DNA of 64,000 nucleotides. It comes from an uncultured Bacteroidota bacterium. Its GTDB lineage: Bacteria > Bacteroidota > Bacteroidia > Bacteroidales > DTGW01. Positions 1-64,000 of this stretch are shown here, piece after piece. The notes under the pieces are model-generated. The model was not told the DNA's origin. It worked only from the letters and a program-made list of their open reading frames with translations, and ran no database searches. Within the stretch, counting starts at the first letter, position 1. Each line of letters opens with the position of its first letter. The position numbers and the translations under genes are program-made. The stretch spans positions 3,628,424-3,692,423 of the forward strand of contig OY969556.1 of assembly GCA_963701015.1 (NCBI GenBank). Reading direction: 5' to 3'.

Positions 1-49
1 GGTTAATGCTTTACAACGTGAGTTAAACGAATTGAAAAAAAACATCTAA
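1..49 (+). CDS. 3' end of a gene entering from upstream (...VNALQRELNELKKNI*); possibly lpxD by synteny
   Basis: Open frame 2-46 ending in TAA 47-49. Only 15 codons are visible, so identity rests solely on the usual Bacteroidota order lpxD - lpxC/fabZ - lpxA. Confidence 0.3.
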   Translation, partial: VNALQRELNELKKNI

Positions 50-176
50 GTAATAAAGAAGGCTCCTAATGCGATAAGAAAACAAAATTTGCATATTGAT
101 TACAATTGTTAATTGCGATTTTTTTAACTTGCGCAACATTTAATTTGACTTAAAGAAACTTAACTTATACATTTTA

Positions 177-1571
177 ATGGCCGAAAAACAAAAGACTCTG
201 GCAAAAGATGTCAGTCTAACCGGAAAGGGATTACACACCGGGCTTCATGTAAATTTAGTTATAAAACCAGCTGTAGCCAATCATGGAATACGTTTTATGC
301 GAATTGACCTGGACGAAAATCCAATCGTACATGCAATAGTAGATAATGTTGTGGATACTTCACGTGGGACCACGCTCGACGAAAATGGTGTGAGAATTGG
401 AACTATTGAACATTTGCTGGCAGCTATTACAGGACACCGGATTGATAATGCATTAATTGAAATTGACGGGCCTGAAGCTCCTATTCTCGACGGAAGTTCA
501 AAACCTATTTACGATGCTATTGAAGCAGCTGGAACAGTTGAACTTGAAGCTGACCGAAAATATTTTGAGCTAAAAGAACGTATTGAATTTATTGATATTG
601 ACAAAGGTATTGAAATTGTTGCTTTTCCTGACGATCACCTAAGTTTAACAGTTCAAATTGACTATAATTCAAAGGTTCTTGGAAACCAATATGCATCCAT
701 GAATTCCTTATCCGAATTTGGAAAAGAAATTTCACCTTGCCGTACATTTGTATTTCTGCATGAATTGGAACTTTTAGTTAAACATAATTTGATTAAAGGT
801 GGCGATGTTGACAATGCAATTATTATTGTTGACAGGCAAGTTACCCAGGAAGAGCTAGACCGTCTAGCCGGAATTTTCAATAAACCTAAAGTAAGTGTAC
901 AACCAGAGGGTGTTTTAAATAATATAGAATTAAGGTTTCGTAACGAACCGGCCAGGCACAAATTATTGGATATGATTGGTGATATTACTTTAGTTGGAAT
1001 GCCAATTAAAGCCAGAATTATTGCTTCCCGCCCGGGACATCATGCCAATACCGAGTTTGCCAAATTAATAAGGAAAACAATTAAGAAAGAAAATCTTAAA
1101 CCTGCTGTACCAAAATATTCACCCAATGAAACTCCTTTATTGGATGTAAACCAAATAATGAAAGTGCTTCCTCACAGGCCGCCATTTTTGCTTGTCGATA
1201 AAATTATAACCAAGGCAGATAACTTGATTGTTGGGGTTAAGAATGTTACCATGAACGAACCATTTTTCGTGGGACATTTTCCGCAAGAACCTGTTATGCC
1301 CGGTGTGCTTATTGTTGAAGCCATGGCACAATGCGGTGGAATATTAGCGCTTGGAAGTGTACCCGACCCTGAAAATTATTCGACTTATTTCTTAAAAATC
1401 GACAAGGTTAAATTTAAAAGAAAAGTTGTTCCCGGAGATACGCTTATATTCAAACTCGAATTGATTGAGCCTATACGAAGAGGAATAGTTACTATGTGGG
1501 CGCAGGCATTCGTTGGTGAAAATCTGGTAACTGAAGCCGAATTGTGTGCACAAATTGCAAAAAATAAATAA
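177..1571 (+). CDS. lpxC-fabZ: Bifunctional UDP-3-O-acyl-GlcNAc deacetylase / 3-hydroxyacyl-ACP dehydratase (LpxC-FabZ fusion)
   Basis: 464-aa ORF. N-terminal LpxC-like half (GLHTGLHV, GTIEHLLAA, PGHHANTEF) fused to a FabZ hot-dog half (LPHRPPFLLVD, GHFPQEPVMPGVL). This fusion is typical of Bacteroidota. Confidence 0.95.
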   Translation: MAEKQKTLAKDVSLTGKGLHTGLHVNLVIKPAVANHGIRFMRIDLDENPIVHAIVDNVVDTSRGTTLDENGVRIGTIEHLLAAITGHRIDNALIEIDGPEAPILDGSSKPIYDAIEAAGTVELEADRKYFELKERIEFIDIDKGIEIVAFPDDHLSLTVQIDYNSKVLGNQYASMNSLSEFGKEISPCRTFVFLHELELLVKHNLIKGGDVDNAIIIVDRQVTQEELDRLAGIFNKPKVSVQPEGVLNNIELRFRNEPARHKLLDMIGDITLVGMPIKARIIASRPGHHANTEFAKLIRKTIKKENLKPAVPKYSPNETPLLDVNQIMKVLPHRPPFLLVDKIITKADNLIVGVKNVTMNEPFFVGHFPQEPVMPGVLIVEAMAQCGGILALGSVPDPENYSTYFLKIDKVKFKRKVVPGDTLIFKLELIEPIRRGIVTMWAQAFVGENLVTEAELCAQIAKNK

Positions 1572-1592
1572 TATTACCCAAAATATTAAGTA

Positions 1593-2389
1593 ATGACTAA
1601 TCATCCTTTATCGAACGTTCACCCCGAAGCGAAAATTGGGGAAAATGTAGTTATTGAAGCTTTTGCAACTATTAACAAAGATGTAGAAATTGGCGACAAT
1701 TGCTGGATAGGCCAAATGCTGTGATTATGGAAGGTGCCAGACTTGGGAAAAATTGCAAAGTATTCCCGGGTGCGGTAATTGCAGCCATACCTCAGGATTT
1801 GAAATTTAAAGGTGAATATACTACCGTTGAAATTGGAGATAATACTACTATTCGTGAATGTGTAACTGTAAACCGTGGAACTGCAGCGCGTGGTAAAACA
1901 ACCATTGGCACAAATTGCCTTTTAATGGCCTATGTACATGTTGCGCATGATTGTGAAGTAGGCAATAACATTGTGTTGGTTAATAATGTAGGTTTGGCTG
2001 GTGAAGTTATTGTTGATGATTGGGCTATATTAGGTGGTGGAACTGTTGTTCACCAGTTTGTTCATATTGGTTGTCATGCATTTATTTCAGGAGCATCGAA
2101 AGTGAGTAAAGATGTACCGCCTTATGTAAAAGCTGCACGCGACCCATTGGCTTATGTTGGGCTTAATTCTCTTGGCTTACGCCGACGAGGATTTACAAAT
2201 GAAAAAATTAACGAAATCCAGGATATCTATAGAACAATTTTTCAAAAGGGGCTGAACTATTCTAATGCATGTGAATTTATTGAAACAAATATGAATGTAA
2301 CTCCTGAAAGAGACGAAATTGTTCAGTTTATACGTGGTTCAAAACGTGGTATTATGAAAGGTTATGATGCAGGCGATTCTGATGATTGA
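1593..2389 (+). pseudogene. lpxA: Acyl-ACP--UDP-GlcNAc O-acyltransferase LpxA, reading frame broken by an apparent 1-nt deletion near 1712-1714
   Basis: ATG 1593 gives MTNHPLSNVHPEAKIGENVVIEAFATINKDVEIGDNCWIG, then hits TGA at 1722-1724. The rest (PNAVIMEGARLGKNCKVFPGAVIAAIPQDLKF..., hexapeptide repeats) continues in the -1 frame to 2389. Confidence 0.85.
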
Positions 2390-2647
2390 CAAATCAATTT
2401 CACCCATAATATTTGAATTGACTTCTTGTCTATAACAATCCTTTTTTTGAAATAAATACAATTTCAAATCCCAGAATCGTTTGAAATTATACTTTCCAAA
2501 ATTTCAAAATTCTTGAAATAAAGACAATTTTCCTGAATAATTGACTTCCGAAAGATTTAAAGAACCTAATTAAAAATGCCAACTTCTCAAATATTTAAAG
2601 CCAGTTAGTGCAAAATAAATATCATTTTACATTTGACATATACTTAC

Positions 2648-2655
2648 TATCTTTG
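2648..2655 (+). promoter_or_regulatory. Bacteroidota-type -7 promoter box TATCTTTG (TAnnTTTG)
   Basis: Exact match to the TAnnTTTG consensus, about 57 nt upstream of the ATG at 2712. Confidence 0.4.
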
Positions 2656-2711
2656 TTTAAGGAATAAACTAAATCCGAAATAATGTATTTTGGATATTAT
2701 TTCCTGGAACT

Positions 2712-3335
2712 ATGATAAAATTTTTAAAAATTCCTATCGGTTGTTTGGTTTTCATTCTAATTTTTTCGGCAAAGCCTGATAATATTTGGGTAAAGCATCT
2801 CGATAAAAATGGGGTTCAAATATTTTTGCGTAATTGTGATAATTGTAATGCTAAAGAATTTAAAGCCCAGGCTATTATTAATGCCCCAATTAATAAAGTT
2901 TATGATTTATTGCTCGATTTCAGGAATTATCCAAAATGGATATATACCAACAGAAGTACTTTCCAAATTGAGAAAAAATCAGCCGATGAATACATTTATT
3001 ATACAATAATAAGCTGCCCAAGACCAACGCTCGACAGGGATTTAATTGTTGATTTCAAAACAGTAGAAAAATCGGATAACAGATATTATATTAAAACATC
3101 AACCCTTCCGACTTATATCAATGAAAAACCAAACATAGTGAGGGTTAAGGTTTTCAACGGGAGTTGGGAATTAAATAAAATATCGGATAATGAAACTCTT
3201 GTTACAACAACCAGCTATTCTGAACCAGGAGGTAAAGTTCCGTTATGGCTCATTAATACATTTATAATTACCGGACCATATAATACAATGCTTAAAATGC
3301 AGGAATTGCTTTCACCAAAACCAATAAAAAAATAG
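2712..3335 (+). CDS. Secreted START/SRPBCC-like lipid-binding domain protein
   Basis: 207 aa with an N-terminal signal-like segment. START-like pattern along the length (KAQAIINAPINKVYDLLLDFRNYPKW ... GSWELNKISDNETLVTTTSYSEPGGKVPLWLIN). Confidence 0.6.
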   Translation: MIKFLKIPIGCLVFILIFSAKPDNIWVKHLDKNGVQIFLRNCDNCNAKEFKAQAIINAPINKVYDLLLDFRNYPKWIYTNRSTFQIEKKSADEYIYYTIISCPRPTLDRDLIVDFKTVEKSDNRYYIKTSTLPTYINEKPNIVRVKVFNGSWELNKISDNETLVTTTSYSEPGGKVPLWLINTFIITGPYNTMLKMQELLSPKPIKK

Positions 3336-3396
3336 GCCATTTTTTTCTTACCAATCTTTTTCCCATTTTTACAAACTTTTAAAAAATAGAATAACG

Positions 3397-4050
3397 ATGA
3401 TAGATTTAATTAAGTATCTGATTGATTTTGTTTTGAACATTGATAAACATTTATTTGATATTGTTTCGAATTATAATACATGGACCTATTTAATTCTTTT
3501 TGCTATAATATTTTGTGAAACTGGTTTGGTTGTTACACCATTTTTACCTGGAGATTCATTACTTTTTGCAGCCGGGGCGATAGCTGCTGCAGGACTTTTA
3601 AATGTTGCAACTTTAATTTTTATAATTTTAATTGCAGCTGTACTTGGTGATAATTCAAATTATTTTATCGGCCGTTTTCTGGGACATAGAGTTTACGAAA
3701 AGAACTATCGGTTAATAAACAGAAAATCGCTTGATAAAACCCATAAATTTTACGAAAAACATGGAGGTAAAACTATTATAATAGCAAGGTTTATGCCCAT
3801 TATACGAACCTTCGCCCCATTTGTCGCCGGTGTTGGCACAATGAAATATCCACGTTTTTTTCTATTTAGTTTAGGTGGAAATATTTTATGGGTAAATTTG
3901 TTTATAGTTGCTGGTTATATGTTCGCCAACAACAATTTTGTAAAACATAATTTTTCAGTTGTAATAATTGCTATAATTGTGGTTTCTTTAATCCCTCCGG
4001 TTTATACATTTTTAAAACATTGGTTCGAATCACGAAAAGTAAAAAATTAA
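3397..4050 (+). CDS. dedA: DedA/VTT-family inner-membrane protein
   Basis: 217 aa, multi-TM. DedA signature stretches LPGDSLLFAAGAIAA, LGDNSNYFIGRFLG, HGGKTIIIARFMPIIRTFAPFVAGVG. Confidence 0.85.
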   Translation: MIDLIKYLIDFVLNIDKHLFDIVSNYNTWTYLILFAIIFCETGLVVTPFLPGDSLLFAAGAIAAAGLLNVATLIFIILIAAVLGDNSNYFIGRFLGHRVYEKNYRLINRKSLDKTHKFYEKHGGKTIIIARFMPIIRTFAPFVAGVGTMKYPRFFLFSLGGNILWVNLFIVAGYMFANNNFVKHNFSVVIIAIIVVSLIPPVYTFLKHWFESRKVKN

Positions 4051-4053
4051 CCT

Positions 4054-4809
4054 ATGTTCTTCATCCTTTCAAAAATATTTTACTTCCTTGTAACGCCAAT
4101 TTTCTGGATATTCCTATTCTTTCTGCTTGCATTATTTTTGAAAAATCAAAAAACGAAAAAATGGTTTTTGGTTTTAGGCATGCTGTTTTTATTATTTTTT
4201 ACAAACGATTATATCTTTAATCGTGTTTGCCAAAAATGGGAATTACCTGTAAAATCGGCAAACGAAGTAAAATGTAAATACGATTATGGTATTGTTTTGG
4301 GAGGTATGGCTTCAATAAATACAAGGACGAAAAAAATGAAAATTTCGGAATCTATTGACCGGATTTTACAAGCTATAATTTTATATAAACAAGGCCGTAT
4401 AAGGAAAATTGTTATAACAAGCGGATCAGGAAATGTATTCAACCAAAAAGAAAAAGAAGCAATTATATTGAAAGATTATTGTGTGAAGTTTGGAATTGAT
4501 TCCAGCGATATAATTATAGAATCAAATTCGAGAAATACGCATGAAAATGCACTATTTACGATGAAATTATTGCATTGCGAAAATACAAAAGTACTGCTTA
4601 TAACTTCGGCATATCACATGCGGCGCTCAGCCGGATGCTTTAAAAAGGCTGGTTATATATTCGATATATATCCAACCGATTCTTATGAGTTTTCCTATTT
4701 AGGACCTGATGATTATTTTATGCCCAATAGCCAACCGCTTGAAAAATGGGGTGTTCTGATTAAAGAATGGATTGGTTTTGAAGTATATAAAATTGTGGGA
4801 TATATTTAG
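4054..4809 (+). CDS. DUF218 (YdcF/ElyC/SanA-like) membrane-anchored protein
   Basis: 251 aa with N-terminal TM helices, then a DUF218-like core (GIVLGGM ... ITSGSG ... ITSAYHMRRS). Confidence 0.75.
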   Translation: MFFILSKIFYFLVTPIFWIFLFFLLALFLKNQKTKKWFLVLGMLFLLFFTNDYIFNRVCQKWELPVKSANEVKCKYDYGIVLGGMASINTRTKKMKISESIDRILQAIILYKQGRIRKIVITSGSGNVFNQKEKEAIILKDYCVKFGIDSSDIIIESNSRNTHENALFTMKLLHCENTKVLLITSAYHMRRSAGCFKKAGYIFDIYPTDSYEFSYLGPDDYFMPNSQPLEKWGVLIKEWIGFEVYKIVGYI

Positions 4810-4904
4810 AATTGGTTATTAGGTATTAGGTGTTAAAATCGTTTAATAAAATATAAATATTTTCATTGTTTCAATTCGTTTAAACTTTTTAAATCGTTAA
4901 TTGT

Positions 4905-6089
4905 TTAAAAGCTATATTTCAACCTGAAATAAACCATATTTAAATTCAATTCCTGGTTATTTATTTTACCGCCAAATTTTTGAGCAATAAGCGATGCATC
5001 GAGGTTTTGCGAAAGTGAATAGGTAAGTGAAGGTCCAATATAAAAACCTTTTATACCGGGCAAAAACATTCCGGCCAAACTTCCGGTCAATAGTGGTGTT
5101 ATAGGATAACTTGCCTGCATCAATATATTATGTTTAACAAACGAAAGGTTCTTAACGGTCAATGGCGCACTATATAGCGATTCAAATGAAAAAGTTTCTG
5201 GATATTTCGCACCATCATATAGATATTCGGCCAACAACGAAAATGAATTCCCAAATGTATAATTAAAAGAAATTGAAGCCAATAAAACCCCTGTAGTATC
5301 ACTAAACTTTTTCTCAGGCTGAAAATAACTGATTTCGCCTCTGAAAGCTAAACTTTGAATTGCACCACTCCAACCAAAACCAGCTACATAATCAGTTTGA
5401 TTAAGTGTCCCTGCCAAAAACTGAAAATCGTAATCGAAAGCATTGAACTTATATAAGGCTGCAGCAGTAACTTGTTTGTCGCGGTTCATTTTCACGGCCA
5501 GTTCAGTAGATGAAACTTCTGAATTATAATATTGAAGCCTCAACGCATCACTCCCGGGACGCTCGACATAATCAACATCGAAAAACGAATATGCATTAAA
5601 AATGTCGTTTGGATTCCATACCAAAGTTTGTCCCCAATTTATACGCTGCCGCCCCAGCGTTGCATGAAATTTTCCTTTTTCATAAGCTGCCCATAACCTA
5701 TCAATTGTTGAATTTAAAACATATGAATTACCATCAGCCATGTTTTTGGTCAAATCCATAAACCCATTATCAGTTGCAAAACTTGCTGCGGTTGCAGAAT
5801 TGTTTGTAACATTTTCTTCCATGGATAAACGGTTGCGCATTTCTAAAGCCATAGTTAAACCTTCAGTCGGAAAGAATTTAAAATTTAAACGATTATGGAT
5901 AAGGTCACTAATTGTCCATTGCTTGTTAATACTATCAAACATGGCGCTTTGCATATCACTGGTATAACCACCGATTGTAAATTTATCACTTTTATCCTGG
6001 GCATTTATAATAGTAAAATTTAATGCTAGAATTATCAAAATAAGCAAATGTGCCGATTTGCTAATTATATATTTAATTTTGTTTCTCAT
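4905..6089 (-). CDS. Putative outer-membrane beta-barrel (porin-like) protein, last gene of the ABC/LolA-like locus
   Basis: 394 aa with a signal peptide. Alternating beta-strand-like pattern and a C-terminal ...YFRLKYSF with terminal aromatic residue, as in OM barrels. Confidence 0.55.
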   Translation of the reverse strand: MRNKIKYIISKSAHLLILIILALNFTIINAQDKSDKFTIGGYTSDMQSAMFDSINKQWTISDLIHNRLNFKFFPTEGLTMALEMRNRLSMEENVTNNSATAASFATDNGFMDLTKNMADGNSYVLNSTIDRLWAAYEKGKFHATLGRQRINWGQTLVWNPNDIFNAYSFFDVDYVERPGSDALRLQYYNSEVSSTELAVKMNRDKQVTAAALYKFNAFDYDFQFLAGTLNQTDYVAGFGWSGAIQSLAFRGEISYFQPEKKFSDTTGVLLASISFNYTFGNSFSLLAEYLYDGAKYPETFSFESLYSAPLTVKNLSFVKHNILMQASYPITPLLTGSLAGMFLPGIKGFYIGPSLTYSLSQNLDASLIAQKFGGKINNQELNLNMVYFRLKYSF

Positions 6090-6123
6090 AGTAGAATATA
6101 CAAATAAATTATTTGATATTTTT

Positions 6124-6168
6124 CATTATCACATTGAATAATTAGCATATTGAATCATTATCTAATTA
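6124..6168 (-). repeat. Word-repeat spacer S1: three tandem ~16-nt units that begin on the stop codon of the ABC ATPase gene
   Basis: Plus strand reads CATTATCACATTGAAT|AATTAGCATATTGAAT|CATTATCTAATTA. The final TTA is the reverse-complement stop of 6166..6867. Confidence 0.7.
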
Positions 6169-6867
6169 TTTAGTTTCATCCGTTGAGACCTTCCCATCTA
6201 CAAGCGTTATAACACGCCTGGCTTTTTTCACAACCCTGGGATCATGGGTTGAAAATATAAAAGTAATATTTTCATCAATGTTGAGCTTTTCCATTATATC
6301 TAACAGTTTTTCTGCCGATTTTGAATCAAGGTTTGCCGTAGGTTCGTCAGCAAGAATAAACTTTGGTCGCGATGCCAACGCGCGTGCAACCGCGACCCTT
6401 TGTTGTTGACCGCCAGAAAGCTTTGCCGGACGACTGTTCATTCTATCTCCCAATCCAACTGCTTTAAGTAATTCAGCACTGCGTTCTTCCTTTTCTTTTT
6501 TCGGCCAGTTTTGCAAAAACATAATAAACTCAACATTTTCGCGTGCTGTTAAAACCGGAATAAGGTTATACGACTGAAATACAAATCCAATATTATGCAT
6601 TCTGAAATCAATTAATTTAGAACTTTTCAAAGCACCAATATTTACACTGTCAATTTTAATTTCACCAGAAGTTGGGAAATCAATCCCACCAACCATATTC
6701 AAAAATGTGGTTTTGCCTGAACCAGAAGGACCCACGACTGCTGTAAATTCGCCTTGCTCAAACGAAATATTCAGATTTTCCAAAGCAATTACTTCGTTGC
6801 CATTTTCATGGTAAACCTTTGTTAATGAATTGGTTTCAATTATTTTATTTTCTTTAGCTGTTTCCAT
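6166..6867 (-). CDS. ABC transporter ATP-binding protein (MacB/LolD-like)
   Basis: Walker A GPSGSGKTT, ABC signature LSGGQQQRV, Walker B FILADEPT. Confidence 0.95.
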   Translation of the reverse strand: METAKENKIIETNSLTKVYHENGNEVIALENLNISFEQGEFTAVVGPSGSGKTTFLNMVGGIDFPTSGEIKIDSVNIGALKSSKLIDFRMHNIGFVFQSYNLIPVLTARENVEFIMFLQNWPKKEKEERSAELLKAVGLGDRMNSRPAKLSGGQQQRVAVARALASRPKFILADEPTANLDSKSAEKLLDIMEKLNIDENITFIFSTHDPRVVKKARRVITLVDGKVSTDETK

Positions 6868-6889
6868 TATTATTATTTTTTAATTGACT

Positions 6890-6934
6890 CATTAGCACAT
6901 TAACAAATTAGCACATTGTTTCATTAGCTCATTA
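6890..6934 (-). repeat. Word-repeat spacer S2, paralogous to S1, beginning on the stop codon of the FtsX permease gene
   Basis: Plus strand reads CATTAGCACATTAACA|AATTAGCACATTGTTT|CATTAGCTCATTA. The final TTA is the reverse-complement stop of 6932..8233. Confidence 0.7.
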
Positions 6935-8233
6935 TAACTTTCTTATAGCTTCCGACGGGTTTAATTTTAATGCCTTTCGGGCAGGAACAACCGCTGATAT
7001 AACACCTGCAATAATTACCATAATTACAATTTTGATATAAACATTAATATCGATATATGGATAAACCATAGAATTAAATCCAAAGCCTGCCATTCCTGAT
7101 TCAAACATAGATAAGTCGATTCCATGTTTGCCAAAATAGCTAACCAGCAACCACGACAAAAACATCCCTACTGCTGAACCTGTTAACATTAACAAAATAG
7201 TCTCAAGCATAATCATTGAGAAAATTCTTAGCCGGTTCATTCCTATTGCCATTAACATTCCAATTTCACGAACCCTTTCCAATACTGCCATTAACATGGT
7301 ATTTATAATTCCAAAGCTTAGAGCTAAGAAAATAATACTCATAAAAATATACAATAAATAATTCATCATACCATTCATTAAATCAAGTTCAGGCATAATT
7401 TCCTTCCACGATTCAATGCTTAATTGGGAATTGTTGAATTTATTTTTTAATGTTGAAATTAGTGCGACACTCTTGTTATCATCATAAACCGAAATGGCAA
7501 TTTCATGCGCGGTTTGCCTTGAAACCCCTATAAGTTGAGCTAAATCAGACTTACGGACAAAAACACTCATTCCGTCGAAAGTTGAATTGCTTGTTTTAAA
7601 AATTCCTATAACTTTAAAAGCCGCAGTGGTAATATTTCCTGAAATGGATTGCATTGTAATAACTACCTTCGAATGTAACTTCAATTTCAGTTTTTCTGCA
7701 ATTTTTTCACCTATTAATATGCCGTTTTTCCTGTTATCTGTAAAATAATCCCCTTTTTTTATAAATTGATATATACCGGTTACTTGTTTTTCCTTTTGTG
7801 GATCAATGCCATTGAGCATAATTCCCTGACCTCCATTTGCTGAATTGATCATACAAACTAATTTTAAGCGCACTGTATAAGCCTTAATTTCACTACAAGT
7901 ATCCAGTGTTGAAATAATTTCAGGCATATCGAAAATGGTGTCGTTTATTTCTTTGTTGCCTTTAAACAGTGAATTATGAATTTGAATATTTGACACTTCA
8001 TTTCCAATAGCCATCTGTAAACGCTGAATAATCATCCCGTTCATGAACGAAGTGAACCCAACTCCGCCAATTACACCAAATACTATAGCAAATATTATAA
8101 TCAGGCTCCGGCTTTTATTCCGCCAAATATTTTTCCAGGACAGGGATAATAAGCCCCACCAGGCCTCCCCAAAGGGGAGGAGTTTAAGACCATGCTTAAT
8201 GGTTGGATTATTCATGTTATTTTGTGCTATCAT
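6932..8233 (-). CDS. ABC transporter permease, MacB-like periplasmic domain plus FtsX domain
   Basis: 433 aa with WKNIWRNKSRS N-terminal motif, a TM helix, a large periplasmic domain and a C-terminal 3-TM FtsX region. The N-terminal ~25 residues are encoded by a GC-rich hairpin element, so the true start is uncertain. Confidence 0.85.
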   Translation of the reverse strand: MIAQNNMNNPTIKHGLKLLPFGEAWWGLLSLSWKNIWRNKSRSLIIIFAIVFGVIGGVGFTSFMNGMIIQRLQMAIGNEVSNIQIHNSLFKGNKEINDTIFDMPEIISTLDTCSEIKAYTVRLKLVCMINSANGGQGIMLNGIDPQKEKQVTGIYQFIKKGDYFTDNRKNGILIGEKIAEKLKLKLHSKVVITMQSISGNITTAAFKVIGIFKTSNSTFDGMSVFVRKSDLAQLIGVSRQTAHEIAISVYDDNKSVALISTLKNKFNNSQLSIESWKEIMPELDLMNGMMNYLLYIFMSIIFLALSFGIINTMLMAVLERVREIGMLMAIGMNRLRIFSMIMLETILLMLTGSAVGMFLSWLLVSYFGKHGIDLSMFESGMAGFGFNSMVYPYIDINVYIKIVIMVIIAGVISAVVPARKALKLNPSEAIRKL

Positions 8234-8285
8234 AAATTTTTTATTTTTATTTACCCTACCTGACGGGGAAGGTCGGGTGGGGCTT
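8151..8285 (-). repeat. GC-rich structured element spanning the junction of the two permease genes
   Basis: AAGCCCCACC (8151-8160) is the exact reverse complement of GGTGGGGCTT (8276-8285). Inner hairpins are CCTCCCC-AAA-GGGGAGG (8164-8180) and CCCTACCT...AGGTCGGG (8254-8277, 7 of 8 pairs). It stands out against the AT-rich background. Confidence 0.6.
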
Positions 8286-8287
8286 TC

Positions 8288-9502
8288 TTATCTTCTCATT
8301 GCCTTTGTTATATCTAATTTATACAATGAATATAATGGAAACAGGAACACAATAATAATTATAGCAAATACAATATATACCTGTTGTATAATATAATCAA
8401 ACTGCCATGCTGTAGGTAAAATAGGTTCTAAGCCAAATGTTGAATAAGTATTCGCCATACTGGCAGACATACTTATAGGATGAAAATGAAAATAAGCAAC
8501 AATCGGAAGGCTAAACAGAAAACCAAAAAATAAACCCAGCAGACATATAAATATAAGTTCCATTGAAACCATTGAAACAAGTCTATGACGTTTCATCCCA
8601 ACAGTCATCATTATTCCAAACTCGTGTTGCCGTTCTGCTATCATCATTAAAACCGTTCCAAACACACCAAAGCCAACAATGAGGTATAACAATAAAATTA
8701 ATATCATGCTGCTACCCTGCTTGCTTATATATATCTGATAAAGTTCTACCAGCATTTCTTTCCACGACATTACTTCGAAATGATTAGGACCAATAACCTT
8801 ATTAATTTTCGAAACTATTTTATCCATATCTTGTGGATTGTTTAAATCAACTACCATTGAAGTAATCCTTCCCGGAGCTGAATAATAATCCTGGGCGACA
8901 GGAAGTGGCATAAAAACCATCTGGTTATCATACTCCGGTGCCGGAAGTTTCACAATGCCTATAATTCTATATATGCCATTGGCTCCCATGCCTTGATAAC
9001 CTTGACTTAGCAATACAATAGAATCATTTGTTTTCAGGTTAAGATATTTTGAAAGTCTTTCAGATAAAATTACGCCAGTGTCTATAAGGCTGAAATACCT
9101 GCCTGCCACAATTCTTTTGTCTAAGCCTGTAAATTCTTTTTCCAATAATGGATTAACCCCAACAGTAATAACACCTTTCGTTTTTTCACCGGTTGATGCT
9201 AGTGAAAACGATTCGAGGCGAGGAATTAACCCTTTAACCTGAGGAATTGATTTTATCTTTAGAAACGTGGGGTTGTCAGCAGCCATGCTGTAATCGAAGG
9301 TTTTATTGTCCCAGTATCCTTTATCATGAACCTGAACATAACCTGTATAGGAATGAAGAACACCATCAATAAGATTCAGCCACACACCCAGATTAAAGCC
9401 GCGCATTAAAATAGAAAAGAAAACAGCAAAAAATACCGAAGCCATTGTTATTAATGTTCGGCGCTTGTTCCGCCATAAGTTTCGCCAGGCTAATTTTATC
9501 AT
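8288..9502 (-). CDS. ABC transporter permease, MacB-like periplasmic domain plus FtsX domain
   Basis: Probable ATG at 9502 (MIKLAWRNLWRNKRRT...); the ORF track extends to a GTG at 9523. Same architecture as the neighbouring permease. Confidence 0.85.
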   Translation of the reverse strand: MIKLAWRNLWRNKRRTLITMASVFFAVFFSILMRGFNLGVWLNLIDGVLHSYTGYVQVHDKGYWDNKTFDYSMAADNPTFLKIKSIPQVKGLIPRLESFSLASTGEKTKGVITVGVNPLLEKEFTGLDKRIVAGRYFSLIDTGVILSERLSKYLNLKTNDSIVLLSQGYQGMGANGIYRIIGIVKLPAPEYDNQMVFMPLPVAQDYYSAPGRITSMVVDLNNPQDMDKIVSKINKVIGPNHFEVMSWKEMLVELYQIYISKQGSSMILILLLYLIVGFGVFGTVLMMIAERQHEFGIMMTVGMKRHRLVSMVSMELIFICLLGLFFGFLFSLPIVAYFHFHPISMSASMANTYSTFGLEPILPTAWQFDYIIQQVYIVFAIIIIVFLFPLYSLYKLDITKAMRR

Positions 9503-9541
9503 AGTAATTAGTGATTTGTGCACAGTGCTAAGTAAACCGTG

Positions 9542-9910
9542 CTATTTTTTAGACTTATAGTAATTTATTGTCCCGTTTATTAGTTTTTTACATTCAGTTA
9601 TAATCTCCAGCAATTCGTTCAATTCAGATTCATTAATGTATGTTTGATCAAAAGAAAGGTAAAGCTGTGTTTCCAATTCATATAATGAACCACGTGAGTA
9701 ATTGAGAAATTGAATTGTTTCATTTTTCTGCAACCGTCCAATTCCCTCTGCAATATTTGATGGGACAGAAACACATGATCTTCTCATTTGATTGGTCAAA
9801 CTATATATTTCTTCCTTTGGAAATTTTTTGGTAACGTTATACAACTTATTTACCAACAACCTGGATTTTTTCCAGACATCCATTTCAATATATGATTTAC
9901 TATTATCCAT
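9542..9910 (-). CDS. Four-helix-bundle protein (23S rRNA intervening-sequence protein family)
   Basis: 122 aa with family hallmarks LTNQMRRSCVSVPSNIAEG and SLYELETQL. Same strand as the host operon and wedged between its genes. Confidence 0.85.
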   Translation of the reverse strand: MDNSKSYIEMDVWKKSRLLVNKLYNVTKKFPKEEIYSLTNQMRRSCVSVPSNIAEGIGRLQKNETIQFLNYSRGSLYELETQLYLSFDQTYINESELNELLEIITECKKLINGTINYYKSKK

Positions 9911-9981
9911 TGCTATAATTATATTTTAAGATTTCTAAACTAAGTGCTCAGCACTAAGCACTATATTCTAGGCACTATACA

Positions 9982-10731
9982 CTACCTAATCTTCTTCATA
10001 TTTTGCTGTGAAAAGAAATCATCGCCAATAGGTTTGTTAAATATGGCTTTGTCAAAATCGACAATTGTTTTATTGCCCGGCTTATCTGCTGGAATAATTT
10101 CGAAATGTGATGGAATTTCCCTATCGCCCATTAACTTGATTTTAGAAGCTGATTCAGTCTTTACAAGTTGTGAATCTTCATCATAATATTCAGTTTTCAT
10201 TTGAAAATATCCTTTTTTGCTTATCCATTTTATTAGCGAACCCCAAACAATTGCTGCGTTTTCTTTGGGCACAAGTTTAATTTTGTAACATTCTTCGCCA
10301 TTGCACATTTCACTTCCAATTAAAGTCTGGTCATAATCGTCAACAATGGAAGCTGCTTTGAGTAAATCGTCATTTGTAAAATCTGAACCCATCCAGCCTT
10401 GCGACATCATTGATGGCGGTAATTTTATCATTCGCTGGATATTCGGCATCCAGTTCCATATTTCATTTTTGCGTTTCAAAAATGCCTGACCTTTTTCTTT
10501 GGCAGGTTCTGTTATTACAGCCAAACTATACTCACTTCCTTTTGCCCATGAATGAAATGCAATGGTACGTTCCCAGGTTGGGCGTACTATGCTCATTCGC
10601 ATATAACTTTCGTTGGTTTGACCCTGCATCAGGTCGTTAGCTTTTTTAACAATTTCTTTGGCCGATGGTTGTTGCGAAAAAGCTGCTATTGCTAAAAAAA
10701 TCAGGATGGATGAGATTTTCAAAAATTTCAT
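9982..10731 (-). CDS. LolA-like outer-membrane lipoprotein-sorting protein
   Basis: 249 aa with a signal peptide. The sequence pattern (...RMSIVRPTWERTIAFHSWAKG...FLKRKNEIWNWMPNIQRMIKLPPSMMSQGWMGSDFTNDDL...) matches the LolA_like family that usually accompanies FtsX/ABC pairs. Confidence 0.7.
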   Translation of the reverse strand: MKFLKISSILIFLAIAAFSQQPSAKEIVKKANDLMQGQTNESYMRMSIVRPTWERTIAFHSWAKGSEYSLAVITEPAKEKGQAFLKRKNEIWNWMPNIQRMIKLPPSMMSQGWMGSDFTNDDLLKAASIVDDYDQTLIGSEMCNGEECYKIKLVPKENAAIVWGSLIKWISKKGYFQMKTEYYDEDSQLVKTESASKIKLMGDREIPSHFEIIPADKPGNKTIVDFDKAIFNKPIGDDFFSQQNMKKIR

Positions 10732-10751
10732 AACTATATATTTTTCAATAA

Positions 10752-11243
10752 TTACTTAAAATGCACATATCCAAATAAAATTACACTCCAAAAACAAATA
10801 ATAATTGCCAACCCTATTAAAAGTACAATCATGTTTTTAATCCTGTAGCGGATTGAAATGATTAATTCTTTTGTTTTCTTATTTATATAGAAATGGCTAA
10901 TGGCCAAAAGGTTTATTATTATTGCCAATAACGGTAATACTAAAAATACCAAAGGAATAAGCCATAACAAATAAGTTTCATGGTCAGTTTTAGCCATTAT
11001 GTTTTGAAAAGTAGCAGGGAAATCGATACTTAAAAAGAAATGTAGCTTTAAGTAAATGACAAGAACCACTAAGGCTGGTACAAGAATAAAAATAGTCCCG
11101 ATCCGTGATGATTTCCGCGCACTCATAATACTTATTTTCATCATTTCCTGATGCTTTACAAAATCCGTTTCGGGGGCATCCAGGTTCTCCATTTTTTGTT
11201 CAAAATCGTTTTTCATAGCATTGAATTTTATTCTATAATGCAA
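10752..11243 (-). CDS. Multi-pass membrane protein downstream of the ECF sigma gene (possible anti-sigma partner)
   Basis: 163 aa: a cytoplasmic N-terminus followed by about 4 TM helices, 8 nt after the sigma gene. No recognisable zinc anti-sigma motif. Confidence 0.4.
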   Translation of the reverse strand: MHYRIKFNAMKNDFEQKMENLDAPETDFVKHQEMMKISIMSARKSSRIGTIFILVPALVVLVIYLKLHFFLSIDFPATFQNIMAKTDHETYLLWLIPLVFLVLPLLAIIINLLAISHFYINKKTKELIISIRYRIKNMIVLLIGLAIIICFWSVILFGYVHFK

Positions 11244-11251
11244 AAAATAAA

Positions 11252-11824
11252 TTAGGTTGCACTTTCAAATAAAATTTTGAGTTTTTCGAGCCCTCTTGAA
11301 ACAAGTGACTTTATTGTACCTTCTTTTTTATTAAGAATTTCAGCAATTTCAAGAATTGATTTTTTTTCAAAATAACGTAGAGCAATCACTTCCTGATATT
11401 TAATATCCATCTTTTTCAGACATTGCTGTACTTTCGCAAAATCTTCATCCATCTGCATTTCCTTTTCCAGCAATTGTTTTTCGCTTTGCGATTCTTCAAA
11501 ATCAATAAATTTTTCAGCCGGTATTGAGGAAATATCCTGTAAAAATTTTGCTGTTTTATTTTTCCGGTAATAATAATTTACTTCGTTCGTGGCAATGCGG
11601 TAAAGCCATGTAAGAACTGAAATATCTTTCCACACAAACGACTCGATTTTCAAGTATGCCTTTAAAAAAGTATCAGCGGCAATGTCGCGTGAAATATCAT
11701 AGTCGCCTATACGTTTGAAAATATAATTAAATATACTTTTATAATAGGCATCAAATAATTTCCCAAATAACTCGGGATTATTTTTAATTTGCTTCACCAG
11801 TTGTTTTTCTACTGCCAGTTCCAT
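11252..11824 (-). CDS. ECF-type RNA polymerase sigma-70 family factor
   Basis: 190 aa. Region 2-like (DIAADTFLKAYLKIESF, WLYRIATNEV) and region 4-like (VIALRYFEKKSILEIAEILNKKEGTIKSLVSRGLEKLK) segments. Confidence 0.85.
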   Translation of the reverse strand: MELAVEKQLVKQIKNNPELFGKLFDAYYKSIFNYIFKRIGDYDISRDIAADTFLKAYLKIESFVWKDISVLTWLYRIATNEVNYYYRKNKTAKFLQDISSIPAEKFIDFEESQSEKQLLEKEMQMDEDFAKVQQCLKKMDIKYQEVIALRYFEKKSILEIAEILNKKEGTIKSLVSRGLEKLKILFESAT

Positions 11825-11848
11825 CTAATTCAATTTGATAATGTGCTG

Positions 11849-11903
11849 ATTTGCTAATTTAAAAATTAACGCCCTATTACTTATTCCTTTTAAATTAGCA
11901 AAT
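11849..11903 (-). repeat. Hairpin spacer between tetR and the sigma gene, built from facing word units
   Basis: ATTTGCTAATTT (11849-11860) is the exact reverse complement of AAATTAGCAAAT (11892-11903), with a 31-nt loop. Outer GCTGA/TCAGC extension with a bulge. Confidence 0.6.
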
Positions 11904-11926
11904 TGGCATATTAAATAATCAGCAAA

Positions 11927-12529
11927 TTAATATATTGGTTTTTCAAGTCCTTTCAAAATTTTATCAACTATTTTTTCATCATCAAAATTTGGTGTAGATT
12001 GTATTATATTGATCATTAAACCATCCATAACCGAATTGGTATGAATGGCATCGGCTTTGGGATTTTTTGAACCATTCTTTTTATAATATTTTTCCAATAA
12101 ATCGAATTGCGAAATCATCATATTTTTATAATCCTTGTAAATAATTTCAGTGACTCCCGGTTGAAAAGCCAATGCAAAATACAATCTCCAAAAGTGTAAA
12201 TTGCTCCTCATGATTTCGAAAACTTTTTTAAAGATTTTACGAAATTGGATTGAAGTAAGCATCTCATCAGAAAGGCCTTTATCTAAAAGCTCATTAAATA
12301 TGTCGAAAAAATCTTTGAAACCATGATTTATGACAGCCTTTAAAAGTTCTTCCTTACTTTCGAAATAATTGTAGAGCAAACCTTTGGCAATTCCGGCATG
12401 TTGGGCTATCATACTTATGGACGCACCATGATAACCATAAGTTGCAAAAATCTCCAAAGCAGTTTCGAGGATCAACTCCCTTTTTTCCTGCTTTATTTCT
12501 TCAAATTGTACTTTCGTTTTTGGAGACAT
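11927..12529 (-). CDS. TetR/AcrR-family transcriptional regulator
   Basis: 200 aa with an N-terminal HTH (ALEIFATYGYHGASISMIAQHAGIAKGLLYNYFESKEEL). Confidence 0.9.
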   Translation of the reverse strand: MSPKTKVQFEEIKQEKRELILETALEIFATYGYHGASISMIAQHAGIAKGLLYNYFESKEELLKAVINHGFKDFFDIFNELLDKGLSDEMLTSIQFRKIFKKVFEIMRSNLHFWRLYFALAFQPGVTEIIYKDYKNMMISQFDLLEKYYKKNGSKNPKADAIHTNSVMDGLMINIIQSTPNFDDEKIVDKILKGLEKPIY

Positions 12530-12584
12530 ACTTTATTTAAATTTTAGAACCATGAATCAAGAACCAAGAAAATTAGTTAATTTT

Positions 12585-12606
12585 TTTGACTGAACGTTCG
12601 GTCAAA
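12585..12606. promoter_or_regulatory. 22-bp near-perfect palindrome, candidate TetR operator
   Basis: TTTGACTGAACGTTCGGTCAAA. Half-sites match 8 of 9 around a central AACGTT, 56-77 nt upstream of the tetR start. Confidence 0.5.
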
Positions 12607-12610
12607 GATA
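12603..12610 (-). promoter_or_regulatory. -7 promoter box TATCTTTG for the tetR-led operon, overlapping the palindrome
   Basis: The reverse complement of CAAAGATA matches TAnnTTTG and shares 4 nt with the operator half-site. Confidence 0.45.
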
Positions 12611-12655
12611 AAAATAAATTTTGTTTTAAAAAATGAATAAATAATATTTTTAAAA

Positions 12656-13438
12656 TTATTTCACAACAAGTTCGTAATAACGGTGCAGTATCATTGTATC
12701 GCCATTTTTTGTGCGGAATTTGGCAATTATACTTAACCTCTTTTTATTCATTCTTCCATTTGAAACAGGATATTCGAGTGTTGATACCCCATTAATTATA
12801 GGTATTTTAAAAGCATTGTCGGGCAAATACTTTCCATCAATCAATTCATCATTAAATATTTCAACTCTGTCAACTTCATCAGACGAGATGCTGATTTTTA
12901 AAATAATTTTACTTATAAAACCATGCTCGATTGATTGCTGAATTAAAATTTTTGGTTGATCTGTTATTAATTTACCTTCCTTGTCATATTCTTTTAAACC
13001 AATTGAAGGTTTGCCCATTTTGTAATAATTTTCGGCCTTAAGTTTCCCGTTTGGCCAATAGGTCTTGATTACTCCATCAACCCGGCCTTTTACATAATTG
13101 CTTTCGCGGAACAACATACCTTCTAAATAATACTGTGTTACCGGGCCACATTGGGTGTCATTCTTAAAGAACCCCTTTAACACAGGTTTTCCAATTTCAC
13201 TATTATAATTAATTAGCCAACCTTCACGTTTATCATCAACATATTGAACCGTTGACATTAATCGTCCATGTTCATCGTAATATTTAGTAGTTCCGTTACG
13301 CTTGCCATCTTTAACAGGAGTTTCTGATTTAATATTGCCATTGGGATAATATTCACTTTCGATATTTTTATTGGAATGGTTCCAAAAATTGCATGATACC
13401 AAGGTTGATAAAAAGAAAATTAATCTTAAATTTTTCAT
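12656..13438 (-). CDS. MORN-repeat (YwqK-like) lipoprotein
   Basis: 260 aa with lipobox LVSC. Repeated YYPNGxxK/..G...G...YY..G.L motifs (YYPNGNIKSETPVKDGKRNGTTKYYDEHGRL, KTYWPNGKLKAENYYKMGKP). Confidence 0.6.
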   Translation of the reverse strand: MKNLRLIFFLSTLVSCNFWNHSNKNIESEYYPNGNIKSETPVKDGKRNGTTKYYDEHGRLMSTVQYVDDKREGWLINYNSEIGKPVLKGFFKNDTQCGPVTQYYLEGMLFRESNYVKGRVDGVIKTYWPNGKLKAENYYKMGKPSIGLKEYDKEGKLITDQPKILIQQSIEHGFISKIILKISISSDEVDRVEIFNDELIDGKYLPDNAFKIPIINGVSTLEYPVSNGRMNKKRLSIIAKFRTKNGDTMILHRYYELVVK

Positions 13439-13521
13439 AGTGAATTGAATTGATATTCGAAGTTACAAGGTTTTTTTCTGAAATTATAAGAAATTAACTG
13501 TTTCTATTTAAATAATCCATT

Positions 13522-13529
13522 TAATTTTG
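13522..13529 (+). promoter_or_regulatory. -7 promoter box TAATTTTG
   Basis: TAnnTTTG match 20 nt upstream of the coaD ATG. Confidence 0.35.
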
Positions 13530-13548
13530 AAAATATAAATCATGCAGA

Positions 13549-14025
13549 ATGGAACGTATTGCAATATTCCCCGGATCGTTCGACCCATTTACAATCGGGC
13601 ACGAATCAATAGTTAAAAGAGCGCTGCCGCTTTTCGACAGCATAATAATTGCCATTGGCACCAATACAAATAAAACTGACTTTTTCCCTTTCGAAAAACG
13701 ATTGGAATGGATTAATGAAGTTTTTGAATTGGATGAAAAGATTACAGTTCAAGGTTATTCAGGGCTTACCATAGACTTTTGCAAAAAAGTAAATGCTAAA
13801 TATATAATCCGTGGCTTACGCACATCGGCCGATTTTGAATACGAACGCGCAATTGCCCAAATGAACAAGGCTATGGATGCGAGTATCGAAACTATATTTA
13901 TACTTACCGAACCAGAACATTCGGCTGTAAATTCAACCATTGTGCGCGATATAATCAGACATGGCGGCGATGCAAGCAAATTTTTACCCAATAGCCGCGA
14001 TTTAAAAAATTATAAAATTCACTAA
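13549..14025 (+). CDS. coaD: Phosphopantetheine adenylyltransferase
   Basis: 158 aa, nucleotidyltransferase motif FPGSFDPFTIGHESIV, full-length CoaD-like. Confidence 0.95.
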   Translation: MERIAIFPGSFDPFTIGHESIVKRALPLFDSIIIAIGTNTNKTDFFPFEKRLEWINEVFELDEKITVQGYSGLTIDFCKKVNAKYIIRGLRTSADFEYERAIAQMNKAMDASIETIFILTEPEHSAVNSTIVRDIIRHGGDASKFLPNSRDLKNYKIH

Positions 14026-14035
14026 AACAAAAAAA

Positions 14036-15448
14036 TTGAAAAGTTATCAATTCCTCATTTTTGCATTGTTCCTATTTTGCCCTTCATTAGTAAAAAGTCA
14101 GGTAACATTAACTGGCTCCAACTTAACTTATGCAGGTTCCGACCTTGTTTTCAAAATAAATTCCGATCCATTTACTGGTGATGAAACTGAAATAGGCAGG
14201 TGTAAAGTTGATTCCAATGGTAATTTTTCAGTTGTTTTACCAATAAAGGAACCAACTTATATATTTTCACATCTTGGAATATACTTAGGTTATATGGTTG
14301 CAGAACCAGAAAAAAAATACTTTGTATCAATCCCTGATAAAACTGATAAAACTGAAGCCAATATGCTTAATCCATTTTTTGAAGAAAAGGCTTTTCAGTT
14401 CAAAATAAAAAACCAGGATACAACAGACCTGAATGTACTTATCAAATCATTTGATAATATTTTTAAACCAGATATTGATTCAATCGCCAAACACATATAT
14501 GACCGGAATATAAAAAAACTTATAGATAGTACTGTAATTAATTTACAGAAATTGAGCGAAAATTCAAACGATTACTATTATACGCAGTATGTTAAATACA
14601 ATATAGGATATTTAAAAACACTCACTTATTTACAAAAATCAAAATCAATTTCAAAAGAATATTTTGAACATAGCCCCATATTATACAATAATAATGCTTA
14701 TTTAACGCTGTTCAACCAAATCTTTACCCGGTATTTCTATTTTTTTGGACGCACTACCAAAGGGCAACAAATATATTCCGATATCAATTCATTAAAAAGT
14801 TATTCGAGATTGAATAATACCTTATTAAATGATAGTGTTTTGCAAAACGACACTTTGCGTGAACTGGTTATATTGAAAAATATACATGATGAATTTTATG
14901 CAGCCAACTTTTCGCGGTCGGGATTATTGGCAATACTGGATTCATTAACCGCAACGACCAAAATTGAAAGCCATAAACTTATAGCATCGAATATCCGAAA
15001 AAAAATAACCCGATTAATGCAAGGCTACGAACCTCCCCAATTTTCGTTATATGACAAAGACGGGAACCTTGTTTCACTCTCGGATTTAAAAGGGAAATAT
15101 GTATATCTCAACTTTTGCACCTGTAACAGTTATTCGTGTATTAAAGAATTTGATTTATTAAAAAAGCTTGCCATAAAATATAAAGACTATAAGTTGGTTA
15201 TTGTTACCATTGCTATTGACGAATCGCGCGAGCAAATGGCAAACTATGTAAATAAATCGAAGCTCAACTGGTTGTTTTTATATTATGGCAACCAGCCCGA
15301 TATTTTAAAAACTTATGATATAAGGGCATTCCCCACTTACTACTTAATTGGCCCCGACGGAAAATTGATTATGTCGCCGGCGCCTTCGCCAGGCGAGAAT
15401 TTTGAATTGCAACTTTTCAATATAATGCGCTCACGTGGCAATGTTTAG
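14036..15448 (+). CDS. Secreted protein with a C-terminal TlpA/AhpC-like thioredoxin-fold domain
   Basis: 470 aa, TTG start, signal peptide. C-terminal region (FSLYDKDGNLVSLSDLKGKYVYLNFCTCNSYSC...RAFPTYYLIGPDGKL) resembles TlpA-like oxidoreductases, but the active site reads CTCNSYSC instead of CxxC. Confidence 0.6.
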   Translation: MKSYQFLIFALFLFCPSLVKSQVTLTGSNLTYAGSDLVFKINSDPFTGDETEIGRCKVDSNGNFSVVLPIKEPTYIFSHLGIYLGYMVAEPEKKYFVSIPDKTDKTEANMLNPFFEEKAFQFKIKNQDTTDLNVLIKSFDNIFKPDIDSIAKHIYDRNIKKLIDSTVINLQKLSENSNDYYYTQYVKYNIGYLKTLTYLQKSKSISKEYFEHSPILYNNNAYLTLFNQIFTRYFYFFGRTTKGQQIYSDINSLKSYSRLNNTLLNDSVLQNDTLRELVILKNIHDEFYAANFSRSGLLAILDSLTATTKIESHKLIASNIRKKITRLMQGYEPPQFSLYDKDGNLVSLSDLKGKYVYLNFCTCNSYSCIKEFDLLKKLAIKYKDYKLVIVTIAIDESREQMANYVNKSKLNWLFLYYGNQPDILKTYDIRAFPTYYLIGPDGKLIMSPAPSPGENFELQLFNIMRSRGNV

Positions 15449-15519
15449 AAATTTTCTAACGCCCCCGATTTGGATTTTAAACATTATATTCAATATCTTT
15501 ATAAAGTAAAAATCATTCA

Positions 15520-15887
15520 ATTTTAATACTCTGAGGGTTTGCAAAAACTGGTATTTAATATCGTTTTGGTTCCTATCTCATTCTTTAACATACAGGCCAT
15601 GCAGGGAGTAAGATTGATTCGCTTTTGACAGCTTTAAAGAATGAAAATAATGATACATCAAAACTTCAAACTTTGTCTAATTTTGGCGATATATACTTTT
15701 AGAAATATTCCGAATCATCGCAATTTTTTTATAAAAAGGCTTTAGAATTAACCGAAAATATTACACTTAATTTAAAAGTCAATAAAACTTTTCGTTGAAA
15801 ATTCTTTCATTAAAAGCAAAATCCTTTAATTACGTAGGTAAGTATTATGATATTAAAGGTGAGTATAGTAAGATTCTAAAATAATAA
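15520..15887 (+). pseudogene. Decayed N-terminal fragment of a TPR-type sensor/regulator gene
   Basis: Pieces such as SKIDSLLTALKNENNDTSKLQTLSNFGDIYF*KYSESSQFFYKKALELTENIT and NYVGKYYDIKGEYSKILK are readable only across in-frame stops (TAG 15700-15702, a later TGA) and frame changes. Confidence 0.5.
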
Positions 15888-16077
15888 AGAAACTAATTTC
15901 AAGCAAAGTTTAGTGAGATAATTAAATAATATTTGAATTTAACTAACATCAAAAAAATAAAGAATTAGTGTTGCGCTACTATTTTATAAAATAAAATATA
16001 ATTTTTTATCCTAAATAATTAAATCAATCACTTTTTTCAGATCAATTCAATTAATGTCTATAATCTTGTAAGTTAAA

Positions 16078-16115
16078 ATAAAAAATCTCTTGTAATTTTC
16101 ATATTTACAAGAGAT
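16078..16115 (-). terminator. Intrinsic terminator downstream of tRNA-Gln
   Basis: ATCTCTTGTAA (16085-16095) pairs with TTACAAGAGAT (16105-16115). On the minus strand the stem is followed by a T-run, 15 nt after the tRNA 3' end. Confidence 0.65.
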
Positions 16116-16130
16116 TAACAATTTAAAATG

Positions 16131-16201
16131 TTGACCTACCAGGATTCGAACCTGGACTGACAGAACCAAAATCTGCTGTGCTACCGTTACACAATAGGTC
16201 A
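16131..16201 (-). tRNA. tRNA-Gln (anticodon TTG)
   Basis: Minus strand reads TGACCTA-TT-GTGT-AACGGTA-GCAC-A-GCAGA-TTTTGGT-TCTGT-CAGTC-CAGGT-TCGAATC-CTGGT... closing with TAGGTCA-A. This gives a cloverleaf with a 7-bp acceptor stem, a GTTCGAATC T-loop and TTG in the anticodon loop. Confidence 0.9.
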
Positions 16202-16223
16202 GTACCTGATTTTTTAAGCAGTG

Positions 16224-16231
16224 CAAATTTA
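16224..16231 (-). promoter_or_regulatory. -7 promoter box TAAATTTG for tRNA-Gln
   Basis: TAnnTTTG match on the minus strand, 23 nt upstream of the tRNA 5' end. Confidence 0.4.
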
Positions 16232-16365
16232 TAAAAATTTATTTCTCTTCAGCAATTTTTATTCTAAACAATATTATTTCCTTTAAAAAAATAAATTTCT
16301 TTTCACAAAAATCCTTCAAACTACTCCTTTTATTAAAGTTCAACCTAATCAGAATTTAAACAATA

Positions 16366-16373
16366 TACTTTTG
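16366..16373 (+). promoter_or_regulatory. -7 promoter box TACTTTTG
   Basis: TAnnTTTG match about 55 nt upstream of the ATG at 16429. Confidence 0.4.
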
Positions 16374-16428
16374 CAAAGTATTTAAAATATTTGGTTAACT
16401 TTATTAAAGCACTTTAATTCTTATAAAT

Positions 16429-16959
16429 ATGTCAGGGAAACTAAAATCAATATTTAATCTGAAACTATTACTAATCACATGTTTAATGTGGACTTTTATT
16501 GGAAAATGTTTTAGCCAGGATGAAAAGTTTAAAGCGCTTTTCATTTATAATTTTACAAAATATATTGAATGGCCATCAATTCCATCGAATGATTTTAAAA
16601 TTGCTGTTCTTGGAAATACAACCCTATTAAAAGAATTAGAAGGTGTTGCATTAAAAATGAAAGTTGGACAACATCCCATAGTTGTTACTTCAGCAAATAC
16701 ATCAGCTGATATTAACGATTGCCAAATAGTTTTCATTTCGCAAAATAAAATTGCCCAACTTACCAACACGGTCACTTTAGCGAAAATTAAAAATATTCTT
16801 GTAATAACGGATTCTCCAAATTCATCCGAACATGGGTCGGCCATCAATTTTGTGTCAAAAAATGGCAGTCTTAAGTTTGAAATATCCAAATCAAATATTG
16901 AAAGTGAAGGACTGAAAGTAAATTCTAGTCTTTTATTATTAGGCATTGAAGTTAAATAG
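16429..16959 (+). CDS. YfiR-like periplasmic protein (DUF4154 family)
   Basis: 176 aa with a signal peptide. Pattern FKALFIYNFTKYIEWPS...FKIAVLG...ILVITD is typical of DUF4154/YfiR. Overlaps the start region of the downstream receptor gene. Confidence 0.6.
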   Translation: MSGKLKSIFNLKLLLITCLMWTFIGKCFSQDEKFKALFIYNFTKYIEWPSIPSNDFKIAVLGNTTLLKELEGVALKMKVGQHPIVVTSANTSADINDCQIVFISQNKIAQLTNTVTLAKIKNILVITDSPNSSEHGSAINFVSKNGSLKFEISKSNIESEGLKVNSSLLLLGIEVK

Positions 16960-16984
16960 TTTAATTTTTCTTAAAAATAATTTT

Positions 16985-19048
16985 ATGAACCGCTTGATAC
17001 TATTCTGTTTAATTGTTTCCCTTTTATCTGTAAATTATATAAGTATTTCTGCTCAGGAAAAGAAAAGTCAAATTGAATCGATGACAAGGGATGAAATTTT
17101 ACAAATGAGCACCGATCAGCTTTTAGCTTTACCATTTGAAGATTTACTTACATTGGCCAATAAACTAGGTGTTAGTATAGATGAATTACTAAAAATGCAA
17201 ACAGCAGTGGCATCAAAAACTGAATTAACTACACGCGAAACGCCAGGAATTGTTTCAATTGTTACATCTGAAGAAATTAGAAACTCAGGGGCACGCGATA
17301 TAATAGATGTATTAAAACTTGTTCCGGGATTCGATTTTGAATATGATGTGGATGGAGTGATTGGTGTAGGTTTTCGTGGAAGTTGGGTGCATGAAGGCAA
17401 AGCTCTTATATTATTAGACGGGCAAATGATGAATGATTTGGTTTATTATAATACCCCTTTTGGAAATCATTTTGATGTTACTCAAATTAAAAAAATTGAA
17501 ATTGTACGCGGCCCCGGTTCTGCAATTTATGGCGGAAATGCCGAATTGTGTGTAATTAACATTATTACAAAAAGTGGTAAGGATATAAATGGAGTTGCGG
17601 TTTCTGCAACTTATGGTCAGTTGCCCGATAATTTTGGCCGAATAAATGAAAGTGTAATGGCAGGTGCAAAAGAAGGTAAATGGGATTTTGCCTTAAAAAC
17701 TTTTATAGGTGATGCTAATAGAAGTAATAGTAAATACGCAACGAATCCAGATTCAGGTAACCAACCTTATATTCAGAATTTTGCGAAAAGTGGAAGTAAA
17801 ATTGAAACTCAAAATATAAACCTGTCTGCTAAAAGAGAAGATTTATCATTTCAATTTATTTATGATAATTATAATTCTCAAACATTAGCTGATACAGCAT
17901 TAACAATGAATAATTTTAAAAATATTGCTTCATCATTAAAATATGATATTAAAATCAACGATAAGTTTACGCTTACTCCACTTTTAAGCTACCAATACAG
18001 TCATCCATATAATGATACTAATCTTTCGTCGCGCGATTATGTTGTGCAACGCTATAAAGGAGGAATTTCAATGAATTATGATGCTTCAGCAAATATAAAT
18101 ATTATTGGAGGTGCTGAGTTTTATACTGATAATGGTAAAATTACTGACAATATTTTCGGTTCGCATAATTTACAACTAAACAACCTGGCCTTATATCTGC
18201 AAGGTTTATGGAAAGTAAATCACTTTAATATAGTTTTAGGAGGCCGGGCTGAAAATAATAATATATATGGAAGTGCTTTTGTACCTCGATTTGGTATTAC
18301 AAGGGTAATAAACAATTTTCACTTTAAAATCCTTGCAAGCGAAGCATTTCGTTCGCCATCAGTTGGTAATATTGATGTTAGTGATAATTTAAAAGTTGAA
18401 AAAACTACAGTTATAGAAGCGGAAGTTGGTTACAAAATTAATGACAATATGTTTATAACCGGCAATATATATGATATATCAATTAAAAATCCTATCGTTT
18501 ACTACGATGATGGTAACCAGTCAGCAATTCCGATAACAGACTGGGGTTATACAAATGCTTCAAAACAAGGTAGCGATGGTATTGAGCTAGAATATAGGTA
18601 CAAATATACTTGGGGATTTTCTACAATAAATTATTCATATTATACTGATAAATGGAAATCAATTCCTGATTATTATCAGGCTGAAGGGCACCCAAATGAT
18701 ATTCTCGGCTTTCCACAAAACAAATTAACTTTATTAAGTAGCTTTAATTTAAGCAATAATATCTATTTAACACCTTCATTTGTATATTCCAGCTCACGAT
18801 TTGGGTATATACAGGATGCAGAATGGAATACTGTAGTAAAGGAATATTCACCTTCATTTATTTTAAACCTCAACTTATCATTCAACAATGTGCTAACAAA
18901 AGGTTTAAATCTTGATTTGGGAGCTTTTAATATTTTAAATGACAAATCAGAATATATTCAGCCATATAATGGAGGATATCCACCTTATCCTGGCAGAGAA
19001 AGGGAAATAGTTGCACGTTTATCTTATAATTTTAAGTTAAATCAATAA
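16985..19048 (+). CDS. TonB-dependent outer-membrane receptor
   Basis: Probable ATG 16985 (MNRLILFCLIVSLLSV...; the track start at 16946 overlaps the upstream gene). Plug-like region (TTRETPGIVSIVTSEEIRNSGARDIIDVLKLVPG, IEIVRGPGSAIYGGNA) followed by a long beta-barrel region. Confidence 0.85.
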   Translation: MNRLILFCLIVSLLSVNYISISAQEKKSQIESMTRDEILQMSTDQLLALPFEDLLTLANKLGVSIDELLKMQTAVASKTELTTRETPGIVSIVTSEEIRNSGARDIIDVLKLVPGFDFEYDVDGVIGVGFRGSWVHEGKALILLDGQMMNDLVYYNTPFGNHFDVTQIKKIEIVRGPGSAIYGGNAELCVINIITKSGKDINGVAVSATYGQLPDNFGRINESVMAGAKEGKWDFALKTFIGDANRSNSKYATNPDSGNQPYIQNFAKSGSKIETQNINLSAKREDLSFQFIYDNYNSQTLADTALTMNNFKNIASSLKYDIKINDKFTLTPLLSYQYSHPYNDTNLSSRDYVVQRYKGGISMNYDASANINIIGGAEFYTDNGKITDNIFGSHNLQLNNLALYLQGLWKVNHFNIVLGGRAENNNIYGSAFVPRFGITRVINNFHFKILASEAFRSPSVGNIDVSDNLKVEKTTVIEAEVGYKINDNMFITGNIYDISIKNPIVYYDDGNQSAIPITDWGYTNASKQGSDGIELEYRYKYTWGFSTINYSYYTDKWKSIPDYYQAEGHPNDILGFPQNKLTLLSSFNLSNNIYLTPSFVYSSSRFGYIQDAEWNTVVKEYSPSFILNLNLSFNNVLTKGLNLDLGAFNILNDKSEYIQPYNGGYPPYPGREREIVARLSYNFKLNQ

Positions 19049-19107
19049 TATTATAAAACTATTGATATTTGCCTATTTTTATCTTATAATTCTGGCAAAA
19101 TATAATC

Positions 19108-20769
19108 TTATTTCAAAAGTTGAATTATAGGTTTTCCCTGGCAAGCATTTGGATTAGCAATATCAAGGAACATAGATATCGTTGGGGCAATATCCGTCAT
19201 ATCTATAGGTTCGTAAATTGTTTGCCTTGCAATTCGCCAGCCATAAAATATTAGCGGCACATGTGTATCATAACTATATCCAGAATTATGACCGGTTGAC
19301 GAATCGTTATATTCTGTCCAGCCTGGTTCGAGGTTAATTAATATATCGCCCGAACGTTTCTGGTTATAACTATTTTGCATTTTCTGAAATATACCGCTCG
19401 AATAGTTTGTGTTTTGCAACATACTTGATGTTACTACATTGGTAACACCCGAAAACTGAAGTATAAACTGGGCAACATCATTCTGGAAATTTTCAAGTGA
19501 TAGTTTTGAATCCTGAATTAATGTGTGGTTTAAAAACAATTGCTGTTTACTGTAATATTTAACCCAGTCGCCTTTTCCATAAGTAACATTCAAATAACTT
19601 TTTAATAATGCTACCATTTGTCCCTGATTGAAATATCCTGCAGGAATCCCCAAATCGTTCATATATTTGGGGCTATATACAGCACCATGATTTGATGTAA
19701 GGTAAACCAACATATTCCCTTTACCAATATAACTGTCCAAAAAATCTAACAAATGCTCAATTTCTTTGTCCAATCTTAGGTAAGCATCTTCCATTTCAAT
19801 AGAGGATAAACCGAAAGCCTGACTAATATATTCAGTTGAAGCAAAATCAACACATAAATAATCGGTATAATTACCTTTCCCCAACTTTTGGTTCACTATA
19901 GTATAAATAGCAAAATCCTTTGTAATGTTATTCCCAAAAGGTGTGTATTTTAATAAATTATAATCACGTTTCCCATCTATTTTAAGTGACATAACTCCTA
20001 AATCGTAAGGAAATGTTTTCTGATCTTTCAAGCCTTCTTCATAACGGTTGTTATCCGGAAGGCAATCATTATAAAGACTATCGGGTAATAATTTTGTCCA
20101 TTTTTCAGTTGTATAAGTTGCTGCAAGTTTTTTATCATTGAATTCCTTTACCCACGATGGTAATTCTTTTATATAAGCCGAACTGGTAACAAAACCACCG
20201 GTATTTGTGTCGAACCAATAAGCACCATCGGCAATATGTCCGGCCGATAATATAGCAGAACTTGCATCAAGGCTGATTGCATAAACCTTCGACATTTTAT
20301 AAGTAGCTAGTTTTAATTCATCACCTAAAGTTGAACCTAATAATTTAGAAGCTGAATATTTGCCACAATCGGAATTTGGATCACCATCAAGGCATTGAAC
20401 AGTATCGTCATCAACACAATTTACAATTTTGTCTGACAGACTAATATACCATTTGTCTGAAACAATACCATGAACGGAAGGATTTGCACCGGTTGAAATG
20501 GTTGCAAAACCACAATTCGACTGTGTATTGAAGTAATTGAAATTTGCATTTTTACAAAAACTACCTTCGTTAACCAATCGTTTAAAACCATTATTGCCAT
20601 ATTTGTTCCAATACTTCATAAGATAATCGTAACGCATTTGGTCAATTACAATACCTATAACAAGTTTTGGTTTTTCCGAAGGAATTTGTGAATAATTTTG
20701 TGAGAAGGAAGAAATATTAAAAAGACTAAAACAGAAAATAATGGAAAATATCTTTAAGTTTAACTTCAT
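19108..20769 (-). CDS. PafA-like alkaline phosphatase / nucleotide pyrophosphatase-phosphodiesterase family protein
   Basis: Probable ATG 20769 (MKLNLKIFSII..., signal peptide). KPKLVIGIVIDQMRYDYL and GHNSGYSYDTHVPLIFYG resemble the alkaline-phosphatase superfamily metal and catalytic regions. Confidence 0.75.
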   Translation of the reverse strand: MKLNLKIFSIIFCFSLFNISSFSQNYSQIPSEKPKLVIGIVIDQMRYDYLMKYWNKYGNNGFKRLVNEGSFCKNANFNYFNTQSNCGFATISTGANPSVHGIVSDKWYISLSDKIVNCVDDDTVQCLDGDPNSDCGKYSASKLLGSTLGDELKLATYKMSKVYAISLDASSAILSAGHIADGAYWFDTNTGGFVTSSAYIKELPSWVKEFNDKKLAATYTTEKWTKLLPDSLYNDCLPDNNRYEEGLKDQKTFPYDLGVMSLKIDGKRDYNLLKYTPFGNNITKDFAIYTIVNQKLGKGNYTDYLCVDFASTEYISQAFGLSSIEMEDAYLRLDKEIEHLLDFLDSYIGKGNMLVYLTSNHGAVYSPKYMNDLGIPAGYFNQGQMVALLKSYLNVTYGKGDWVKYYSKQQLFLNHTLIQDSKLSLENFQNDVAQFILQFSGVTNVVTSSMLQNTNYSSGIFQKMQNSYNQKRSGDILINLEPGWTEYNDSSTGHNSGYSYDTHVPLIFYGWRIARQTIYEPIDMTDIAPTISMFLDIANPNACQGKPIIQLLK

Positions 20770-20890
20770 TACAGTCATCATCAATTTGCATTTTGGCAAA
20801 TATAGAAATGATTTTGAAATTAAACTGTTTACTTAATACGACAGTAATAGAGTTTTTAGTAAATTTAAATTATGTTTTTGCATTATTTAA

Positions 20891-21896
20891 TTAGCTTTTC
20901 AATGGTTTCATTTCCCTGAAATATTTCATAAACTGAACCCTTTCAAAAGCTGCGGCATTATTCGATTGTGCCTGGCTTAATTTTCCCTTAAAATCATTAA
21001 TTGTTTTAAATTCCTTATCGGTCCATCCATTCCGTAAGGTCTTTCAACATGGTTGCGATTGCAATTGGCCCTTGTTTATAAATTGCTGAAGTAACCTGCA
21101 CAGCATCAGCTCCGGCAAGTAATTGTTTAATCACAGCTTTTCCATCGTGAATGCCGGTTGAAGCAGCTAAACTACATTTTACACGTTGTGCCATAATAGC
21201 AATCCAACGTAACGAAATACCAATATCACCGGGAGAACTTAGCACAAAACCAGTAGTAGTTTCCAAAGTTTCTATGTCGAAATCGGGAGAATAAAATCGA
21301 TTAAATAAAACTAACCCATTTATACCACTTTCCGATAATTTTTTTAGCATTGCACCTAAGTTTGAAAAGTAATAGCTGACCTTTACTGAAATTGGAATTT
21401 TTATGTTCTTTCTAACATCGTTAATAATATCAAAATACATTTTTTCGTTATCCGATGCAGAATGGTTTAAATCAGAGGGCAAAATAAATAAGTTTAGTTC
21501 AAGTGCATCGGCTCCTGCTGCTTCAATTCGTTTTGGGAAATAAGTCCATTGACCAACCGATAAACAATTGATACTAGCAAAAACCGGAATTTTTAATTCT
21601 TTTTTGGCATCTGAAATAAGTTGTAAATATTCATCAGGCGATTCTTTTGGGGCATCAAGGTATTCATAATAATCAACAGTTTCGGGATACATGAACAAAT
21701 CGGAATTCATTTTTGTGAAATTTGTTTCCAATTCCTGTAAAATTTCTTCCTCAAAAAGTGATTTTAAAACAACTGCCCCGGCTCCAAATTTTTCAATATT
21801 TCTTAAACTGTCAAGATTATCTGTAAGTCCACTGCTTCCAGCAATAATTGGATTTTTGAGCTTTAGCCCCAAATAATTTGTACTTAAATCAGCCAT
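20891..21896 (-). pseudogene. Dihydroorotate dehydrogenase-like (PyrD family) TIM-barrel protein, C-terminus displaced by an apparent 1-nt insertion near 21017
   Basis: The main frame ends ...LTEWMDR* at 21015-21017. The next frame continues directly as KEFKTINDFKGKLSQAQSNNAAAFERVQFMKYFREMKPLKS* to 20891, restoring a typical ~334-aa length. Confidence 0.75.
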
Positions 21897-22007
21897 ATGA
21901 TTTTTAAATTTAATTCAATATTATATAAAGATAACAATTTAACGCCATTCTGGTTTAGCTTTCAAAGAATTTTATAATTTCGTGCTCTGTTGTTTTAACA
22001 TTTATCA

Positions 22008-24662
22008 ATGATGAAAAATTTTATTCCGGTTATAATAATTATTACAATTGTTTTTTCGTGTAATACTCATAAAAATTTTGAAAATATTCCCGTTCAACTC
22101 ACCTGCGAATCAGATACAAACACAATGGGTATTGAAATTCCTAATCCGGCTTTTGGATGGCAGTTATCTGATACTTCTAATGGAGTTGTCCAAGGTGCTT
22201 ACCAGATATTAGTGGCTTCAAATGAAAACCTGTTAGACGAGCAAAAAGCTGATTTATGGAATTCGGGAAAAATTGTTTCAGGAAATTCTCAATTTGTTTT
22301 TTATTCCGGGAAACCTTTGGAACCCATGAAACAATATTTTTGGAAAGTTCAGGTTTGGGATACCACCGGAAAATTATCAGGATACAGTAAACCAAGCTGG
22401 TTCGAAACAGGATTAATGAACAGCAAATGGAAAGCTTCCTGGATTAAACCTTCGGAAAATTTAAAAGAAAATTACTCAGTTTTATACAGACATGAATTTT
22501 CGACAAATAAAAAAATAAATAAAGCCACTGTATATGCATCTGGTGTTGGTTCATACGTTATATACATTAACGGAAAACGATTAAGAACAGAACATTTGGC
22601 ACCTGGTTATACAGTTTTTGATAAGCAAGTATTATATCAAATATACGATGCCACAAGTTATTTGAATGAAGCCGAAAATGCCATAGGTTCTATTGTATCA
22701 AATTTTTGGAACAATCTTGAAAATTCGAACTTAGCTGCCAGTCTTCAGTTTATTATGCAAATGAAAATTGAATATACCGATGGTAGTATATCATGGATTT
22801 GCACAGATAAATCATGGAAATCAGGCATCTCTCCGGTTGTTAAATGTGATTACGATAATGGCGAAATATTTAATGCAACTTTATATTCCGAAAATTGGTG
22901 CAAACCAAAATTCAACGATAAAAAGTGGCTCCCAGTATCAATTTCAAAAAATAAAATAAAATTAACTCATTCCTTTTTAAAACCAATTGAGGTAATGGAG
23001 AATATCAGCCCTTTGAAAATTTTAAAAAAAGATGGGAATATATATCTATTTGATTTTGGTCAGGAAATGTGCGGATGGATTAGCCTTCAGGAAAAATTTA
23101 AAAAAGGAACTGAAATAAAAATCAAATATATTTCGGAAAATCAGATAAATACTATTAAAGATTTTGCTACTGATGAATTTATATCAGATGGGAAACTGTC
23201 AATATGGGAACCTGAATTTGCCTATCATAAATTCCGTTATGTTGAAATTTCTGGTCTTGATTCAAAACCTTCAGAAAAAACAATAATTGCAAAATTGGCC
23301 TATCCCGCCATTAATGTTACCGGACAATTTTCATGTTCAAATAAATTTTTAAATAAAATAAATGAAGTTATTGAACATACAGGCCGAAATAATTTAGCAA
23401 CAATGTTAACTTCCCTTCCTGAAACTACGTCACGAACAGCATCCCCGGTAAATGCACAGGCTTATGCAGCTTATGCATTATACCATTATAAAATGGGCAT
23501 AGCTTTTGAAAAATATACAAATGATTTGAAAGATTTACAAGGAAAATCAGGTCGTTTGAACCTGCTTCAAAATAATGCAAAATGTACAAATTCTCCAGGT
23601 TGGGGTGAAGTAATTTTGGTTGTTCCCTGGAAAACCTATTTATTTACAGGCGATAGAAGAGTTTTAGAAATTAATTATTTAGCTATGAAAGCTTGGCATA
23701 GTTCACAGCAACACGAAAGTGATGCACAATCACCTCCATATATGCATAATGTTGAAGGATTAGGTGATTTATTTGCACTCGATAGTACATCTACAAAACC
23801 AATTGGTTCAGCATATTATTATTATGCTTCAACATTAATGAACAAAATTACGGATGCAATGGGCAATCCTGACGATGCAACTTCATATATGGAATTGGCT
23901 GGTTTTACGAAAGACCAATATAACCAAAGTTATTTAACTTATCATACATCGCGTTATTGGGCAAAAACCGAAACCGCTCATATAATACCTATGGCTGTTG
24001 GATTAACACCATTATCCTATGTTCAGAAAATAACCCGGTTCATTGCTTCTGATATTCATAAAAGAAATGACCATTCATCCACTGGTGTGCTTTCTACCCA
24101 ATTTTTATTGCCATTGCTCAGTGAAAACGATGAAAATGAACTTGCTTATAAATTAATTTCACAAACTACCAAACCTTCATTGGGGTATGAAGTTAAAAAC
24201 GGTGCCACTGAAATTTGGGGATCGTGGGATAAGAATATTGACTCGCCCTACCAGCTCGCATTTGCTTCGGAAGGAGAATGGTTGTATGCGTATTTAGTTG
24301 GTATCAATCCTGATGCAAAATATCCTGGATTCAAGCATAATATAATTCAACCAAATCCGGTTAAAGATTTGAAATGGGCCGAAGCTTCGATAAATACAGA
24401 ATATGGACTTTTAAAAGTAAAATGGGAAAAATTAGCTGAAGTTTTAACTCTAAGCATAATAATCCCGGCTAATACATCCTCAACAATATTGATTCCAGTT
24501 GAAAATTCAAAAACAGCTGATATTATTTTTAATAATTTTGAAATAGTGAAAAAAGGTAAAAAGACCAGTCAGTGTCCAAGTTACATAAAATTCAGGGGAT
24601 TTAATGCAAAAATGGCAGTCTTTGAGGTTGGGAGCGGGAAATATAAATTTATTGCAAAATAA
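22008..24662 (+). CDS. Alpha-L-rhamnosidase (GH78) lipoprotein
   Basis: 884 aa with lipobox VFSC. N-terminal rhamnosidase pattern (AYQILVASNENLL...LWNSGKIVSGNSQFVFYSGKPLEPMKQYFWKVQVWD) and length fit GH78. Confidence 0.8.
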   Translation: MMKNFIPVIIIITIVFSCNTHKNFENIPVQLTCESDTNTMGIEIPNPAFGWQLSDTSNGVVQGAYQILVASNENLLDEQKADLWNSGKIVSGNSQFVFYSGKPLEPMKQYFWKVQVWDTTGKLSGYSKPSWFETGLMNSKWKASWIKPSENLKENYSVLYRHEFSTNKKINKATVYASGVGSYVIYINGKRLRTEHLAPGYTVFDKQVLYQIYDATSYLNEAENAIGSIVSNFWNNLENSNLAASLQFIMQMKIEYTDGSISWICTDKSWKSGISPVVKCDYDNGEIFNATLYSENWCKPKFNDKKWLPVSISKNKIKLTHSFLKPIEVMENISPLKILKKDGNIYLFDFGQEMCGWISLQEKFKKGTEIKIKYISENQINTIKDFATDEFISDGKLSIWEPEFAYHKFRYVEISGLDSKPSEKTIIAKLAYPAINVTGQFSCSNKFLNKINEVIEHTGRNNLATMLTSLPETTSRTASPVNAQAYAAYALYHYKMGIAFEKYTNDLKDLQGKSGRLNLLQNNAKCTNSPGWGEVILVVPWKTYLFTGDRRVLEINYLAMKAWHSSQQHESDAQSPPYMHNVEGLGDLFALDSTSTKPIGSAYYYYASTLMNKITDAMGNPDDATSYMELAGFTKDQYNQSYLTYHTSRYWAKTETAHIIPMAVGLTPLSYVQKITRFIASDIHKRNDHSSTGVLSTQFLLPLLSENDENELAYKLISQTTKPSLGYEVKNGATEIWGSWDKNIDSPYQLAFASEGEWLYAYLVGINPDAKYPGFKHNIIQPNPVKDLKWAEASINTEYGLLKVKWEKLAEVLTLSIIIPANTSSTILIPVENSKTADIIFNNFEIVKKGKKTSQCPSYIKFRGFNAKMAVFEVGSGKYKFIAK

Positions 24663-24734
24663 CATCTGATTAACTCAATATTATTTTTAGAAAATTAACT
24701 TTGTAACTATATATTTTTTATAAAAAATCATGCA

Positions 24735-25787
24735 ATGTTTAAAAGATCTATTTCTATAATTATTATAATTATTACTTTGTTCGTCCATGCATTTGGTACA
24801 AATAATGTTCCTGAACCAGCTTATCACGCTAAAAAAGCTTTAACACCTCCTGTAATTGATGGTTTGCCAAACGATTTGTGTTGGACTTTGGTAGATTGGG
24901 CTCCAATTGATCAGGTTTGGCTTGGCAGTGCAACAACTGCGGATGATTTCACTGGTTCATTTAAAGTAGTTTGGACACAGGACAGGCTTTATGTATTAAT
25001 GAAATTTACGCGGGAAATGATAAACGACCATTATCCATCAAATAATATGGGTGATATTTATGATTATGATTGTGCCGAAATTTTTATAGATGAAGATCAT
25101 TCCGGAGGTTTATATTCACTCCAAAACACTTCAAACTGTTTCAATGCATTTGGATATCATATGACAATCCGTGATAGTGTTTATGATTTTGGGAATAAAG
25201 CCCAGGGTTGGTATTGCTATAACCAGGATATTAAGCTTGCAGTAGATAGCAGCGCTGGAAATCATACTTATTATTGGGAAGTTGAAATGAAATTGTTTGC
25301 AAATAATTATGTTTATTTGGGAAATAACACTCCCGTTACATTAACTGCCGGTAAAACTATGGGCTTCTCTACTGCTTATAATATTAATGATGGCGGTACT
25401 ACACGCAAAGCAATGTTTGGTTCGCATTATATTTCCGGATCGGATAAAAATATCAGCTATTATAATGCTTCTGCATTAGGAGTATTAATTTTAGACGGCG
25501 ATTCTGTTTCAACCTCTAATATTAATACAAGTTCAGTTGGTAATTTTAGTTGCTATCCAAATCCGGTAAAAGGAATTTTACATATTAATTTAACAGGAAT
25601 ATCAACCGGGCAAACTAATATTCAGTTATATGATATAACAGGCAAAAATATTAAGTCAACCGAAATCGAAAATAAAGGTTCAATATTAAATTATAATTTG
25701 AATTTATCGTCACTTCAACAAGGAATATATTTTATTCGATTAACCAATGACCAACAGAATTATATACAAAAATTAATTGTACAATAA
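24735..25787 (+). CDS. CBM9/DOMON-like sugar-binding protein with T9SS C-terminal sorting domain
   Basis: 350 aa with a signal peptide. KALTPPVIDGLPNDLCW...DRLYVLMKF...CAEIFIDEDHSGG is CBM9-like. C-terminal ...YPNPVKGILHINL...GIYFIRLTNDQQNYIQKLIVQ is a type A T9SS CTD. Confidence 0.65.
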   Translation: MFKRSISIIIIIITLFVHAFGTNNVPEPAYHAKKALTPPVIDGLPNDLCWTLVDWAPIDQVWLGSATTADDFTGSFKVVWTQDRLYVLMKFTREMINDHYPSNNMGDIYDYDCAEIFIDEDHSGGLYSLQNTSNCFNAFGYHMTIRDSVYDFGNKAQGWYCYNQDIKLAVDSSAGNHTYYWEVEMKLFANNYVYLGNNTPVTLTAGKTMGFSTAYNINDGGTTRKAMFGSHYISGSDKNISYYNASALGVLILDGDSVSTSNINTSSVGNFSCYPNPVKGILHINLTGISTGQTNIQLYDITGKNIKSTEIENKGSILNYNLNLSSLQQGIYFIRLTNDQQNYIQKLIVQ

Positions 25788-25795
25788 CAAATTGG

Positions 25796-26353
25796 TTATA
25801 ACCATGAAATTATAAATTCTGTAATATTTTGATTTTTAGCTAATGATTTAGTTATTTCAACTTTTACACTTTTGCAACCCGATTTTTCGAGAGCCCTTTC
25901 CATCCAGCCTGCAATATTATGCTCAACAATTTCTTCAGGTTCAGGAAATTTTGTGATATGTAAAACCAAACCATTTTTTGAAGCATTTAAAACAACAATT
26001 TCTGAGGGTTGAAAATAAGTAGTAAAAACCCTTCCGGCACGTTCCATAATATATTTTGGAGAACCTAACTGGATAAAAAATTTATAAACGCCGGTCAAAG
26101 CCAAATCAGCACTAAAACGACCCATTGTACGCGCTGTTTGAATATCATCACCATTATAAAACACTTTACTTATGGTTTTCATTGGGATAACCAAACTATC
26201 CTGAATTGGATACCAATTATTTGTAAATATTAAGCCGCCCATTATTTTTTTTGAACTTTCCGGTAAAGCATCCAACCATTCTTTGTATTTTAGAGGGAAT
26301 TGTTTTTGAACAAATTCAGGAATTGATTTTACTGCAGTACCTTTAATTTCCAT
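25796..26353 (-). CDS. Uncharacterised 185-aa protein, tandem paralog A (resembles the DUF2378 / H-NOX-associated-like fold family)
   Basis: Clean ORF. The C-terminal pattern RAGRVFTTYFQPSE...HITKFPEP...IAGWMERALEKSGCKSVKVEITKS...EFIISW recalls DUF2378 as I remember it; not verified by search. Confidence 0.4.
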   Translation of the reverse strand: MEIKGTAVKSIPEFVQKQFPLKYKEWLDALPESSKKIMGGLIFTNNWYPIQDSLVIPMKTISKVFYNGDDIQTARTMGRFSADLALTGVYKFFIQLGSPKYIMERAGRVFTTYFQPSEIVVLNASKNGLVLHITKFPEPEEIVEHNIAGWMERALEKSGCKSVKVEITKSLAKNQNITEFIISWL

Positions 26354-26430
26354 AATTACAAATGCTTTAAATTTGAAATTCTTTGAAAATTAAAATTACA
26401 ACATAAAAGTATAAATGCGCATAAACTTTA

Positions 26431-26994
26431 TTACACATTTATCCATGAAATTATAAATTCAGTAATATTATCACTTTTTGCAAGTGATTTTGTAATTTCA
26501 ATTTTTATATTCTTACAACCTGATTTTTCAAGAGCAAGTTCCATCCAACCGGCAATATCATATTCAATAATTTTATCGGGTTCAGGAAATTTAGTAATAT
26601 GAAATATCAGGCCGTTTTTTGAAACATTTAAAACTGCTACCTCTGAAGGTTGAAAATAAGTTGTAAAAACCCTTCCAGCCCTTTCAATAATATATCGGGG
26701 GGAACCAAATTGGATGAAAAATTTATATATTCCTGATAAAGCCGATTCGGCATGAAACCTACCCATCAATTTTGCTGTCTTTTCATCATCGCCAGAATAA
26801 TAAACTTTGCTAATTGTTTTCATAGGAATTACCAACCCATCATTTAATTGATACCAATTGTTGGAAAAAATTACTCCCTTGAAAAGTTTTCGAGAAATTT
26901 CAGGAAGTTCCTCCAACCATTCATTTTGCCGGATTGGGAAATTTTTTTGTACAAATTCAGGTATAGATTTTAATGCAATCCCTTTAATTTCCAT
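26431..26994 (-). CDS. Uncharacterised 187-aa protein, tandem paralog B of 25796..26353
   Basis: Collinear with paralog A and shares long identical runs (MEIKG, KSIPEFVQK, LVIPMKTISKV, ERAGRVFTTYFQPSE, HITKFPEP, NITEFIISW). Confidence 0.4.
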   Translation of the reverse strand: MEIKGIALKSIPEFVQKNFPIRQNEWLEELPEISRKLFKGVIFSNNWYQLNDGLVIPMKTISKVYYSGDDEKTAKLMGRFHAESALSGIYKFFIQFGSPRYIIERAGRVFTTYFQPSEVAVLNVSKNGLIFHITKFPEPDKIIEYDIAGWMELALEKSGCKNIKIEITKSLAKSDNITEFIISWINV

Positions 26995-27209
26995 GCGTGT
27001 GTTTATTCAAATTTATTTTCCATAAAATTAAATTGTAATGCAACTTTAATCAAGTTTTTAATTTGAAAAATTAAACTTATTTAACAACAATTTGTTTTAT
27101 TGCAAACTAAATTCCACGAAAACAAGGATTCAATTCTCATTTGTCATTTGGTAATTTTACAATAAAGATTAGCAACTCTTAATATCCAAAATTTAAAATT
27201 ATTAAAATT

Positions 27210-28247
27210 ATGAAAAAATTACTTTTTACCCTCGTTACTTGCATTGGTTTGTTTACAACAATAAATGCAAAAGTTTACACTGTTAGCAATAACTCTAATG
27301 CGCCTGCACAATATAGCGATATTACTCCCGCTATAACTGCAGCATCTTCTGGTGATACAATTTATATCCAAGGCTCTCCAAATACTTACAGTACTACAAC
27401 TTATATTGTAAATAAAAAACTCACTTTAATAGGAGCTGGATATGATGTTAACAATACTGATTTTAAATATACTACGAATATTAATTATCTCAATTTTGAT
27501 TCTGCAGCAATCGTTTCTGCTGGCGGAGTTAGTGGCGCAAAATTAATAGGTTTAAATTTATATAGTATTAGTTTTGGCACAAACCATGTTAATAATGTTA
27601 CCATTGACAGATGTTATGTACAATCTATTACAGTGGGTGGCAATAACTGGATTATTAAAGACAGTTATATTACTTCTACGATAAGTGGATATTATGTTGC
27701 CACTAACTTAACCGTAACCAATAATATTTTTGTAGGTGGGTATTTAGTTAATATGAACTTAAATTCAATTTATGTAACGAATAATCTTTTTCTTAATAAT
27801 TCAAATTATGATTTAACTTCTTCAAGCCTTGCAAATGTTAACAATAACATATTTTATAATAATACTGCAGGTAAATGTGCAACTTGTTTGTATAATAACA
27901 ATATAGCTTACTATACCTCTGCAGTTTCATTTCCTGGTAGTGGTACTGGAAACTATGTTCAAAGTGACCCTTTGTTTGTGGTTTCTTCGCCAGCACTTCC
28001 TATCCCTGGAACAAGTATTGCATATGCATCTATTAAAAGTTATAATTGGACCTTGCAACCTTCTTCAGTAGGTCATTTACACAGCGGTGATGGAACTGAC
28101 TGTGGTATTTATGGAGGGCTATATCCATGGTCAAATTTTACAGGTCAGTCAAATATTCCTTTAGTACAATCTTTTATAATTCAAAATCCTGTTGTTCAAT
28201 CGAATGGCACATTAAATATTACTGTTAAGGCAAAGAAAATGCAATAA
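27210..28247 (+). CDS. Secreted parallel beta-helix repeat protein
   Basis: 345 aa with a signal peptide. Asn-rich repeats of about 22 residues (VTNNIFVGG, VTNNLFLNN, VNNNIFYNN, YNNNIAYY) are typical of right-handed beta-helices. Confidence 0.5.
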   Translation: MKKLLFTLVTCIGLFTTINAKVYTVSNNSNAPAQYSDITPAITAASSGDTIYIQGSPNTYSTTTYIVNKKLTLIGAGYDVNNTDFKYTTNINYLNFDSAAIVSAGGVSGAKLIGLNLYSISFGTNHVNNVTIDRCYVQSITVGGNNWIIKDSYITSTISGYYVATNLTVTNNIFVGGYLVNMNLNSIYVTNNLFLNNSNYDLTSSSLANVNNNIFYNNTAGKCATCLYNNNIAYYTSAVSFPGSGTGNYVQSDPLFVVSSPALPIPGTSIAYASIKSYNWTLQPSSVGHLHSGDGTDCGIYGGLYPWSNFTGQSNIPLVQSFIIQNPVVQSNGTLNITVKAKKMQ

Positions 28248-28270
28248 TATAACCCCAAATAACTAAAAAT

Positions 28271-31200
28271 ATGAAAAAAATTGTAAGGCTAAGAACCTAT
28301 ATATTGTTCGCCTTGCTGGGGTTATCGACATATTCTTTGGCGCAAACTTCAATAATGCATGCTGAATATTTTTTTGACACTGATCCTGGAGTTGGAAAAG
28401 GAACAGCATTAACAATTACGCCAAACGATAGTATAAATTTAAATAAAAGTATAACCCTATCAGGTCTTAGCATTGGCCCTCACGAAATTTTTATTCGGTT
28501 TCAGAATAGTGGAAATTCCTGGAGCCTTTCTGAATCGCGATGGTTTAATGTAGTTGCAACACCAACATTCCCTTCGTATCAAATTACCGGAGGTGAATAT
28601 TTCTTTGATACTGATCCTGGCGTTGGAAAAGGAACTCCTATCGTCACAGGCACTTTAGATTCAGTATCAATCAATCCAAGTATTCCAATAACATCATTAC
28701 CAGTAGGCCCGCACAATTTATTTTGCAGGTTTAAGAATTCTAATGGAACATGGGGTGATTTTGATACCAAATCATTCGTAGTAATGAGCATTTCAAATAG
28801 TACATCAGCTAAATTGAATTATGGTGAGTATTTTATTGATTCTGATCCAGGGATGGGTAAAGCCACACCAATTACCTTTGTAAAAACCGACTCTTTAAAA
28901 TCTAATTTTGCAATTAATTTAGGCACTGGTTTAACAAATGGAGTACATAATATAACAATCCGTTTAAGAGATTCTATTGGAAAATGGACTCTGGCTGAAT
29001 CGAGGTTTTTCAATGTACTTCCAGCACCTGAAAAAACTGCTCCACTTGCTTCACTTGAATTCTTTTACGATAAGGATCCAGGCGTAGGTAATGGTTTTGT
29101 GCTACAATCTTTAGGTAATAAGGATTCAATAAATATAAATGCCCAGGCTTTGGTAAATAGCAGTTTAACCAGTGGTTCCCATATAATAATGATAAGGGCA
29201 AAAGATTCAATTGGTCGCTATAGTATGGTTAATGCAAAACAATTTTACATTTGCTCGGTTTTCCCTGTTGCCAACTTTACTGCAACATATGTGAGTTTCG
29301 ACAGCACAGTTAGCTTTACAAGCCAAACTACCGGAGCAGATGCTAATACTCAATATTATTGGGATTTTAATGGTGATGGTGCAAATGATAATTCTTTCCA
29401 AAATCCTGATTATAAATATACAAATCCAGGAGTTTATAATGTAAGGTTAATTACAACAAATGGAGGCGTTTGCGGTGATACCATTATTAAAAAAGTTATA
29501 GCAACAAATGATACCTGCCATTTAACTTCAGCATTTATTTTTCAACCGAAAGTAACTTCCAACGAAGTTGATTTTCAGGATCAATCATCTGGCAGTATTG
29601 GCTCGTATTACTGGGATTTTGGGGATGGATTTACTTCTACCCAGAAGAACCCTATCCATATTTATAAATTAGCCGGAAATTATCAGGTTAGTCTCGCCAT
29701 TAAAAATGGAAGTAACTCATGTACCGACTTTTCTTCTAAGGTAATTACAGTGGGTACAAGTGGTTGCCAGGCATCGTTTACAGATATTGTAGATACTACA
29801 AAAGCCGCATTTACAAATAATTCTTTGGGTGGTAGTGATTTAAGGTACTTCTGGTTCTTTGGTGATGGAAGTTATTCATTGGATGAAAACCCTTCGCATG
29901 TGTTCGCCAATAATGCTGAATACAATGTTTCTCTTACCATTTCGAAAGCTGATGGAACATGTAGCAGTCAAACAAATAAATATATTCAAATTGGTCAGGT
30001 AAAATGTAATGCTTCATTCACCTATTTTGTCGATTCTACTTCCAATTTGGTATATTTTTCTGATCAAATAGTTGGCCCTTCAACAAATCTGTTCTGGTCA
30101 TTTGGTGATGGTAAAAATTCGGTTCAAAATAATCCTACTCATGCTTATGCTCATCCGGGCTATTATACGGTTGGGTTAAATACTTTCAATGCAAATAATT
30201 ATTGTATGGATTATTACGAACAAACAATTTTGGTTGGTAATGCTAACAATGATTGTGTAGCTGATTTCATTTACCAGGCTGATACAACTTCAGGCAAAGT
30301 CAATTTTTATGACGCTTCTAAAGGTGATATTATTGGATATATTTGGAATTTTGGTGATAGTTATGAACTAGCCCAAAAGAACCCACAATATACATATGCT
30401 CCGGCAGGATATAAAAATGTTTGCTTAACGGTTGTAAATAGTAATGCTATTACCAGCTTCAAATGTAAACCAGTTTATTCTGGCCCAAATCCGATAAGGA
30501 ATTGTAAAGCCGATTTTACTTATACTATTGATTCGGCAAGTAATCATGGATACTTTAATGACTTATCGGTTGGCTTAAGCCCAACAAGTAGTGACAATAC
30601 TTGGAATTGGGATTTAGGAAATGGTATTAAAGCAACTACTCAAAACGGTGATATAACTTATGGTTCAAGTGGATATTATATTGTGAGTTTACGTGTTTCA
30701 AATTCAATCACCGGATGTTCTTCAAAAGCCATTAAAATTGTTGGTATTGGTAATACAAACAGGCCAATTAAAGCTGGATACGGATACGACGTAAAAACTT
30801 CGGGTACAAAAGCTGATGGTTATCCGGTTGATTTCACCGGAGCAGGAGTTGGTGACCATGCCAGGTTGCGCTGGGACTTTGGTGATTCCACAAGTTCGAG
30901 TAATTCCGACACAACTACCCTTACTCCAACACATTATTTCACCTTACCTGGCACCTATAATGTTTGTCTTACAATTGAAAACCAATTGACCGGTGATTCA
31001 GATGTATACTGTGAAAATGTTTCTACAAAAGTTTCATGTACGAATGATATTACACCACCTACAGTATATTGTAAAAACATAATTATTGGATTAAATGCTG
31101 CAGGTCAGGCTAATATAACACCGCAAATGGTTGATAGCTTAAGCTATGATAATTGTAGTAGTACTATAAAGTTGTCATTGGATAAAACAACATTTACGCA

Positions 31201-31573
31201 AGCCAATCTGGGCAATAACACTGTTAAATTAACAGTCACTGATAGTTCAAACAATGTTAGTTATTGCAATGCAAATGTATTGGTAACAAAGGGAACATTT
31301 ATTGCCCAAACTGTAATTCAGGATTTCAATATTTGGCCAAATCCAACAACCGATAATACAAATATCAGATATGTATTGAGTAAATCATCTTCAATAGAAA
31401 TATCAGTTGTTGATTTGCAAGGTAAAGTTGTTGACAATATTCTTCAAGCCAATAGAAATGCAGGTGAATATACATTTGTATGGAATAGCTCAAACATTGC
31501 CAAAGGCACTTATATTATAACCTTCAAAGGAAATGATGGAGTAATTGGTCGTAAAATGCTTATAAAACAATAA
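28271..31573 (+). CDS. Giant T9SS-secreted surface protein: four 77-aa N-terminal repeats, multiple PKD-like domains, a HYR-like domain and a T9SS CTD
   Basis: 1100 aa. Repeated ...FxFGDGxxSxxxNPxHxY... PKD signatures occur about 7 times. DITPPTVYC...DNCS is HYR-like. C-terminal WPNPTTDNTNIRY...GTYIITFKGNDGVIGRKMLIKQ is a type A CTD. Confidence 0.8.
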   Translation: MKKIVRLRTYILFALLGLSTYSLAQTSIMHAEYFFDTDPGVGKGTALTITPNDSINLNKSITLSGLSIGPHEIFIRFQNSGNSWSLSESRWFNVVATPTFPSYQITGGEYFFDTDPGVGKGTPIVTGTLDSVSINPSIPITSLPVGPHNLFCRFKNSNGTWGDFDTKSFVVMSISNSTSAKLNYGEYFIDSDPGMGKATPITFVKTDSLKSNFAINLGTGLTNGVHNITIRLRDSIGKWTLAESRFFNVLPAPEKTAPLASLEFFYDKDPGVGNGFVLQSLGNKDSININAQALVNSSLTSGSHIIMIRAKDSIGRYSMVNAKQFYICSVFPVANFTATYVSFDSTVSFTSQTTGADANTQYYWDFNGDGANDNSFQNPDYKYTNPGVYNVRLITTNGGVCGDTIIKKVIATNDTCHLTSAFIFQPKVTSNEVDFQDQSSGSIGSYYWDFGDGFTSTQKNPIHIYKLAGNYQVSLAIKNGSNSCTDFSSKVITVGTSGCQASFTDIVDTTKAAFTNNSLGGSDLRYFWFFGDGSYSLDENPSHVFANNAEYNVSLTISKADGTCSSQTNKYIQIGQVKCNASFTYFVDSTSNLVYFSDQIVGPSTNLFWSFGDGKNSVQNNPTHAYAHPGYYTVGLNTFNANNYCMDYYEQTILVGNANNDCVADFIYQADTTSGKVNFYDASKGDIIGYIWNFGDSYELAQKNPQYTYAPAGYKNVCLTVVNSNAITSFKCKPVYSGPNPIRNCKADFTYTIDSASNHGYFNDLSVGLSPTSSDNTWNWDLGNGIKATTQNGDITYGSSGYYIVSLRVSNSITGCSSKAIKIVGIGNTNRPIKAGYGYDVKTSGTKADGYPVDFTGAGVGDHARLRWDFGDSTSSSNSDTTTLTPTHYFTLPGTYNVCLTIENQLTGDSDVYCENVSTKVSCTNDITPPTVYCKNIIIGLNAAGQANITPQMVDSLSYDNCSSTIKLSLDKTTFTQANLGNNTVKLTVTDSSNNVSYCNANVLVTKGTFIAQTVIQDFNIWPNPTTDNTNIRYVLSKSSSIEISVVDLQGKVVDNILQANRNAGEYTFVWNSSNIAKGTYIITFKGNDGVIGRKMLIKQ
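28355..29280 (+). repeat. Four tandem 231-nt (77-aa) coding repeats with core EYF(F/I/Y)DxDPGxGxG
   Basis: The GAA/GAG codon of the EYF core recurs at 28364, 28595, 28826 and 29057, an exact 231-nt spacing. Confidence 0.85.
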
Positions 31574-31674
31574 AGATTAATGTTATGAAGAAATATTGTA
31601 ATAAAAATTTGATGATTGGGATATGGTTTTCTCCTGGTCAGTATTAGAGTGCTAATTTTTATTGAATATTAATT

Positions 31675-31711
31675 AAAGCTGCCAGTCCAAAAGAGGAATG
31701 GCAGCTTTTTT
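31675..31711 (+). terminator. Intrinsic terminator after the adhesin gene
   Basis: AAAGCTGCCA (31675-31684) pairs with TGGCAGCTTT (31699-31708) and is followed by a T-run. Confidence 0.7.
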
Positions 31712-31874
31712 CTTGAAAAAATAATATTGATAAATAAGTTTTAACCTTGAATCACTGGATTTGAAAACATATATAATTATACTTTTCAATTTATATTCTT
31801 CATTTTCCGTATCCCATTCATCGTTTTCCGTTTTCCAGTGTTCGTTCTAAGTTTTTTATTTTAGTTTATTCCAT

Positions 31875-31882
31875 TACTTTTG
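31875..31882 (+). promoter_or_regulatory. -7 promoter box TACTTTTG for mutA
   Basis: TAnnTTTG match 25 nt upstream of the ATG at 31907. It lies inside the ORF-track N-terminal extension, which argues for the 31907 start. Confidence 0.45.
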
Positions 31883-31906
31883 CGAATTGTTTTTTCACCA
31901 TTAACT

Positions 31907-33778
31907 ATGGCTGCAATGGAAAATAATAAATTATTCAATGAATTTCCGCCTGTTTCTTCTGAAAAATGGGAAGAAATTATCCAAGAAGATCTTAAAGGCG
32001 CTGACTACAACAAGAAACTTGTATGGAAAACAAATGAAGGAATACAGGTTAAACCTTACTACCGCTCAGGCGATATTGAAAAGTTAAGCCATTTAAAATC
32101 GGTTCCTAATGAATTCCCCTATGTCCGTGGAAATTTTGAAACCGGGAACAATTGGGAAATCCGTCAGGATGTTATTGTTTATAATATTGAACAGGCTAAT
32201 GCCGATGCAATAGAAGCCTTAAATAAAGGTGCATCGTCGATATGTTTCATGTCAGTGGAAAAAATAAATACCCAGGACGATTTTTCGAAATTGCTTAAAA
32301 ATATTCATTTTGGGTGCATCAACTTTAATATCAATTCATGCAGAAATGCCCCGAAATTCTTTAATTTTTTAGTTGAAGAAACAAAAATAAAGGCTTATGA
32401 TATTGCTTTAATGAAAGGTTCTATTGGATTTAATCCGTTGGGGATACTCACAAATTCAGGAAATTGGATCAATTCAGAAGAAGAAGATTTTAAAACTGCT
32501 ATAAATTATATAGAATTTGCTGCTAAAGCTTTGCCATATTACAGGGTTTTAAATGTAAATGGAAATAATTTTCAGGAATCAGGATCGTCAATTGTCCAGG
32601 AAGTTGCATTTTCATTGGCAATGGCAAATGAATACTTGTCAAAACTTACTGAATCAGGGCTTACCGTTGATACAATTGCCGCACGGATACAATTCAATTT
32701 GGCGACTAGTAGCAATTACTTTTTCGAAATAGCTAAAATTCGTGCTTTCCGATTATTATGGGCAAAAATTGTTGAAGCTTACCATCCAAAATCTGAGCAA
32801 TCGGCCAGGACATTTATTCATAGCACCACAGCAAAATGGAATATGGCTGTATATGATGCCTATGTTAATATACTCCGCTCAACAACCGAAACAATGAGCG
32901 CAGCTATTGGCGGAGCCGATTCAATATCAGTTAAAGCATTTGATGCTGTGTATAACAAACAAAATAGTTTTTCAAACCGCATAGCGCGAAATACTCAAAT
33001 TATTTTAAAGGAAGAAGCGTACTTTGAACATATTGTTGATCCGGCAGCCGGTTCATATTATATTGAAAATCTAACAGACAGTATTGCTGCAGAAGCATGG
33101 AAGTTGTTTCAAATTGTCGAATCCAATGGTGGTTATAGCAAAAGTTTTTTAAAGGGATTAATTCAATCCGAGATTGAAAAAGTAGCACAGAAGCAATTAA
33201 ACGATTTTACAAGCCGAAAGACTACAATATTAGGCGTTAACCAATATCCTAATTTTAATGAACAAGTTTTAAAAAATATTGACAGCGAAGTGTTTGAATA
33301 TTCTCAAAATATTGCTTCAACTACTATCGCAAAACCTTTAAAGAGGTTCCGTTTGGCTGAAATATTTGAAGAAGTCCGTTTAAAAACCGAAAAAAACGGC
33401 CAAAGGCCAAAAGTGTTTATGCTTACTATTGGCAACCTGGCAATGCGTTTGGCAAGATCACAATTTTCGAGCAACTTTTTTGCTGTTGCCGGATTTGAGG
33501 TTATTGACAACAATGGTTTTAAAACCGTTGATGATGGAGTTAAAGCAGCATTTACGGCAAATGCCGATATAATTGTTTTGTGTTCAAGTGATGATGAATA
33601 TCTTGCATTTGCACCTGAAGCTTTTGAAAAAATAGGCAACAAGGCCATTTTTGTAGTTGCTGGCACTCCTGCATGTTCGGAAGACCTTAAATCGAAAGGA
33701 ATTAAAAATTTCATCAATGTGAAATCGAATATTCTTGAAACACTGAAGGAATACCAGAAATTGCTTCAAATTGTATAG
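31907..33778 (+). CDS. mutA: Methylmalonyl-CoA mutase small (beta) subunit
   Basis: About 623 aa from MAAMENNKLF. Mutase-like core ([48 protein letters not shown]) but lacks the DxHxxG B12 motif, as expected for the small subunit. Confidence 0.85.
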   Translation: MAAMENNKLFNEFPPVSSEKWEEIIQEDLKGADYNKKLVWKTNEGIQVKPYYRSGDIEKLSHLKSVPNEFPYVRGNFETGNNWEIRQDVIVYNIEQANADAIEALNKGASSICFMSVEKINTQDDFSKLLKNIHFGCINFNINSCRNAPKFFNFLVEETKIKAYDIALMKGSIGFNPLGILTNSGNWINSEEEDFKTAINYIEFAAKALPYYRVLNVNGNNFQESGSSIVQEVAFSLAMANEYLSKLTESGLTVDTIAARIQFNLATSSNYFFEIAKIRAFRLLWAKIVEAYHPKSEQSARTFIHSTTAKWNMAVYDAYVNILRSTTETMSAAIGGADSISVKAFDAVYNKQNSFSNRIARNTQIILKEEAYFEHIVDPAAGSYYIENLTDSIAAEAWKLFQIVESNGGYSKSFLKGLIQSEIEKVAQKQLNDFTSRKTTILGVNQYPNFNEQVLKNIDSEVFEYSQNIASTTIAKPLKRFRLAEIFEEVRLKTEKNGQRPKVFMLTIGNLAMRLARSQFSSNFFAVAGFEVIDNNGFKTVDDGVKAAFTANADIIVLCSSDDEYLAFAPEAFEKIGNKAIFVVAGTPACSEDLKSKGIKNFINVKSNILETLKEYQKLLQIV

Positions 33779-34199
33779 AATAAAGAACAAGGAACAAAGA
33801 TGCACAATTTTCGAAATTTACATATTTGGGATAAAGCCAGGTTAATTGTAAAAGAAAGCTATCAATTAACAGATAAATTTCCTCAAACTGAAATTTGGGG
33901 ACTTACAAATCAAATTCGAAGAGCATCTATATCAGTGTCCTCCAATATTGCAGAAGGTTCTGGTAAAAGTTCTAACAAAGATTTTACCCGTTTTCTCGAA
34001 ATAGCTATTTCTTCTTGTTTTGAATTAGAAACTCAATTTATTCTTGCATTTGATTTAGGATATATTTTGGAAACCGAAATGTCAGGCATTTGTAATTCAT
34101 TACAAGAAGAACTAAAAATGATATATAATTTTATTCAAACATTACAAATAAAAAATTAAGTGAACATTCTTTACTCTTTGTTCCTTGTTCTTTATTCTA
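33776..34199 (+). repeat. IVS-like cassette: a perfect 25-bp inverted repeat bracketing the four-helix-bundle gene
   Basis: TAGAATAAAGAACAAGGAACAAAGA (33776-33800) is the exact reverse complement of TCTTTGTTCCTTGTTCTTTATTCTA (34175-34199). Confidence 0.9.
33800..34159 (+). CDS. Four-helix-bundle protein (23S rRNA intervening-sequence protein family)
   Basis: 119 aa with LTNQIRRASISVSSNIAEG and CFELETQF hallmarks. Paralog of 9542..9910. Confidence 0.85.
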   Translation: MHNFRNLHIWDKARLIVKESYQLTDKFPQTEIWGLTNQIRRASISVSSNIAEGSGKSSNKDFTRFLEIAISSCFELETQFILAFDLGYILETEMSGICNSLQEELKMIYNFIQTLQIKN

Positions 34200-34211
34200 A
34201 CTTATTATGGT

Positions 34212-36350
34212 ATGAAACCCGATTTTTCAAAAATTGATTTTAAAAATACTAAAGTTTCGGAAAAGAAAATTGATTCCGCAACAACTTGGCAAACAGCTGA
34301 ACAAATTGCTGTTAAACCTGTATATACAGCTACCGATTTGGAAAACATGGAGCATTTAAATTATGCTGCAGGCATAGCGCCATTTTTACGTGGCCCATAT
34401 AGCACAATGTACGTCATGCGCCCATGGACAATTCGCCAATATGCAGGGTTTTCAACTGCCGAAGAAAGCAATGCCTTTTATCGCCGTAACCTGGCATCGG
34501 GACAAAAAGGTCTTTCTGTTGCATTCGACCTGGCAACACATCGTGGATACGATAGTGACCATCCGCGCGTAGTTGGAGATGTTGGAAAAGCTGGTGTTGC
34601 CATTGACAGTGTTGAAGACATGAAAATTCTTTTCGACCAAATCCCTCTCAATAAAATGTCGGTTTCAATGACAATGAATGGCGCTGTATTGCCTGTACTG
34701 GCATTTTATATTGTAGCTGCTATGGAGCAAGGTGCTAAATTAGAAGAATTAACAGGCACAATCCAAAACGATATTTTGAAAGAGTTCATGGTTCGCAACA
34801 CATACATCTATCCTCCTGAAATGAGTATGCGCATCATTGCAGATATTTTTGAATATACATCTAAGTTCATGCCTAAATTCAACAGTATAAGTATTTCAGG
34901 GTATCATATGCAGGAAGCCGGTGCAACTGCCGATATTGAACTTGCCTATACTTTAGCTGACGGTTTAGAATATCTTAGAACAGGAACAAAAGCAGGTATT
35001 AAAATTGATGACTTCGCTCCTCGCCTATCGTTCTTTTGGGCAATTGGCATGAACCACTTTATGGAAATTGCCAAAATGAGGGCTGCACGATTACTTTGGG
35101 CTAAAATCGTTAATAAATTCGAACCTAAAAACCAAAAATCACTTGCCCTGCGGACACATTCGCAAACATCGGGATGGAGTTTAACGGAACAAGATCCATT
35201 TAATAACATTGCTCGTACCTGTATTGAAGCTATGGCTGCTGCCTTAGGCCATACGCAAAGTTTGCATACCAATGCTTTAGATGAAGCTATTGCCTTGCCT
35301 ACTGATTTTTCTGCTCGTATTGCCCGTAACACACAAATATATTTGCAGGAAGAAACCAATATTTGTAAAGTAGTTGATCCATGGGCAGGTTCATATTATG
35401 TAGAAAGCCTTACACACGAATTGGTTCATAAAGCATGGAAGCTAATAGAGGAAGTTGAAGAACTAGGTGGAATGTCAAAAGCAATTGAGACCGGTTTGCC
35501 AAAAATGAGGATTGAGGAAGCAGCTGCTCGAAAACAAGGCCGCATTGATAGTGGTAGAGATACAATTGTGGGTGTCAATAAATTCCGATTGGAAAAAGAA
35601 GACCCTATTGAAACGCTCGAAGTTGATAATACTGCCGTACGTGATTCGCAAATTAAACGTTTGCAAAGAATAAAAACTGAACGAAACAACGCTGAAGTTG
35701 AAACTGCTTTAAATGCCATTACAAATGCAGCAAAATCGGGCAATGAAAATTTGCTGTCACTTTCTGTTGTAGCAGCCCAAAAACGTGCTACCTTAGGCGA
35801 AATTTCAGATGCAATTGAAAAAATTTCAGGAAGATATAAAGCCGTGATTAGAACAATTTCTGGAGTATATAGTAGCGAAAGCAAAGACGATGAAGATTTC
35901 AAAAAAGCAAAAGAATTATGCGAACAATTTGCAAAGACTGAAGGTCGTCAACCACGTATTATGATTGCCAAAATGGGACAAGATGGTCACGACCGTGGCG
36001 CAAAAGTGGTAGCAACCGGTTATGCCGATTTGGGCTTTGATGTTGACATGGGTCCGCTCTTTCAAACTCCTGCAGAGGCAGCAAAGCAAGCAGTTGAAAA
36101 CGATGTACATGTTTTAGGCGTTTCATCATTGGCTGCCGGACATAAAACATTAGTTCCACAGGTAATTGAAGAACTTCGTAATCTTGGGCGTCAGGATATT
36201 ATGGTAATTGCAGGTGGTGTTATTCCAGCTCAGGACTATGATTATTTATACAAAGCCGGAGTTGTTGCAATTTTTGGCCCGGGAACTTCCGTATCTAAAG
36301 CCGGGAGAAAAATATTGGAAATATTAATTGAAACCTCAAAAGAAGATTAA
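34212..36350 (+). CDS. mutB: Methylmalonyl-CoA mutase large (alpha) subunit
   Basis: About 712 aa from [53 protein letters not shown] and the C-terminal B12-binding motif [12 protein letters not shown] (DxHxxG). Confidence 0.95.
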
Positions 36351-36384
36351 AAATTAAAAAATAACCAGAACTAATCAAATTATC

Positions 36385-37485
36385 ATGAAAATTAAAGACT
36401 TTAAATTGAAATTTGAATATTCGATTTTAATCGCGTTAATATCAATTTCAGGGAAATCGAATGCACAAAGCAAAATTGTCAATTCTTCAAACCCTAACTT
36501 ATATTATGAAGGAAGGATAAAATATGATAAAGATGCCGCCGAGCTTATTTGGCCAGGATCTTCGGTAACAGTTAATTTTGAAGGTACAAGTATTTCAGCA
36601 ATTTTGAAAGATGCGGACACTGCAAGTTATTATAATATAATATTAGATGATTCTATAATTACAAAAATTCACCCTGATACTTTACAACATATCTATTTAC
36701 TTGCTTCAGCTTTATCAGATAAAAAACATAAAATAGAACTATTCAAGCTTACTGATTGGGATTTGGGCAAAACAAAATTTTATGGTTTTGAAGTACCTGA
36801 AAATACAAAAGTACTTTCTGCAAATCCATCAAGAAAAAGGAAAATAGAATTTTATGGCAACTCCATTACCTCTGGATATGCAATGGAGGATTATACCGGT
36901 CATGATTCATGGCATGGGTATTTTGAAGATAATTATTTGTCGTATGCTGCTATTACTGCAAGACATTTTAATGCACAATATCACTGCATTTCTAAAAGTG
37001 GTATAGGAATTATGGTAAGTTGGTTTCCGCTCATTATGCCAGAAATGTATGATAGATTGGATCCAACCGATTCAACTTTGATATGGGACTTCAACCGATA
37101 TACTCCGGATGTTGTAGTTGTAAATTTATTCCAGAACGATTCATGGATAGTAAAATTGCCTGAAAATGCCGAATTCAAACACCGATTTGGAACAATTGCT
37201 CCTGATTCTGAAAAAATTATTGCATCCTACAAAAATTTTATACTTCTTTTGCGTTCAAAATATCCAAAAGCAAATATTATTTGTTCGCTTGGGAGTATGG
37301 ATGCAACCCGACACGGTTCACCATGGCCCGGATATATTCAATCAGCAATTGAACAATTGAATGACAAAAAAATTTATGCTCATTTTTTCGATTATAAAAA
37401 TACCGATGGACATCCTAAAGTAGCCGAACAGGAAGTAATGGCAAAAAGTTTGATTGAATTTATTGATAAAAATATAAAGTGGTAA
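36385..37485 (+). CDS. SGNH/GDSL hydrolase with N-terminal beta-sandwich domain (CE2-like carbohydrate esterase)
   Basis: 366 aa with a signal peptide. Block I YGNSITSGY, block III NLFQNDSW, block V DGHP. Confidence 0.6.
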   Translation: MKIKDFKLKFEYSILIALISISGKSNAQSKIVNSSNPNLYYEGRIKYDKDAAELIWPGSSVTVNFEGTSISAILKDADTASYYNIILDDSIITKIHPDTLQHIYLLASALSDKKHKIELFKLTDWDLGKTKFYGFEVPENTKVLSANPSRKRKIEFYGNSITSGYAMEDYTGHDSWHGYFEDNYLSYAAITARHFNAQYHCISKSGIGIMVSWFPLIMPEMYDRLDPTDSTLIWDFNRYTPDVVVVNLFQNDSWIVKLPENAEFKHRFGTIAPDSEKIIASYKNFILLLRSKYPKANIICSLGSMDATRHGSPWPGYIQSAIEQLNDKKIYAHFFDYKNTDGHPKVAEQEVMAKSLIEFIDKNIKW

Positions 37486-37500
37486 TACCTTGTTACAGAA

Positions 37501-37533
37501 AAAAGCCGTAAATGATATTTTTTTACGGCTTTT
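37501..37533. terminator. Bidirectional intrinsic terminator between convergent genes
   Basis: AAAAGCCGTAAA (37501-37512) pairs with TTTACGGCTTTT (37522-37533), with A/T runs on both sides. Confidence 0.7.
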
Positions 37534-37552
37534 TAAATTTTATATATAAACC

Positions 37553-37972
37553 TTATTTTTTATCAGGAGCGGGTGTGGCTGGTTTTGGTATAACCGTACC
37601 ATTAATTTTCAGAACTTGTACTGAAGGATCTCCATCGGAAGTTACAGTAATTTGTTTTTGAAAACCACCAGGTCTGTTTGCAGGGTTATAGGTAACTTTT
37701 ATTTCGCCCTTTTTACCAGGTAAAATTGGTTCTCTTGGCCAATCAGGTGTAGTACAACCACAGGAGGCCTGAACATTTTTTAAAATTAAAGGATCTGTTC
37801 CTTCATTTGTAAAATCAAAAACAAAAGTGGCGGGACCATCTGCTTCTTTAATCTGGCCAAAATCATGGCTTTCAGTCACAAATACAGCTTTACCTTTCTT
37901 TTGAACGGTCTGGCAGAATAAACTTCCGGCTATAAATGCCAGAATCATAGTTGTTGTAATAAACTTTTTCAT
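37553..37972 (-). CDS. DUF1573 domain-containing secreted protein
   Basis: 139 aa with a signal peptide. HDFGQIKEADGPATFVFDFTNEGTDPLILKNVQASCGCTTPDWPREPILPGKKGEIKVTYN is the characteristic DUF1573 pattern. Confidence 0.8.
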   Translation of the reverse strand: MKKFITTTMILAFIAGSLFCQTVQKKGKAVFVTESHDFGQIKEADGPATFVFDFTNEGTDPLILKNVQASCGCTTPDWPREPILPGKKGEIKVTYNPANRPGGFQKQITVTSDGDPSVQVLKINGTVIPKPATPAPDKK

Positions 37973-38214
37973 ACTATTATTTTAATGATTAGTTATTATA
38001 TAAATTAAAATTCTTAATAATTGTTCAACATTAACATAAGCGAAGTTAAAATATTCAATTAAAACTTCATAGTAATATGTCTAGTTTTAAACTTTTTTAA
38101 GTGATCAAACTTGAATATAATTGAAGCATTAACAAATATTTGCATTGTAATTTTTTGAAAAAAATTGAATAGTACTAAGAATATGATTTTAAAGGCTTTT
38201 TGAAAAATTAAAGT

Positions 38215-38694
38215 TTATTCTTCTAATAATTCTCCAATTACCTCCAGAATAATATCATTTTCAAATCCGCGGCTGGCAGCAAATCTGTAAAGTTTACCTT
38301 TCAATTCATAATTTGAAGCTTTGGGCAAGCTTCGGAGCTTTTTTGAAAGCTCATCATGCAATATTTTTCTGCATTCATCATCCGAAATACTTTCAAGCGC
38401 TTCATGAATAATAACTTCGGGAATATGTTTTTGCTTTAAACCATAGGATATTTTATATTTTCCCCATTTGTTAAACTTAGTGTGGTCATTTACAAATGCA
38501 GATGCATACCTATGTTCATCAATATATTTTTCTTTTACCAAATGATGAATAATATCATCAACTATACTCGTTGGTAAATTGTAATCGTTAAGCTTTTCAC
38601 GGGCATCAGCTATACATCGTTCTTCCCTACTGCAATAGTGGGTTAATAAAGACAATGCTTCATTTTTTGATATTGAATTTTGCCCTTCGGCCAT
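38215..38694 (-). CDS. recX: RecX-family regulatory protein
   Basis: 159 aa, helical-repeat pattern (ALSLLTHYCSREERCIADAREKL..., YIDEHRYASAFVNDHTKFNKWGKYKISYGLKQKHI). Confidence 0.7.
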   Translation of the reverse strand: MAEGQNSISKNEALSLLTHYCSREERCIADAREKLNDYNLPTSIVDDIIHHLVKEKYIDEHRYASAFVNDHTKFNKWGKYKISYGLKQKHIPEVIIHEALESISDDECRKILHDELSKKLRSLPKASNYELKGKLYRFAASRGFENDIILEVIGELLEE

Positions 38695-38766
38695 GGGATT
38701 TGTTCTTTTATTGGAAAAGTCAGAAAAACCGCTACCTATACAAATATAAATATATTTTTTTTTAAT

Positions 38767-39699
38767 TTAGGCCATTTTCCTAATCTTTTCTAATTCCGGG
38801 TTCTCGCCTTTTTTGAACAATTTTATTTGTGCCCTTAACATACGTGTTTTTCCCTGTAAATCTTGCTTAACCTGAATACTCCTGTATCCTTTTAATGTTA
38901 GCATTTCAATAATCTCTTTTTCAAAACGAGGATTTATTTCGAAATACAAAAAACCACCCCATTCAAGTTTTATTCGTGCAAAATCGGCAATTGCCCTATA
39001 AAAAATGAGAGGATCGCTGTCCTCAACAAAAATCGCCTGATGTGGCTCAAATTCCAAAACATTTTTTAGCATGTTTGCACTCTCGCTTTTACAAACGTAT
39101 GGGGGATTGCTTACAATTAAATCATAACAATCTTTAAATTTATCAGATCCTTCAGCATTGTGGCCTTTTAAAATATCATAATGAAAAAAATTAACAATAC
39201 TTTCATTCATATATGAGTTTTCTTCAGCAATTTCAAGTGCTTCGTCAGATATGTCAATACCATCGGTTTGTGAATGCACCATTAGTTTATCTAATGCAAT
39301 AGCAAGGCAACCGGTTCCGGTTCCAATATCAAGAATTTTATTTTCATTAAACTTATGCGTTTTGATAATCCAGTCTGCAAGTTCTTCAGTTTCAGGCCTT
39401 GGAATTAATACTGCAGATGTAACACGCAAACGCAAACTAAGAAATTGTGTTGTTCCGAGGACATATTGAATTGGTTTAAATAGTTTCAATTCCTCAATAA
39501 TTTGCTTAATTTGCATTACAATTTCATCTGAAATCTCCATTTGAGGTTTTAAATGAAAATCAATTGGCCGAATAGTAGTTATTCTGTCAAATATAATTCG
39601 CCTTATGCTTTTATATTCATCTTCGGGATACAATGAACCGATTTGTTCCTGCATGTATTGTAAAACATCGGCTAATTTTAAATTTGTATCGCTCATCAT
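38767..39699 (-). CDS. prmC: Release-factor glutamine N5-methyltransferase
   Basis: 310 aa with SAM motif ILDIGTGTGCLAI and catalytic NPPY (IVSNPPYV). Confidence 0.9.
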   Translation of the reverse strand: MMSDTNLKLADVLQYMQEQIGSLYPEDEYKSIRRIIFDRITTIRPIDFHLKPQMEISDEIVMQIKQIIEELKLFKPIQYVLGTTQFLSLRLRVTSAVLIPRPETEELADWIIKTHKFNENKILDIGTGTGCLAIALDKLMVHSQTDGIDISDEALEIAEENSYMNESIVNFFHYDILKGHNAEGSDKFKDCYDLIVSNPPYVCKSESANMLKNVLEFEPHQAIFVEDSDPLIFYRAIADFARIKLEWGGFLYFEINPRFEKEIIEMLTLKGYRSIQVKQDLQGKTRMLRAQIKLFKKGENPELEKIRKMA

Positions 39700-39733
39700 T
39701 TGAATTTAAAATTTAAACGAAGATATAATAAAA

Positions 39734-40783
39734 ATGGATTCAAAAAATGAGATATATCATCAAAGATGTATTGATTTAGCAAAAAATGGCTTGGGAAGGG
39801 TTGCTCCAAACCCGCTGGTTGGCGCTGTAATTGTAGCAGACAATAAAATTATAGGTGAAGGCTATCATGCAAATTATGGTGGCGCACATGCTGAAGTTGT
39901 TGCTGTAAATTCCGTAAAAGATAAAAACCTGCTCAAAAATTCAACTTTATATGTTAATCTTGAACCCTGTTCTCATTTTGGTAAAACGCCTCCATGCGCT
40001 GATTTAATTATTGAAAATAAAATTCCACATGTTGTAATTGGCCATGCCGATCCATATCCAAAAGTTGCAGGAAGAGGGATTGAAAGAATGAAAAATGCTG
40101 GAATTAATGTTGAAATTGGACTTTTAGAGAAAGAATGTCGTGAATTAAATAAAAGATTTTTAACTTTTCATGAAAAGTTACGACCCTACATAATCTTAAA
40201 ATGGGCTGAAAGTGCCGATGGTTTTATTGATTTCTCACGCAATCCTAAAATTGAACATACGCCTGCTGCAATTACCGATGAAACTACCAGAACATTAGTA
40301 CACAAATGGAGAACTGAAGAACAAGCTATTTTAATAGGCACGAATACTGCTCTGTATGATAACCCAAAACTAAACGCCCGTGAATTTGCGGGTAAAAATC
40401 CTGTTAGAATGGTATTAGACCGTTCACTTTACTTACCAAAGGACCTTCATTTATTTGATAAAACAATAAAAACCGTTGTATTTACCGAAAAGGATGCCGT
40501 AAGCCAAAAAAATATCGAATTTGTTAAAACCAATTTTCATTATATAGTTGACCAGATTTTAAATTATTGTTATTGTAATAGCATTCAATCAATTATAGTT
40601 GAAGGAGGTTCGCAATTGCTTAAAACCTTTATAACAATGGAAATGTGGGACGAAGCTGGAATTTTTAAATCGCAACAATTCCTTGGATCTGGGGTAAAAG
40701 CGCCTGAATTTAATAAAATTTCAAACAAACAGGCTAGTTTAAGCAATTCTACTTTATATTATTATCAGAATAGTTACATATAA
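39734..40783 (+). CDS. ribD: Bifunctional riboflavin biosynthesis deaminase/reductase
   Basis: 349 aa with zinc deaminase motifs HAEVVA and PCSHFGKTPPC, then a reductase half (ILKWAESADGFI...). Confidence 0.9.
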   Translation: MDSKNEIYHQRCIDLAKNGLGRVAPNPLVGAVIVADNKIIGEGYHANYGGAHAEVVAVNSVKDKNLLKNSTLYVNLEPCSHFGKTPPCADLIIENKIPHVVIGHADPYPKVAGRGIERMKNAGINVEIGLLEKECRELNKRFLTFHEKLRPYIILKWAESADGFIDFSRNPKIEHTPAAITDETTRTLVHKWRTEEQAILIGTNTALYDNPKLNAREFAGKNPVRMVLDRSLYLPKDLHLFDKTIKTVVFTEKDAVSQKNIEFVKTNFHYIVDQILNYCYCNSIQSIIVEGGSQLLKTFITMEMWDEAGIFKSQQFLGSGVKAPEFNKISNKQASLSNSTLYYYQNSYI

Positions 40784-40914
40784 AAGTCAATAATAATTAA
40801 CAATTTTTTCGATTTTTATTTATAAAAGTTAAATTTTGTAATTCCTGTTTAAAACTTCTGGTGATTGGTTAATATCCTAAAAGTAATTTATTGGCATCCC
40901 TAATATTAGGTATA

Positions 40915-40922
40915 TATTTTTG
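40915..40922 (+). promoter_or_regulatory. -7 promoter box TATTTTTG upstream of the His-rich small ORF
   Basis: TAnnTTTG match about 79 nt upstream of the ATG at 41001. Confidence 0.35.
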
Positions 40923-41000
40923 CTTGTGAATTAAAACTTTTACTAGTTAAGTTAAGCAGATCATCAATTCGTCAGTTCAAATTTAAAAATTATTGAAACA

Positions 41001-41243
41001 ATGGAAGAAATAAACGAACATCATGATAAAATCCAAAAACATCACGATGAACTTCAAAAACACCACGATTTAATTGAAAGACACCATAAATTACTTGAGC
41101 AGCACCACAAACAGTATGGTTATAAAAATAGTACAATTAAAGAAAGCCATGATAATTTAAAAGATAATCATGAAGATTTAAAAGAAGATCATAAGAATCT
41201 GAAAGATCATCATGAAGAAATTAAAAAGAAAAATGAAAATTAA
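41001..41243 (+). CDS. Small histidine-heptad coiled-coil protein (80 aa)
   Basis: HHDKIQK HHDELQK HHDLIER HHKLLEQ HHKQ ... SHDNLKD NHEDLKE DHKNLKD HHEEIKK: two blocks of four 7-residue repeats, each starting with His pairs. Has its own promoter-like box. Confidence 0.55.
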   Translation: MEEINEHHDKIQKHHDELQKHHDLIERHHKLLEQHHKQYGYKNSTIKESHDNLKDNHEDLKEDHKNLKDHHEEIKKKNEN

Positions 41244-41257
41244 TAAGACAATATGCC

Positions 41258-41312
41258 AATGTGCTAATTTGTCAATGATTCAATATGTCTTTAGCTAATG
41301 TGCCAATTAGTC
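41258..41312 (+). repeat. Word-repeat spacer following the His-rich ORF stop
   Basis: AATGTGCTAATTTGTC|AATGATTCAATATGTC|TTTAGCTAATGTGCC|AATTAGTC. Same core (AATGTGCTAAT) as spacers S1/S2 read in gene sense. Confidence 0.6.
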
Positions 41313-41425
41313 TATTATTCAATAATTCAATTTCATAGGTTAGCAGAAATATTTAATAGTTTCCTTTTGGGGGATATTCATTCAATGTACATTTATAAAT
41401 ATTCTTTTACATTATTTAATAGACA

Positions 41426-41454
41426 CATTTGCACATTGAATCATTAGCGAATTA
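41426..41454 (-). repeat. Word-repeat spacer starting on the purN stop codon
   Basis: Plus strand CATTTGCACATTGAAT|CATTAGCGAATTA, with the final TTA being the purN stop. Collinear with the last two units of S1/S2. Confidence 0.6.
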
Positions 41455-42015
41455 AATAATAATATTTTCAATAACCTTTGGATAGTGTTCATATTCAAGT
41501 TGATGAATTTTGTTTGCCAGGGTTTCAGCAGTATCATTATTTTCAACTTTGCATTTTGCCTGAAGAATAACCTTACCTTTATCATATTCTTCATTTACAT
41601 AATGAATAGTAATTCCTGATTCCTTTTCCTTATTTTCAATTACAGCCTGATGAACATTCATTCCATACATTCCTTTTCCACCAAACTTCGGTAACAAAGC
41701 TGGATGAATATTTAATATTTTATTGTCGTATTTTTTAAGTAAATAATTTGGTACAAGCCACATAAATCCTGCCAAAACAATGTAATCAATATGTTCTTCC
41801 TCCAAAACATTTGCAATTTCATTTGAATTGTAAAATTGTTCGCGGTTAAAATTTATACCTTTAATATTATATTGTTTTGCCCTTTCTAAAACAAAAGCAT
41901 TTTTATTATTACTTAATATTAATTTAACAGGATAAATATTTTTAGCATTAAAATACTCAATAATGGCTTTTGCATTTGTACCTGAACCAGAAGCAAAAAT
42001 TGCTATATTATTCAT
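41452..42015 (-). CDS. purN: Phosphoribosylglycinamide formyltransferase
   Basis: Probable ATG 42015 (MNNIAIFASGSGTNA...). LAGFMWLVP and NIHPALLPKFGG motifs. Confidence 0.9.
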   Translation of the reverse strand: MNNIAIFASGSGTNAKAIIEYFNAKNIYPVKLILSNNKNAFVLERAKQYNIKGINFNREQFYNSNEIANVLEEEHIDYIVLAGFMWLVPNYLLKKYDNKILNIHPALLPKFGGKGMYGMNVHQAVIENKEKESGITIHYVNEEYDKGKVILQAKCKVENNDTAETLANKIHQLEYEHYPKVIENIII

Positions 42016-42217
42016 AATTAAATATATAAGCGTATTGATGGTTAAACAAAAAAATTGCAAACGTAAATAAAATAACAATACGAATACCTCTAAAAATAAA
42101 AAAAAGATTACACTATCAACAATTTTATTAAAATTGTTTGATTAATTTTTTAGAAATACTTTTCTTTGCACGGTTAAATTTGAATCAAAATTTATTAATT
42201 AATTAAATTTTAAAGTT

Positions 42218-42454
42218 ATGTCGGATATTGCCGCAAGAGTAAAAGCTATCATCGTAGACAAATTAGGTGTTGACGAAAATGAAGTTACACCTGAAGCAAG
42301 CTTCACAAATGATTTGGGAGCTGACTCTCTTGACACTGTTGAGCTGATAATGGAATTCGAAAAAGAATTCAACATTGCCATACCAGATGACCAGGCTGAA
42401 AATATTGGTACTGTAGGAGAAGCAATTAAGTTTATCGAAGCTAACGTAAAATAA
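42218..42454 (+). CDS. acpP: Acyl carrier protein
   Basis: 78 aa with phosphopantetheine site [11 protein letters not shown]. Confidence 0.95.
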
Positions 42455-42473
42455 TCAGTAACGTTTTCATTTC

Positions 42474-43721
42474 ATGGAATTAAAAAGGGTTGTAGTTACT
42501 GGGCTAGGTGCAATAACACCAATTGGTAAAACGGTTGAAGAATATTGGCAAAGTCTTTCAAATGGTCAGGGCGGGGCAGGTTTAATAACCCGTTTTGATG
42601 CCACTAAATTTAAAACCAGGTTTGCCTGCGAAGTAAAGAATTACGATCCGGGAACATATTTTGACAGGAAGGAAGCAAAAAAGCTTGATCCGTATGCACA
42701 ATTTGCTTTGATAGCAGCAGACGAGGCCATGAAAGACAGTGGCCTCGACTTATCTAAAATTAATTGCGACAAAGCAGGTGTTATTATTGCATCAGGAATT
42801 GGGGGTATTGACACTTTTATGCAGGAAGTTAAAGCTTATGTATTGGGTGATGGTACTCCAAAAATTAGCCCTTTCTTCGTTCCAAAAATGATTTGTGATA
42901 TTGCTGCAGGTCATATTTCCATGAAATATGGGTTCAGAGGCCCAAATTATGCAACAGTTTCAGCCTGTGCTTCCTCAACCCATGCATTAGTTGATGCTTT
43001 AACTTACATTCGATTAGGAAAAGCAAATTTATTTGTAGTTGGTGGCTCCGAAGCTGCCATAAATGAAGCTGCTATGGGAGGTTTTAATTCCATGCAAGCT
43101 TTATCTACAAATAATGAAAATTATGCAACTGCCTCACGTCCTTTTGACTTGACCCGTGATGGTTTTGTAATGGGTGAAGGTTCGGGAATTCTTATTTTTG
43201 AAGAACTTGAACATGCATTACAACGTGGTGCTAAAATTTATGCTGAAGTTGCCGGTGGCGGAATGTCAGCAGATGCTTATCATCTTACAGCGCCGCATCC
43301 TGAAGGGCTTGGTGCAATTTTAGTTATGAAAAACACTTTAGAAGATGCCAATCTGAAAGCTGAAGAGGTTGATTATGTAAATGTTCATGGAACTGCAACA
43401 CCACTCGGTGATATTGCCGAAACTAAGGCAATTAAGGTCGTTTTTGGTGAGCATGCTTACAACCTAAATATTAGTTCGACTAAGTCTATGACTGGTCATT
43501 TGCTTGGTGCTACAGGCGCTATTGAATCTATAGCATCAGTGTTGGCTATTAAAAATGGAATTATTCCTCCAACAATTAACCATACTACAATTGATCCTGC
43601 AATTGACCCACGGTTAAATTTAACTTTAAACAAAGCCCAAAAACGGGACATTAAAGTAGCCTTAAGCAATACATTTGGTTTTGGTGGTCACAATTCATCA
43701 ATTATTTTCAAAAAATATTGA
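42474..43721 (+). CDS. fabF: Beta-ketoacyl-ACP synthase II
   Basis: 415 aa with active-site region ATVSACASSTHAL, His motifs NVHGTATPLGD and KSMTGHLLGATG, and C-terminal NTFGFGGHN. Confidence 0.95.
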   Translation: MELKRVVVTGLGAITPIGKTVEEYWQSLSNGQGGAGLITRFDATKFKTRFACEVKNYDPGTYFDRKEAKKLDPYAQFALIAADEAMKDSGLDLSKINCDKAGVIIASGIGGIDTFMQEVKAYVLGDGTPKISPFFVPKMICDIAAGHISMKYGFRGPNYATVSACASSTHALVDALTYIRLGKANLFVVGGSEAAINEAAMGGFNSMQALSTNNENYATASRPFDLTRDGFVMGEGSGILIFEELEHALQRGAKIYAEVAGGGMSADAYHLTAPHPEGLGAILVMKNTLEDANLKAEEVDYVNVHGTATPLGDIAETKAIKVVFGEHAYNLNISSTKSMTGHLLGATGAIESIASVLAIKNGIIPPTINHTTIDPAIDPRLNLTLNKAQKRDIKVALSNTFGFGGHNSSIIFKKY

Positions 43722-44443
43722 TAGGTTTTGGATTCATAAGGTTTCTGTTTACATCAAATAAAAAGTACAACAAAAAACTTATTGAACTTTTAGGATTTTT
43801 TCCTAGGAACAGGAAAATATATGATTTGGCATTTGTACACCGATCTGCTTCTGTAATTTTACCCGATGGTTCCATTGTAAATAATGAAAGGCTTGAATTC
43901 TTAGGTGATGCAGTACTTGACGCAGTAATTGCCGATTATCTTTTCTCAAAATACCCCAACAACGACGAAGGGTTTCTGTCTAAAATGCGTTCGAAAATTG
44001 TTAAACGCAAACATCTTAATACTTTAGCCGATAAAATTGGTATTGAACAATTTATTGTTTCAAATTCCATTAACCAAAATGGTGGAAAATATATTTACGG
44101 GAATGCACTTGAAGCATTAATAGGCGCCATATATATTGATAAAGGTTATGATATTTCCCGTAAATTCATAATTAATAAAATGCTCGAATCAAATATAAAT
44201 TTAAGTGAATTAGAACATAAAGAGACTGATTTCAAAAGCCGGATGATTGAATGGTCGCAAAAAAGCCGTACCGAAATTAGTTTTGAGAATCAGGAAGAAT
44301 ACCCAATAAACGAACATACACCAATTTTTATTTCACGAATTATTGTAGCCGATAAAATTTTAGGGCAAGGGAAAGGATTTTCAAAAAAAGAAGCTGAACA
44401 AAATGCTGCTGAACAAGCATTTAAATCTATTCTGCCTTCTTGA
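43718..44443 (+). CDS. rnc: Ribonuclease III
   Basis: 241 aa, TTG start overlapping the fabF stop. Catalytic signature ERLEFLGDAVLD and a C-terminal dsRBD (GKGFSKKEAEQNAAEQA). Confidence 0.9.
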   Translation: MIGFGFIRFLFTSNKKYNKKLIELLGFFPRNRKIYDLAFVHRSASVILPDGSIVNNERLEFLGDAVLDAVIADYLFSKYPNNDEGFLSKMRSKIVKRKHLNTLADKIGIEQFIVSNSINQNGGKYIYGNALEALIGAIYIDKGYDISRKFIINKMLESNINLSELEHKETDFKSRMIEWSQKSRTEISFENQEEYPINEHTPIFISRIIVADKILGQGKGFSKKEAEQNAAEQAFKSILPS

Positions 44444-44610
44444 ATAAAATACCTTTAACTTCATAGAATATTCAAAAAAGAAAGTAATTTTACATTTCTT
44501 GAAAAAATATTTTTTATATACATAACTATCTTGTAATTAATTTATTACAAACTGTGTTATTGTATTAAGTACGGTTAGATGAGAATTTTGAAATATAATT
44601 TAAAATATCT

Positions 44611-46654
44611 ATGGAAAATAAAATTGTAAACAAAGCGGCAGATAATATTAGAATATTAGCTGCATCAATGGTAGAAAAGGCAAAATCAGGGCATCCGGGC
44701 GGAGCAATGGGTGGTGCTGATTTTATAAATATTTTATATACTGAATTTTTACGTTATGATCCATCAGATATGGCTTGGCATATGCGTGACAGGTTTTTTC
44801 TCGATCCAGGACATATGTCACCAATGCTATATGCGCAACTTACCTTAACCGGAAACTATAATTTAGAAGAACTTAAAAATTTTCGTCAATGGGGTAGCCC
44901 AACACCAGGGCATCCCGAAGTTGATATAAAAAGAGGCATTGAGAATACTTCATGGACCATTAGGTCAAGGACATACAATGGCTGTAGGAGCTGCTATTGC
45001 CGAAAGATTTCTAACAACAAGGTTTGGTGAATGGATGGCCCACAAAACCTATACTTATATATCAGATGGCGGGGTTCAGGAAGAAATTTCACAAGCTGCC
45101 GGACGTATCGCAGGTTTTCTTGGCCTAAGCAATTTAATTATGTTCTACGATTCTAACGACATTCAGCTTTCAACCGAAACAAATGTTGTTACAAGCGAAG
45201 ATACTGCCAAAAAATATGAAGCTTGGGGTTGGCGCGTAACTACTATTGATGGAAATAATGCCGATCAAATTCGTTCAGCACTTAAAAATGCCAATGAAGA
45301 AAAAGAAAAGCCTACTCTTATTATCGGTAAAACAATAATGGGCAAAGGCGCGGTTAAAGATGACGGATCGAATTATGAACGGAAATGTGCAACACATGGA
45401 ATGCCTTTGAGTGAATCTGGTGCATCTTTTGCTAAATCAATAATTAATTTAGGAGGGAATCCTGAAGATCCTTTTGTAATTTTTCCGGAAGTTGCTGAGC
45501 TTTATAAATTAGCCAAAGAAAAGAAAACTAAAATTGCTGCAGAACTAAAAGCTAAACAACAGGAATGGGCTAAAGCAAATCCTGAATTAGCAAAAAAATT
45601 AGATCAATTTTATTCAGGTAAATTCCCTACCTTAAAATTTGAAGAAATTATTCAAAAAGAAGGCATTGCAACACGTGCAGCTTCATCAACCGTTCTTGAG
45701 TTTTTGGCAAAGAATGTTGAAAATTTAATTATTTCATCAGCCGATTTGGCAAACAGTGATAAGACCGATGGCTATTTAAAACACAAAAAAGCTTTTGCTA
45801 AAGGCGATTTTTCAGGAGCATTTTTGCAGGCTGGAGTAAGTGAATTAACTATGGCTGTAATATGTAATGGAATTGCACTACATGGTGGCTTATGGGTTGC
45901 TTGTGGAACGTTTTTTGTATTTTCGGATTATATGAAACCTGCAGTTCGATTGGCTGCATTGATGCAATTACCCGTAAAATACATTTGGACTCATGATGCA
46001 TTTCGTGTAGGAGAAGATGGGCCAACCCATCAACCGGTTGAACAGGAAGCTCAACTTCGTTTAATGGAACACTTGAAAAACCATCATGGTAAAAATAGTG
46101 TACTTGTATTGCGGCCTGCAGATGCAGCTGAAGCCACTGTTGCCTGGAAACTGGCACTTGAAAATAATCAAACCCCCACCGCTTTAATACTTTCTCGTCA
46201 AAACATAAAAGACTTACCTGTAAAAGCAGATTCTACAAGATATGCCGATGCATTACAAGCAACTAAAGGAGCATACATAGTTGTAGATTCTGTTGGAACA
46301 CCTGATGTAGTTTTAGTAGCAAGTGGATCGGAAGTTTCAACATTAATTTCTGGCGCAGAAAAACTTATAGCCGAAAAAGGATTAAAAATTCGTGTAGTAT
46401 CAGTAATTTCTGAAGGACTATTCCGAAACCAACCAGTTGAATACCAAAAATCTGTAATTCCTGATAATTTGCCTATTTTTGGTTTAACTGCAGGTCTACC
46501 AGTTACATTGCTTGGTTTGGTTGGATGCAAAGGTAAAATTTGGGGACTCGATCATTTTGGATATTCAGCTCCGGCAAAAGTTTTAGATGAAAAATTTGGT
46601 TTTACCGGTGAAAACGTATTTAAACAAGTTTCTGAATATTTAGGGCTAAAATAA
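44611..46654 (+). pseudogene. tkt: Transketolase, reading frame broken by an apparent 1-nt insertion near 44953
   Basis: Frame 1 reads ...GHPEVDIKRGIENTS, then nonsense to 45030. Frame 2 resumes at GPLGQGHTMAVGAAIAERF... and runs to 46654. Deleting one base in ACTTCA-T-GGACCA restores GIENTSGPLGQGH. Confidence 0.9.
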
Positions 46655-46677
46655 TTTTAAGACAAATAATAGCAAAT

Positions 46678-46708
46678 AAAGCCAGGAATTGATTATGTTT
46701 CTGGCTTT
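46678..46708. terminator. Hairpin between convergent tkt and glycosyltransferase genes
   Basis: AAAGCCAG (46678-46685) pairs with CTGGCTTT (46701-46708), with T-rich sequence after it. Confidence 0.45.
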
Positions 46709-46714
46709 ATCTTT

Positions 46715-47833
46715 TTATAAGGTTTTTACAAAATCTAAAATTGAAGTTGCAAAATTTCCCCATGAAAGCTCTTCTTTCAGATTTATTATATTTTCTTTAA
46801 AGGAATCTTCTAAACTGCTTGAAAAATATTGATTTATTTTCGAAGCAATTTCATTTGCATTGCAATGATTAACAATTAAACCTGTTTTCATATCTTCGAT
46901 ACTTTCTTTCAAACCTCCAACATCCGTAGCTATTAAAGGCACATTAAAATGATATGCTATTGACGTTATGCCACTTTGTGTAGCTGATTTATAGGGCAAA
47001 ACACAAACATCGGCAGCTGAGAAGAAATAAGGCACACGGTTATCGGCTATATAATCGTTAAAAACATAAATATTGGCTTTGTTCCTGGTGTTTAAAATTT
47101 GTAAAAAATATTTGTCAAAACTTCCATAGGTTTCACCTGCAATTACTAATTGATATGAATCATCCAATTTGTTAAAAGCATCAATTAAAATATCCAATCC
47201 TTTATAATCGCGAATAAACCCAAAAAATAATAATGCTTTCTTATTAGTCGGTAAATTCAATATCTTTCGTGCTTCCGCTTTTTCAAACCTTTTTCCAAAA
47301 TGATTATACAATGGATGTTCTCTTTTAATATAGCGTGCTTTTGGTTTAAGTGAAAGCAGGTCGTTTTGAACAACTTCGCTCATAGCAACAAATCCATTGT
47401 TTTGTCTTAAAAAAAACTTGGTAAATGAGCTATCGAAAAATCGTTTTTCATGCGGAATAACATTATCTAAAATGGTAATAATTTTCGTTTTTTTGGGAAT
47501 CAACATCGCAACTGTTCCTAAGGATGGGCCAAAGTAGGACATCCAAAATTTCATAATTAAAATATCCGGATCAAATTTTTGAATTGATTTAGCTGTTTTA
47601 TACCATGAAAATGGATTTAATGTATCAAGAATTTCTAATGCGGGAACTGCATCTGCAGTTTCATCATCGGTTACCATTTGGGTTTTCCCCGGAAATAAAA
47701 ATTCAGGATATTGTCGTGTAAAGGTAAATGCTTTTATTTCATGTTCTTTTTCAAATTCCCTGAAAAGAGAAGCATTAAATTGTGCAATTCCTCCGCGATA
47801 GGGATAAAAAGTTGAAAGGTAAGCAATACGCAT
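46715..47833 (-). CDS. Glycosyltransferase, GT4-like (GT-B fold)
   Basis: Probable ATG 47833 (MRIAYLSTFYPYRGGIAQF...). C-terminal sugar-donor region (ADVCVLPYKSATQSGITSIAYHFNVPLIATDVGGLKESIEDMKTGLIV). Confidence 0.75.
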   Translation of the reverse strand: MRIAYLSTFYPYRGGIAQFNASLFREFEKEHEIKAFTFTRQYPEFLFPGKTQMVTDDETADAVPALEILDTLNPFSWYKTAKSIQKFDPDILIMKFWMSYFGPSLGTVAMLIPKKTKIITILDNVIPHEKRFFDSSFTKFFLRQNNGFVAMSEVVQNDLLSLKPKARYIKREHPLYNHFGKRFEKAEARKILNLPTNKKALLFFGFIRDYKGLDILIDAFNKLDDSYQLVIAGETYGSFDKYFLQILNTRNKANIYVFNDYIADNRVPYFFSAADVCVLPYKSATQSGITSIAYHFNVPLIATDVGGLKESIEDMKTGLIVNHCNANEIASKINQYFSSSLEDSFKENIINLKEELSWGNFATSILDFVKTL

Positions 47834-47892
47834 AAATTTAATTTTAGAGTCAAGAATCAAGAGTCAGGTACAATGAACAAATTATTGTATTC

Positions 47893-48984
47893 TTATTTAC
47901 TTTGAAGTAGTTTTTTGATATTTTCAAAAACTATATCTTCCGAAATGTCAAGCATACAACTTCGATCGCGCTTACAGGTATTGCCGTAATAGCAATCGCA
48001 ACCTGAAGTTGGTTCGACTATTATACCATTATTATATAGGTAAAATTCATTTCGGTTAAAAATGTTATTCATTAAAACCATTGGTATTTTTAGGGCAGTA
48101 ACTATATGCATCATCATTGAAACCTGGGTAACAACCAAATCGCAATTTGATGTTAAAGCCATAAATTCTTTTAAGGAATAATGCCCCGGATAATAAGCAC
48201 CGCTTTCTTTAGCCAAAAATAAATTATTACTGTCTTCAGCAGCTCCTCCTAAAAGAACAGGATAGAAATTATGATTAATTAAAAGCTTAATTAATTTTAT
48301 CCAATAATCATTTGGCCATAAACGGGTTGTCCAACGTGCCCCGCAACCGGTATTTAAACCAATAACATATTTATTTTCTGCTTTACTTTTTAAGCTTTTC
48401 CATTTATCAGCCAAATCCTTTTCTATATTTAAAACATAAGGCTCATCATCAAATTTCAAATGACATATCTCAAAAATTTCTTCAAGGTAATTTTTAGTAT
48501 TTTCTTTCGAAATATTATCAAACAAGCCGGTAATAAGCTTATGTTCGGCATTGGGTGTGGCAATTCCCAAATGGTGATTTTCCCAAATATACCCATATTT
48601 TTCAGTAGCAGTTACATCTTTAAGCAAACTGCAAGCTTCAGTTTCCTTATCGAGGTTAATGGCAATATCAAACTTCATATTTTGAATTGCATATACCGAT
48701 GCAAAATCAAATTTATAAATTGTATTAACATGGTTTGCAGGCACAACATCAGGAGAATGGGTCAACCAGGAAATATGACAATTGGGATAAAGTTTACGAT
48801 AACGTACTAATAAAGGTGTAGTTCGTATTACATCACCAATTGCACCTAATTTAATAATGAGAATTCTTTTACTTATTGGAATGTACTCATCACAACTTGA
48901 ACAAATTTTATTTCGCAACTTATTTGGGTTGCAAGGAATATGCCCTTTAAAATATATACAATCAAACTTTACTTTTTCTATCAT
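47893..48984 (-). CDS. Glycosyltransferase family 9 (heptosyltransferase-like) with Cys-rich terminal extensions
   Basis: 363 aa. ILIIKLGAIGDVIRTTPLL and VIGLNTGCGARW...PVLLGG are typical of GT9. Extra cysteine clusters at the N-terminus (C9, C18, C28, C31) and the C-terminus (CDCYYGNTCKRDRSC). Confidence 0.65.
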   Translation of the reverse strand: MIEKVKFDCIYFKGHIPCNPNKLRNKICSSCDEYIPISKRILIIKLGAIGDVIRTTPLLVRYRKLYPNCHISWLTHSPDVVPANHVNTIYKFDFASVYAIQNMKFDIAINLDKETEACSLLKDVTATEKYGYIWENHHLGIATPNAEHKLITGLFDNISKENTKNYLEEIFEICHLKFDDEPYVLNIEKDLADKWKSLKSKAENKYVIGLNTGCGARWTTRLWPNDYWIKLIKLLINHNFYPVLLGGAAEDSNNLFLAKESGAYYPGHYSLKEFMALTSNCDLVVTQVSMMMHIVTALKIPMVLMNNIFNRNEFYLYNNGIIVEPTSGCDCYYGNTCKRDRSCMLDISEDIVFENIKKLLQSK

Positions 48985-49152
48985 TCACTTACTATATAAT
49001 ATGGCAAAGCTAATGGTTCGATTACGAATTTGCAAAAACAAAAAAGGTTTTTAGACTGAAATCTAGTTGAAATTCAGATGATTTTTAAAAAAATGGGAGA
49101 ATTCTTAATTAAATAGTTAATGAAAAGGGTAATAATGCAAGTCAATTTTTAT

Positions 49153-50007
49153 TTACCATCCTCCAAAAGTGCTAAAACTTTCTTTTATAAAATGCGATTT
49201 AGCCCTGATAATTAAAACAGGAATTGGCGATTTGCTAATCATTTGTTGTGCTTCACCACCAATTATAAAATCTGTAATGCTTTCACCGCTTTCGTTTATA
49301 ATTGAAATTAATTCAGCGCCAACATTTTCAGAATACTTTAAAACCTGGTTAATTGGGTTATTCCCAATTAAGGAACCTGTAACATAAGGAATGTCCTTCG
49401 ATTTTAAATAATTACATATTTGAGCTGAATAAGCAGCTAAACGATTAACTATTCGCTTACTGTTTGATGAAGTTACCGTTACCACATGTACTTCGGCATT
49501 GAATAATTGAGCCAGCATTGATGTATAAACAACTTTTTGACGTGACTCAACAACAAAATCTATTGGCAAAACAATTTTTGAAATTGAATTAGGTACAGGT
49601 AGCTGACGAATAGTAATAACAGGACGTGAAGTTGCTGAAACCATTCTATAAGCATTACTTCCAATAAATAATTCTTCGAAACCCGATGCGCCATGTGTTG
49701 ATGCAACAATTAAACTATCGCTAAAAGCTTCGGCCTGACTAACAATTTCCTGATATACTTTTCCTTTTTTAATTATATATGTAAGTTCTGAACCATTTGG
49801 AATAGAATTTTTGTACTTATCCAAAAGTTTTTTAAAATTTTTTTCAGCATTTCTGTTTTCTTCATCCGTTATACTCGGAACATCTGATTTTTTTAAAACA
49901 TATACCATCTGTATTTTCACAGGAGTATGCTTAGCAATTAATATCGCCAAATCAAGACCTTTATATGCATCAGTTGAAAAATCTAGAGGTACAATGATAT
50001 TTTTCAT
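49153..50007 (-). CDS. Tandem-domain universal stress protein (UspA family)
   Basis: Probable ATG 50007 (MKNIIVPLDFS...). Two Usp-like halves (IVPLDFS.../ILPIDFV..., STHGASGFEELFIGSNA). Confidence 0.75.
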   Translation of the reverse strand: MKNIIVPLDFSTDAYKGLDLAILIAKHTPVKIQMVYVLKKSDVPSITDEENRNAEKNFKKLLDKYKNSIPNGSELTYIIKKGKVYQEIVSQAEAFSDSLIVASTHGASGFEELFIGSNAYRMVSATSRPVITIRQLPVPNSISKIVLPIDFVVESRQKVVYTSMLAQLFNAEVHVVTVTSSNSKRIVNRLAAYSAQICNYLKSKDIPYVTGSLIGNNPINQVLKYSENVGAELISIINESGESITDFIIGGEAQQMISKSPIPVLIIRAKSHFIKESFSTFGGW

Positions 50008-50287
50008 TTCAACAGAAATAACTTTTTTTTCCACTTTTAAGTACATTTATTCATTAGCTAAAATAATGAAAATAAATTAAAAAAAAGATTTAACTTCATA
50101 ATTCAATGGATTAAGTGTAAATTCATTTTTTTTTAGCGTTAAATAAATTCTAATTTGAATTCTAAAGTTCGATTTTAACTAAAAAATTTAAAGAATTTTC
50201 CCGCAATCGAATTAAATGAGAAAAAATGTGTTATTTATTAGCGTAAGTGTAAATTATACATTTTATATTAATTTTCTACTTAATGTC

Positions 50288-50324
50288 AAATCGACATTTC
50301 AAAAATTTTGTGAAATGTTGATTT
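50288..50324. promoter_or_regulatory. 37-bp near-perfect palindrome upstream of the susC promoter
   Basis: AAATCGACATTTC (50288-50300) versus GAAATGTTGATTT (50312-50324), 12 of 13 complementary, around an AAAATTTT-containing centre. Confidence 0.4.
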
Positions 50325-50361
50325 TACAAGGAAAAGATGAATATTTTTTAAAGTTCTTTTA

Positions 50362-50369
50362 TATATTTG
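50362..50369 (+). promoter_or_regulatory. -7 promoter box TATATTTG for susC
   Basis: TAnnTTTG match 68 nt upstream of the ATG at 50437. Confidence 0.45.
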
Positions 50370-50436
50370 GTCAAAATTTTTAATTTATTAACAACTTAAC
50401 TATAATAAACATTACTTAACATTAAACTAACAGCTT

Positions 50437-53400
50437 ATGATGAAAAAGTTAACATTTTTAATCGTTTTCCTGTTTAGTCTTACGCAAATTTTTGCACAAG
50501 ATAGAACTATTACAGGAAGTGTGGTTGACGAAACCGGAGCAACAATGCCCGGTGCAACAGTTTCTCTTAAAGGAACCCAAAAAGGTACAGTTACTGATAT
50601 TAATGGCAAATATTCCATTACAGTACCTGAATCAGGTTCGATATTAGTTATTTCTTATGTTGGATATGCTCCAAAAGAAGTTCCTGTTGGTGAAAGCAAT
50701 ACAATTGATGTAAATTTAAGTGCCGACGTAAAATCGCTTGATCAGATTGTTGTTGTAGGATATGGTGTTCAGAAGAAAAGTCTGGTAACCGGTGCAATTT
50801 CAAAAATTGATGCCAAAGAACTTTCCGAAGCTCCGGTTCAAAGAGTTGACGAAGCTTTACAAGGCAAAACAGCAGGGGTTTTTATGGCACAATCTTCCGG
50901 TTCACCTGGTAGTGGAATGAACATTAAAATTCGTGGTGTTAGTTCAAATGGTACCAATGGTCCTCTTTTCATTGTAGATGGTGTTAAAACAGGTTCCATA
51001 GATTATTTATCACCTAGTGACATTGAATCGATGGAAGTACTTAAAGATGGTGCATCCTCTGCAATTTATGGTACTGAAGGGGGTAATGGGGTTATTATAA
51101 TTACTACAAAAAAAGGTACAAAAGGAAATACACAGGTAAATTATTCTATGAACTACGGCATACAACAAGTATCACATCAAATACCTGTTATGAATGCCCA
51201 ACAGTTTATTGATTATCAGAAACAGGCTTATCGCTGGGAACATTTAAAAAATGCAAGTGATTCAACCAGGAATTTAAAGAACTATCAAAATTGGAATTCA
51301 TATTTCGCTGGAACTAATATGGAAGCTCAACAAGTTGATACAACTGGCGCAGGTATAAATTGGCAAAACCAGATATTCCAAAAAGCACCAGTTGTTGAAC
51401 ATAACTTATCATTTAGTGGTGGTAATGATAATGGTAGTTATTTTTTAAGTGCCGGTTATCTTAATCAAAATGGTATAGTTGGAGGTTCACAAAGCAATTA
51501 TACCCGTTATTCTTTCCATTTTAATGGTGAAGAAAAGGTGAAAAAATGGCTGACTGTTGGAAGCAATGTTTCCTATACAAAATCATTACGACATGTTTTA
51601 AATGAATCGAATGAATTTGGCGGAATTGTTACCGATGCTATATTCTTTGATCCTACGGTTCCGATTCATTACGGTAAAGATACTACCAGCCTTCCCGGAT
51701 TTGTTCAGGGAAATTCAACAGCAGAAAATAATTTAATTAAGAATAAAAATGGTGAATTTTATGGCCTTTCAAAATACACTTCAGGTGAAGCCGCAAACCC
51801 ATTGGCACAAATAGCAAATACCTATAATACTCAAAGTATTGATAAAGTTTTAGGTGATATTCATGCTGATGTGAATATTCTTAAAAGCCTTAAGTTCACG
51901 ACCAGGCTAGCTATGGATTATTCATTGGAATACGATGATATTTTCTCTCCTACTTATTATTATAACGGACAAAATTCTGTAACAAATGATACTTTAAGTT
52001 CAGTTCAAAATAAGTATATAAAATATTATAAGTATGCTTTTGACAACTTCTTTACTTATAATCAGACCTTTGGTGAACATGGCATTGATGCTACTTTAGG
52101 TTGTACTTACGAAAATTACAGACCCCAATACATTGATGTTACTGGTTATTTGGTTCCAGAAAATAATTACAATTTTGCTTATTTATATGATACTAATAAC
52201 GGTTTGGCAAATCATATTCCAAAAGTTAGTGGTGGTTTGGGAACTTCAACCGATGCTCAATATGGTCAGGAATATGCAAATATTCAACAATCGTATTTTG
52301 GGCGTTTAAATTATAATTATTCTGAAAAATATTTGGTTGAAGCTACTATAAGACGAGATGGATCATCATTATTTGGAACAGCGAACAGATTTGTTGTTTT
52401 CCCATCATTCTCACTGGGATGGAATATTGGTAAAGAAGATTTCCTGAAGGACAATGCTTCATTCCTGAATAATGCCAAGTTACGTTTTAGCTGGGGACAA
52501 AACGGTAGTGACCAAGCTCTGTATGCGTATGCATATACTTCATTAATGACCAATGGACATAATTATACCGATGCAAATGGTAATAATCTTGCTGGTTCAG
52601 TTCCTTTAAATCCTGGTAATGCTACATTGCAATGGGAAACCAGCCAGCAATTAGATGGTGGGATTGATTTAGCTATGTTAAACAATAAGGTAACATTTTC
52701 AGCCGATTATTATGATAAGCAAACAAAAGGCCAGTTAGCTACAAACAATCAGGTTCCATACTATTTAGGGTATAACACAATCCCTTATGTAAATAGCGGG
52801 AATGTTGATAATAAAGGGATTGAACTTGAATTGGGCTATCGTGAATCAGAAGGTGATTTTAAATATTCAATCAATGCAAACGCTTCATTTGTTAAAAATA
52901 AAGTTACAGCTTATGGTGATTCAGGAGCTTACCAAATGGGATCAAATGTTGGAACCCAAGGTTCAGTTGCCCGTTATCAGGCTGGACAAGCTGCATGGTA
53001 TTTTTATGGTTACCAGGCTGATGGAATTTTCCAAACTTCACAGGAAGTTCAAAATTACAACGTTGGTATAGTGAATGGAAAGGTTTTGACTGATGCAAAC
53101 GGTAACCCAATTATTAACCCAACCGATGCTCAAATAGGAACCGGGAAAAGAAAATTGATACAACCAACTGCTGTTGCAGGAGACGTAAAGTATGCTGATT
53201 TAAATAAAGATGGTTCAATATCAACTGCTGATGAAACAAATATTGGAACGCCATGGCCGGCAATGACCTATGGTCTGAATTTAGCTTGCGAATATAAAGG
53301 ATTCGATTTCAGTGCATTTTTCCAGGGTGTTGAAGGAAATAAAATTTTCTTTGCTGTAACTCGCTCTGACAGGACAAATTATAATAAGCCTGAATTCTAT

Positions 53401-53751
53401 TATAGCAATGCATGGAACGGACCAAATTCAGGAGGATCGATGCCCAGGGCAACCATTGATAATTCACCTGCCAACAATTATTACAGTTCCTTAAATGTTT
53501 ATAATGGTAGTTATTTACGATTAAAAAATATTACACTTGGATATACGCTACCTGTTGATTTAACTAAGAAAATTGGAATCAGCAAATTCAGGATTTATAC
53601 TTCAGCTCTTAATTTATTGACATTTACAAAATATCCGGGATCGGATCCTGAAATTGGACAAGATACTAATGGCAATCAGGCTTTTGGTATTGACAGGGGA
53701 TTATACCCATCATCAAAGACATTTAATTTTGGTGTAAATGTTACATTTTAA
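50437..53751 (+). CDS. susC: SusC/RagA-family TonB-linked outer-membrane transporter
   Basis: 1104 aa. N-terminal carboxypeptidase-regulatory-like domain (ITGSVVDETGATMPGATVSLKGTQKGTVTDINGKYSI), a plug (IESMEVLKDGASSAIYGTEGGNGVIIITTKKG) and C-terminal ...FNFGVNVTF. Confidence 0.9.
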   Translation: MMKKLTFLIVFLFSLTQIFAQDRTITGSVVDETGATMPGATVSLKGTQKGTVTDINGKYSITVPESGSILVISYVGYAPKEVPVGESNTIDVNLSADVKSLDQIVVVGYGVQKKSLVTGAISKIDAKELSEAPVQRVDEALQGKTAGVFMAQSSGSPGSGMNIKIRGVSSNGTNGPLFIVDGVKTGSIDYLSPSDIESMEVLKDGASSAIYGTEGGNGVIIITTKKGTKGNTQVNYSMNYGIQQVSHQIPVMNAQQFIDYQKQAYRWEHLKNASDSTRNLKNYQNWNSYFAGTNMEAQQVDTTGAGINWQNQIFQKAPVVEHNLSFSGGNDNGSYFLSAGYLNQNGIVGGSQSNYTRYSFHFNGEEKVKKWLTVGSNVSYTKSLRHVLNESNEFGGIVTDAIFFDPTVPIHYGKDTTSLPGFVQGNSTAENNLIKNKNGEFYGLSKYTSGEAANPLAQIANTYNTQSIDKVLGDIHADVNILKSLKFTTRLAMDYSLEYDDIFSPTYYYNGQNSVTNDTLSSVQNKYIKYYKYAFDNFFTYNQTFGEHGIDATLGCTYENYRPQYIDVTGYLVPENNYNFAYLYDTNNGLANHIPKVSGGLGTSTDAQYGQEYANIQQSYFGRLNYNYSEKYLVEATIRRDGSSLFGTANRFVVFPSFSLGWNIGKEDFLKDNASFLNNAKLRFSWGQNGSDQALYAYAYTSLMTNGHNYTDANGNNLAGSVPLNPGNATLQWETSQQLDGGIDLAMLNNKVTFSADYYDKQTKGQLATNNQVPYYLGYNTIPYVNSGNVDNKGIELELGYRESEGDFKYSINANASFVKNKVTAYGDSGAYQMGSNVGTQGSVARYQAGQAAWYFYGYQADGIFQTSQEVQNYNVGIVNGKVLTDANGNPIINPTDAQIGTGKRKLIQPTAVAGDVKYADLNKDGSISTADETNIGTPWPAMTYGLNLACEYKGFDFSAFFQGVEGNKIFFAVTRSDRTNYNKPEFYYSNAWNGPNSGGSMPRATIDNSPANNYYSSLNVYNGSYLRLKNITLGYTLPVDLTKKIGISKFRIYTSALNLLTFTKYPGSDPEIGQDTNGNQAFGIDRGLYPSSKTFNFGVNVTF

Positions 53752-53773
53752 TTTAATTTGAAAAAAGACGCGT

Positions 53774-55381
53774 ATGAAAACAAAAAAAATATTATTATGT
53801 ATGCTGGCATTTATATCAATGATGTATGCCTGCAAAGAAAAAGATTTGGATATAAATTCCACCCGACAAAATGCAAGTACATATTATCAATATGACGACC
53901 ATTTACAAAATGCAATTGAAGGTGCATACTCATGGCTGCAATTGGAATCGCAGAGATGGGGCGCCAATGGTTGGCTTTGGGGTTCACTTGCCGGAGATGA
54001 AGCTTTTACCGGTGGAGGAAGTGCAGTTGACCAACTTGGATACCAGGAAACCAATACACATACTTTAACTCCCGATGCTCCTGATATTACTGCTTTTTGG
54101 CAAACATTTTTCCAGGGAATTAACAGTTGTAATGAAATTTTACTCAATGTTGATTCTACAAGAGATGCAGCATCGCAACAAGCGTATGCTCAAGGCGAAT
54201 TTCTGGAAGCATTTTACTATTTTTACATGGCAAGAGCATATGGTGGTTTACCAAATTTAGTTGCATTAAAAACTACGCCTTCAACCCAGGTTAAAAGGTC
54301 AACCTTAGATGAAACTTATTCTTTTATTGAAAAATTATTAATTAGTTCAATTAGTAATGGAATACAACAGCGCACCAATGGTGTTGACCCTGCAAACGGA
54401 TGGGCAACTTTAGGAAGCGCTGAAGCTTTATTAGGGAAAGTTTATATGTATCATGCCACTTATATTGACGAAAGTGGAACACAGCATAATAACAAACAGT
54501 ATTATACTTTGGCAATTAAATATTTATCGTTGGTTGCTAGTGATCCTAATTATTCTTTAGATCCTGAATTTTGGCATGTATTCAGCCCAATCAATCGTCA
54601 TGGTATTGAATCGATTTTTGAAGTGAATTTTTCAATACAATCCAATCCAAATGCATCAGGAGATGCATTGCCAACCCTTTGCGGTCCTCGCACTGTTGCT
54701 AACCAACAAATAAATGATACCATTCAATATGGCTGGGGTTTCAATGCCCCTCGTATGGCGTTGGTTGAATTGTTTAAAAGCGAAAATGATATGGTGAGGT
54801 ACGATGCAACTATTTTAGATACTGCATCATTACAGGCTATACACGATTTGTGGTTGGGAAAACACGATGTTTTAAACTGGGACATACATACCCCAAAAGA
54901 AACAGAAGGAGGATTTTTTGGCAAGAAAAAATATTCCGATGTTCGTACAATTGCATCAGCCTATGGCACAAATTCGAACCCTGCAATATATTTAAGGCTT
55001 GCCGATGTTTATCTTTTATTGGCCGAAGCTTACAATTTAACCGGTGATGATGCAAATGCCCAAACGTATTTAAATAAAGTTCGTGCAAGGGTTGGAAGAG
55101 CTGCTTCCTCTTCAACGGGGGCTGCTTTGCTTGCAGATATTAAACTTGAAAGACATTTGGAACTTGCTTTGGAAGGTGATAGATTTTTCGACCTGGTTCG
55201 TTGGGGCGATGCCAGTACGGTTTTAGTTGCTAACCCATTGTTGCCAACTATTATTGATTATAACGATCAAAATATTGGTTCGGGACCAAAAGCTATTAAT
55301 CATGGGCTTTTTCCAATTCCACTTTCTGAAATTAGCAGAACATCAGGCTCTTTAGTACTAACGCAAAACCCTGGTTATTAG
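53774..55381 (+). CDS. susD: SusD/RagB-family nutrient-binding lipoprotein
   Basis: 535 aa with lipobox MYAC, immediately after susC. C-terminal RHLELALEGDRFFDLVRWG signature. Confidence 0.85.
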   Translation: MKTKKILLCMLAFISMMYACKEKDLDINSTRQNASTYYQYDDHLQNAIEGAYSWLQLESQRWGANGWLWGSLAGDEAFTGGGSAVDQLGYQETNTHTLTPDAPDITAFWQTFFQGINSCNEILLNVDSTRDAASQQAYAQGEFLEAFYYFYMARAYGGLPNLVALKTTPSTQVKRSTLDETYSFIEKLLISSISNGIQQRTNGVDPANGWATLGSAEALLGKVYMYHATYIDESGTQHNNKQYYTLAIKYLSLVASDPNYSLDPEFWHVFSPINRHGIESIFEVNFSIQSNPNASGDALPTLCGPRTVANQQINDTIQYGWGFNAPRMALVELFKSENDMVRYDATILDTASLQAIHDLWLGKHDVLNWDIHTPKETEGGFFGKKKYSDVRTIASAYGTNSNPAIYLRLADVYLLLAEAYNLTGDDANAQTYLNKVRARVGRAASSSTGAALLADIKLERHLELALEGDRFFDLVRWGDASTVLVANPLLPTIIDYNDQNIGSGPKAINHGLFPIPLSEISRTSGSLVLTQNPGY

Positions 55382-55399
55382 TACTTTAAAGAATATTTG

Positions 55400-55463
55400 A
55401 AATTGCTTCAAATTCTATTATTGACTGTTTCTAAGCAATATAAAAAATTTGAAGCAATTTTTT
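55400..55463 (+). terminator. Long hairpin with T-run between susD and the next gene (terminator or attenuator)
   Basis: AAATTGCTTCAAATT (55400-55414) is the exact reverse complement of AATTTGAAGCAATTT (55446-55460), with a 31-nt loop, followed by TTT. Confidence 0.5.
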
Positions 55464-55526
55464 AACGCAAAAAATTTTGTTAGTTATAAAAATTCATTTT
55501 ATATTAGCATATAATTTAGAATTATG

Positions 55527-55534
55527 TATTTTTG
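55527..55534 (+). promoter_or_regulatory. -7 promoter box TATTTTTG
   Basis: TAnnTTTG match 31 nt upstream of the ATG at 55565. It overlaps the ORF-track TTG start at 55532, which argues for the 55565 start. Confidence 0.4.
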
Positions 55535-55564
55535 AACTTAATTATTAACTTAAATTATTCGATT

Positions 55565-56572
55565 ATGAAGAAATTACTTTTACTATGTGCAGGAGCTGTA
55601 GTGGCAACATCTATGTCATTTGCAGGTTTAACACCAGCTCTTACTGTAAATCCAACTACCGGAACTGTTGTACCTGATGGTACAGTTGCTACTGATGGTA
55701 CTGAAGCCTGGACAGCAACCTGGACAACACTTACTGATGCAAAAGCTGCTAATACAACCAGTGGTATGACAGCTAAATTCCAGATTACTTATAACCAAAA
55801 GTATTTGTGGGTAGCTTTGGAACAAGACAACAACACCGAAGTTGACTCATCATACTTAGATGACCCATGGCAGAGAGATTGTTTTGAAGTTATGATTGGT
55901 ATGGATACCAATGATTTTTATAACAATGGTAAATACAAAGAAGGTGACTTACAGTTCAGGATGGACAGAGGTCCTTCAGGTATTCAATCACCTTTTGTTG
56001 ATTCACTAGATCAGTCAAGTGGTAAGACCAAAGCGGTTGATCCATTTTGTTTAAGTGATGCAGGTGCTGTTGCACAAAACAATGCTGATTTTAAAGTTGG
56101 CCAAACCGATGCTGGAACTGGTTTTACACAAGAATGGCAATTCCCCTGGAAAGGTTTAGTTGCTACAATGAAAGATTCAGGTAAATTCTTAGGCAACTAT
56201 TTCAAAATGGAAATGCAGGGTGCTGATTGTACAACTCCTGGTAAAAATGCTGGTAGAAGCCAACAACAGTTTTGGCATAACAATTCAGATAATGAATACC
56301 AGGATACAAGAACATTTTCTTTGGTTTATTTATCAGAAAAAGTTGGTGTAAATACAGTTAATCCTGTATCTAATACATTTAAAGTATATCCTTCAGTAAC
56401 ATCTGATGTATTGAAATTTTCACAAACTGTGAACAATGCTATTATTTACAATGCTGCTGGTCAGGAAGTTGAAGTTTTAAGAAATGTAAACCAGGTTAAT
56501 GTAAGTGATTACAATGCTGGTGTATATTTTGTTAAAGCTGGTAACCAAACTGCAAGATTTATCAAAAGATAA
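55565..56572 (+). CDS. CBM9/DOMON-like sugar-binding protein with T9SS C-terminal sorting domain
   Basis: About 335 aa from MKKLLLLCAGAVV. KFQITYNQKYLWVALEQ...DCFEVMIGMD is CBM9-like. C-terminal FKVYPSVTSDVLKF...GVYFVKAGNQTARFIKR is a T9SS CTD. Confidence 0.6.
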   Translation: MKKLLLLCAGAVVATSMSFAGLTPALTVNPTTGTVVPDGTVATDGTEAWTATWTTLTDAKAANTTSGMTAKFQITYNQKYLWVALEQDNNTEVDSSYLDDPWQRDCFEVMIGMDTNDFYNNGKYKEGDLQFRMDRGPSGIQSPFVDSLDQSSGKTKAVDPFCLSDAGAVAQNNADFKVGQTDAGTGFTQEWQFPWKGLVATMKDSGKFLGNYFKMEMQGADCTTPGKNAGRSQQQFWHNNSDNEYQDTRTFSLVYLSEKVGVNTVNPVSNTFKVYPSVTSDVLKFSQTVNNAIIYNAAGQEVEVLRNVNQVNVSDYNAGVYFVKAGNQTARFIKR

Positions 56573-56589
56573 TTAGCAAATTAATTATA

Positions 56590-56619
56590 AAAAAGCTGCC
56601 AAATGGCAGCTTTTTTTTT
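56590..56619 (+). terminator. Intrinsic terminator
   Basis: AAAAA-GCTGCC-AAAT-GGCAGC-TTTTTTTTT. Confidence 0.75.
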
Positions 56620-56814
56620 ACCCAATTGCGAATAATTATTTATTGTGTTCAATTCAAAATTTCAAATTTTAACTCTACAATCACTTTTACTTACTTTAAA
56701 AACTATTACCTGAATTTTTCATATTTTAGTTATTTTTGAAAATCATTTAAACTTTTCAATTCTTATTGATTACAATAAGGATGCAATATTTTCATTATAT
56801 AATTTATCCAACTG

Positions 56815-59073
56815 ATGAAATCAGATATTTCTACAAAAAAGGATGTTTCAAAAATAAGTGCCTTCCGTAACACACTGTTAAATGCTATTCTGGTACTTAT
56901 TCCAATATTAATACTGGTAGTTTTTGAATTATTTCTAAGAATGGTAAATTATGGCGATGATTTACGATTATTTATCCCTTCTAAAGTTCACACTGGTTAT
57001 TTAGAAATTAACCAGAAAGTTGGCAAACGATATTTTACCAAATTGGGAAACACAAAACCAGCCTATGATATTTTTCTAAAAAATAAACCCGATAGCTGTT
57101 ATCGCATATTTGTAATGGGAGGTTCAGCTGCCATGGGCTTTCCTTTCGAAATTGGAAATTCATTTTCAAGAATTTTGACCAGCCAATTGCAGGACGCTTT
57201 CCCTCATAAAAAAATTGAAATAATTAATACTGCAATGGCGGCAGTTAATAGTTATACATTATTAGATTTAACCGATGAAATACTTGCTCAAAAACCAGAT
57301 GCAATTGTTATTTATGCCGGGCATAACGAATATTACGGAGCACTTGGCGTAGGATCGGTTGAAAATGGTGGAAATTTCAGATGGTTAAAAATGCTTCATT
57401 TAAAACTAATACATCTAAGAACTTACCAGTTAATTCAACATATAATAGCTTCTATAACCAGGAAATTTTCACCCGAAGCCCAAATAAAAAGCACTGAAAC
57501 ATTAATGGCTCGTATAGTTAAAGACAAAGAAATTATATATGGTTCAAAGCTTTATAACGATGGAATTGAACAATTTAGTGAAAACATTAATGCAATTCTT
57601 ACTAAAGCAAAAAAGGCTGGAGTAACAGTGCTTATAAGCGATTTAGTAAGCAATATTCATGATACCAAACCATTTAAATCAGTTGCAACACAAAAATTTC
57701 CAAAAGCCGAAGATGTATTTGAAAATGCACAAAAACTTGAAAAGTCGGGAGATTATGAAAATGCCAAAAAAGAATATTATTTGGCAAAAGACTTGGATTG
57801 CATACGCTTTAGGGCATCCGAAGATTTAAATAAAGCCATCATAGAACTTGGCAAAAAAAATAATGCGATTATAGTTCCAATGGAATATAATTTTGAAAAA
57901 AAATCACCTCATGGATTTATAGGTGATAATTTAATGTTGGAGCATTTGCATTGCAATATTGATGGCTATTTTTTAATGGCAGATGTATTTTTTAATGCAT
58001 TTCGACATGCCAAATTAATAGATAAAAATTGGGATACAACACTAATTAAACCTTCAAAATATTACAGGGATAACTGGGGATTCACTCCTTTAGACAGTTT
58101 GGTTGGCGATTTGATTATTAAAAAATTAAAAGATGGATGGCCATTTAAGTCAGATGCAACCATGAATTTGTTTAAGTTCACTTATAAGCCTAAATCCTAT
58201 GAAGATTCTATTGCTTTGAACTGCATTAAATATGCCAATGTAAGAATTGACAAAATGCACGAAAAAATGGCCTTGCATTATGCAAAACAAGGTAAATATT
58301 ATAGCGCATTTAAGGAAGATTATTCTTTAATTAAATGCTATCCGTTTAATAGTGATTTGTATATTGACGGTTCCGATTACCTTTTAAGGGCAAATGAAAA
58401 ACAAAAAGCCTGTGAGCTTTTAAAAACAATGCCAGGATTAGATACAACATATTATGCACTTGCTAAATTGGGCGAAATTTATCTGGATCTGAAACAATAC
58501 AAAAATGCTGTTACCTATTTGGAAAAAGCACTAAAATTTACAAAACAGAAAGATGCTAAAGAACCTTTTTTGGTGCTTATGTATAATGCATATACAGGAG
58601 TTGGTAATAAAGATATGGCCAACCAAATATTGAAAAGAATAAAAAAGATTAATCCTAATTTTACTTTGTCCGAAGCCAATTCAGCCAATATAGGAATTGT
58701 TGTTTTATCTGCAACAGCAATAAATTATATTGATATGGCCAAAAAATCTGATTCCGAAGGAAATTATGATAATGCACTTGAATTATTATATAAAGCGAAT
58801 AGAATAAAAGAAAGTCCATATATTAATTTTCTCATCGGGAATATTTTATTTGAGAAAAAAGATATAAATGCCCTTTACTATTACGAAAAAGTATATCCTG
58901 AAACTCCGAAAGACCCGGATTTACTACGAAAATTGAGCTTTCTGTACATCATGCAAGGAAATAAAGTGAAAGCGCTAAAAATGCGCAATGAATTAAATGA
59001 AGTTGTTACAGATAAAACCATCATCAATAATTTAACAAATTTAATAGCAAAAATGAAAAACACTAAAAAGTAA
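56815..59073 (+). CDS. Membrane-anchored SGNH-like hydrolase/acyltransferase domain protein with C-terminal TPR repeats
   Basis: 752 aa with an N-terminal TM helix. SGNH-like blocks (RIFVMGGSAAMG, VIYAGHNEYYG, LEHLHCNIDGY). The C-terminal half has TPR-like repeats (GKYYSAFKEDYSLIK, GEIYLDLKQYKNAVTYLEKALK, GNYDNALELLYKA). Confidence 0.5.
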   Translation: MKSDISTKKDVSKISAFRNTLLNAILVLIPILILVVFELFLRMVNYGDDLRLFIPSKVHTGYLEINQKVGKRYFTKLGNTKPAYDIFLKNKPDSCYRIFVMGGSAAMGFPFEIGNSFSRILTSQLQDAFPHKKIEIINTAMAAVNSYTLLDLTDEILAQKPDAIVIYAGHNEYYGALGVGSVENGGNFRWLKMLHLKLIHLRTYQLIQHIIASITRKFSPEAQIKSTETLMARIVKDKEIIYGSKLYNDGIEQFSENINAILTKAKKAGVTVLISDLVSNIHDTKPFKSVATQKFPKAEDVFENAQKLEKSGDYENAKKEYYLAKDLDCIRFRASEDLNKAIIELGKKNNAIIVPMEYNFEKKSPHGFIGDNLMLEHLHCNIDGYFLMADVFFNAFRHAKLIDKNWDTTLIKPSKYYRDNWGFTPLDSLVGDLIIKKLKDGWPFKSDATMNLFKFTYKPKSYEDSIALNCIKYANVRIDKMHEKMALHYAKQGKYYSAFKEDYSLIKCYPFNSDLYIDGSDYLLRANEKQKACELLKTMPGLDTTYYALAKLGEIYLDLKQYKNAVTYLEKALKFTKQKDAKEPFLVLMYNAYTGVGNKDMANQILKRIKKINPNFTLSEANSANIGIVVLSATAINYIDMAKKSDSEGNYDNALELLYKANRIKESPYINFLIGNILFEKKDINALYYYEKVYPETPKDPDLLRKLSFLYIMQGNKVKALKMRNELNEVVTDKTIINNLTNLIAKMKNTKK

Positions 59074-59259
59074 ATTAGGTTGTTCATTACATTGTCATTG
59101 CGCCAGTATATTTCATTTATTTCGAAAATATTTAGGACTAAAATAGTTGTAGCAATTTCAATTTAAAATACCTATTTTAGTCAATATTTTTAGCCTTTTG
59201 TTAAAGCAATAACTATAAATATTTAATTAAACAGCTTATAGGTAATTAACAAATATATT

Positions 59260-61116
59260 ATGAAGAATTTTAATATATCAAATACCAAATGGGCAATAAT
59301 TTTAGCCTATATAACTTTAATCTTCCTTTATTTATTATATGTTGTACAACCTGAACTATACTATCATTTACAACAACCCGGATTTAATTCGAATTGGAAT
59401 TTCTTTAAAGAATTTTATATTTATCCCGGTGGAATTGTTCAATATTTTGCCAATTTTTTATCTCAATTTTTCATATTCGGATGGGCAGGATCACTCATAA
59501 TTATTTATATAGCTATTTCATTAATGTCATTCTTTTACAAAATTTTAAATTCGTATAAAAAATCAGATTACAATTATATATTGATGTTCATTCCTTTTAT
59601 AGTATTGGTTGCTTTGATGAATGATTATAATTTCCCTTTTGTTGTTTCTATTAAATTACTTTTTGTATTTATATCGATAAATATTTTTAATTATGCTATA
59701 AATAAGAAATTAAATCATTATACAATATATTTGATATTGTCTCCGATTTTATATTACTTAACAGGAAGTGGATTTTTCCTTATTTTTTCAATAACTGCAA
59801 TCATTTCAGCATTTATTTTATATAATAATATGCGCAGTAACTTACTTTTTATAATCACATCGTTGTTATATACAATAATTATAGATTATATTTCATTTAA
59901 ATTTATTTTTAATATTTCACCTGCCAATACATATTTTTCATTCCTGCCTGACGATTTTGCAATTTATTTTAAATATGAACCTGGCTATTTGTTCTATATA
60001 TTTTGTTATACACTTCCAGTAATGGCTCTGATATATTTTATTTATTTCAGAATAATTAAAAAATCCACGGATACAATATCGGTCAATTTTAAAGGATCTT
60101 CAAATTTGCTAATAACTTCAATATTATCAATATTTCTAATATTAGCATCTGTATTGCTTCATTATATTACATTTAATCAACATAAAAAAAATGTTATCCT
60201 TGCCGATTATTATTGTTATAACAATGACTGGGACAAAACAATTAGCTTAGCAAAATCTGATCCACAATATGATTTATTTATAAACTTTAATTACAACCGT
60301 GCAATAGATAACTCAGGTCATTATTTAGATTCATTTTTTGACTATCCGCAAAAAATTGGAATGGACATACTCAATCCTGATAAAATAAATGTGCCACAAT
60401 TAGCAATGATTACAAGCGATTATTACTATGATTTAGGTTATGTAAGCGAAGCACAGCATTGGGCTTATGAAGCCCAAACAAGTAATCCTTATGATGTTAG
60501 GGTCCTAAAACGATTAGTAATTACAAACCTTATATATAATAATATTATTGGTGCTAAAAAGTATTTAAATTTGTTAAAAGGGAATTTATTTACTGGCGAT
60601 TTTGTAAATAAATATATGCCATATATAAATGATACTTCGTTAATTACAAAAGATAAAGAAATATCTGAAAAAAGATTGATTATGCCAATAACTGGTACAC
60701 TATCTAAATCACTTACAATAAGATTTAATGAATTAATTAATAAGAATGAAAATAATAAAAAAGCTTTTGAACACCTGCAAATATCATATTTATTAGATTC
60801 AAAGCTTGAACCATTTATGCACAATTTATTACAAGCCACCAAATTTTATAATAATTTACCAAAATTATATGAGCAGGCAATTTTATCGTATATATATGTA
60901 ACTGATCCCAGGTTATTGCAAAATTTTAAGATAAACCGTGAAAGTTTTGATACATTTTCCGACTTTGTTAAAATTTTACAATCAAGTAATCATAATTTAA
61001 AATCGGCCAAAATATCCCTTGATAAATATAAAAATACTTATATGTATTATGTTATGTTTTTAAGTCCAAAAGTTACTAAAGTAGTATTGATTAAAAGAGG
61101 TGATCCAAATTTATAA
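59260..61116 (+). CDS. Large polytopic membrane protein with soluble TPR-like C-terminal half (resembles the Bacteroidota DUF6057 family)
   Basis: 618 aa. About 10 hydrophobic helices in the first ~300 residues, then a helical-repeat region (YYCYNNDWDKTISLAK, YYYDLGYVSEAQHWAYEA). The DUF6057 assignment is from memory, not a search. Confidence 0.45.
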   Translation: MKNFNISNTKWAIILAYITLIFLYLLYVVQPELYYHLQQPGFNSNWNFFKEFYIYPGGIVQYFANFLSQFFIFGWAGSLIIIYIAISLMSFFYKILNSYKKSDYNYILMFIPFIVLVALMNDYNFPFVVSIKLLFVFISINIFNYAINKKLNHYTIYLILSPILYYLTGSGFFLIFSITAIISAFILYNNMRSNLLFIITSLLYTIIIDYISFKFIFNISPANTYFSFLPDDFAIYFKYEPGYLFYIFCYTLPVMALIYFIYFRIIKKSTDTISVNFKGSSNLLITSILSIFLILASVLLHYITFNQHKKNVILADYYCYNNDWDKTISLAKSDPQYDLFINFNYNRAIDNSGHYLDSFFDYPQKIGMDILNPDKINVPQLAMITSDYYYDLGYVSEAQHWAYEAQTSNPYDVRVLKRLVITNLIYNNIIGAKKYLNLLKGNLFTGDFVNKYMPYINDTSLITKDKEISEKRLIMPITGTLSKSLTIRFNELINKNENNKKAFEHLQISYLLDSKLEPFMHNLLQATKFYNNLPKLYEQAILSYIYVTDPRLLQNFKINRESFDTFSDFVKILQSSNHNLKSAKISLDKYKNTYMYYVMFLSPKVTKVVLIKRGDPNL

Positions 61117-61127
61117 CACAACAAATC

Positions 61128-62615
61128 ATGAACAAAAAATATAAATTCAAATTACTGGTATTAGCTTTATTTGCGCTAATATTAAGTAATTGCAGCAAGA
61201 CCATAAAGGAATATTCGATTGTAAATAAACTCCCTTTAATTTTCCCTGATTATAATAATGTAGTAATTCCGCCCAATATAGCTCCTTTAAATTTTTATAT
61301 CAATGATTCGTCTATTAATTATCATGTTGAAATATATTCGAAAAATGGAGCTAAGCTAACAATTGACCAATCGTCGCCAAAAATTGAAATACCAATTGAA
61401 AAATGGCATAATTTAATTGAAAATAATAAAGGCAATAATTTATATATAGATATATTTTCAAAAAATAAAAATTGGATAAAATATAAATCCATTGTAGATA
61501 GTATTGCCAGTGAACCAGTCGATAGTTATTTGGCTTACAGATTAATAAATAATGCCTATATATTTTGGAAAAAAATGGGCATATATCAACGTAATTTGGA
61601 AAACTTTGATGAATCGCCAATATATGTAAATAATACAACCAGAAACGGATGCGTAAATTGCCACTCATTTTGTAATGGAAATCCAAATAAAATGTCGATG
61701 CATTTCAGAGATGTACAGGCTGGAACAATGATATTTTCGGATAAAAAACTTGAAAGGCTTAATACTAAAACAAAGCAAACTATTTCTCCATTTGTATATC
61801 CATCTTGGCATCCAAGTGGCAATTATGTTGCTTATTCAATAAATAAAATAAATTTGTTTTTCACTTCAAATCCAACTTCATTAAGTGAAGTGTCTGATTT
61901 AATTTCGGATATTGTTGTTTATGATGTAAGAAAAAATACTATAATAACATCTCCAAAAATTTGTACTACCAGCAGAGAAAATCTCCCAACCTGGTCTCCT
62001 GACGGAAAATGGTTATATTATATAAGTGCTCCTGCTGTAAAAAAAGGAAACGATAATAGCAGATTAAATGTAAAATACAGCTTACTACGCATATCGTTTG
62101 ATACTACAAATAATTCATGGGGAAATGTTGATACTGTTTTATCATCACGTCAAACTGGTATGAGTATTACATTTCCAATTATATCTCCCGACGGCAGATA
62201 TCTTCTTTTTGGAATGATGGACCATGGTTATTTCGCTGTCTTCGATAAAAATAGTGACATTTATATTTTAGACTTGCAAACAAAACAATACCGAAAATTA
62301 AATTTAAACAGCAATAGTACGGATAGTTATCATGTTTGGTCACAAAATGGAAGATGGATTGTTTTTAGCAGTAAACGACTTGATAATATTTTTTCACGTC
62401 CATTCTTTTCTTATTTCGATAAAAATGGAAAAGAACATAAACCATTTCTTATGCCTCAGGAAGATCCATTATTTTATGATTCTTTTATGAAAAATTATAA
62501 CCGACCAGAATTAGTAACCGGGAAAATAAATTTAAATCCTCGTCAGATAAGAGATTTAATTTATAGTCCAGCCAAAGATGTTACTTTCGATTCTATTAAC
62601 TATGAAAATAATTAA
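61128..62615 (+). CDS. Lipoprotein with a single CXXCH heme-binding motif and a TolB/PD40-like beta-propeller
   Basis: 495 aa with lipobox LSNC. CVNCH is encoded at 61650-61664. Propeller-type repeats WSPDGKWLYYIS, ISPDGRYLLFG, WSQNGRWIVFSS. Confidence 0.5.
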   Translation: MNKKYKFKLLVLALFALILSNCSKTIKEYSIVNKLPLIFPDYNNVVIPPNIAPLNFYINDSSINYHVEIYSKNGAKLTIDQSSPKIEIPIEKWHNLIENNKGNNLYIDIFSKNKNWIKYKSIVDSIASEPVDSYLAYRLINNAYIFWKKMGIYQRNLENFDESPIYVNNTTRNGCVNCHSFCNGNPNKMSMHFRDVQAGTMIFSDKKLERLNTKTKQTISPFVYPSWHPSGNYVAYSINKINLFFTSNPTSLSEVSDLISDIVVYDVRKNTIITSPKICTTSRENLPTWSPDGKWLYYISAPAVKKGNDNSRLNVKYSLLRISFDTTNNSWGNVDTVLSSRQTGMSITFPIISPDGRYLLFGMMDHGYFAVFDKNSDIYILDLQTKQYRKLNLNSNSTDSYHVWSQNGRWIVFSSKRLDNIFSRPFFSYFDKNGKEHKPFLMPQEDPLFYDSFMKNYNRPELVTGKINLNPRQIRDLIYSPAKDVTFDSINYENN

Positions 62616-62621
62616 AATAAA

Positions 62622-64000
62622 TTGAAGAAATTTACACTTATTATAATACTGAACTTAGTAGGTTTTATAAGCATTATAGCAGTTACAAATCCATTTTTGC
62701 ATAGCTCAGGAACCAAAATAATAAATGGCTCAGGCAACGAAGAGGTCTTAAATGCTGTCAATTTTGGGAATTGGATGGTAATGGAAGGTTATATGATGAA
62801 TACTTCAGATTTCGCTTCTACTCAACATGAAATTAAACAAAGAATTGAATCATTAATTGGAGACTCACTTACAAATGTTTTCTATAAAGCCTGGCTATGG
62901 GATTATATATCCCAAACTGATATTGATTCATTAAAAAAATGGGGATATAATTCAATTCGTATTCCAATCCATTATGAATATTTTGCAACACTTGGTTCTC
63001 CAACACAATGGGATAGTTTAGGATTTACAATTTTAGACAGCTTAGTAAAATGGTGCAAAAAAGATAGTATATATGCCATAATTGATTTACATGCTGCTCC
63101 TGGTGGGCAAGGGCAAAATGCTTCAATATCCGATTATGATTCTACCAAATATTCACTTTGGCAAAGCCCAACCGACAAAAGTTTAACAATTGCTTTATGG
63201 ACAAAAATTGCAACACGATACTCCCATGAAAAATTTGTTGGTGGTTACGACCTGATTAACGAACCTAATTGGTCATTGCCAAATAATACTGATTTGCGAA
63301 ATTTATATGGAAGTATAACTACAGCGATTCGCCAGGTAGATACAAGTCATATAATATTTATCGAAGGAAATTGGTTTGCAACCGACTTTACAGGATTAAC
63401 GCCTGCCTGGGATAAAAATATGGTATATAGTTTTCACAAGTACTGGTCACATAATAACCAGGCAACCATTCAATGGATGTTGGATATTCGGAATAAAAAT
63501 AATACACCAATTTGGTGCGGTGAAACAGGAGAAAATAGCAATTACCATTTCACTAATGAAATGGAATTATTTAATAAATTTGATATTGGTACATCATTCT
63601 GGCCATACAAAAAGTTTGAAAGTATAAACTCATTGGTCTCTTCAAAATGGCCTTATGGATACTCTCAGCTACTAAATTATTGGCAAAAAGGATCGAATAT
63701 GCCATCAAAAATTGAAGCATTTAATACGCTTATGCAATTGGCTGAGAGCAGAAAAATACAAAATTGCAAAACCAATCGTGATGTTTTATATGCGCTATTT
63801 CAACAACCCGGAAATAGAAAAACACAGCCTTTCGCCCCAAATATTATTCCTGGAGCTATTGCTGCTACAGATTTTGATTTAGGAACTTACCTAAATTCAT
63901 ATAAAAATACTCCTATTGAAAATCTTCAATCCGATTCAGCTTATTCTGCATGGAATTCAGGATGGGCTTATAGAAATGATGCAGTAAGTATTGAAGCATG
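62622..64000 (+). CDS. GH5 glycoside hydrolase (cellulase/mannanase-type), 3' end outside the window
   Basis: Not in the ORF track because it has no stop in the window. TTG 62622 gives MKKFTLIIILNLVGF..., open to 64000. GH5 catalytic motifs DLINEPNW (acid/base) and WCGETGEN (nucleophile). Confidence 0.8.
   Translation, partial: MKKFTLIIILNLVGFISIIAVTNPFLHSSGTKIINGSGNEEVLNAVNFGNWMVMEGYMMNTSDFASTQHEIKQRIESLIGDSLTNVFYKAWLWDYISQTDIDSLKKWGYNSIRIPIHYEYFATLGSPTQWDSLGFTILDSLVKWCKKDSIYAIIDLHAAPGGQGQNASISDYDSTKYSLWQSPTDKSLTIALWTKIATRYSHEKFVGGYDLINEPNWSLPNNTDLRNLYGSITTAIRQVDTSHIIFIEGNWFATDFTGLTPAWDKNMVYSFHKYWSHNNQATIQWMLDIRNKNNTPIWCGETGENSNYHFTNEMELFNKFDIGTSFWPYKKFESINSLVSSKWPYGYSQLLNYWQKGSNMPSKIEAFNTLMQLAESRKIQNCKTNRDVLYALFQQPGNRKTQPFAPNIIPGAIAATDFDLGTYLNSYKNTPIENLQSDSAYSAWNSGWAYRNDAVSIEA

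Follow-up and report, generated by a model that had tools for sequence, protein, structure and literature searches.

A TetR-headed gene cassette of Bacteroidota with a LolA-fold carrier, a type VII ABC transporter and a dedicated outer-membrane barrel: a putative inducible export route for hydrophobic molecules

Here we report a widely conserved but unstudied gene cassette, identified in a 64,000-nucleotide stretch of DNA from an uncultured Bacteroidota bacterium (hereafter the window), which most likely expels hydrophobic molecules on demand. Its conserved module of six genes encodes a TetR-family repressor (tetR), a LolA_like protein (PF17131), a pair of permeases of the FtsX/MacB type with an ABC ATPase, and an 18-strand barrel of 394 aa. 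We propose, with a probability of roughly 0.55, that the core of the module is an inducible, carrier-mediated, Lol-like route that exports hydrophobic or amphiphilic cargo across the envelope and ends at a dedicated beta-barrel. Few routes are understood by which hydrophobic molecules pass the periplasm and the outer membrane, namely TolC-duct pumps, the Lol, Lpt and Mla systems, and AsmA-like bridges. A literature search yielded no characterised or experimentally studied ABC-coupled member of the LolA_like/permease/barrel operon, in keeping with the sequence-only reading of this DNA, which had stated that such clusters have no established substrate.

Results

The locus comprises nine ORFs on the minus strand, spanning positions 4905–12529 with gaps of 20–102 bp, just as the sequence-only reading had described it (nine co-directional genes with short gaps). 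Its family assignments and parts list also hold against Pfam and NCBIfam; in this comparison, which it had called for, the barrel reaches DUF1302 below the threshold and the membrane protein encoded behind the sigma factor matches no family. The unit was redefined by comparing the window with about 170 related loci, and the nine genes do not form the single conserved unit that had been assumed: only tetR and five further genes are conserved, and both the four-helix-bundle gene and the pair formed by the sigma and membrane-protein genes were added in particular lineages. The features of the locus are, in operon order:

12585–12606, no strand assigned, conserved operator-like 22-bp palindrome TTTGACCGAACGTTCAGTCAAA, located about 60 nt 5' of the tetR ATG
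11927–12529, minus strand, TetR-family repressor gene, first in the operon (TetR_N PF00440, E = 2e-17)
11839–11913, minus strand, AU-rich inverted repeat with a 17-bp stem, filling the tetR–sigma gap (repeat search)
11252–11824, minus strand, ECF sigma gene, first part of the accessory cassette (Sigma70_r2 and Sigma70_r4_2)
10752–11216, minus strand, gene for a 154-aa membrane protein with three TM segments, second part of the accessory cassette, directly following the sigma gene
9982–10731, minus strand, gene for a soluble periplasmic LolA-fold carrier, LolA_like / TP_0789-like (PF17131, E = 3e-53)
9542–9910, minus strand, four-helix-bundle gene of the 23S_rRNA_IVP family (PF05635, E = 1e-38)
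8288–9523, minus strand, permease 1 (MacB_PCD and FtsX, 4 TM segments), likely start 9502
6932–8233, minus strand, permease 2 (MacB_PCD and FtsX, 4 TM segments), paralog of permease 1, start 8233 or 8215
6844–6935, minus strand, scar left by a second four-helix-bundle cassette, now lost (ATTAGCACATT units in tandem and about nine codons fused to the ATPase start)
6166–6867, minus strand, ABC ATPase gene (PF00005, E = 6e-34)
4905–6089, minus strand, gene for the dedicated 18-strand barrel of 394 aa (AlphaFold model; unannotated family)

The five core genes are tightly linked across phyla. The LolA_like, permease and ATPase genes lie upstream of the barrel gene on the same strand in 60 of 63 barrel-seeded loci, and two further loci of this set are rearranged, with the partner genes downstream of the barrel; conversely, the barrel is kept in 23 of 25 LolA_like-seeded metagenome loci and missing from the other two. 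This linkage is far above chance. The order of the five genes is identical in Vibrio campbellii, and Ralstonia and Burkholderia possess a five-gene core with overlapping reading frames in which both permeases are fused into one protein of about 830 aa. The sequence-only reading had named a failure of the genes to co-occur in other genomes as evidence that would speak against it; the neighbourhood comparison that it had proposed finds them together in other genomes and across phyla. A plasmid of Haliovirga (Fusobacteriota) carries LolA_like and barrel/DUF1302 genes paired with an MMPL (RND) pump instead of an ABC transporter: a TetR-MMPL-LolA_like set is located one gene away from a barrel homolog and adjoins a DUF1302-MMPL-LolA_like set. 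The inner-membrane motor is interchangeable, being ABC in the window and MMPL in Haliovirga.

Within the operon span of 80 barrel-seeded loci, the ORF clusters consist solely of tetR, LolA_like, permeases, ATPase, barrel and, in some cases, a PEMT-like gene; no conserved biosynthetic or catabolic genes beside the core were found among them. A gene for a PEMT/ICMT-type membrane methyltransferase is located 3' of the barrel in 27 loci, usually at a distance of 34–48 bp. The same clusters include no LolB gene, which is also lacking in the window operon, and neither a membrane-fusion protein nor a TolC-family duct recurs among them, which agrees with the three absences first noted for the window. 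Likewise, no BNR/Ycf48-like beta-propeller protein was found in the window operon or in the conserved clusters of the 80 loci.

The product of the first gene has an N-terminal helix-turn-helix domain (PF00440, 63 bits; cut-off 24). The gene immediately upstream of LolA_like is a tetR homolog in 41 of 62 loci (19 of 33 lineages); since about one third of the loci have none, TetR control is not universal. A scan of 1.31 Mb of related loci with the 18-nt palindrome core TGACTGAACGTTCAGTCA, allowing up to three mismatches, yielded 42 matches, 41 of which fall between 117 bp upstream of and 34 bp inside an annotated tetR start; the 42nd (L077) is located 24 bp upstream of the tblastn match to tetR in that locus. 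The palindrome is present in 34 of the 43 tetR loci and was found only at tetR starts, with a single match (12587–12604) in the entire 64-kb window. Its conservation supports inducible export, with the palindrome as putative TetR operator. The stretch delimited by the sequence-only reading extends to 12610 and takes in the palindrome.

Both permeases possess a MacB periplasmic core domain (PF12704, 52.4 and 44.7 bits; cut-off 27) and an FtsX domain (PF02687, 48.9 and 61.5 bits; cut-off 25.5), and a hydropathy scan located four segments in each, with a loop of about 220 aa after the first, which confirms their initial placement among the type VII ABC transporters. The nearest solved relatives are LolF, LolE and MacB for permease 1 and LolF, YtrF and LolC for permease 2. 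Neither reaches the LolC/LolE equivalog TIGR02212 (89.7 and 107.1 bits vs. a cut-off of 362.45), and the ATPase, although most similar to LolD, does not reach the LolD equivalog TIGR02211 (226.8 bits vs. 307.75). The catalytic motifs of the ATPase are intact: a motif scan recovered Walker A (GPSGSGKT), the signature (LSGGQ) and the H-switch (TH); Walker B (FILADE) was missed by the strict scan pattern and read by eye.

The signal peptide of the carrier lacks a lipobox cysteine. PF17131 was its sole match, and the canonical LolA family gave none even when the E-value limit was raised to 5. It is homologous to the PDB entries 3BUU, 4Z48, 9TP6 and 3BK5, none of which is functionally characterised. 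The window carrier has no DUF1329 match; a PF17131 protein of Haliovirga also passes the DUF1329 cut-off (41.1 bits vs. 23.1).

The barrel protein carries a signal peptide and ends in an aromatic residue (C-terminal YSF), and AlphaFold predicts 18 strands for the 394-aa protein (mean pLDDT 78.6). It had been taken for a generic porin-like barrel, but it belongs to a large, unannotated family with more than 6,000 homologs. Comparison with the PDB returned only generic 18-strand barrels (TM 0.55–0.6); the protein resembles OprD/Occ, AlgE and MOMP and does not have a TolC fold. The window protein scores 22.0 bits against DUF1302 (PF06980), below the cut-off of 23.2, and 12 of 33 family members match DUF1302 at E < 0.01 (lowest 1.4e-6) through a conserved loop (residues 146–182); no more than about 50 residues are aligned, around the motif G-[RK]-Q-x-I-x-W-G-x5-N-P-x-D. 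Alignment with a bona fide DUF1302 protein of 412 aa using hhalign was weak (probability 11%, E = 0.0027). These similarities suggest a distant and weak link between the barrel family and DUF1302.

The four-helix-bundle gene, which had already been regarded as an insert, is missing from 79 of the 80 barrel-seeded loci. Its 70-nt flanks are complementary (pairing dG -28.0 kcal/mol, which ranks in the top 3% for stability among 390 ordinary gene flanks), and the gene is a stem-bracketed inserted cassette of a kind that recurs in the gaps of the operon, not a conserved component. At the position of the scar between permease 2 and the ATPase, locus L086 (about 90% DNA identity) carries a four-helix-bundle gene, whose protein starts with METQKENKIL; the ATPase starts with METAKENKII-ETNSL in the window, as opposed to MKIIETN in L001 and MNIIETK in L086. 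If this interpretation is true, such genes ride on stem-bracketed cassettes, similar to 23S rRNA intervening sequences, which repeatedly insert between co-transcribed genes.

The sigma factor consists of regions 2 and 4 only (PF04542 and PF08281; TIGR02937, 83.3 bits, cut-off 42.9). It is 64–67% identical to the sigma factors that precede every examined homolog of the membrane protein (TM163). The latter had been described as a 163-aa protein with four TM segments; it has three hydrophobic segments and most likely comprises 154 aa (start 11216) because this agrees with the lengths of its homologs (150–158 aa, or 144–158 aa over 54 homologs). Its gene directly follows an ECF sigma gene in eight of eight contexts, and its cytoplasmic N-terminus of about 40 aa is conserved. 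It matched no Pfam or NCBIfam family and has no recognisable anti-sigma domain, and its structure model (pTM 0.35) had no match in the PDB; from its context, it appears to be an obligate partner of the sigma factor and a candidate anti-sigma factor.

The pair is a portable accessory cassette of one sub-lineage, which elsewhere heads ABC-2 exporters or stands alone. A promoter-like motif, TGCAACCTTTT...GTTGCATT, is located upstream of the sigma gene in all seven other sigma loci, but it is absent from the tetR–sigma gap of the window, from the whole 64-kb window and from L086. Where the relatives carry the motif, the gap of the window is occupied by the inverted repeat (RNA fold dG -23.8 kcal/mol, z -3.5; the stem is not followed by a U tract). 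Since the window pair lacks the motif, a working double regulatory head of TetR and sigma is plausible for relatives such as L082 and L084 but more conjectural for the window, for which it was initially proposed. Bacillus subtilis operons of the sigY-yxlCDEFG type combine an ECF sigma factor, small membrane proteins and an ABC exporter. They resemble the present arrangement in that the sigma/TM163 cassette heads ABC exporter operons (of the present type or ABC-2), but they belong to another phylum, the membrane partner of the present cassette has no recognisable anti-sigma domain, and in the window the cassette is located downstream of tetR, without a promoter motif of its own.

Discussion

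Observed directly are the gene content, the close linkage of the five core genes across phyla, a conserved operator-like site, export signals on both carrier and barrel, and the exchange of the inner-membrane motor between ABC and MMPL. In the proposed mechanism, the TetR-family repressor would occupy the palindrome at the operon promoter until some ligand releases it. The two paralogous permeases would pair as a heterodimer, with two ATPase copies as its power source, and this type VII ABC machine would pull cargo off the outer face of the inner membrane or out of the periplasm and pass it to the soluble LolA-fold protein, which would bring it to the DUF1302-like 18-strand barrel for release into the outer membrane or beyond it. 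The physical transfer between components, the outward course and the chemistry of the cargo are what we infer. Of the inducible export of a lipidic or lipoprotein cargo suggested by the sequence-only reading, the first part gains support from the conserved operator-like site; the cargo may be of that kind.

The proposed route resembles LolCDE-LolA-LolB in its two paralogous FtsX/MacB-type permeases (as a heterodimer) with a separate ATPase and in its soluble periplasmic LolA-fold carrier, without a continuous duct through the periplasm. It differs from Lol in that all equivalog thresholds are missed, the carrier is a member of PF17131 and not of the LolA family, a beta-barrel stands at the outer-membrane end in place of the lipoprotein LolB, and the operon, unlike the housekeeping system, is accessory and under putative TetR control. 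With MacAB-TolC it shares type VII permeases with a MacB periplasmic core domain, a presumably outward direction, and a regulation typical of efflux, but the adaptor and the TolC duct are replaced by a soluble carrier and a barrel of 18 strands.

AmeABCD of Castellaniella defragrans likewise combines a LolA-fold periplasmic protein with an outer-membrane barrel, there of the DUF1302 type, and an inner-membrane pump, and systems of this type are tied to hydrophobic compounds (PMC6394551; 10.1101/072470). The carrier matches the PDB entries that are cited for the superfamily in the AmeABCD paper (3BUU, 4Z48 and 3BK5; PMC6394551). The window operon differs in its motor, which is a type VII ABC transporter and not an RND pump (HAE3/MMPL), in having no counterpart of the BNR/Ycf48-like beta-propeller protein of those systems, and in its barrel, which has about 390 aa instead of about 600 aa and is marginal against the DUF1302 model. 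Deletion of ameABCD, which encodes a system of DUF1302, DUF1329 (LolA fold) and RND proteins, decreased monoterpene tolerance and increased Nile Red accumulation (PMC6394551), and the genes of DUF1302/DUF1329/RND systems are cofit in several Proteobacteria (10.1101/072470). A further parallel is an MMPL-LolA-like fusion with 42-fold induction on C28 alkane, next to a porin-like protein made on C28 only (PMC6304351). By analogy, these tested systems speak for the export reading. Pseudomonas mutants in DUF1302/DUF1329 genes grow poorly on fatty esters, which the authors ascribe possibly to hydrolysis and not to export (10.1101/2020.07.04.188060); this phenotype would count against the export reading.

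We consider it possible, at somewhat less than even odds, that a LolA-fold carrier and a DUF1302-type barrel together make up a portable module of general use, which relays cargo from periplasm to outer membrane and accepts a type VII ABC motor as well as an RND motor (MMPL/HAE3). If so, this would be a third architecture for hydrophobic cargo, distinct from both TolC-duct pumps and the Lol/Lpt routes, and would be present in at least Bacteroidota, Proteobacteria and Fusobacteriota.

The alternative that survives best, although we consider it unlikely, is a specialised biogenesis pathway instead of a detoxification pump, with the barrel as an insertase that replaces LolB. The solved relatives closest to the permeases (LolF, LolC and LolE) and the best match of the ATPase (LolD) would fit such a role, as would the location of flavobacterial LolA2/LolB2 in a flexirubin locus (PMC11885536) and a comparable computational proposal for Borrelia BBJ23-BBJ29, in which genes for a LolA-like protein and a MacB-like ABC transporter adjoin that of an outer-membrane barrel (PMC13078400). 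The Borrelia system differs in its Omp85-family barrel, a proposed permease homodimer and TPR proteins, and no TetR is described. The PEMT/ICMT-type methyltransferase gene behind the barrel in the 27 loci and the ICMT-family and UbiB genes near the cores of Ralstonia and Burkholderia also point towards biogenesis, but the methyltransferase is present in only 4 of 33 lineages and no conserved biosynthetic genes adjoin the core. Moreover, the Lol equivalog thresholds are missed widely, and TetR repression and a patchy distribution better suit an accessory, inducible role.

Uptake of a hydrophobic nutrient, which would be admitted by the barrel and carried inward by the LolA-fold protein, with the ABC transporter delivering it to the inner membrane or providing energy, is improbable. 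It would accommodate the finding that DUF1302/DUF1329 genes are important when Pseudomonas putida grows on butyl stearate and Tween 20 (10.1101/2020.07.04.188060) and the response of an obligate alkane degrader to C28 alkane, on which an MMPL-LolA-like fusion is induced 42-fold and an adjoining porin-like protein is exclusively made (PMC6304351). Against it stands the lack of conserved catabolic genes beside the core. Furthermore, to our knowledge, the characterised type VII ABC systems (MacB, LolCDE, FtsEX, YbbAP) and MMPL/HAE3 pumps work outward or as mechanotransducers and not as importers, and a TetR repressor acting through an operator in the promoter of its own operon is a typical trait of efflux systems.

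Type VII ABC systems operate by mechanotransmission, and the FtsX fold is common to FtsEX. That the present one is solely a mechanotransducer, which, as in FtsEX-EnvC, would use ATP to switch the LolA-fold partner or to gate the barrel while no cargo passes the permeases, is more improbable still: the report on YbbAP-TesA shows that type VII complexes can use a periplasmic partner (PMC12646458), but the partner here has a hydrophobic-ligand carrier fold and no recognisable enzyme domain, and carrier and barrel also pair with MMPL pumps, which are transporters.

The cassette suggests a further modular solution for the passage of hydrophobic molecules, in which a soluble carrier would deliver to a barrel of its own and different motors can be fitted at the inner membrane. 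What is described for the RND-coupled relatives are phenotypes on terpenes, fatty esters and alkanes rather than a mechanism. All five genes are found in tractable bacteria that can be cultured (Vibrio campbellii, Ralstonia pickettii, Burkholderia thailandensis and Aquimarina hainanensis), and the defined putative operator sequence can be used in TetR ligand screens. The substrate could bear on the tolerance of Bacteroidota to bile, fatty acids, solvents and antimicrobials.

Operon content

The operon occupies positions 4905-12529 on the minus strand and comprises nine ORFs separated by intergenic gaps of 20-102 bp. The parts list of the sequence-only reading was upheld by Pfam and NCBIfam searches of the nine proteins, which are given here in gene order together with the putative operator:

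12585-12606, about 60 nt upstream of tetR: near-perfect palindrome, putative TetR operator, TTTGACCGAACGTTCAGTCAAA
tetR, minus strand: TetR regulator
sigma gene, minus strand: ECF sigma factor
membrane protein gene, minus strand: 154 aa (163 aa in the sequence-only reading)
LolA_like gene, minus strand: carrier, PF17131, E = 3e-53
9542-9910, minus strand: four-helix-bundle protein, 23S_rRNA_IVP family
permease 1 gene, minus strand: MacB_PCD and FtsX domains
permease 2 gene, minus strand: MacB_PCD and FtsX domains
ATPase gene, minus strand: ABC ATPase, LolD closest
barrel gene, minus strand: 394-aa barrel protein

Sequence features of the core proteins agree with their predicted locations: carrier and barrel both bear a signal peptide, without a lipobox cysteine in the carrier and with a C-terminal YSF in the barrel, each permease has four hydrophobic segments with a loop of ~220 aa after the first, and the ATPase motifs are intact. 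The carrier also has an invariant loop, W113-M-G-S-D..N-D-D. PDB entry 3BK5 (Vibrio parahaemolyticus) was considered as the cassette's own carrier and rejected, being only a distant member of the family (E = 6e-11). The surroundings are ordinary chromosome (lpxC-fabZ, lpxA, a DedA protein gene at 3397-4050, DUF218, coaD, fabF, RNase III). The gap between the permease genes holds a GC-rich hairpin (8254-8282; dG -13.1 kcal/mol, z -3.1), although the locus is AT-rich elsewhere; this hairpin was rejected as a terminator, as the sense strand has no U tract after it. The sole Rfam match across the window was a tRNA (16131-16201), just upstream of genes for a YfiR-like periplasmic protein and a TonB-dependent receptor, in that order (16429-19048); the YfiR-like protein scores under the TOL_0243-family cut-off (114.1 vs 125 bits).

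Conservation of the core unit

The nine proteins were mapped onto 80 barrel-seeded loci (a single genome for each species; nearly all are Bacteroidales MAGs, and Aquimarina hainanensis KCTC 42423 is included), and linkage was counted in the 63 where the DNA 5' of the barrel extends for 4.8 kb or more. In 60 of these 63, genes for LolA_like, permease and ATPase precede the barrel on the same strand, and 59 of the 60 have both permeases. Two further loci have partner genes 3' of the barrel instead: L047 carries LolA_like, both permeases and the ATPase (the gene order also of the truncated locus L049), and L031 carries LolA_like only before the contig ends. In the remaining locus, L011, the contig stops 267 bp after the barrel. 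Among carrier-seeded metagenome contigs with enough DNA, the barrel was present in 23 of 25 (21 downstream, 2 upstream); one of the two exceptions lacks the ATPase as well, and the other has a flavodoxin/ferredoxin gene instead. The co-occurrence in other genomes on which the sequence-only reading depended is borne out by both samples. In line with its statement that the locus has no membrane-fusion protein, TolC or LolB, ORF clustering of the 80 barrel-seeded loci placed no such gene inside the operon. The tetR gene is immediately 5' of LolA_like in 41 of 62 loci.

Several neighbouring genes were recorded in the related loci. A flavodoxin plus 4Fe-4S ('EFR1-like') ferredoxin gene adjoins LolA_like in two unrelated loci, lying between tetR and LolA_like in L136 (7107-7901; no barrel within 8 kb) and between LolA_like and the barrel homolog in L093 (6963-7739; Haliovirga). 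Loci L007, L009, L082 and L126 have three permease genes, not two. In L086, a close relative of the window locus, an additional 1.6 kb between the barrel and DUF218 genes (16874-18517; window 4810-4904) encodes a protein with a Por_Secre_tail (type IX secretion) domain, and the barrel ORF (442-aa call) is named 'REP element-mobilizing transposase RayT' in IMG, apparently a misannotation. A PEMT/ICMT-type membrane methyltransferase gene directly follows the barrel, usually at 34-48 bp, in 27 loci (within L012-L076) representing 4 of 33 lineages, and genes for ICMT-family, UbiB-family kinase and VTT/DedA proteins lie near the cassette in Ralstonia and Burkholderia (L091 1-400; L092 16949-16978). 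Such neighbours, together with the DedA gene close to the window operon, may hint at an isoprenoid or lipid cargo.

Barrel homologs in other phyla came to light in a protein search of plasmid and secondary-replicon records. Vibrio campbellii LJC015 (NZ_CP050465.1, about 1,359,280-1,364,520) has LolA_like, two permeases, ATPase and barrel in the order of the window, with 30-56% identity. In Ralstonia pickettii (plasmid pRp12D0, N5B55_RS24805 to RS24790) and Burkholderia thailandensis (p1, JMY07_RS30470 to RS30455), the set consists of LolA_like, ATPase, barrel and a double permease of ~830 aa that arose by fusion, in overlapping reading frames and ahead of a UbiB-family kinase gene. Haliovirga abyssi (Fusobacteriota) has one set with TetR, an MMPL pump, LolA_like, a ferredoxin gene and a barrel homolog, and an adjoining set in which an MMPL pump accompanies a DUF1302 protein of 412 aa and a LolA_like protein scoring above the DUF1329 threshold as well. 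Carrier and barrel therefore travel together, and the inner-membrane motor is interchangeable.

Regulatory genes

The 18-nt core of the palindrome (up to 3 mismatches) has 42 matches in 1.31 Mb of related loci, of which 41 lie between 117 bp upstream of and 34 bp inside an annotated tetR start; the other is 24 bp upstream of a tetR hit in L077. Sites are present in 34 of 43 tetR loci, some of which have two, and upstream of LolA_like in none of 20 loci that lack tetR; the window contains the core exactly once. The palindrome thus bears the signature of an autoregulated operator, its binding by TetR being predicted, and this signature at tetR starts points to transcription of the operon from the tetR promoter and to induction by a ligand. 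The inducer is probably the cargo or a proxy of it. A sigma-70 promoter scan gave no excess (52 sites vs 51 expected from shuffled sequence).

The 154-aa membrane protein, one of a small family (54 homologs, 144-158 aa), has a conserved cytoplasmic N-terminus and three TM segments. The HMM and Foldseek comparisons proposed for it in the sequence-only reading yielded neither a Pfam or NCBIfam family nor a fold; its model is of low confidence (pTM 0.35) and all Foldseek matches have E >= 1. In all eight contexts recovered, an ECF sigma gene directly precedes the membrane protein homolog (sigma identity to that of the window 64-67%). The arrangement of the window, with the pair between tetR and LolA_like, recurs in L082, L084, L086 and also L095; the pair heads an ABC-2 type exporter in L083, L087 and L088, and stands alone in L085 and L089. 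The 80 barrel-seeded loci had led to the view that the pair is unique to the window, which these four loci overturn.

Upstream of the sigma gene, the motif TGCAACCTTTT-N8-GTTGCATT, which contains the inverted repeat TGCAAC/GTTGCA, occurs once per locus in 7 of 7 genes outside the lineage of the window (L082 4108, L083 9347, L084 9344, L085 5691, L087 9347, L088 9345, L089 8654) and is a plausible candidate for an autoregulated ECF promoter. It is missing before sigma in the window and in L086, with zero copies in the entire 64 kb; the tetR-sigma gap of the window has in its place an AU-rich hairpin with a 17-bp stem. Like the hairpin between the permease genes, this one was rejected as a terminator, the sense strand having no U tract after it. 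The sigma factor of the window probably depends on read-through from the tetR promoter.

A different ECF sigma gene with a 376-aa anti-sigma-like gene is divergent from tetR in 12 of 33 lineages. This sigma factor (199 aa, 24-29% identical to that of the window) lies within 100-560 bp of tetR in about a dozen loci, including L014, L015, L017, L019, L024, L026, L036, L053, L070 and L079. The pairing of TetR with an ECF sigma factor thus recurs at the operon. A working double regulatory head, as proposed earlier, is plausible for relatives such as L082 and L084; in the window its sigma gene lacks the promoter motif.

The four-helix-bundle gene

Of the 80 barrel-seeded loci, 79 lack the four-helix-bundle gene. 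When all reading frames of 160 related loci (1.93 Mb) were searched with an HMM, 13 copies or remnants were recovered (12 without a duplicate contig), all in operon gaps and all co-oriented, and none in about 1.24 Mb of flanking DNA. Copies are found in the window (9542-9910, 33818-34123) and in L001, L007, L024, L055, L084, L086, L095, L096, L099, L101, L123 and L141. Every one of the four gaps from LolA_like to the barrel holds a copy in some locus, and two or more sequence types can be told apart. Short tandem repeats flank most copies as complementary arrays, with duplex dG down to -43.5 kcal/mol (390 ordinary operon genes: mean -15.8 kcal/mol, sd 5.8; Mann-Whitney p = 3.5e-6). The second copy in the window has the same architecture and lies between the two methylmalonyl-CoA mutase subunit genes.

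L086 (~90% DNA identity to the window) carries another cassette in the gap from permease 2 to the ATPase, of which the window retains only the repeat units and about nine codons fused to the ATPase start. The ATPase ORF begins with METAKENKII, resembling the four-helix-bundle starts at that position in L086 (METQKENKIL) and L084 (MENQKENKIL), and window 6844-6935 resembles the scar of a deletion, with a chimeric N-terminus of the ATPase as its outcome. Given the distribution in operon gaps, the complementary flanks, the second copy and the comparison with L086, the four-helix-bundle gene is an inserted cassette bracketed by stems, in a manner that recalls 23S rRNA intervening sequences, and not a part of the transporter. 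No literature on mobility of the 23S_rRNA_IVP family was found.

The window has 13 copies of the short unit ATTAGCACATT (opposite strand: AATGTGCTAAT) against 3.3 expected (6123-6169, 6873-6935, 11840-11930, 41258-41437); 7 are in operon gaps, in part as 16-bp tandem arrays. It also forms the arms of the L084/L086 cassette, and the window copies may therefore be leftover or solo cassette arms.

Barrel identity and relation to known systems

The AlphaFold model of the barrel has 18 strands (pLDDT 78.6), in keeping with the barrel proposed from the sequence. Its Foldseek matches in the PDB (OprD/Occ, AlgE, MOMP; TM 0.55-0.6) are all generic 18-strand barrels, so that they gave no specific fold assignment. 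The only family match is DUF1302, below threshold (22.0 vs 23.2 bits), and the barrel was not counted as a member after a profile comparison (hhalign) with a bona fide small DUF1302 protein gave a probability of 11%. The barrel and DUF1302 share the loop motif G-[RK]-Q-x-I-x-W-G-x5-N-P-x-D, which in the barrel (residues 146-182) reads G-R-Q-R-I-N-W-G..N-P-N-D, is the best conserved part of the family and, by strand counting, would be the third extracellular loop. With statistics this weak, the homology is treated as suggestive, and the comparison was made to rest on shared partners.

Genes for DUF1302 barrels are known to form a unit with those for DUF1329 (LolA-fold) and BNR proteins and for an RND pump of the HAE3 type. 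Castellaniella mutants without ameABCD tolerate monoterpenes less well and accumulate more Nile Red (PMC6394551), and the DUF1302/DUF1329/BNR/RND genes show cofitness in Shewanella, Kangiella and Pseudomonas (10.1101/072470). In Thalassolituus growing on C28 alkane, an MMPL-LolA-like fusion is induced 42-fold and a neighbouring porin-like protein is expressed on C28 only (PMC6304351). Whereas those systems have an RND motor, the cassette would be a DUF1302/LolA-fold relay with a type VII ABC motor. Literature searches found no ABC-coupled member, no combination of LolA-like, FtsX, ABC and outer membrane, and for TP0789 a proteome list only. A computational proposal for Borrelia BBJ23-29 follows a similar logic, but its barrel is an Omp85 protein (PMC13078400).

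Cooperation of the five core proteins is far more secure than either direction or cargo. Inducible, Lol-like, carrier-mediated export of a hydrophobic or amphiphilic cargo, ending at the dedicated barrel, is favoured at slightly better than even odds (about 0.55). A specialised route of lipid or lipoprotein biogenesis is a weaker candidate: LolF, LolC and LolE are the solved structures closest to the permeases, but the cassette proteins fall widely short of all Lol equivalog scores. Genes of DUF1302/DUF1329 systems contribute to the growth of P. putida on fatty esters (10.1101/2020.07.04.188060). For the cassette itself, import of a hydrophobic nutrient is unlikely, and a mechanotransducer that moves no cargo slightly more so. 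The cassette is widespread and can be tested in cultured hosts.

Follow-up and report, generated by a model that had tools for sequence, protein, structure and literature searches.

The 64,000-nt stretch analysed here (the window), from an uncultured Bacteroidota bacterium, carries on its minus strand the genes for an FtsX/MacB permease (6932..8233), an ABC ATPase (6166..6867) and a 394-aa protein (4905..6089), with two short spacers, B (6890-6934) and A (6124-6168), on either side of the ATPase gene. Re-reading of the spacers returned exactly the sequences quoted in the first-pass annotation of this DNA, and the TTA that closes each of them on the plus strand is, as had been stated there, the reverse complement of a TAA stop codon, that of the ATPase ORF in A and that of the permease ORF in B. 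Both are intergenic, oriented relative to the flanking genes and overlapping the upstream stop codon, and in the window neither encloses an ORF of the family PF05635. No rRNA was found in the window by Rfam, A and B sitting between protein-coding genes, and the window together with ten hairpin-bearing loci matched no Rfam family except tRNA.

Both spacers consist of short tandem words that are clearly enriched. The pattern AATGWGMTAAT, suggested earlier for a search, has five matches in the window against 0.52 expected, and AATGTGCTAAT, with at most one mismatch, has 13 against 3.4, counts that none of 100 shuffles reached in either case. About 10 of these 13 matches follow a co-oriented stop codon, at a distance of no more than 55 nt. 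Both motif counts exceed those of dinucleotide-preserving shuffles. The word unit of 16 nt described at first stands in part: TRF does give a period of 16, but the elementary unit is an octamer (AATGTGCT-like) and 16 nt correspond to two units, the longer one being apparent because two octamer types alternate. A period of 8 is also called by TRF, with 3.5 copies of CATTAGCA at 6890-6917, and a period scan of the window returned four period-8 arrays, all of them intergenic, versus 0.4 in shuffles. The period at A and B is 8 or 16, with no tandem 7-nt unit at either. Heptamer arrays occur elsewhere in the window, at 4807-4837 and 47846-47866. By inspection, the words do not fit the -7 box consensus of Bacteroidota promoters (TAnnTTTG).

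The same word family recurs at other sites of the window (Table 1), and those named in the first-pass annotation, after the stops of purN (its ORF confirmed as a formyl transferase), of a His-rich ORF and of tetR, are all real. A repeat search grouped 6119-6168, 6885-6934 and 41405-41454 as one family and paired 6898-6934 with 41241-41277 as inverted copies. The arrays following the His-rich ORF and purN, two convergent genes, make up the arms of a single long-range inverted repeat. At the tetR site the arms (in gene sense, L at about 11888-11929 and R at about 11836-11864) form a hairpin with a 26-bp stem, with z -5.4 on the plus strand and -3.4 on the minus (gene-sense) strand, which is conserved in the related loci L002 and L005. 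In addition, the window holds two intact cassettes resembling rRNA intervening sequences (IVS), each with a PF05635 ORF between its arms; these ORFs also match the bAvd-like Pfam family. Cassette 1 lies between a LolA-like gene and the first permease gene and has orthologues in L002, L003, L005, L007, L209 and L210, among which both arms switch word family together, and cassette 2 lies between the two methylmalonyl-CoA mutase subunit genes.

Table 1. Word arrays, cassettes and associated features of the window (L, upstream arm; R, downstream arm; IVP, PF05635 intervening sequence protein)
Feature	Position	Strand	Description
R-arm remnant of module A	6044..6066	-	AATTAGCAAATCGGCACATTTGC in gene sense; degenerate inverted partner
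Module A	6124..6168	-	Degenerate L arm TAATTAGAT AATGATTC AATATGCT AATTATTC AATGTGAT AATG; starts on ATPase TAA stop
First nine ATPase codons (METAKENKI)	6841..6867	-	From N-terminus of the lost IVP ORF, joined in frame to ATPase codon 3; 27 nt counted from ATPase start codon
A-rich leader AGTCAATTAAAAAATAATAATA	6868..6889	-	Precedes ATPase start codon; from alignment of window with L002/L210
Module B	6890..6934	-	Solo L arm of about 5.5 octamers, in gene sense TAATGAGC TAATGAAAC AATGTGCT AATTTGTT AATGTGCT AATG; starts on FtsX permease TAA stop
IVS-like cassette 1 (intact)	9524..9981	-	PF05635 ORF 9542..9910; TAGTGC-word L arm 9911-9981, GCACTA-word R arm 9524-9541
ORF-less hairpin, same word family	11836..11929	-	Between tetR stop (11927-11929) and sigma-factor start (11824)
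IVS-like cassette 2 (intact)	33776..34199	+	PF05635 ORF 33800..34159; perfectly complementary 25-nt arms of 7-nt AACAAGG words
L-type array	41241..41310	+	Starts on TAA stop of His-rich 80-aa ORF; AATATGCC AATGTGCT AATTTGTC AATGATTC AATATGTC ...
L-type array	41405..41454	-	Starts on purN TAA stop; on plus strand, inverted partner of 41241-41310
rnc (RNase III)	43718..44443	+	Pfam Ribonuclease_3 and dsrm

The two spacers in related loci

The history of spacer B can be read from the permease-ATPase junction of close relatives. In L002 (ATPase 98% identical) and L210 (87%) the spacer contains a PF05635 ORF, hereafter IVP, with AATGTGCC/AATATGCC words on its upstream side and ATTGGCAC words on its downstream side, although inside the L002 cassette there is a run of N and its R side is seen only in part. 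The two IVPs are orthologous, being 79% identical to each other and only 23% identical to the IVP of the other cassette. In L209 (ATPase 87%) the junction is empty, with a 4-nt spacer, TGATTTTATG. The ATPase of the window begins with METAKENK followed by IIETNSL; all seven orthologous ATPases examined begin with M[NK]IIET, and the IVPs at the B site begin with METQKENKIL (L002) and MESIKENKIL (L210). The IVP and ATPase portions meet at a short microhomology, ATnnTTGA. By position, the A-rich leader corresponds to that between an L arm and the IVP-derived start codon, and its nearest sequence match is AATGTGCTAATGTGTCAATTAAAAAAT, a stretch downstream of the L002 IVP ORF. One possible 11-nt duplication is seen at the B-site cassette, and B has no partner arm in the window.

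Because the ATPase starts with the first codons of that IVP, joined in frame to its own codon 3, B is a true deletion footprint: the comparison shows it to be the L arm left by a deletion in an ORF-bearing cassette between the permease and ATPase genes. An ancestor of this genome carried such a cassette at the junction, and a microhomology deletion took out the body of the ORF together with the R arm and the original start of the ATPase. What stayed on the permease stop codon was the L arm, with the cassette leader, ATG and first 8-9 codons now serving as the translation start of the ATPase. It had been proposed, among other possibilities, that the spacers are footprints of IVS-like cassettes. 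The proposal is strongly supported for B, where relatives have a PF05635 ORF in the same spacer and the ATPase start was inherited from it, and in a broader sense also for A.

At the A site L002, L003 and L005 each carry an orthologous array. The array after the ATPase stop has lasted in several lineages (92-98% ATPase identity) with its word pattern kept, a persistence that would be compatible with some function. Translation of the degenerate inverted partner gives ...ISKSAHL..., within the n-region of the signal peptide of the 394-aa protein, whose start codon (6087-6089) lies inside the loop of module A. R-type words fall within the N-terminus of the downstream protein in the window, L002, L003 and L005, and are absent from it in L209 and L211. 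The L and R portions fold together at -46.7 kcal/mol in L002 (z -4.4), with z -2.4 in L003 and -0.3 in the window; the pairing at this site is strong in L002 and has decayed in the window genome. These comparisons show that A is one half of a hairpin, its L arm, and that the R arm has been taken into the next gene, where it now codes for part of the signal peptide. The earlier remark that the spacers lack a stem and a terminator shape is correct for A and B as they now stand (z -0.3 and -0.8, respectively) but not for the family, the members of which normally form a stem of about 26 bp with an inverted partner array.

Arrays and IVP genes across genomes

The behaviour of the family was followed in 154 AATRTGCY arrays from 120 metagenome loci. 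An inverted partner lies downstream (L-to-R) for 75 arrays and upstream (R-to-L) for 2, with 54-60 of the 154 being solo, and the median stem of the hairpins is 26 bp. In 29% of cases the array starts at most 9 nt from where a co-oriented ORF of 80 codons or more ends, versus 2.9% for random positions. Solo arrays placed directly after a stop are all in the L orientation (18, with none in R), and those just before a start codon are mostly in R (18, with 7 in L). The same words occur on contigs of 29-53% GC, flanking unrelated genes in many taxa. Only 3 of the 120 loci contain an IVP ORF, and all three ORFs touch an array; the remaining 117 loci (>95%) have none.

The association was also viewed from the protein side. 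Inverted arms were found at 49 of 70 IVP loci, whereas mismatched-pair controls gave 5 of 208 and shuffled controls 0 of 70. Upstream arms repeat every 7 nt in 44 of 46 cases, and downstream arms do so in 35 of 38. The eight IVPs with AATGTGCY-type arms form a pure neighbour-joining clade and have 8 as best period in seven cases; three of the eight were gathered as a prospective test, giving two clean confirmations, the third (L212) being too short to call. A protein-identity threshold for period 8 was also considered and rejected, IVPs on Nostoc and Bernardetia plasmids being 43-48% identical to the octamer-type query L002b (tblastn) with pure heptamer arrays on their flanks. Octamer-type and heptamer-type IVPs are thus told apart by the tree only, not by an identity cut-off.

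Taken as a whole, it is quite likely that A and B are the upstream arms of IVS-like stem-loop cassettes in which ORF and arms form one unit. The element is widespread and little described in Bacteroidota, and is sometimes associated with a small four-helix-bundle gene. Its layout would comprise the stop of a first gene, an (AATGTGCY)n L arm, a loop, an (RGCACATT)n R arm and the start of a second gene, the loop being either short or occupied by an A-rich leader and the IVP, a four-helix-bundle protein of the 23S rRNA IVS type and Avd-like. ORF and arms would be inherited together, and ORF-less hairpins and single arms would represent decay products or possibly non-autonomous copies. The stop codon at the start of the arrays may be explained by cassettes filling stop-start junctions only a few nt long, so that the arm abuts the stop, and the TAAT with which an octamer begins could share bases with it. 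Neither a dedicated 3'-end signal for RNA binding or processing nor one for translational coupling, both envisaged at first, is needed to explain A and B, and the decayed arms of the window probably have little role beyond supplying the leader and start codon of the ATPase.

How the elements move or act is a matter of inference. Once transcribed, intact members would present stems of about 26 bp as RNase III substrates, and cutting them would sever the operon transcript at the junction. In a wobble test, 59 IVP cassettes gave 68 sense-strand G.U versus 103 A.C mismatches (p = 0.009), a difference opposite to that expected from selection for pairing in the sense RNA. In the ORF-less hairpins, RNA stability showed no strand bias relative to a conserved loop motif (11 versus 12), so pairing may be kept at the DNA level or by copying rather than by an RNase III function. 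No signal of target-site duplication was detected across 48 cassettes, which leaves a transposition mechanism unsupported. Stops in all three frames were also considered, and rejected, as a general reason for the arrays. They are present in AATGTGCT and many heptamer L arms, 44 of 59 L arms having stops in at least two frames and 27 of 59 R arms having none. The explanation fails for AATGTGCC, the commonest octamer variant, and the difference between L arms and reverse-complemented R arms is not significant (p = 0.26).

Other readings of the arrays

A functional single-stranded RNA element, in which the arrays, (AAUGUGCU)n as RNA, would offer protein or ribonuclease binding sites or a UAAUG stop-start relay coupling cistrons, is unlikely. 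It would agree with the strict gene orientation of the arrays, reflected in the solo copies after stops (18 versus 0), and with the word pattern of the post-ATPase array being kept in the window, L002, L003 and L005 amid sequence drift. B does contain three consecutive TAATG overlaps, which link mini-ORFs in a series leading from the permease stop in the direction of the ATPase start, and the similar heptamer arrays of Beggiatoaceae were proposed as S1, Csp or CsrA sites (PMC4679880). Against this, B came from a deletion within a cassette, and in L209 the same operon has spacers of 4 nt and 19 nt without arrays. Furthermore, the corresponding junctions of L211 and L007 are occupied by unrelated sequence or by words of other families, and array turnover is seen among genomes with ATPases 98% identical. 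The presence of many unrelated word families at equivalent positions argues against a single sequence-specific binder, and the mini-ORF relay, rejected as a by-product of the word, is not a property of the family, since AATGTGCC contains neither a stop codon nor TAATG.

The arrays might also be read as protein sites at the DNA level, either operators for TetR-family or nucleoid proteins or else terminators or attenuators. Fixed-spacing words do resemble iterons or operator arrays, a tetR gene stands at the head of the operon and hairpins occur at gene ends; nevertheless, with the same words beside unrelated genes in many taxa, no dyad symmetry in A and B, and a TTTT after the stem in only 10% of family hairpins versus a 4% background, such a role is very improbable. 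Equally improbable is microsatellite-like slippage in AT-rich intergenic DNA, with a merely compositional likeness to IVS cassettes: unit number does differ between relatives and over-represented tandem heptamers are known from some bacterial genomes (the Mrazek 2007 survey, as cited in PMC4679880), but the enrichment over dinucleotide-preserving shuffles, the occurrence of the same words at 29-53% GC, the 75 to 2 polarity, the physical tie to one IVP clade and the IVP-ATPase fusion that proves a cassette origin of B all speak against it.

Within the cassette reading itself, the same data could be ordered differently: because more than 95% of octamer-array loci are devoid of an IVP ORF, it could be the arrays that are primary, with the ORF as cargo of a few copies.

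Relation to known elements

The cassettes come closest to the IVSs of 23S rRNA. RNase III cutting of such rRNA-borne sequences is experimentally proven in Coxiella, Leptospira and Salmonella, and for the present elements it is a prediction. An rnc gene is present in the window. In Coxiella burnetii the terminal repeats of the IVS pair into a 28-bp stem that RNase III cuts, and upstream of the S23p ORF there are tandem heptamers (GACAGAT) whose number differs between strains (PMC4990558). The cargo family of these IVSs (Coxiella burnetii, Leptospira, Brucella) is the same, PF05635 (PMC4990558), and so is the architecture, with long terminal inverted repeats around a leader and an ORF. Short tandem direct repeats in the 5' arm are shared with Coxiella, octamers in A and B and heptamers or octamers at nearly all IVP loci, and decay of the ORF is common to both, with a truncated IVP in L003 and one lost in the window. 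Unlike the rRNA IVSs, which are inserted in helix 25/45, the present elements lie at stop-start junctions within protein-coding operons or interrupt genes such as metH, have arms made wholly of 7- or 8-nt words and, in the octamer family, include ORF-less hairpins and single arms that far exceed the ORF-bearing copies.

The cyanobacterial STRR and TAACTGA repeats of Beggiatoaceae, Cyanobacteria and Bacteroidetes (PMC4679880) are likewise short, non-triplet, gene-oriented intergenic words, some of which overlap the upstream stop or sit just before starts, and their patchy taxonomic spread similarly suggests horizontal transfer. They differ in their 7-nt period, against 8 here, and the present arrays are set apart by inverted L/R pairs, strict polarity and a tie to a PF05635 clade. 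Neither "intervening sequence" nor "S23" turned up as a term in that paper, the repeats being apparently not linked there to IVS proteins.

REP/BIME, REPIN-RAYT and MITE elements are also abundant, imperfect intergenic palindromes, often placed right after stops in operons, with few copies around a small ORF, many without it, and a rapid turnover between strains. In contrast to them, the sole ORF associated with the present elements is PF05635, a four-helix bundle and not an IS200/IS605-type transposase, no signal of target-site duplication was found across the 48 cassettes, and each arm is built as a tandem array of words and not as a unique palindrome, with several word families per genome. 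Avd, a pentamer that binds nucleic acid, acts together with a reverse transcriptase. IVP ORFs match the bAvd-like family of diversity-generating retroelements, yet neither a reverse transcriptase nor a template or variable repeat was seen beside any cassette examined, and the word variation, unlike that of these retroelements, is not adenine-specific. Finally, the arrays differ from intrinsic terminators in that A and B have no stem and a T-run follows few family hairpins.

The origin, spread and role of rRNA IVSs and their S23p/four-helix-bundle ORFs have been in question since about 1990 (PMC4990558), and elements of the same kind are found here in large numbers outside rRNA. Searches of the literature on PF05635, on intervening sequence proteins and on the literal repeat strings found no description of them. 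A tentative and wider reading, which we regard as possible although rather less than probable, is that PF05635 proteins and tandem-word arms constitute an unrecognised class of elements, occupying stop-start junctions and rRNA helices in Bacteroidota, Cyanobacteria and beyond. The protein clade would fix the 7- or 8-nt period, an Avd-like oligomer binding, copying or maintaining the arms, and the much commoner hairpins without an ORF and solo arrays, among them the five sites of the window, would be non-autonomous derivatives. If true, this would account for the origin of both rRNA intervening sequences and heptamer arrays. The co-variation of protein clade and arm period provides a concrete binding hypothesis, and the tandem-heptamer arrays of Cyanobacteria, Beggiatoaceae and Bacteroidetes may connect to IVS cargo genes.

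The filled, empty and decayed states of one orthologous junction in close relatives amount to a natural before-and-after comparison. For genome annotation, it matters that arms can give host genes their stops, starts and N-terminal residues, as in the ATPase, the signal peptide of an outer-membrane protein and the split metH.

Word arrays in the window

Spacers A (after the ABC ATPase stop) and B (after the FtsX/MacB permease stop) read as quoted in the first-pass annotation, and each does terminate on the reverse-complement TAA of its minus-strand gene. In the window, AATGWGMTAAT occurs five times against 0.52 expected, and AATGTGCTAAT, with one mismatch allowed, 13 times against 3.4; no shuffle reaches either count, which bears out the proposed excess over shuffled sequence. 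The matches concentrate at A, B and the stops of tetR, a small His-rich ORF and purN, the last three being the further sites already named. The 16-nt unit described earlier holds as the alternation of two octamer types, but TRF and a period scan both give 8 nt (AATnTGCn) as the elementary period, the scan recovering four period-8 arrays, all intergenic, against 0.4 expected. The sequence comes from a Bacteroidales MAG with ~32% GC (4.47-Mb contig). A compositional quirk was rejected as the origin of A and B; the arrays are real and cassette-derived.

The view that these are direct repeats lacking a stem is correct for A and B taken alone, which fold no better than shuffles, but fails for A in its wider context, where it is half of a hairpin, and for the AATGTGCT-family copy at the tetR site, which forms an ORF-less 26-bp hairpin (plus strand z -5.4, gene-sense strand z -3.4). 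The His-rich ORF and purN arrays are the paired arms of a single inverted repeat, and the flanking genes are convergent. The window also carries two PF05635 genes (23S rRNA intervening-sequence protein, bAvd-like; products termed IVPs), in cassettes composed of a stop, an upstream (L) arm of tandem words, a loop with or without the IVP ORF, a downstream (R) arm of reverse-complement words, and a start.

Features of the window discussed in the text
Feature	Position	Strand	Remarks
Spacer A	6124-6168	-	
Spacer B	6890-6934	-	
ABC ATPase gene	6166..6867	-	TAA at A
FtsX/MacB permease gene	6932..8233	-	TAA at B
Spacer between two permease genes	8234-8287		G+C-rich segment GCCCCACCCGACCTTCCCCGTCAGGTAGGG, unusual for a 32% GC genome
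PF05635 ORF 1	9542..9910		flanked by TAGTGC and GCACTA words
PF05635 ORF 2	33800..34159		25-nt arms of AACAAGG words on either side, perfectly complementary
Cassette of ORF 2	33776-34199		fits exactly between the genes for the two methylmalonyl-CoA mutase subunits
RNase III gene	43718..44443		
7-nt word arrays	4807-4837, 12546-12570, 31797-31846, 47846-47866		other families (TTAGGTA, TTGGTTC, CGTTTTC, TTGACTC), at gene boundaries; 4807-4837 begins on the TAG stop of a DUF218 gene
His-rich 80-aa ORF	41001-41243		21-nt tandem repeats (HHD/HHK motifs); no Pfam match
Two tandem paralogous genes	25796-26994		185 and 187 aa; DNA identity 71-79%, 641-nt spacing
231-nt repeat, four copies	28363-29097		within 1100-aa ORF 28271..31573

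Spacers A and B in related operons

The same operon was compared across relatives whose ATPases share 98% to 85% identity. The permease-to-ATPase spacer of L002 (ATPase 98%) holds a PF05635 ORF preceded by AATATGCC/AATGTGCC words and followed by ATTGGCAC words; that of L210 (87%) holds an ORF and words in the same arrangement, and that of L209 (87%) only four bases, TGATTTTATG. Since the two IVPs share 79% identity with each other but only 23% with the IVP of the other cassette, the B-site cassette is older than the split of these lineages. Moreover, every orthologous ATPase starts with M[NK]IIET, the window ATPase with METAKENKIIET, and the B-site IVPs with METQKENKIL and MESIKENKIL. The DNA (ATGGAAAC..AAAGAAAATAA.ATA.TTGA) agrees with an IVP-ATPase fusion whose junction falls within an ATnnTTGA microhomology common to both genes, so a deletion took away the native ATPase start together with the R arm and the body of the IVP. 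On this comparative evidence, B is the L arm left behind, and translation of the window ATPase now begins at the cassette's leader and start codon. The earlier suggestion of a footprint of IVS-like cassettes is thus upheld for B, by the orthologous IVP ORFs and the IVP codons opening the ATPase. Copies of AAAACTTTGAT (permease gene end plus stop) apparently flank the B-site cassette on either side, with a single copy where the site is empty (L210:2520-3005, L002:5415-6005, L209:2985-3005). It could be a target duplication. No such duplication was found as a general signal among 48 other cassettes examined.

For A, the footprint reading holds in a wider sense. The post-ATPase array is found in the window, L002, L003 and L005, all four with reverse-complement words (ATTAGCAA ATCGGCAC ATT...) in the opening codons of the following gene, where they are translated within the signal-peptide n-region, the start codon lying in the loop; L209 and L211 have neither. 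In L002, whose arms comprise 6 and roughly 10 units, the fold has -46.7 kcal/mol (z -4.4); pairing in L003 has z -2.4, and in the window it has decayed (z -0.3). A is therefore half of a hairpin rather than a free-standing direct repeat.

The operon junctions change rapidly between relatives. The same four carry no array, hairpins, full cassettes or arrays of other words (TTGGTGA, AACCAGG, GGACGTGAAA, AGCCTAA, CTAACAA, AATAATC), and even L002, at 98%, is unlike the window at two. The cassette separating the LolA-like gene from the first permease keeps its position, but its two arms change word family jointly (four genomes have TAGTGC/GCACTA, three a TAGTTG/CAACTA type). In L003 (3000-3410) only 100 aa are left of the positionally conserved IVP ORF, and out-of-frame remains of it can be recognised downstream, which shows a cassette ORF caught mid-decay. 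In L002, a AATGTGCT-type array replaces the G+C-rich segment between the permease genes.

Cassettes and octamer arrays at large

Among 80 PF05635 loci from GTDB genomes, mostly Bacteroidota, 49 of the 70 usable ones had inverted arms, against 5/208 mismatched pairs and 0/70 shuffled controls. L arms are G+T-rich, R arms A+C-rich, and the stop of the upstream ORF is at the arm or inside it in 14 of 23 clearly periodic cases. The first (IVP1-like) set, mostly with heptamer arms, gave a best period of 7 in 44/46 upstream and 35/38 downstream arms. Five IVPs adjoining AATGTGCY arms share 46-78% identity mutually and about 18% with that set. Three more members of their subfamily (Ekhidna, Carboxylicivirga, Mucilaginibacter), chosen as a prospective test, gave clear period-8 arms in two; the third, L212, was too short for its period to be called. 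Period-7 arms also flank the plasmid IVPs of Cyanobacteria and Cytophagales, which share 35-46% identity with the octamer group (global alignment), or 43-48% with the octamer-type IVP of L002 (tblastn). In a neighbour-joining tree they are sister to the eight octamer-subfamily IVPs, which form a pure clade; ORF and arms therefore travel together, and arm period tracks IVP clade.

A metagenome scan for AATRTGCYAATRTGCYAAT returned at least 120 loci, and 154 arrays among the matches listed provided the statistics that follow. The loci span 29% to 53% GC and include human-gut contigs. An inverted partner lies downstream in 75 arrays and upstream in only two, with 54-60 solo; stems have a median of 26 bp, loops 45 nt, and mean free energy is -43.5 kcal/mol. 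The claimed stop-codon phasing was recovered: for 29% of arrays the start falls no more than 9 nt from the stop of a co-oriented ORF of 80 or more codons, as it does for 2.9% of random positions, and in the preferred phase the AA of TAA doubles as the start of the first AAT. Solo arrays keep the polarity of paired ones: L-oriented arrays directly follow a stop in 18 cases and just precede a start in 7, the R-oriented in 0 and 18. Only 3/120 loci contain an IVP ORF, and in all three it touches the arrays, which form its L and R arms. Many AATGTGCC hairpins (within L089-L208, e.g. L100, L104, L115, L124, L135, L154, L165), mostly human-gut, have a common loop motif, TTGGCTGCGC[AT]AT...GCCGCAGG, which suggests a single dispersed element family; Rfam gave no match for it.

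Mechanism and relation to known systems

These comparisons establish the architecture, polarity, stop/start abutment and ORF-arm co-inheritance, as well as the origin of B by deletion and of A from a hairpin. Cassettes would settle in very short stop-start junctions of co-translated genes (mutase subunits, scoA/scoB CoA-transferase subunits, metH domains, the present ABC operon), which would be why the arms touch the stop codon. Such a preference for tightly coupled junctions is suggested by the mutase, scoA/scoB (L096, L212, L214, L215) and metH sites. In many Flavobacteriaceae (e.g. L011, L012, L018, L023) metH is split by cassettes, the L arm supplying the stop and the R arm, by being translated, the N-terminus of the fragment that follows.

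Once transcribed, stems may be RNase III substrates, and the window encodes that enzyme. A purely RNA-level role is disfavoured, because in 59 stems A.C mismatches outnumber G.U on the sense strand (103 vs 68, p = 0.009) and, among the matches listed, hairpins have no strand bias relative to the loop motif. T-runs were not found after the stems of family hairpins. A and B are what is left of decayed IVS-like cassettes rather than a novel 3'-end signal, and B has been co-opted as the translation start of the ATPase.

The 23S IVS of Coxiella combines an S23p (PF05635) ORF, a 28-bp terminal-repeat stem cleaved by RNase III and, ahead of the ORF, a variable number of tandem GACAGAT heptamers; the origin and mobility of this IVS are given as unknown (PMC4990558). 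TAACTGA heptamer arrays, intergenic, oriented and of unknown function, occur in Beggiatoaceae, Cyanobacteria and five Bacteroidetes, at times overlapping stop codons (PMC4679880). A literature search of incomplete coverage returned nothing tying such arrays to PF05635 genes outside rRNA, and no mention of the octamer strings. The interest lies in the class revealed: IVS-like elements resident in operons, whose arms are built of tandem words with a period specific to the clade, whose polarity is strictly L-to-R, and which have many derivatives lacking an ORF.

An Anabaena cylindrica plasmid (NC_019772.1) has cas2 and cas1 separated by a four-helix-bundle gene of PF05635 type (155585-155932), which is followed by heptamer-like words. 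In the window, 25 nt within an IVP coding region (9648-9672) are 96% reverse-complementary to 37880-37904, within a DUF1573 gene (37553..37972), a match unlikely to be due to chance.

Follow-up and report, generated by a model that had tools for sequence, protein, structure and literature searches.

A probable IVS-type PF05635 cassette, bracketed by inverted heptamer arrays, in the mutA-mutB operon spacer

Why does a gene for a small four-helix-bundle protein, enclosed by a perfect inverted repeat, lie between mutA and mutB, which encode the two subunits of methylmalonyl-CoA mutase? The question is posed by a locus in the 64-kb stretch of DNA analyzed here (the window), for which a sequence-only reading had proposed a discrete insertion into an operon spacer. 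We consider it probable that this is an IVS-type PF05635 cassette residing in an mRNA: one inserted module, transcribed by read-through from the mutase promoter, whose stem is cut by RNase III. The features on which our argument relies are these.

31916-33778, forward strand: mutA, methylmalonyl-CoA mutase small (beta) subunit (PF01642, E 1e-136; TIGR00642)
33776-33800, forward strand: left arm, purine-/A-rich, about 3.5 heptamers (TAGAATA AAGAACA AGGAACA AAGA)
33800-34159, forward strand: cassette gene, 119 aa, four-helix bundle of the 23S_rRNA_IVP / S23p / Avd-like family
34160-34174, forward strand: linker from the cassette stop codon to the right arm, 15 nt, with 0 differences from the related locus L002
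34175-34199, forward strand: right arm, the pyrimidine-rich exact complement of the left arm, TCTTTGTTCCTTGTTCTTTATTCTA
34200-34211, forward strand: leader from the right arm to the mutB start, 12 nt
34212-36350, forward strand: mutB, methylmalonyl-CoA mutase large (alpha) subunit (PRK09426, 1325 bits; PF01642; PF02310)
43718-44443, forward strand: rnc, RNase III (PF14622, PF00636, dsrm)
9499-9977, reverse strand: second PF05635 cassette, its neighbors a LolA-like gene and a gene for an FtsX/MacB permease (Pfam)

The perfect 25-bp inverted repeat was borne out when the sequence was re-read, and all of its coordinates hold: TAGAATAAAGAACAAGGAACAAAGA (33776-33800), when reverse-complemented, is identical to 34175-34199, and 374 nt separate the two arms. 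The left arm opens with the mutA stop codon, TAG at 33776-33778, an assignment that rests on the end of the mutA ORF at 33778, and its last base is the A of the cassette ATG (33800). A gap of 12 nt separates the end of the right arm from the mutB ATG (34212), a start that is confirmed by the MKPDF with which all homologues begin. The mutA gene is called at 620 aa on an identical Logan contig, and the program-made ORF list begins its ORF at TTG 31880. The identities that had been proposed for mutA and mutB stand (MM_CoA_mutase, mmCoA_mut_beta, PRK09426, and a B12-binding domain on mutB), as does that of rnc, which encodes an RNase III domain together with dsrm. As had been claimed, the arms enclose only the 119-aa ORF of the 23S rRNA IVS family; its product matches PF05635 (E 6.7e-35) and TIGR02436 (E 1.6e-34) and aligns with the XCC0516 pentamer in PDB entry 2GSC (E 1.7e-18). 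These two families are its only matches and an NTPase domain is lacking, so that the protein is not a G-protein chaperone of the MeaB/ArgK type, a P-loop GTPase of the G3E family whose gene accompanies those of the mutase. The Bacteroidetes -7 motif TAnnTTTG is absent from 33300-34260, which counts as weak evidence against an internal promoter.

A property that the sequence-only reading did not mention is the internal structure of the arms. They are heptamer arrays and not a unique 25-mer, consisting of about 3.5 tandem units (AGAATAA AGAACAA GGAACAA AGA), and TRF assigns a period of 7 and 4.7 copies to 34166-34198, the region of the right arm. Allowing up to 3 mismatches, the 25-mer has no further site in the 64-kb window beyond the two arms, 100 dinucleotide-preserving shuffles gave 0 matches to it, and, apart from the arm pair, the 64 kb contain no long-range inverted repeat that is both long and perfect.

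The 25-bp stem that had been postulated for a mutA-mutB transcript also emerges from the predicted fold. For 33760-34215 the minimum free energy is -105 kcal/mol (z = -5.0; 0 of 100 shuffles equal it), and the MFE structure, like the centroid, pairs the two arms with each other. This 25/25-bp pairing closes a 374-nt loop that contains nothing but the 119-aa ORF. The RNAalifold consensus of five cassettes is likewise a terminal stem in which the left arm is paired with the right arm. From the arm geometry and the predicted fold it follows, as had been suggested, that the cassette start codon is predicted to be occluded. At the gathering threshold Rfam gave no match at the locus; one tRNA was the only Rfam result across the window, which thus holds no Rfam rRNA match.

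Comparison with other genomes agrees with the view that the cassette is a discrete insertion. Most Bacteroidota have a mutA-mutB junction of 0-40 nt, and in approximately 42 of the 66 measurable loci from other named genomes the junction is at most 60 nt long; hence, the junctions of most relatives are tight and empty. A PF05635 gene occupies the junction in 5/80 loci, to which L101 and the window clade are to be added. Six or seven lineages have the gene there; all of these have complementary arms, their arm sequences differ, and no relative carries the ORF without such flanks, a finding that would have counted against the sequence-only proposal. The cassette is consequently a discrete module that is missing from most mutA-mutB junctions. 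Some lineages have other small genes at this position, and in five loci (L016, L028, L046, L084, L013) it is occupied by ORF-less hairpins of short tandem units.

Within the lineage of the window, the arms of L002 (97% protein identity) are identical to those described here, while L003 (73%) and L005 (71%) have the same arm unit type with imperfect pairing; units of the AAAGAAC type are found in the orthologous cassettes L003, L005, L025, and L101. Elsewhere at the junction the arms still pair but are built from other units (GATTTTC in L019, a locus of the cultivable Mangrovibacterium marinum DSM 28823; CAAGTATC in L029; AAAGTCG in L061). Because the 119-aa protein is too short for a tree, we addressed the monophyly of the mutA-mutB cassettes by calibration against MutA/MutB rates. 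Between L019 and L029, MutB is 89% and MutA-C 75% identical and the four-helix-bundle protein 48%; between L025 and L061, MutB is 91% identical and the four-helix-bundle protein 46%. Since the small proteins diverge far beyond what mutA/mutB would predict, the data point to independent insertions or replacements as the probable origin of the cassettes in other lineages.

Judged from orthologues that are 71-73% identical and share both site and arm type, the cassette of the window is not a recent arrival. Having long been stable at its site, it behaves in this lineage as an established member of the operon, and its ORF, with dN/dS of about 0.1 against orthologues, is under purifying selection. 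When the window is compared with L002, the cassette differs at 7 of 436 nt and the flanks at 173 of 2700 nt (p = 1e-5), and synonymous divergence is 0.056 in the cassette ORF vs 0.23-0.27 in mutA and mutB. This lower divergence of the cassette fits recombination and nucleotide-level constraint equally well.

Another cassette of this type, older than the first, lies at 9499-9977 of the window. Its gene, a paralogue at 9542-9910 on the reverse strand, encodes 122 aa (tblastn E 8e-26 with the cassette protein), and the two proteins are 39% (MAFFT) or 44% (tblastn) identical. The arms, at approximately 9935-9977 and 9499-9536, are degenerate heptamer arrays of the TAGTGCT type with a duplex energy of -31.8 kcal/mol vs -19.4 +/- 3.6 for shuffles. 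No further AAAGAAC or TAGTGCT arrays, including ORF-less copies of the cassette units, are present in the 64-kb window. A candidate at 11849-11905 was rejected, since this hairpin, which precedes an ECF sigma gene, is a common one of 15 bp and not an array of heptamers.

How general this architecture is was assessed in 74 unrelated metagenomic PF05635 loci, with 300 mismatched-locus flank pairs as controls; a single-sequence search places the family at 19,434 clusters at 50% identity. An inverted-repeat score of at least 12 was reached by the flanks of 43/74 family loci vs 6/300 controls. The complementarity of arm pairs at other copies, on which the proposal of a selfish or regulatory cassette had been made to depend, is thus found far above the control level, with approximately 40% of the sampled members having weak flank complementarity only. 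At a threshold of 0.75, strong short-period self-similarity characterizes the upstream flank in 26% of cases and the downstream flank in 31%, vs 0.5% of control segments, and the best lags are 7, then 14 and 8. The cassette is co-directional with the upstream gene in 61/66 loci, with spacers of about 50 nt, and its left (upstream) arm is purine-rich in 41/55 (p = 3e-7). Arm similarity tracks protein similarity (Mantel p = 5e-4), that is, the arm type is inherited together with the protein. Variation within arrays is concentrated at two of the seven unit positions (0.18-0.23 vs 0.04-0.10 at the others) and leaves a constant core; an AG (NAG-N4) core is present in 17 of 21 consensus units, a modest excess (81% vs 64% expected by composition).

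The module of gene and arms also occurs in many further operons, among them accBC and those for T4SS and ABC transporters, and its design recurs across bacterial phyla at unrelated loci. Four loci (L137, L139, L159, and L151) with proteins that are 70-80% identical have common arm units in unrelated contexts, and their similarity ends at or just past the outer ends of the arms; no target-site duplication was seen in this group. Additional arrays with the unit of the resident cassette were detected elsewhere in the same locus of about 5 kb in 4/45 cases vs 2/360 for foreign probes, and in L164 arrays of GTACAGR populate several spacers of one operon. Family-wide, arm mismatches read on the sense strand comprise 35 of the G.U and 55 of the A.C types; since G.U is not in excess over A.C, the mismatch test does not demonstrate selection for an RNA duplex, and processes acting on DNA (quasipalindrome correction, conversion), rather than selection for RNA pairing, may maintain the complementarity of the arms.

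A connection to published repeats is provided by Xanthomonas. The XCC0516 gene, whose product is the pentamer of PDB 2GSC, sits between accB and accC, and its arms are the GGGAATC repeat, of which the Xcc genome carries 186 arrays, with 70 convergent pairs. The GGGAATC repeat of Xanthomonas and the GGGGAYT repeat of Nostoc have been published as heptamers of unexplained function (PMC4692102), as have the TAACTGA repeats of Beggiatoaceae (PMC4679880). For the STRR hairpins in the hupS-hupL spacer, a role as mRNA stabilizer or in translational coupling has been proposed (PMC2670836). Within the full-text, non-subscription literature, we found no report, other than for rRNA, that connects genes of the PF05635 family with heptamer arrays in their flanks.

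The explanation that we favor would operate as follows. The module comprises the four-helix-bundle gene, for which no separate promoter motif was detected, and two inverted arrays of units of about 7 nt, and most likely it is co-transcribed from the mutase promoter by read-through. In the polycistronic RNA, the duplex would hide the A-rich initiation region and the ATG of the cassette. Host RNase III, for which the rnc product encoded in the window is the presumed trans-acting enzyme, would cut this duplex as it does in 23S rRNA and thereby generate separate mutA, cassette, and mutB RNAs. Ribosomes that terminate at the mutA stop codon, the first triplet of the left arm, could transiently open the stem, and translation of the cassette would in this manner be coupled to that of mutA. 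The cassette protein, a putative ring pentamer by homology to 2GSC, probably recognizes its own heptamer arrays. The module might persist as a tolerated selfish passenger or as a processing site that the host has co-opted. No mobility mechanism is evident: target-site duplications in the L137 group, a recombinase, and a second copy of the arms in the window are all missing. Other points that weigh against this explanation are the lack of a G.U excess among arm mismatches, the weak flank complementarity of approximately 40% of the sampled family members, and the long residence of the cassette at its site.

Several other explanations have to be weighed against this one. The PF05635 pentamer could be a heptamer-binding regulator, comparable in its action to TRAP or HutP, that acts in trans on operon-spacer arrays of the same unit, with the cassette as an autoregulated gene amid its own sites. 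The co-variation of arm unit and protein would fit such a role, although it is equally expected from common descent of the module; the constant core left by variation at 2/7 positions would fit as well, but the AG signal within it is modest at n=21. The strand asymmetry relative to the gene, the extra arrays of own units (4/45 vs 2/360, and GTACAGR in L164), and the genome-wide distribution of the XCC0516 arm repeat (PMC4692102) speak in its favor. Against it, simple operator binding needs no inverted arrays around an ORF, and no other AAAGAAC or TAGTGCT arrays occur in the window. On balance we hold this regulatory role to be rather doubtful. A regulator with its operators is compatible with the IVS-type cassette. 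Alternatively, the arms might be terminal inverted repeats of a DNA transposon-like element that are recognized as a cruciform or hairpin, with a host or unlinked recombinase moving the cassette and the RNA stem as a by-product. Related cassettes in unrelated contexts whose similarity ends near the arm ends, distinct cassettes at the same junction, arm mismatches without G.U bias, and the low divergence of the cassette from L002 relative to its flanks would all suit such an element. We nevertheless judge it unlikely: arm sequences are wholly different among cassettes and hence offer no common recombinase site, target-site duplications (L137 group) and near-identical copies (window) are missing, the protein is a small helical bundle without nuclease or recombinase motif, and a DNA-level element would need neither the orientation rules with respect to host transcription nor a purine-rich upstream arm.

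Long residence and purifying selection could also mark an ordinary, vertically inherited operon member, the hairpin being a generic mRNA stabilizer or coupling device for the mutase subunits that involves no mobility or selfishness. The ORF-less hairpins at the same junction would accord with this, and the identical role has been proposed for the STRR hairpins of hupS-hupL (PMC2670836). Yet a junction of 0-40 nt suffices in most Bacteroidota, close relatives carry different cassettes at the same junction, the module recurs in operons of many kinds (accBC, T4SS, and ABC transporters among them), and PF05635 genes have been reported inside cas loci as well (PMC3936711), all of which makes this account quite improbable. 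Finally, the cassette protein could be the Avd of a diversity-generating retroelement (DGR), given that the family is shared with bAvd (PMC10053308) and that PF22296 (bAvd) is co-annotated on many homologues. This has next to no chance of being correct: the neighbors within approximately 12 kb are housekeeping genes and one 345-aa ORF (27210-28247) without a Pfam match, with no reverse transcriptase among them, and the sole long direct repeat in the window (25799-26994) has mismatches at all bases and not at adenines only, unlike a TR/VR pair. With no RT within approximately 12 kb and no TR/VR-like repeat, the locus was rejected as a DGR, barring an RT and TR/VR pair located elsewhere that uses the protein in trans.

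Apart from DGRs, we know of no function that has been assigned to the S23p/IVS protein family since 1993. Heptamer repeats, for their part, have been described as numerous but unexplained in the genomes of cyanobacteria, Xanthomonas, and Beggiatoaceae. Our survey shows that the PF05635 gene usually occurs as a module together with inverted heptamer arrays (complementary flanks in 43/74 loci), and that this module is found inside operons across phyla, often between the subunit genes of one enzyme, such as mutA and mutB or accB and accC. As the arms of a PF05635 module are the published GGGAATC repeat in Xanthomonas, two long-standing problems merge into a single one that can be tested in tractable organisms. 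We tentatively propose that PF05635 proteins may be the trans partners of the unexplained heptamer families (STRR, GGGAATC, the arms of rRNA IVS), each lineage reading its own unit. The gene cassettes, including the one described here, would then be autonomous and ORF-less heptamer hairpins, whether located in an operon spacer, in rRNA, or in RNase P RNA, non-autonomous members of a cross-phylum, RNA-level selfish system or post-transcriptional processing network. For genome annotation, the module explains why genes for a 'four helix bundle protein' appear inside unrelated operons, including cas loci; their co-occurrence with operon genes should not be taken as a functional link.

Among known systems, TRAP and HutP are ring proteins that bind regularly spaced NAG triplets, and the HutP site is UAG-N4 repeated with period 7. 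The resemblance would concern the possible way of working only, a ring oligomer and fixed-period RNA arrays with a constant core and variable spacers; the folds are unrelated, the pentamer of the cassette protein is putative by homology to 2GSC, and the constant-core signal is modest. The accessory protein of DGRs, bAvd, is a homologous four-helix bundle that forms a nucleic-acid-binding pentameric ring, but the cassette is accompanied by no RT, TR, or VR and belongs to an enzyme operon, where heptamer arrays flank it. The Correia / NEMIS elements of Neisseria, like similar MITEs, are co-transcribed into mRNAs, and the hairpins of their terminal inverted repeats (TIR) are cut by RNase III. As TIR-bounded operon-spacer insertions with a long mRNA stem, whose processing by RNase III modulates the flanking messages, they would be close analogs of the cassette. 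In contrast to these non-coding elements, which have hundreds of near-identical copies, a defined TIR, and TA target duplication, the cassette is protein-coding, has lineage-specific repeat arms, and lacks both a target-site duplication and a near-identical copy in the window. The heptamer SSR/STRR repeats of cyanobacteria, Xanthomonas, Nostoc, and Beggiatoaceae share with it the tandem 7-nt units, a location mostly in spacers between co-directional genes, including those for subunits of one enzyme, and the frequent arrangement as convergent hairpin-capable pairs. Typically, however, these arrays are non-coding and adjacent, whereas those studied here bracket a 119-aa ORF and use a lineage-specific unit (AAAGAAC); the papers on SSR/STRR treat the repeats alone, as G-quadruplexes, stabilizers, or slippage products, and leave the PF05635 gene unmentioned.

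The closest counterpart is the intervening sequence of 23S rRNA, of which ORF-bearing examples in Leptospira were reportedly described by Ralph and McClelland in 1993. The link to these elements that the sequence-only reading had drawn through the protein family extends to their anatomy. Both possess a PF05635 protein, a size of approximately 420-440 nt, an ORF that fills the loop of a terminal-inverted-repeat stem of about 25-28 bp, tandem heptamers just before the ATG, a dependence on read-through transcription by the host, and ORF-less short versions at comparable sites. In Coxiella burnetii, the 23S IVS with S23p has a 28-bp stem that is cut by RNase III, and three tandem GACAGAT heptamers lie upstream of the S23p ATG (PMC4990558). 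RNase III excision of IVS stems has been demonstrated in other species (PMC4990558), whereas for the mutA-mutB cassette we infer it; moreover, the cassette ORF is under purifying selection, while that of the Coxiella IVS is reported as decaying. Above all, the host site differs, being the mutA-mutB operon spacer and not helix 25 or 45 of 23S rRNA. Since the cassette thus sits in the spacer of a protein-coding operon, cleavage of its stem would fragment an mRNA and not an rRNA.

The region between mutA and mutB, the genes for the methylmalonyl-CoA mutase subunits, holds a PF05635 gene bracketed by two arms, and the relevant features of the window are as follows.

33776-33800: left arm, TAGAATAAAGAACAAGGAACAAAGA, the exact reverse complement of the right arm
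34175-34199: right arm; 374 nt separate the two arms
43718-44443: rnc, whose identity was confirmed

The sequence-only reading had described these arms as a 25-bp perfect inverted repeat with a 374-nt spacing, and this holds to the nucleotide. The same is true for its placement of the arms: the mutA stop codon TAG (33776-33778) opens the left arm, the last base of this arm is the A of the cassette ATG at 33800, and 12 nt separate the right arm from the mutB ATG at 34212, where the MKPDF start is common to all homologues. Likewise, mutA, mutB and rnc had been correctly identified. With up to three mismatches allowed, the 25-mer arm occurs at only these two sites in the window; a 25-mer match was found in 0 of 100 dinucleotide-preserving shuffles, and the 64 kb window contains no further long perfect long-range inverted repeats. 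What the earlier reading missed, while being right about the perfect pairing, is that the 25-mer is no arbitrary sequence: the arms are built from ~3.5 tandem heptamers (AGAATAA AGAACAA GGAACAA AGA), and TRF reports a period of 7 at 34166-34198.

The sole ORF in the inter-arm space encodes 119 amino acids, and its assignment to the protein family of rRNA intervening sequences (IVSs) is borne out by matches to PF05635 (23S_rRNA_IVP; E = 6.7e-35), to TIGR02436 ("four helix bundle protein"; E = 1.6e-34) and to the crystal structure of Xanthomonas XCC0516 (PDB 2GSC; E = 1.7e-18), a pentamer of four-helix bundles. Folding of 33760-34215 as RNA pairs the arms in both the MFE and the centroid structure (-105 kcal/mol, z = -5.0). 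No promoter motif of the cassette's own was detected. A 21-nt unit, TCTTCGTTTTCCGTATCCCAG, is repeated in tandem (2.4 copies, 31777-31846) shortly before mutA begins.

The mutA-mutB junction was surveyed with the MutB N-terminus as query and one genome per species, and the best 80 loci, mostly from Bacteroidota, were measured. Among these, the junction is <=60 nt in ~42 of the 66 measurable cases, with many of 0-20 nt or overlapping. A tight junction is thus the rule and the cassette a module added to it, and this empty-site comparison upholds the earlier view of a discrete insertion into an operon spacer. A PF05635 gene occupies the gap in five of the best 80 loci (L-numbers denote comparison loci from genomes or metagenomes): Mangrovibacterium marinum (L019), a Prolixibacteraceae member (L029), two Paludibacteraceae (L025, L061) and a Bacteroidales member (L043); a sixth carrier (L101) comes from metagenomes. 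The metagenomic orthologues of the window cassette, with protein identities of 97% (L002), 73% (L003/L004) and 71% (L005-L008), all lie between mutA and mutB, and the genes beyond mutAB vary. Other junctions contain a PDDEXK_3 (GxxExxY-type) gene (L056), DUF4197 (L047), UbiA-family (L033, L051) or DUF4440 (L030) genes; the PDDEXK_3 type seems to be another small gene family inserting into operon spacers. In L056, from a Bacteroidales member, this gene lies at 2218-2673, and long tandem repeats, partly N-masked, follow downstream to ~2990. Some junctions carry ORF-less hairpins of short tandem units, such as GAATGNN x5 facing CATTCAG x3 in L016; those of L028, L046, L084 and L013 likewise score above their own shuffles.

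Complementary arms are kept in every relative with a PF05635 gene at mutA-mutB; an ORF at this position without flanking repeats, which the earlier reading had named as evidence against itself, was not seen. The arms of L002 are identical to those of the window, and the AAAGAAC/AAAGAAT unit type recurs in L003, L005, L025 and L101, where pairing is imperfect; for the five cassettes of this type that were aligned, the RNAalifold consensus is the terminal stem. Other carriers possess unlike units that still pair, namely GATTTTC-N (L019), CAAGTATC.. (L029), TTAGAT.. (L043) and AAAGTC-R (L061). Within the window clade, the four-helix-bundle (4HB) protein (71-75% identity) diverges at a rate similar to that of the MutA C-terminus (64-71%). 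Between L019 and L029, MutB is 89% and the MutA C-terminus 75% identical, but the 4HB protein only 48%; between L025 and L061, whose arms differ, the values are 91% for MutB and 46% for the 4HB protein. The simplest reading of these sequence comparisons would be that one junction received insertions or replacements several times independently, together with a long vertical residence in the window's lineage. Compared with L002, the window cassette (33776-34211) differs at 7 of 436 nt, each within the ORF, and the flanks differ at 173 of 2700 nt (p = 1e-5). The ORF has a synonymous divergence of 0.056, mutA of 0.23 and mutB of 0.27, and the difference-free tracts extend ~50-65 nt into each mutase gene (33725-34276). 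This low divergence fits either recent recombinational exchange or nucleotide-level constraint.

A metagenome scan with the family alignment yielded 80 loci, 74 of them with full flanks. When the 100 nt on either side of the gene are set against each other, the best complementarity has a median score of 12, compared with 7 for flanks from different loci, and scores >=12 were reached by 43 of the 74 loci vs. 6 of 300 mismatched-locus controls; hence, arm pairs at other copies are complementary, as the earlier reading had demanded. Arms are weak in ~40% of the family members. They are visible tandem heptamers whose unit differs from locus to locus, e.g., TAGGGAC/T x8 (L163), TACGAGC/TACAAGT (L092), GTCAGTT (L104), GTGAAGC (L146), AGCNNTC (L116) and TTTAGGG (L138). 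Strong short-period self-similarity characterizes 26% of the upstream and 31% of the downstream flanks vs. 0.5% of control segments taken from these loci, with best lags of 7, then 14 and 8. The cassettes reside within operons (upstream neighbor co-directional in 61/66, both neighbors in 48/74, spacers of ~50 nt), and the upstream arm is purine-rich (0.61 vs. 0.39; 41/55 loci; p = 3e-7), with 196 AG vs. 46 CT dinucleotides. The arm unit type tracks protein relatedness (Mantel p = 5e-4): arm 6-mers are common to 7/7 pairs at >=70% identity and to ~13% of the pairs <55%. In L137, L139, L159 and L151, proteins 70-80% identical have common AAGGATTC-type arms and unrelated flanking genes on both sides; similarity fades at or slightly past the outer arm ends, and no target duplication was found in this group. 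Because related cassettes keep their arms in unrelated contexts, arms and ORF behave like a single transferable module. L137, L139 and L159 also carry a small extra hairpin, GGATCATC...GTTGATCC, directly outside (upstream of) the left arm, and in the right arm it is the first unit, CCTTGAA, that contains the cassette stop TGA.

An extra array of the cassette's own unit occurs elsewhere within ~5 kb in 4 of 45 metagenomic loci vs. 2 of 360 cases with foreign probes; in L164, GTACAGR arrays are found in several spacers of one operon. Own-unit arrays recur elsewhere in the cassette's co-directional operon, in spacers as well as at the ends of genes and in either orientation (L164 556-4380; L130 1534-2924; L160 1006-1215), so that long-range pairings besides the ORF-flanking one are possible. 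The window itself contains a further family member.

9499-9977, minus strand: second PF05635 cassette, ORF 9542-9910, 39% (MAFFT) or 44% (tblastn) identical to the first

Its neighbors within an ECF-sigma/ABC-transporter operon are a LolA-like gene and an FtsX/MacB permease gene. Its arms are degenerate TAGTGCT-type heptamers (upstream TAGTGCC TAGAATA TAGTGCT TAGTGCT GAGCACT, the complement downstream), with a duplex energy ~3.4 sd better than shuffles. Tandem 8/16-nt units, TAATGNGC (minus strand), occupy both spacers beside the ABC ATPase gene (6166-6867) of this operon, at 6883-6934 and 6125-6160; they are direct, not inverted, their core resembles the arm unit, and they may be solo arrays like those of L164. 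Two other repeats were recorded in the window. A ~640-nt segment with paralogous small genes is present at 25799-26994 in two tandem copies (71-79% identical); their mismatches are not adenine-specific, so that they are no DGR TR/VR pair. DGR Avd is excluded for the mutA-mutB locus. Between ribD and a beta-ketoacyl synthase gene, 21-nt tandem repeats form a long tract (41017-41289) that would, if coding, specify a heptapeptide repeat.

Plasmids gave 33 tblastn records, mostly from Nostocales, plus Riemerella, with cassettes in co-directional operons (e.g., T4SS genes) and heptamer arrays on both flanks: GGGAACA facing TGTTCCC x6 in N. edaphicum, TCAGGAG/TCAGAAT x8 facing CTCCTGA in N. punctiforme, and AAGGTTC facing GAACCTT in Riemerella. 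In Xanthomonas, the XCC0516-type gene (PDB 2GSC) is located between accB and accC (L175-L179, ~2425-2872); the left array follows straight after the accB stop (GGGAATC GGGAGTG GAGAATC GGGAATC GG), and the right one (CCCATTC CCCATTC CCGACTC CCTATTC CC) ends exactly at the accC ATG. These arms are the dispersed GGGAATC repeat of the Xanthomonas genome, known from 186 arrays in Xcc with 70 convergent pairs and read, together with GGGGAYT of Nostoc, as G-quadruplexes (PMC4692102). Heptamer repeats are also published as STRR hairpins between hupS and hupL, "usually made up of 7 bp repeats" (PMC2670836), and as TAACTGA in Beggiatoaceae (PMC4679880); the papers describe them as abundant and unexplained (PMC2670836, PMC4692102, PMC4679880). 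S23, four-helix or intervening-sequence proteins are not mentioned in the text of two of these surveys (PMC4692102, PMC4679880). Earlier reports of 23S_rRNA_IVP genes within cas loci of all types (PMC3936711; PMC10910872) fit promiscuous insertion into operons.

The module is discrete, sits within an operon and is oriented along transcription; its ORF is under purifying selection (dN/dS ~0.1 across the window clade), and the protein is maintained by selection. A perfect duplex of 25 bp is predicted for the arms in the transcript; it takes in the mutA stop codon and the last base before the AUG. RNase III, which is present in the host genome, would cut this duplex as in rRNA IVSs, thereby splitting the transcript into mutA, cassette and mutB RNAs. 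Unless opened, e.g., by ribosomes that terminate on the mutA TAG at the very start of the left arm, the stem would shut the A-rich initiation region of the cassette, and the ring protein might recognize its own heptamer arrays. We regard this package of insertion, module, RNase III cleavage and own-array recognition as rather probable; the insertion and module parts deserve much greater confidence than the whole, and the RNase III step, argued from analogy, is evenly poised. Some observations point the other way. Among the arm mismatches, G.U is not in excess over A.C (35 vs. 55); DNA-level correction, instead of selection for RNA pairing, may maintain the complementarity. The weak arms of ~40% of the family also count against the package, as does the fact that no mobility mechanism is visible.

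A regulator acting on operator arrays, compatible with this explanation, would account for the co-variation of arm unit and protein, the core that stays constant while two positions per unit vary, the match of the Xanthomonas arms to the dispersed GGGAATC repeat and the own-unit arrays in neighboring spacers; we consider it possible, if doubtful. Inverted termini would also suit a DNA transposon with TIRs, yet shared terminal sequence, TSD and recombinase are missing, and the polarity is strong, which makes this origin improbable. Slightly less probable still is an ordinary operon member with a stabilizing hairpin, as the junction is empty in most relatives and the module also appears in unrelated operons.

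We came across no account, in the open-access literature searched, of a general rule whereby PF05635 genes are flanked within operons by inverted heptamer arrays whose units co-vary with the protein and match dispersed heptamers. The window locus is a single clean, perfectly paired example; the wider pattern would open two old puzzles to direct testing: what the IVS protein family does and where bacterial heptamer repeats come from. Correia-type MITEs resemble the cassette in their possible action on mRNA but differ in sequence organization. STRR/GGGAATC hairpins have the repeat architecture in common with the cassette, which adds a gene. Closest is the Coxiella IVS of 428 nt, with an ORF for the homologue S23p and a 28-bp terminal stem cut in vitro by RNase III (PMC4990558); its anatomy is the same as that of the window cassette. 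The cassette has every structural hallmark of an ORF-bearing IVS except the defining rRNA location, and since its site lies outside rRNA it should not be classed as a 23S IVS but as a variant of this element type that resides in mRNA, from which RNase III may excise it.
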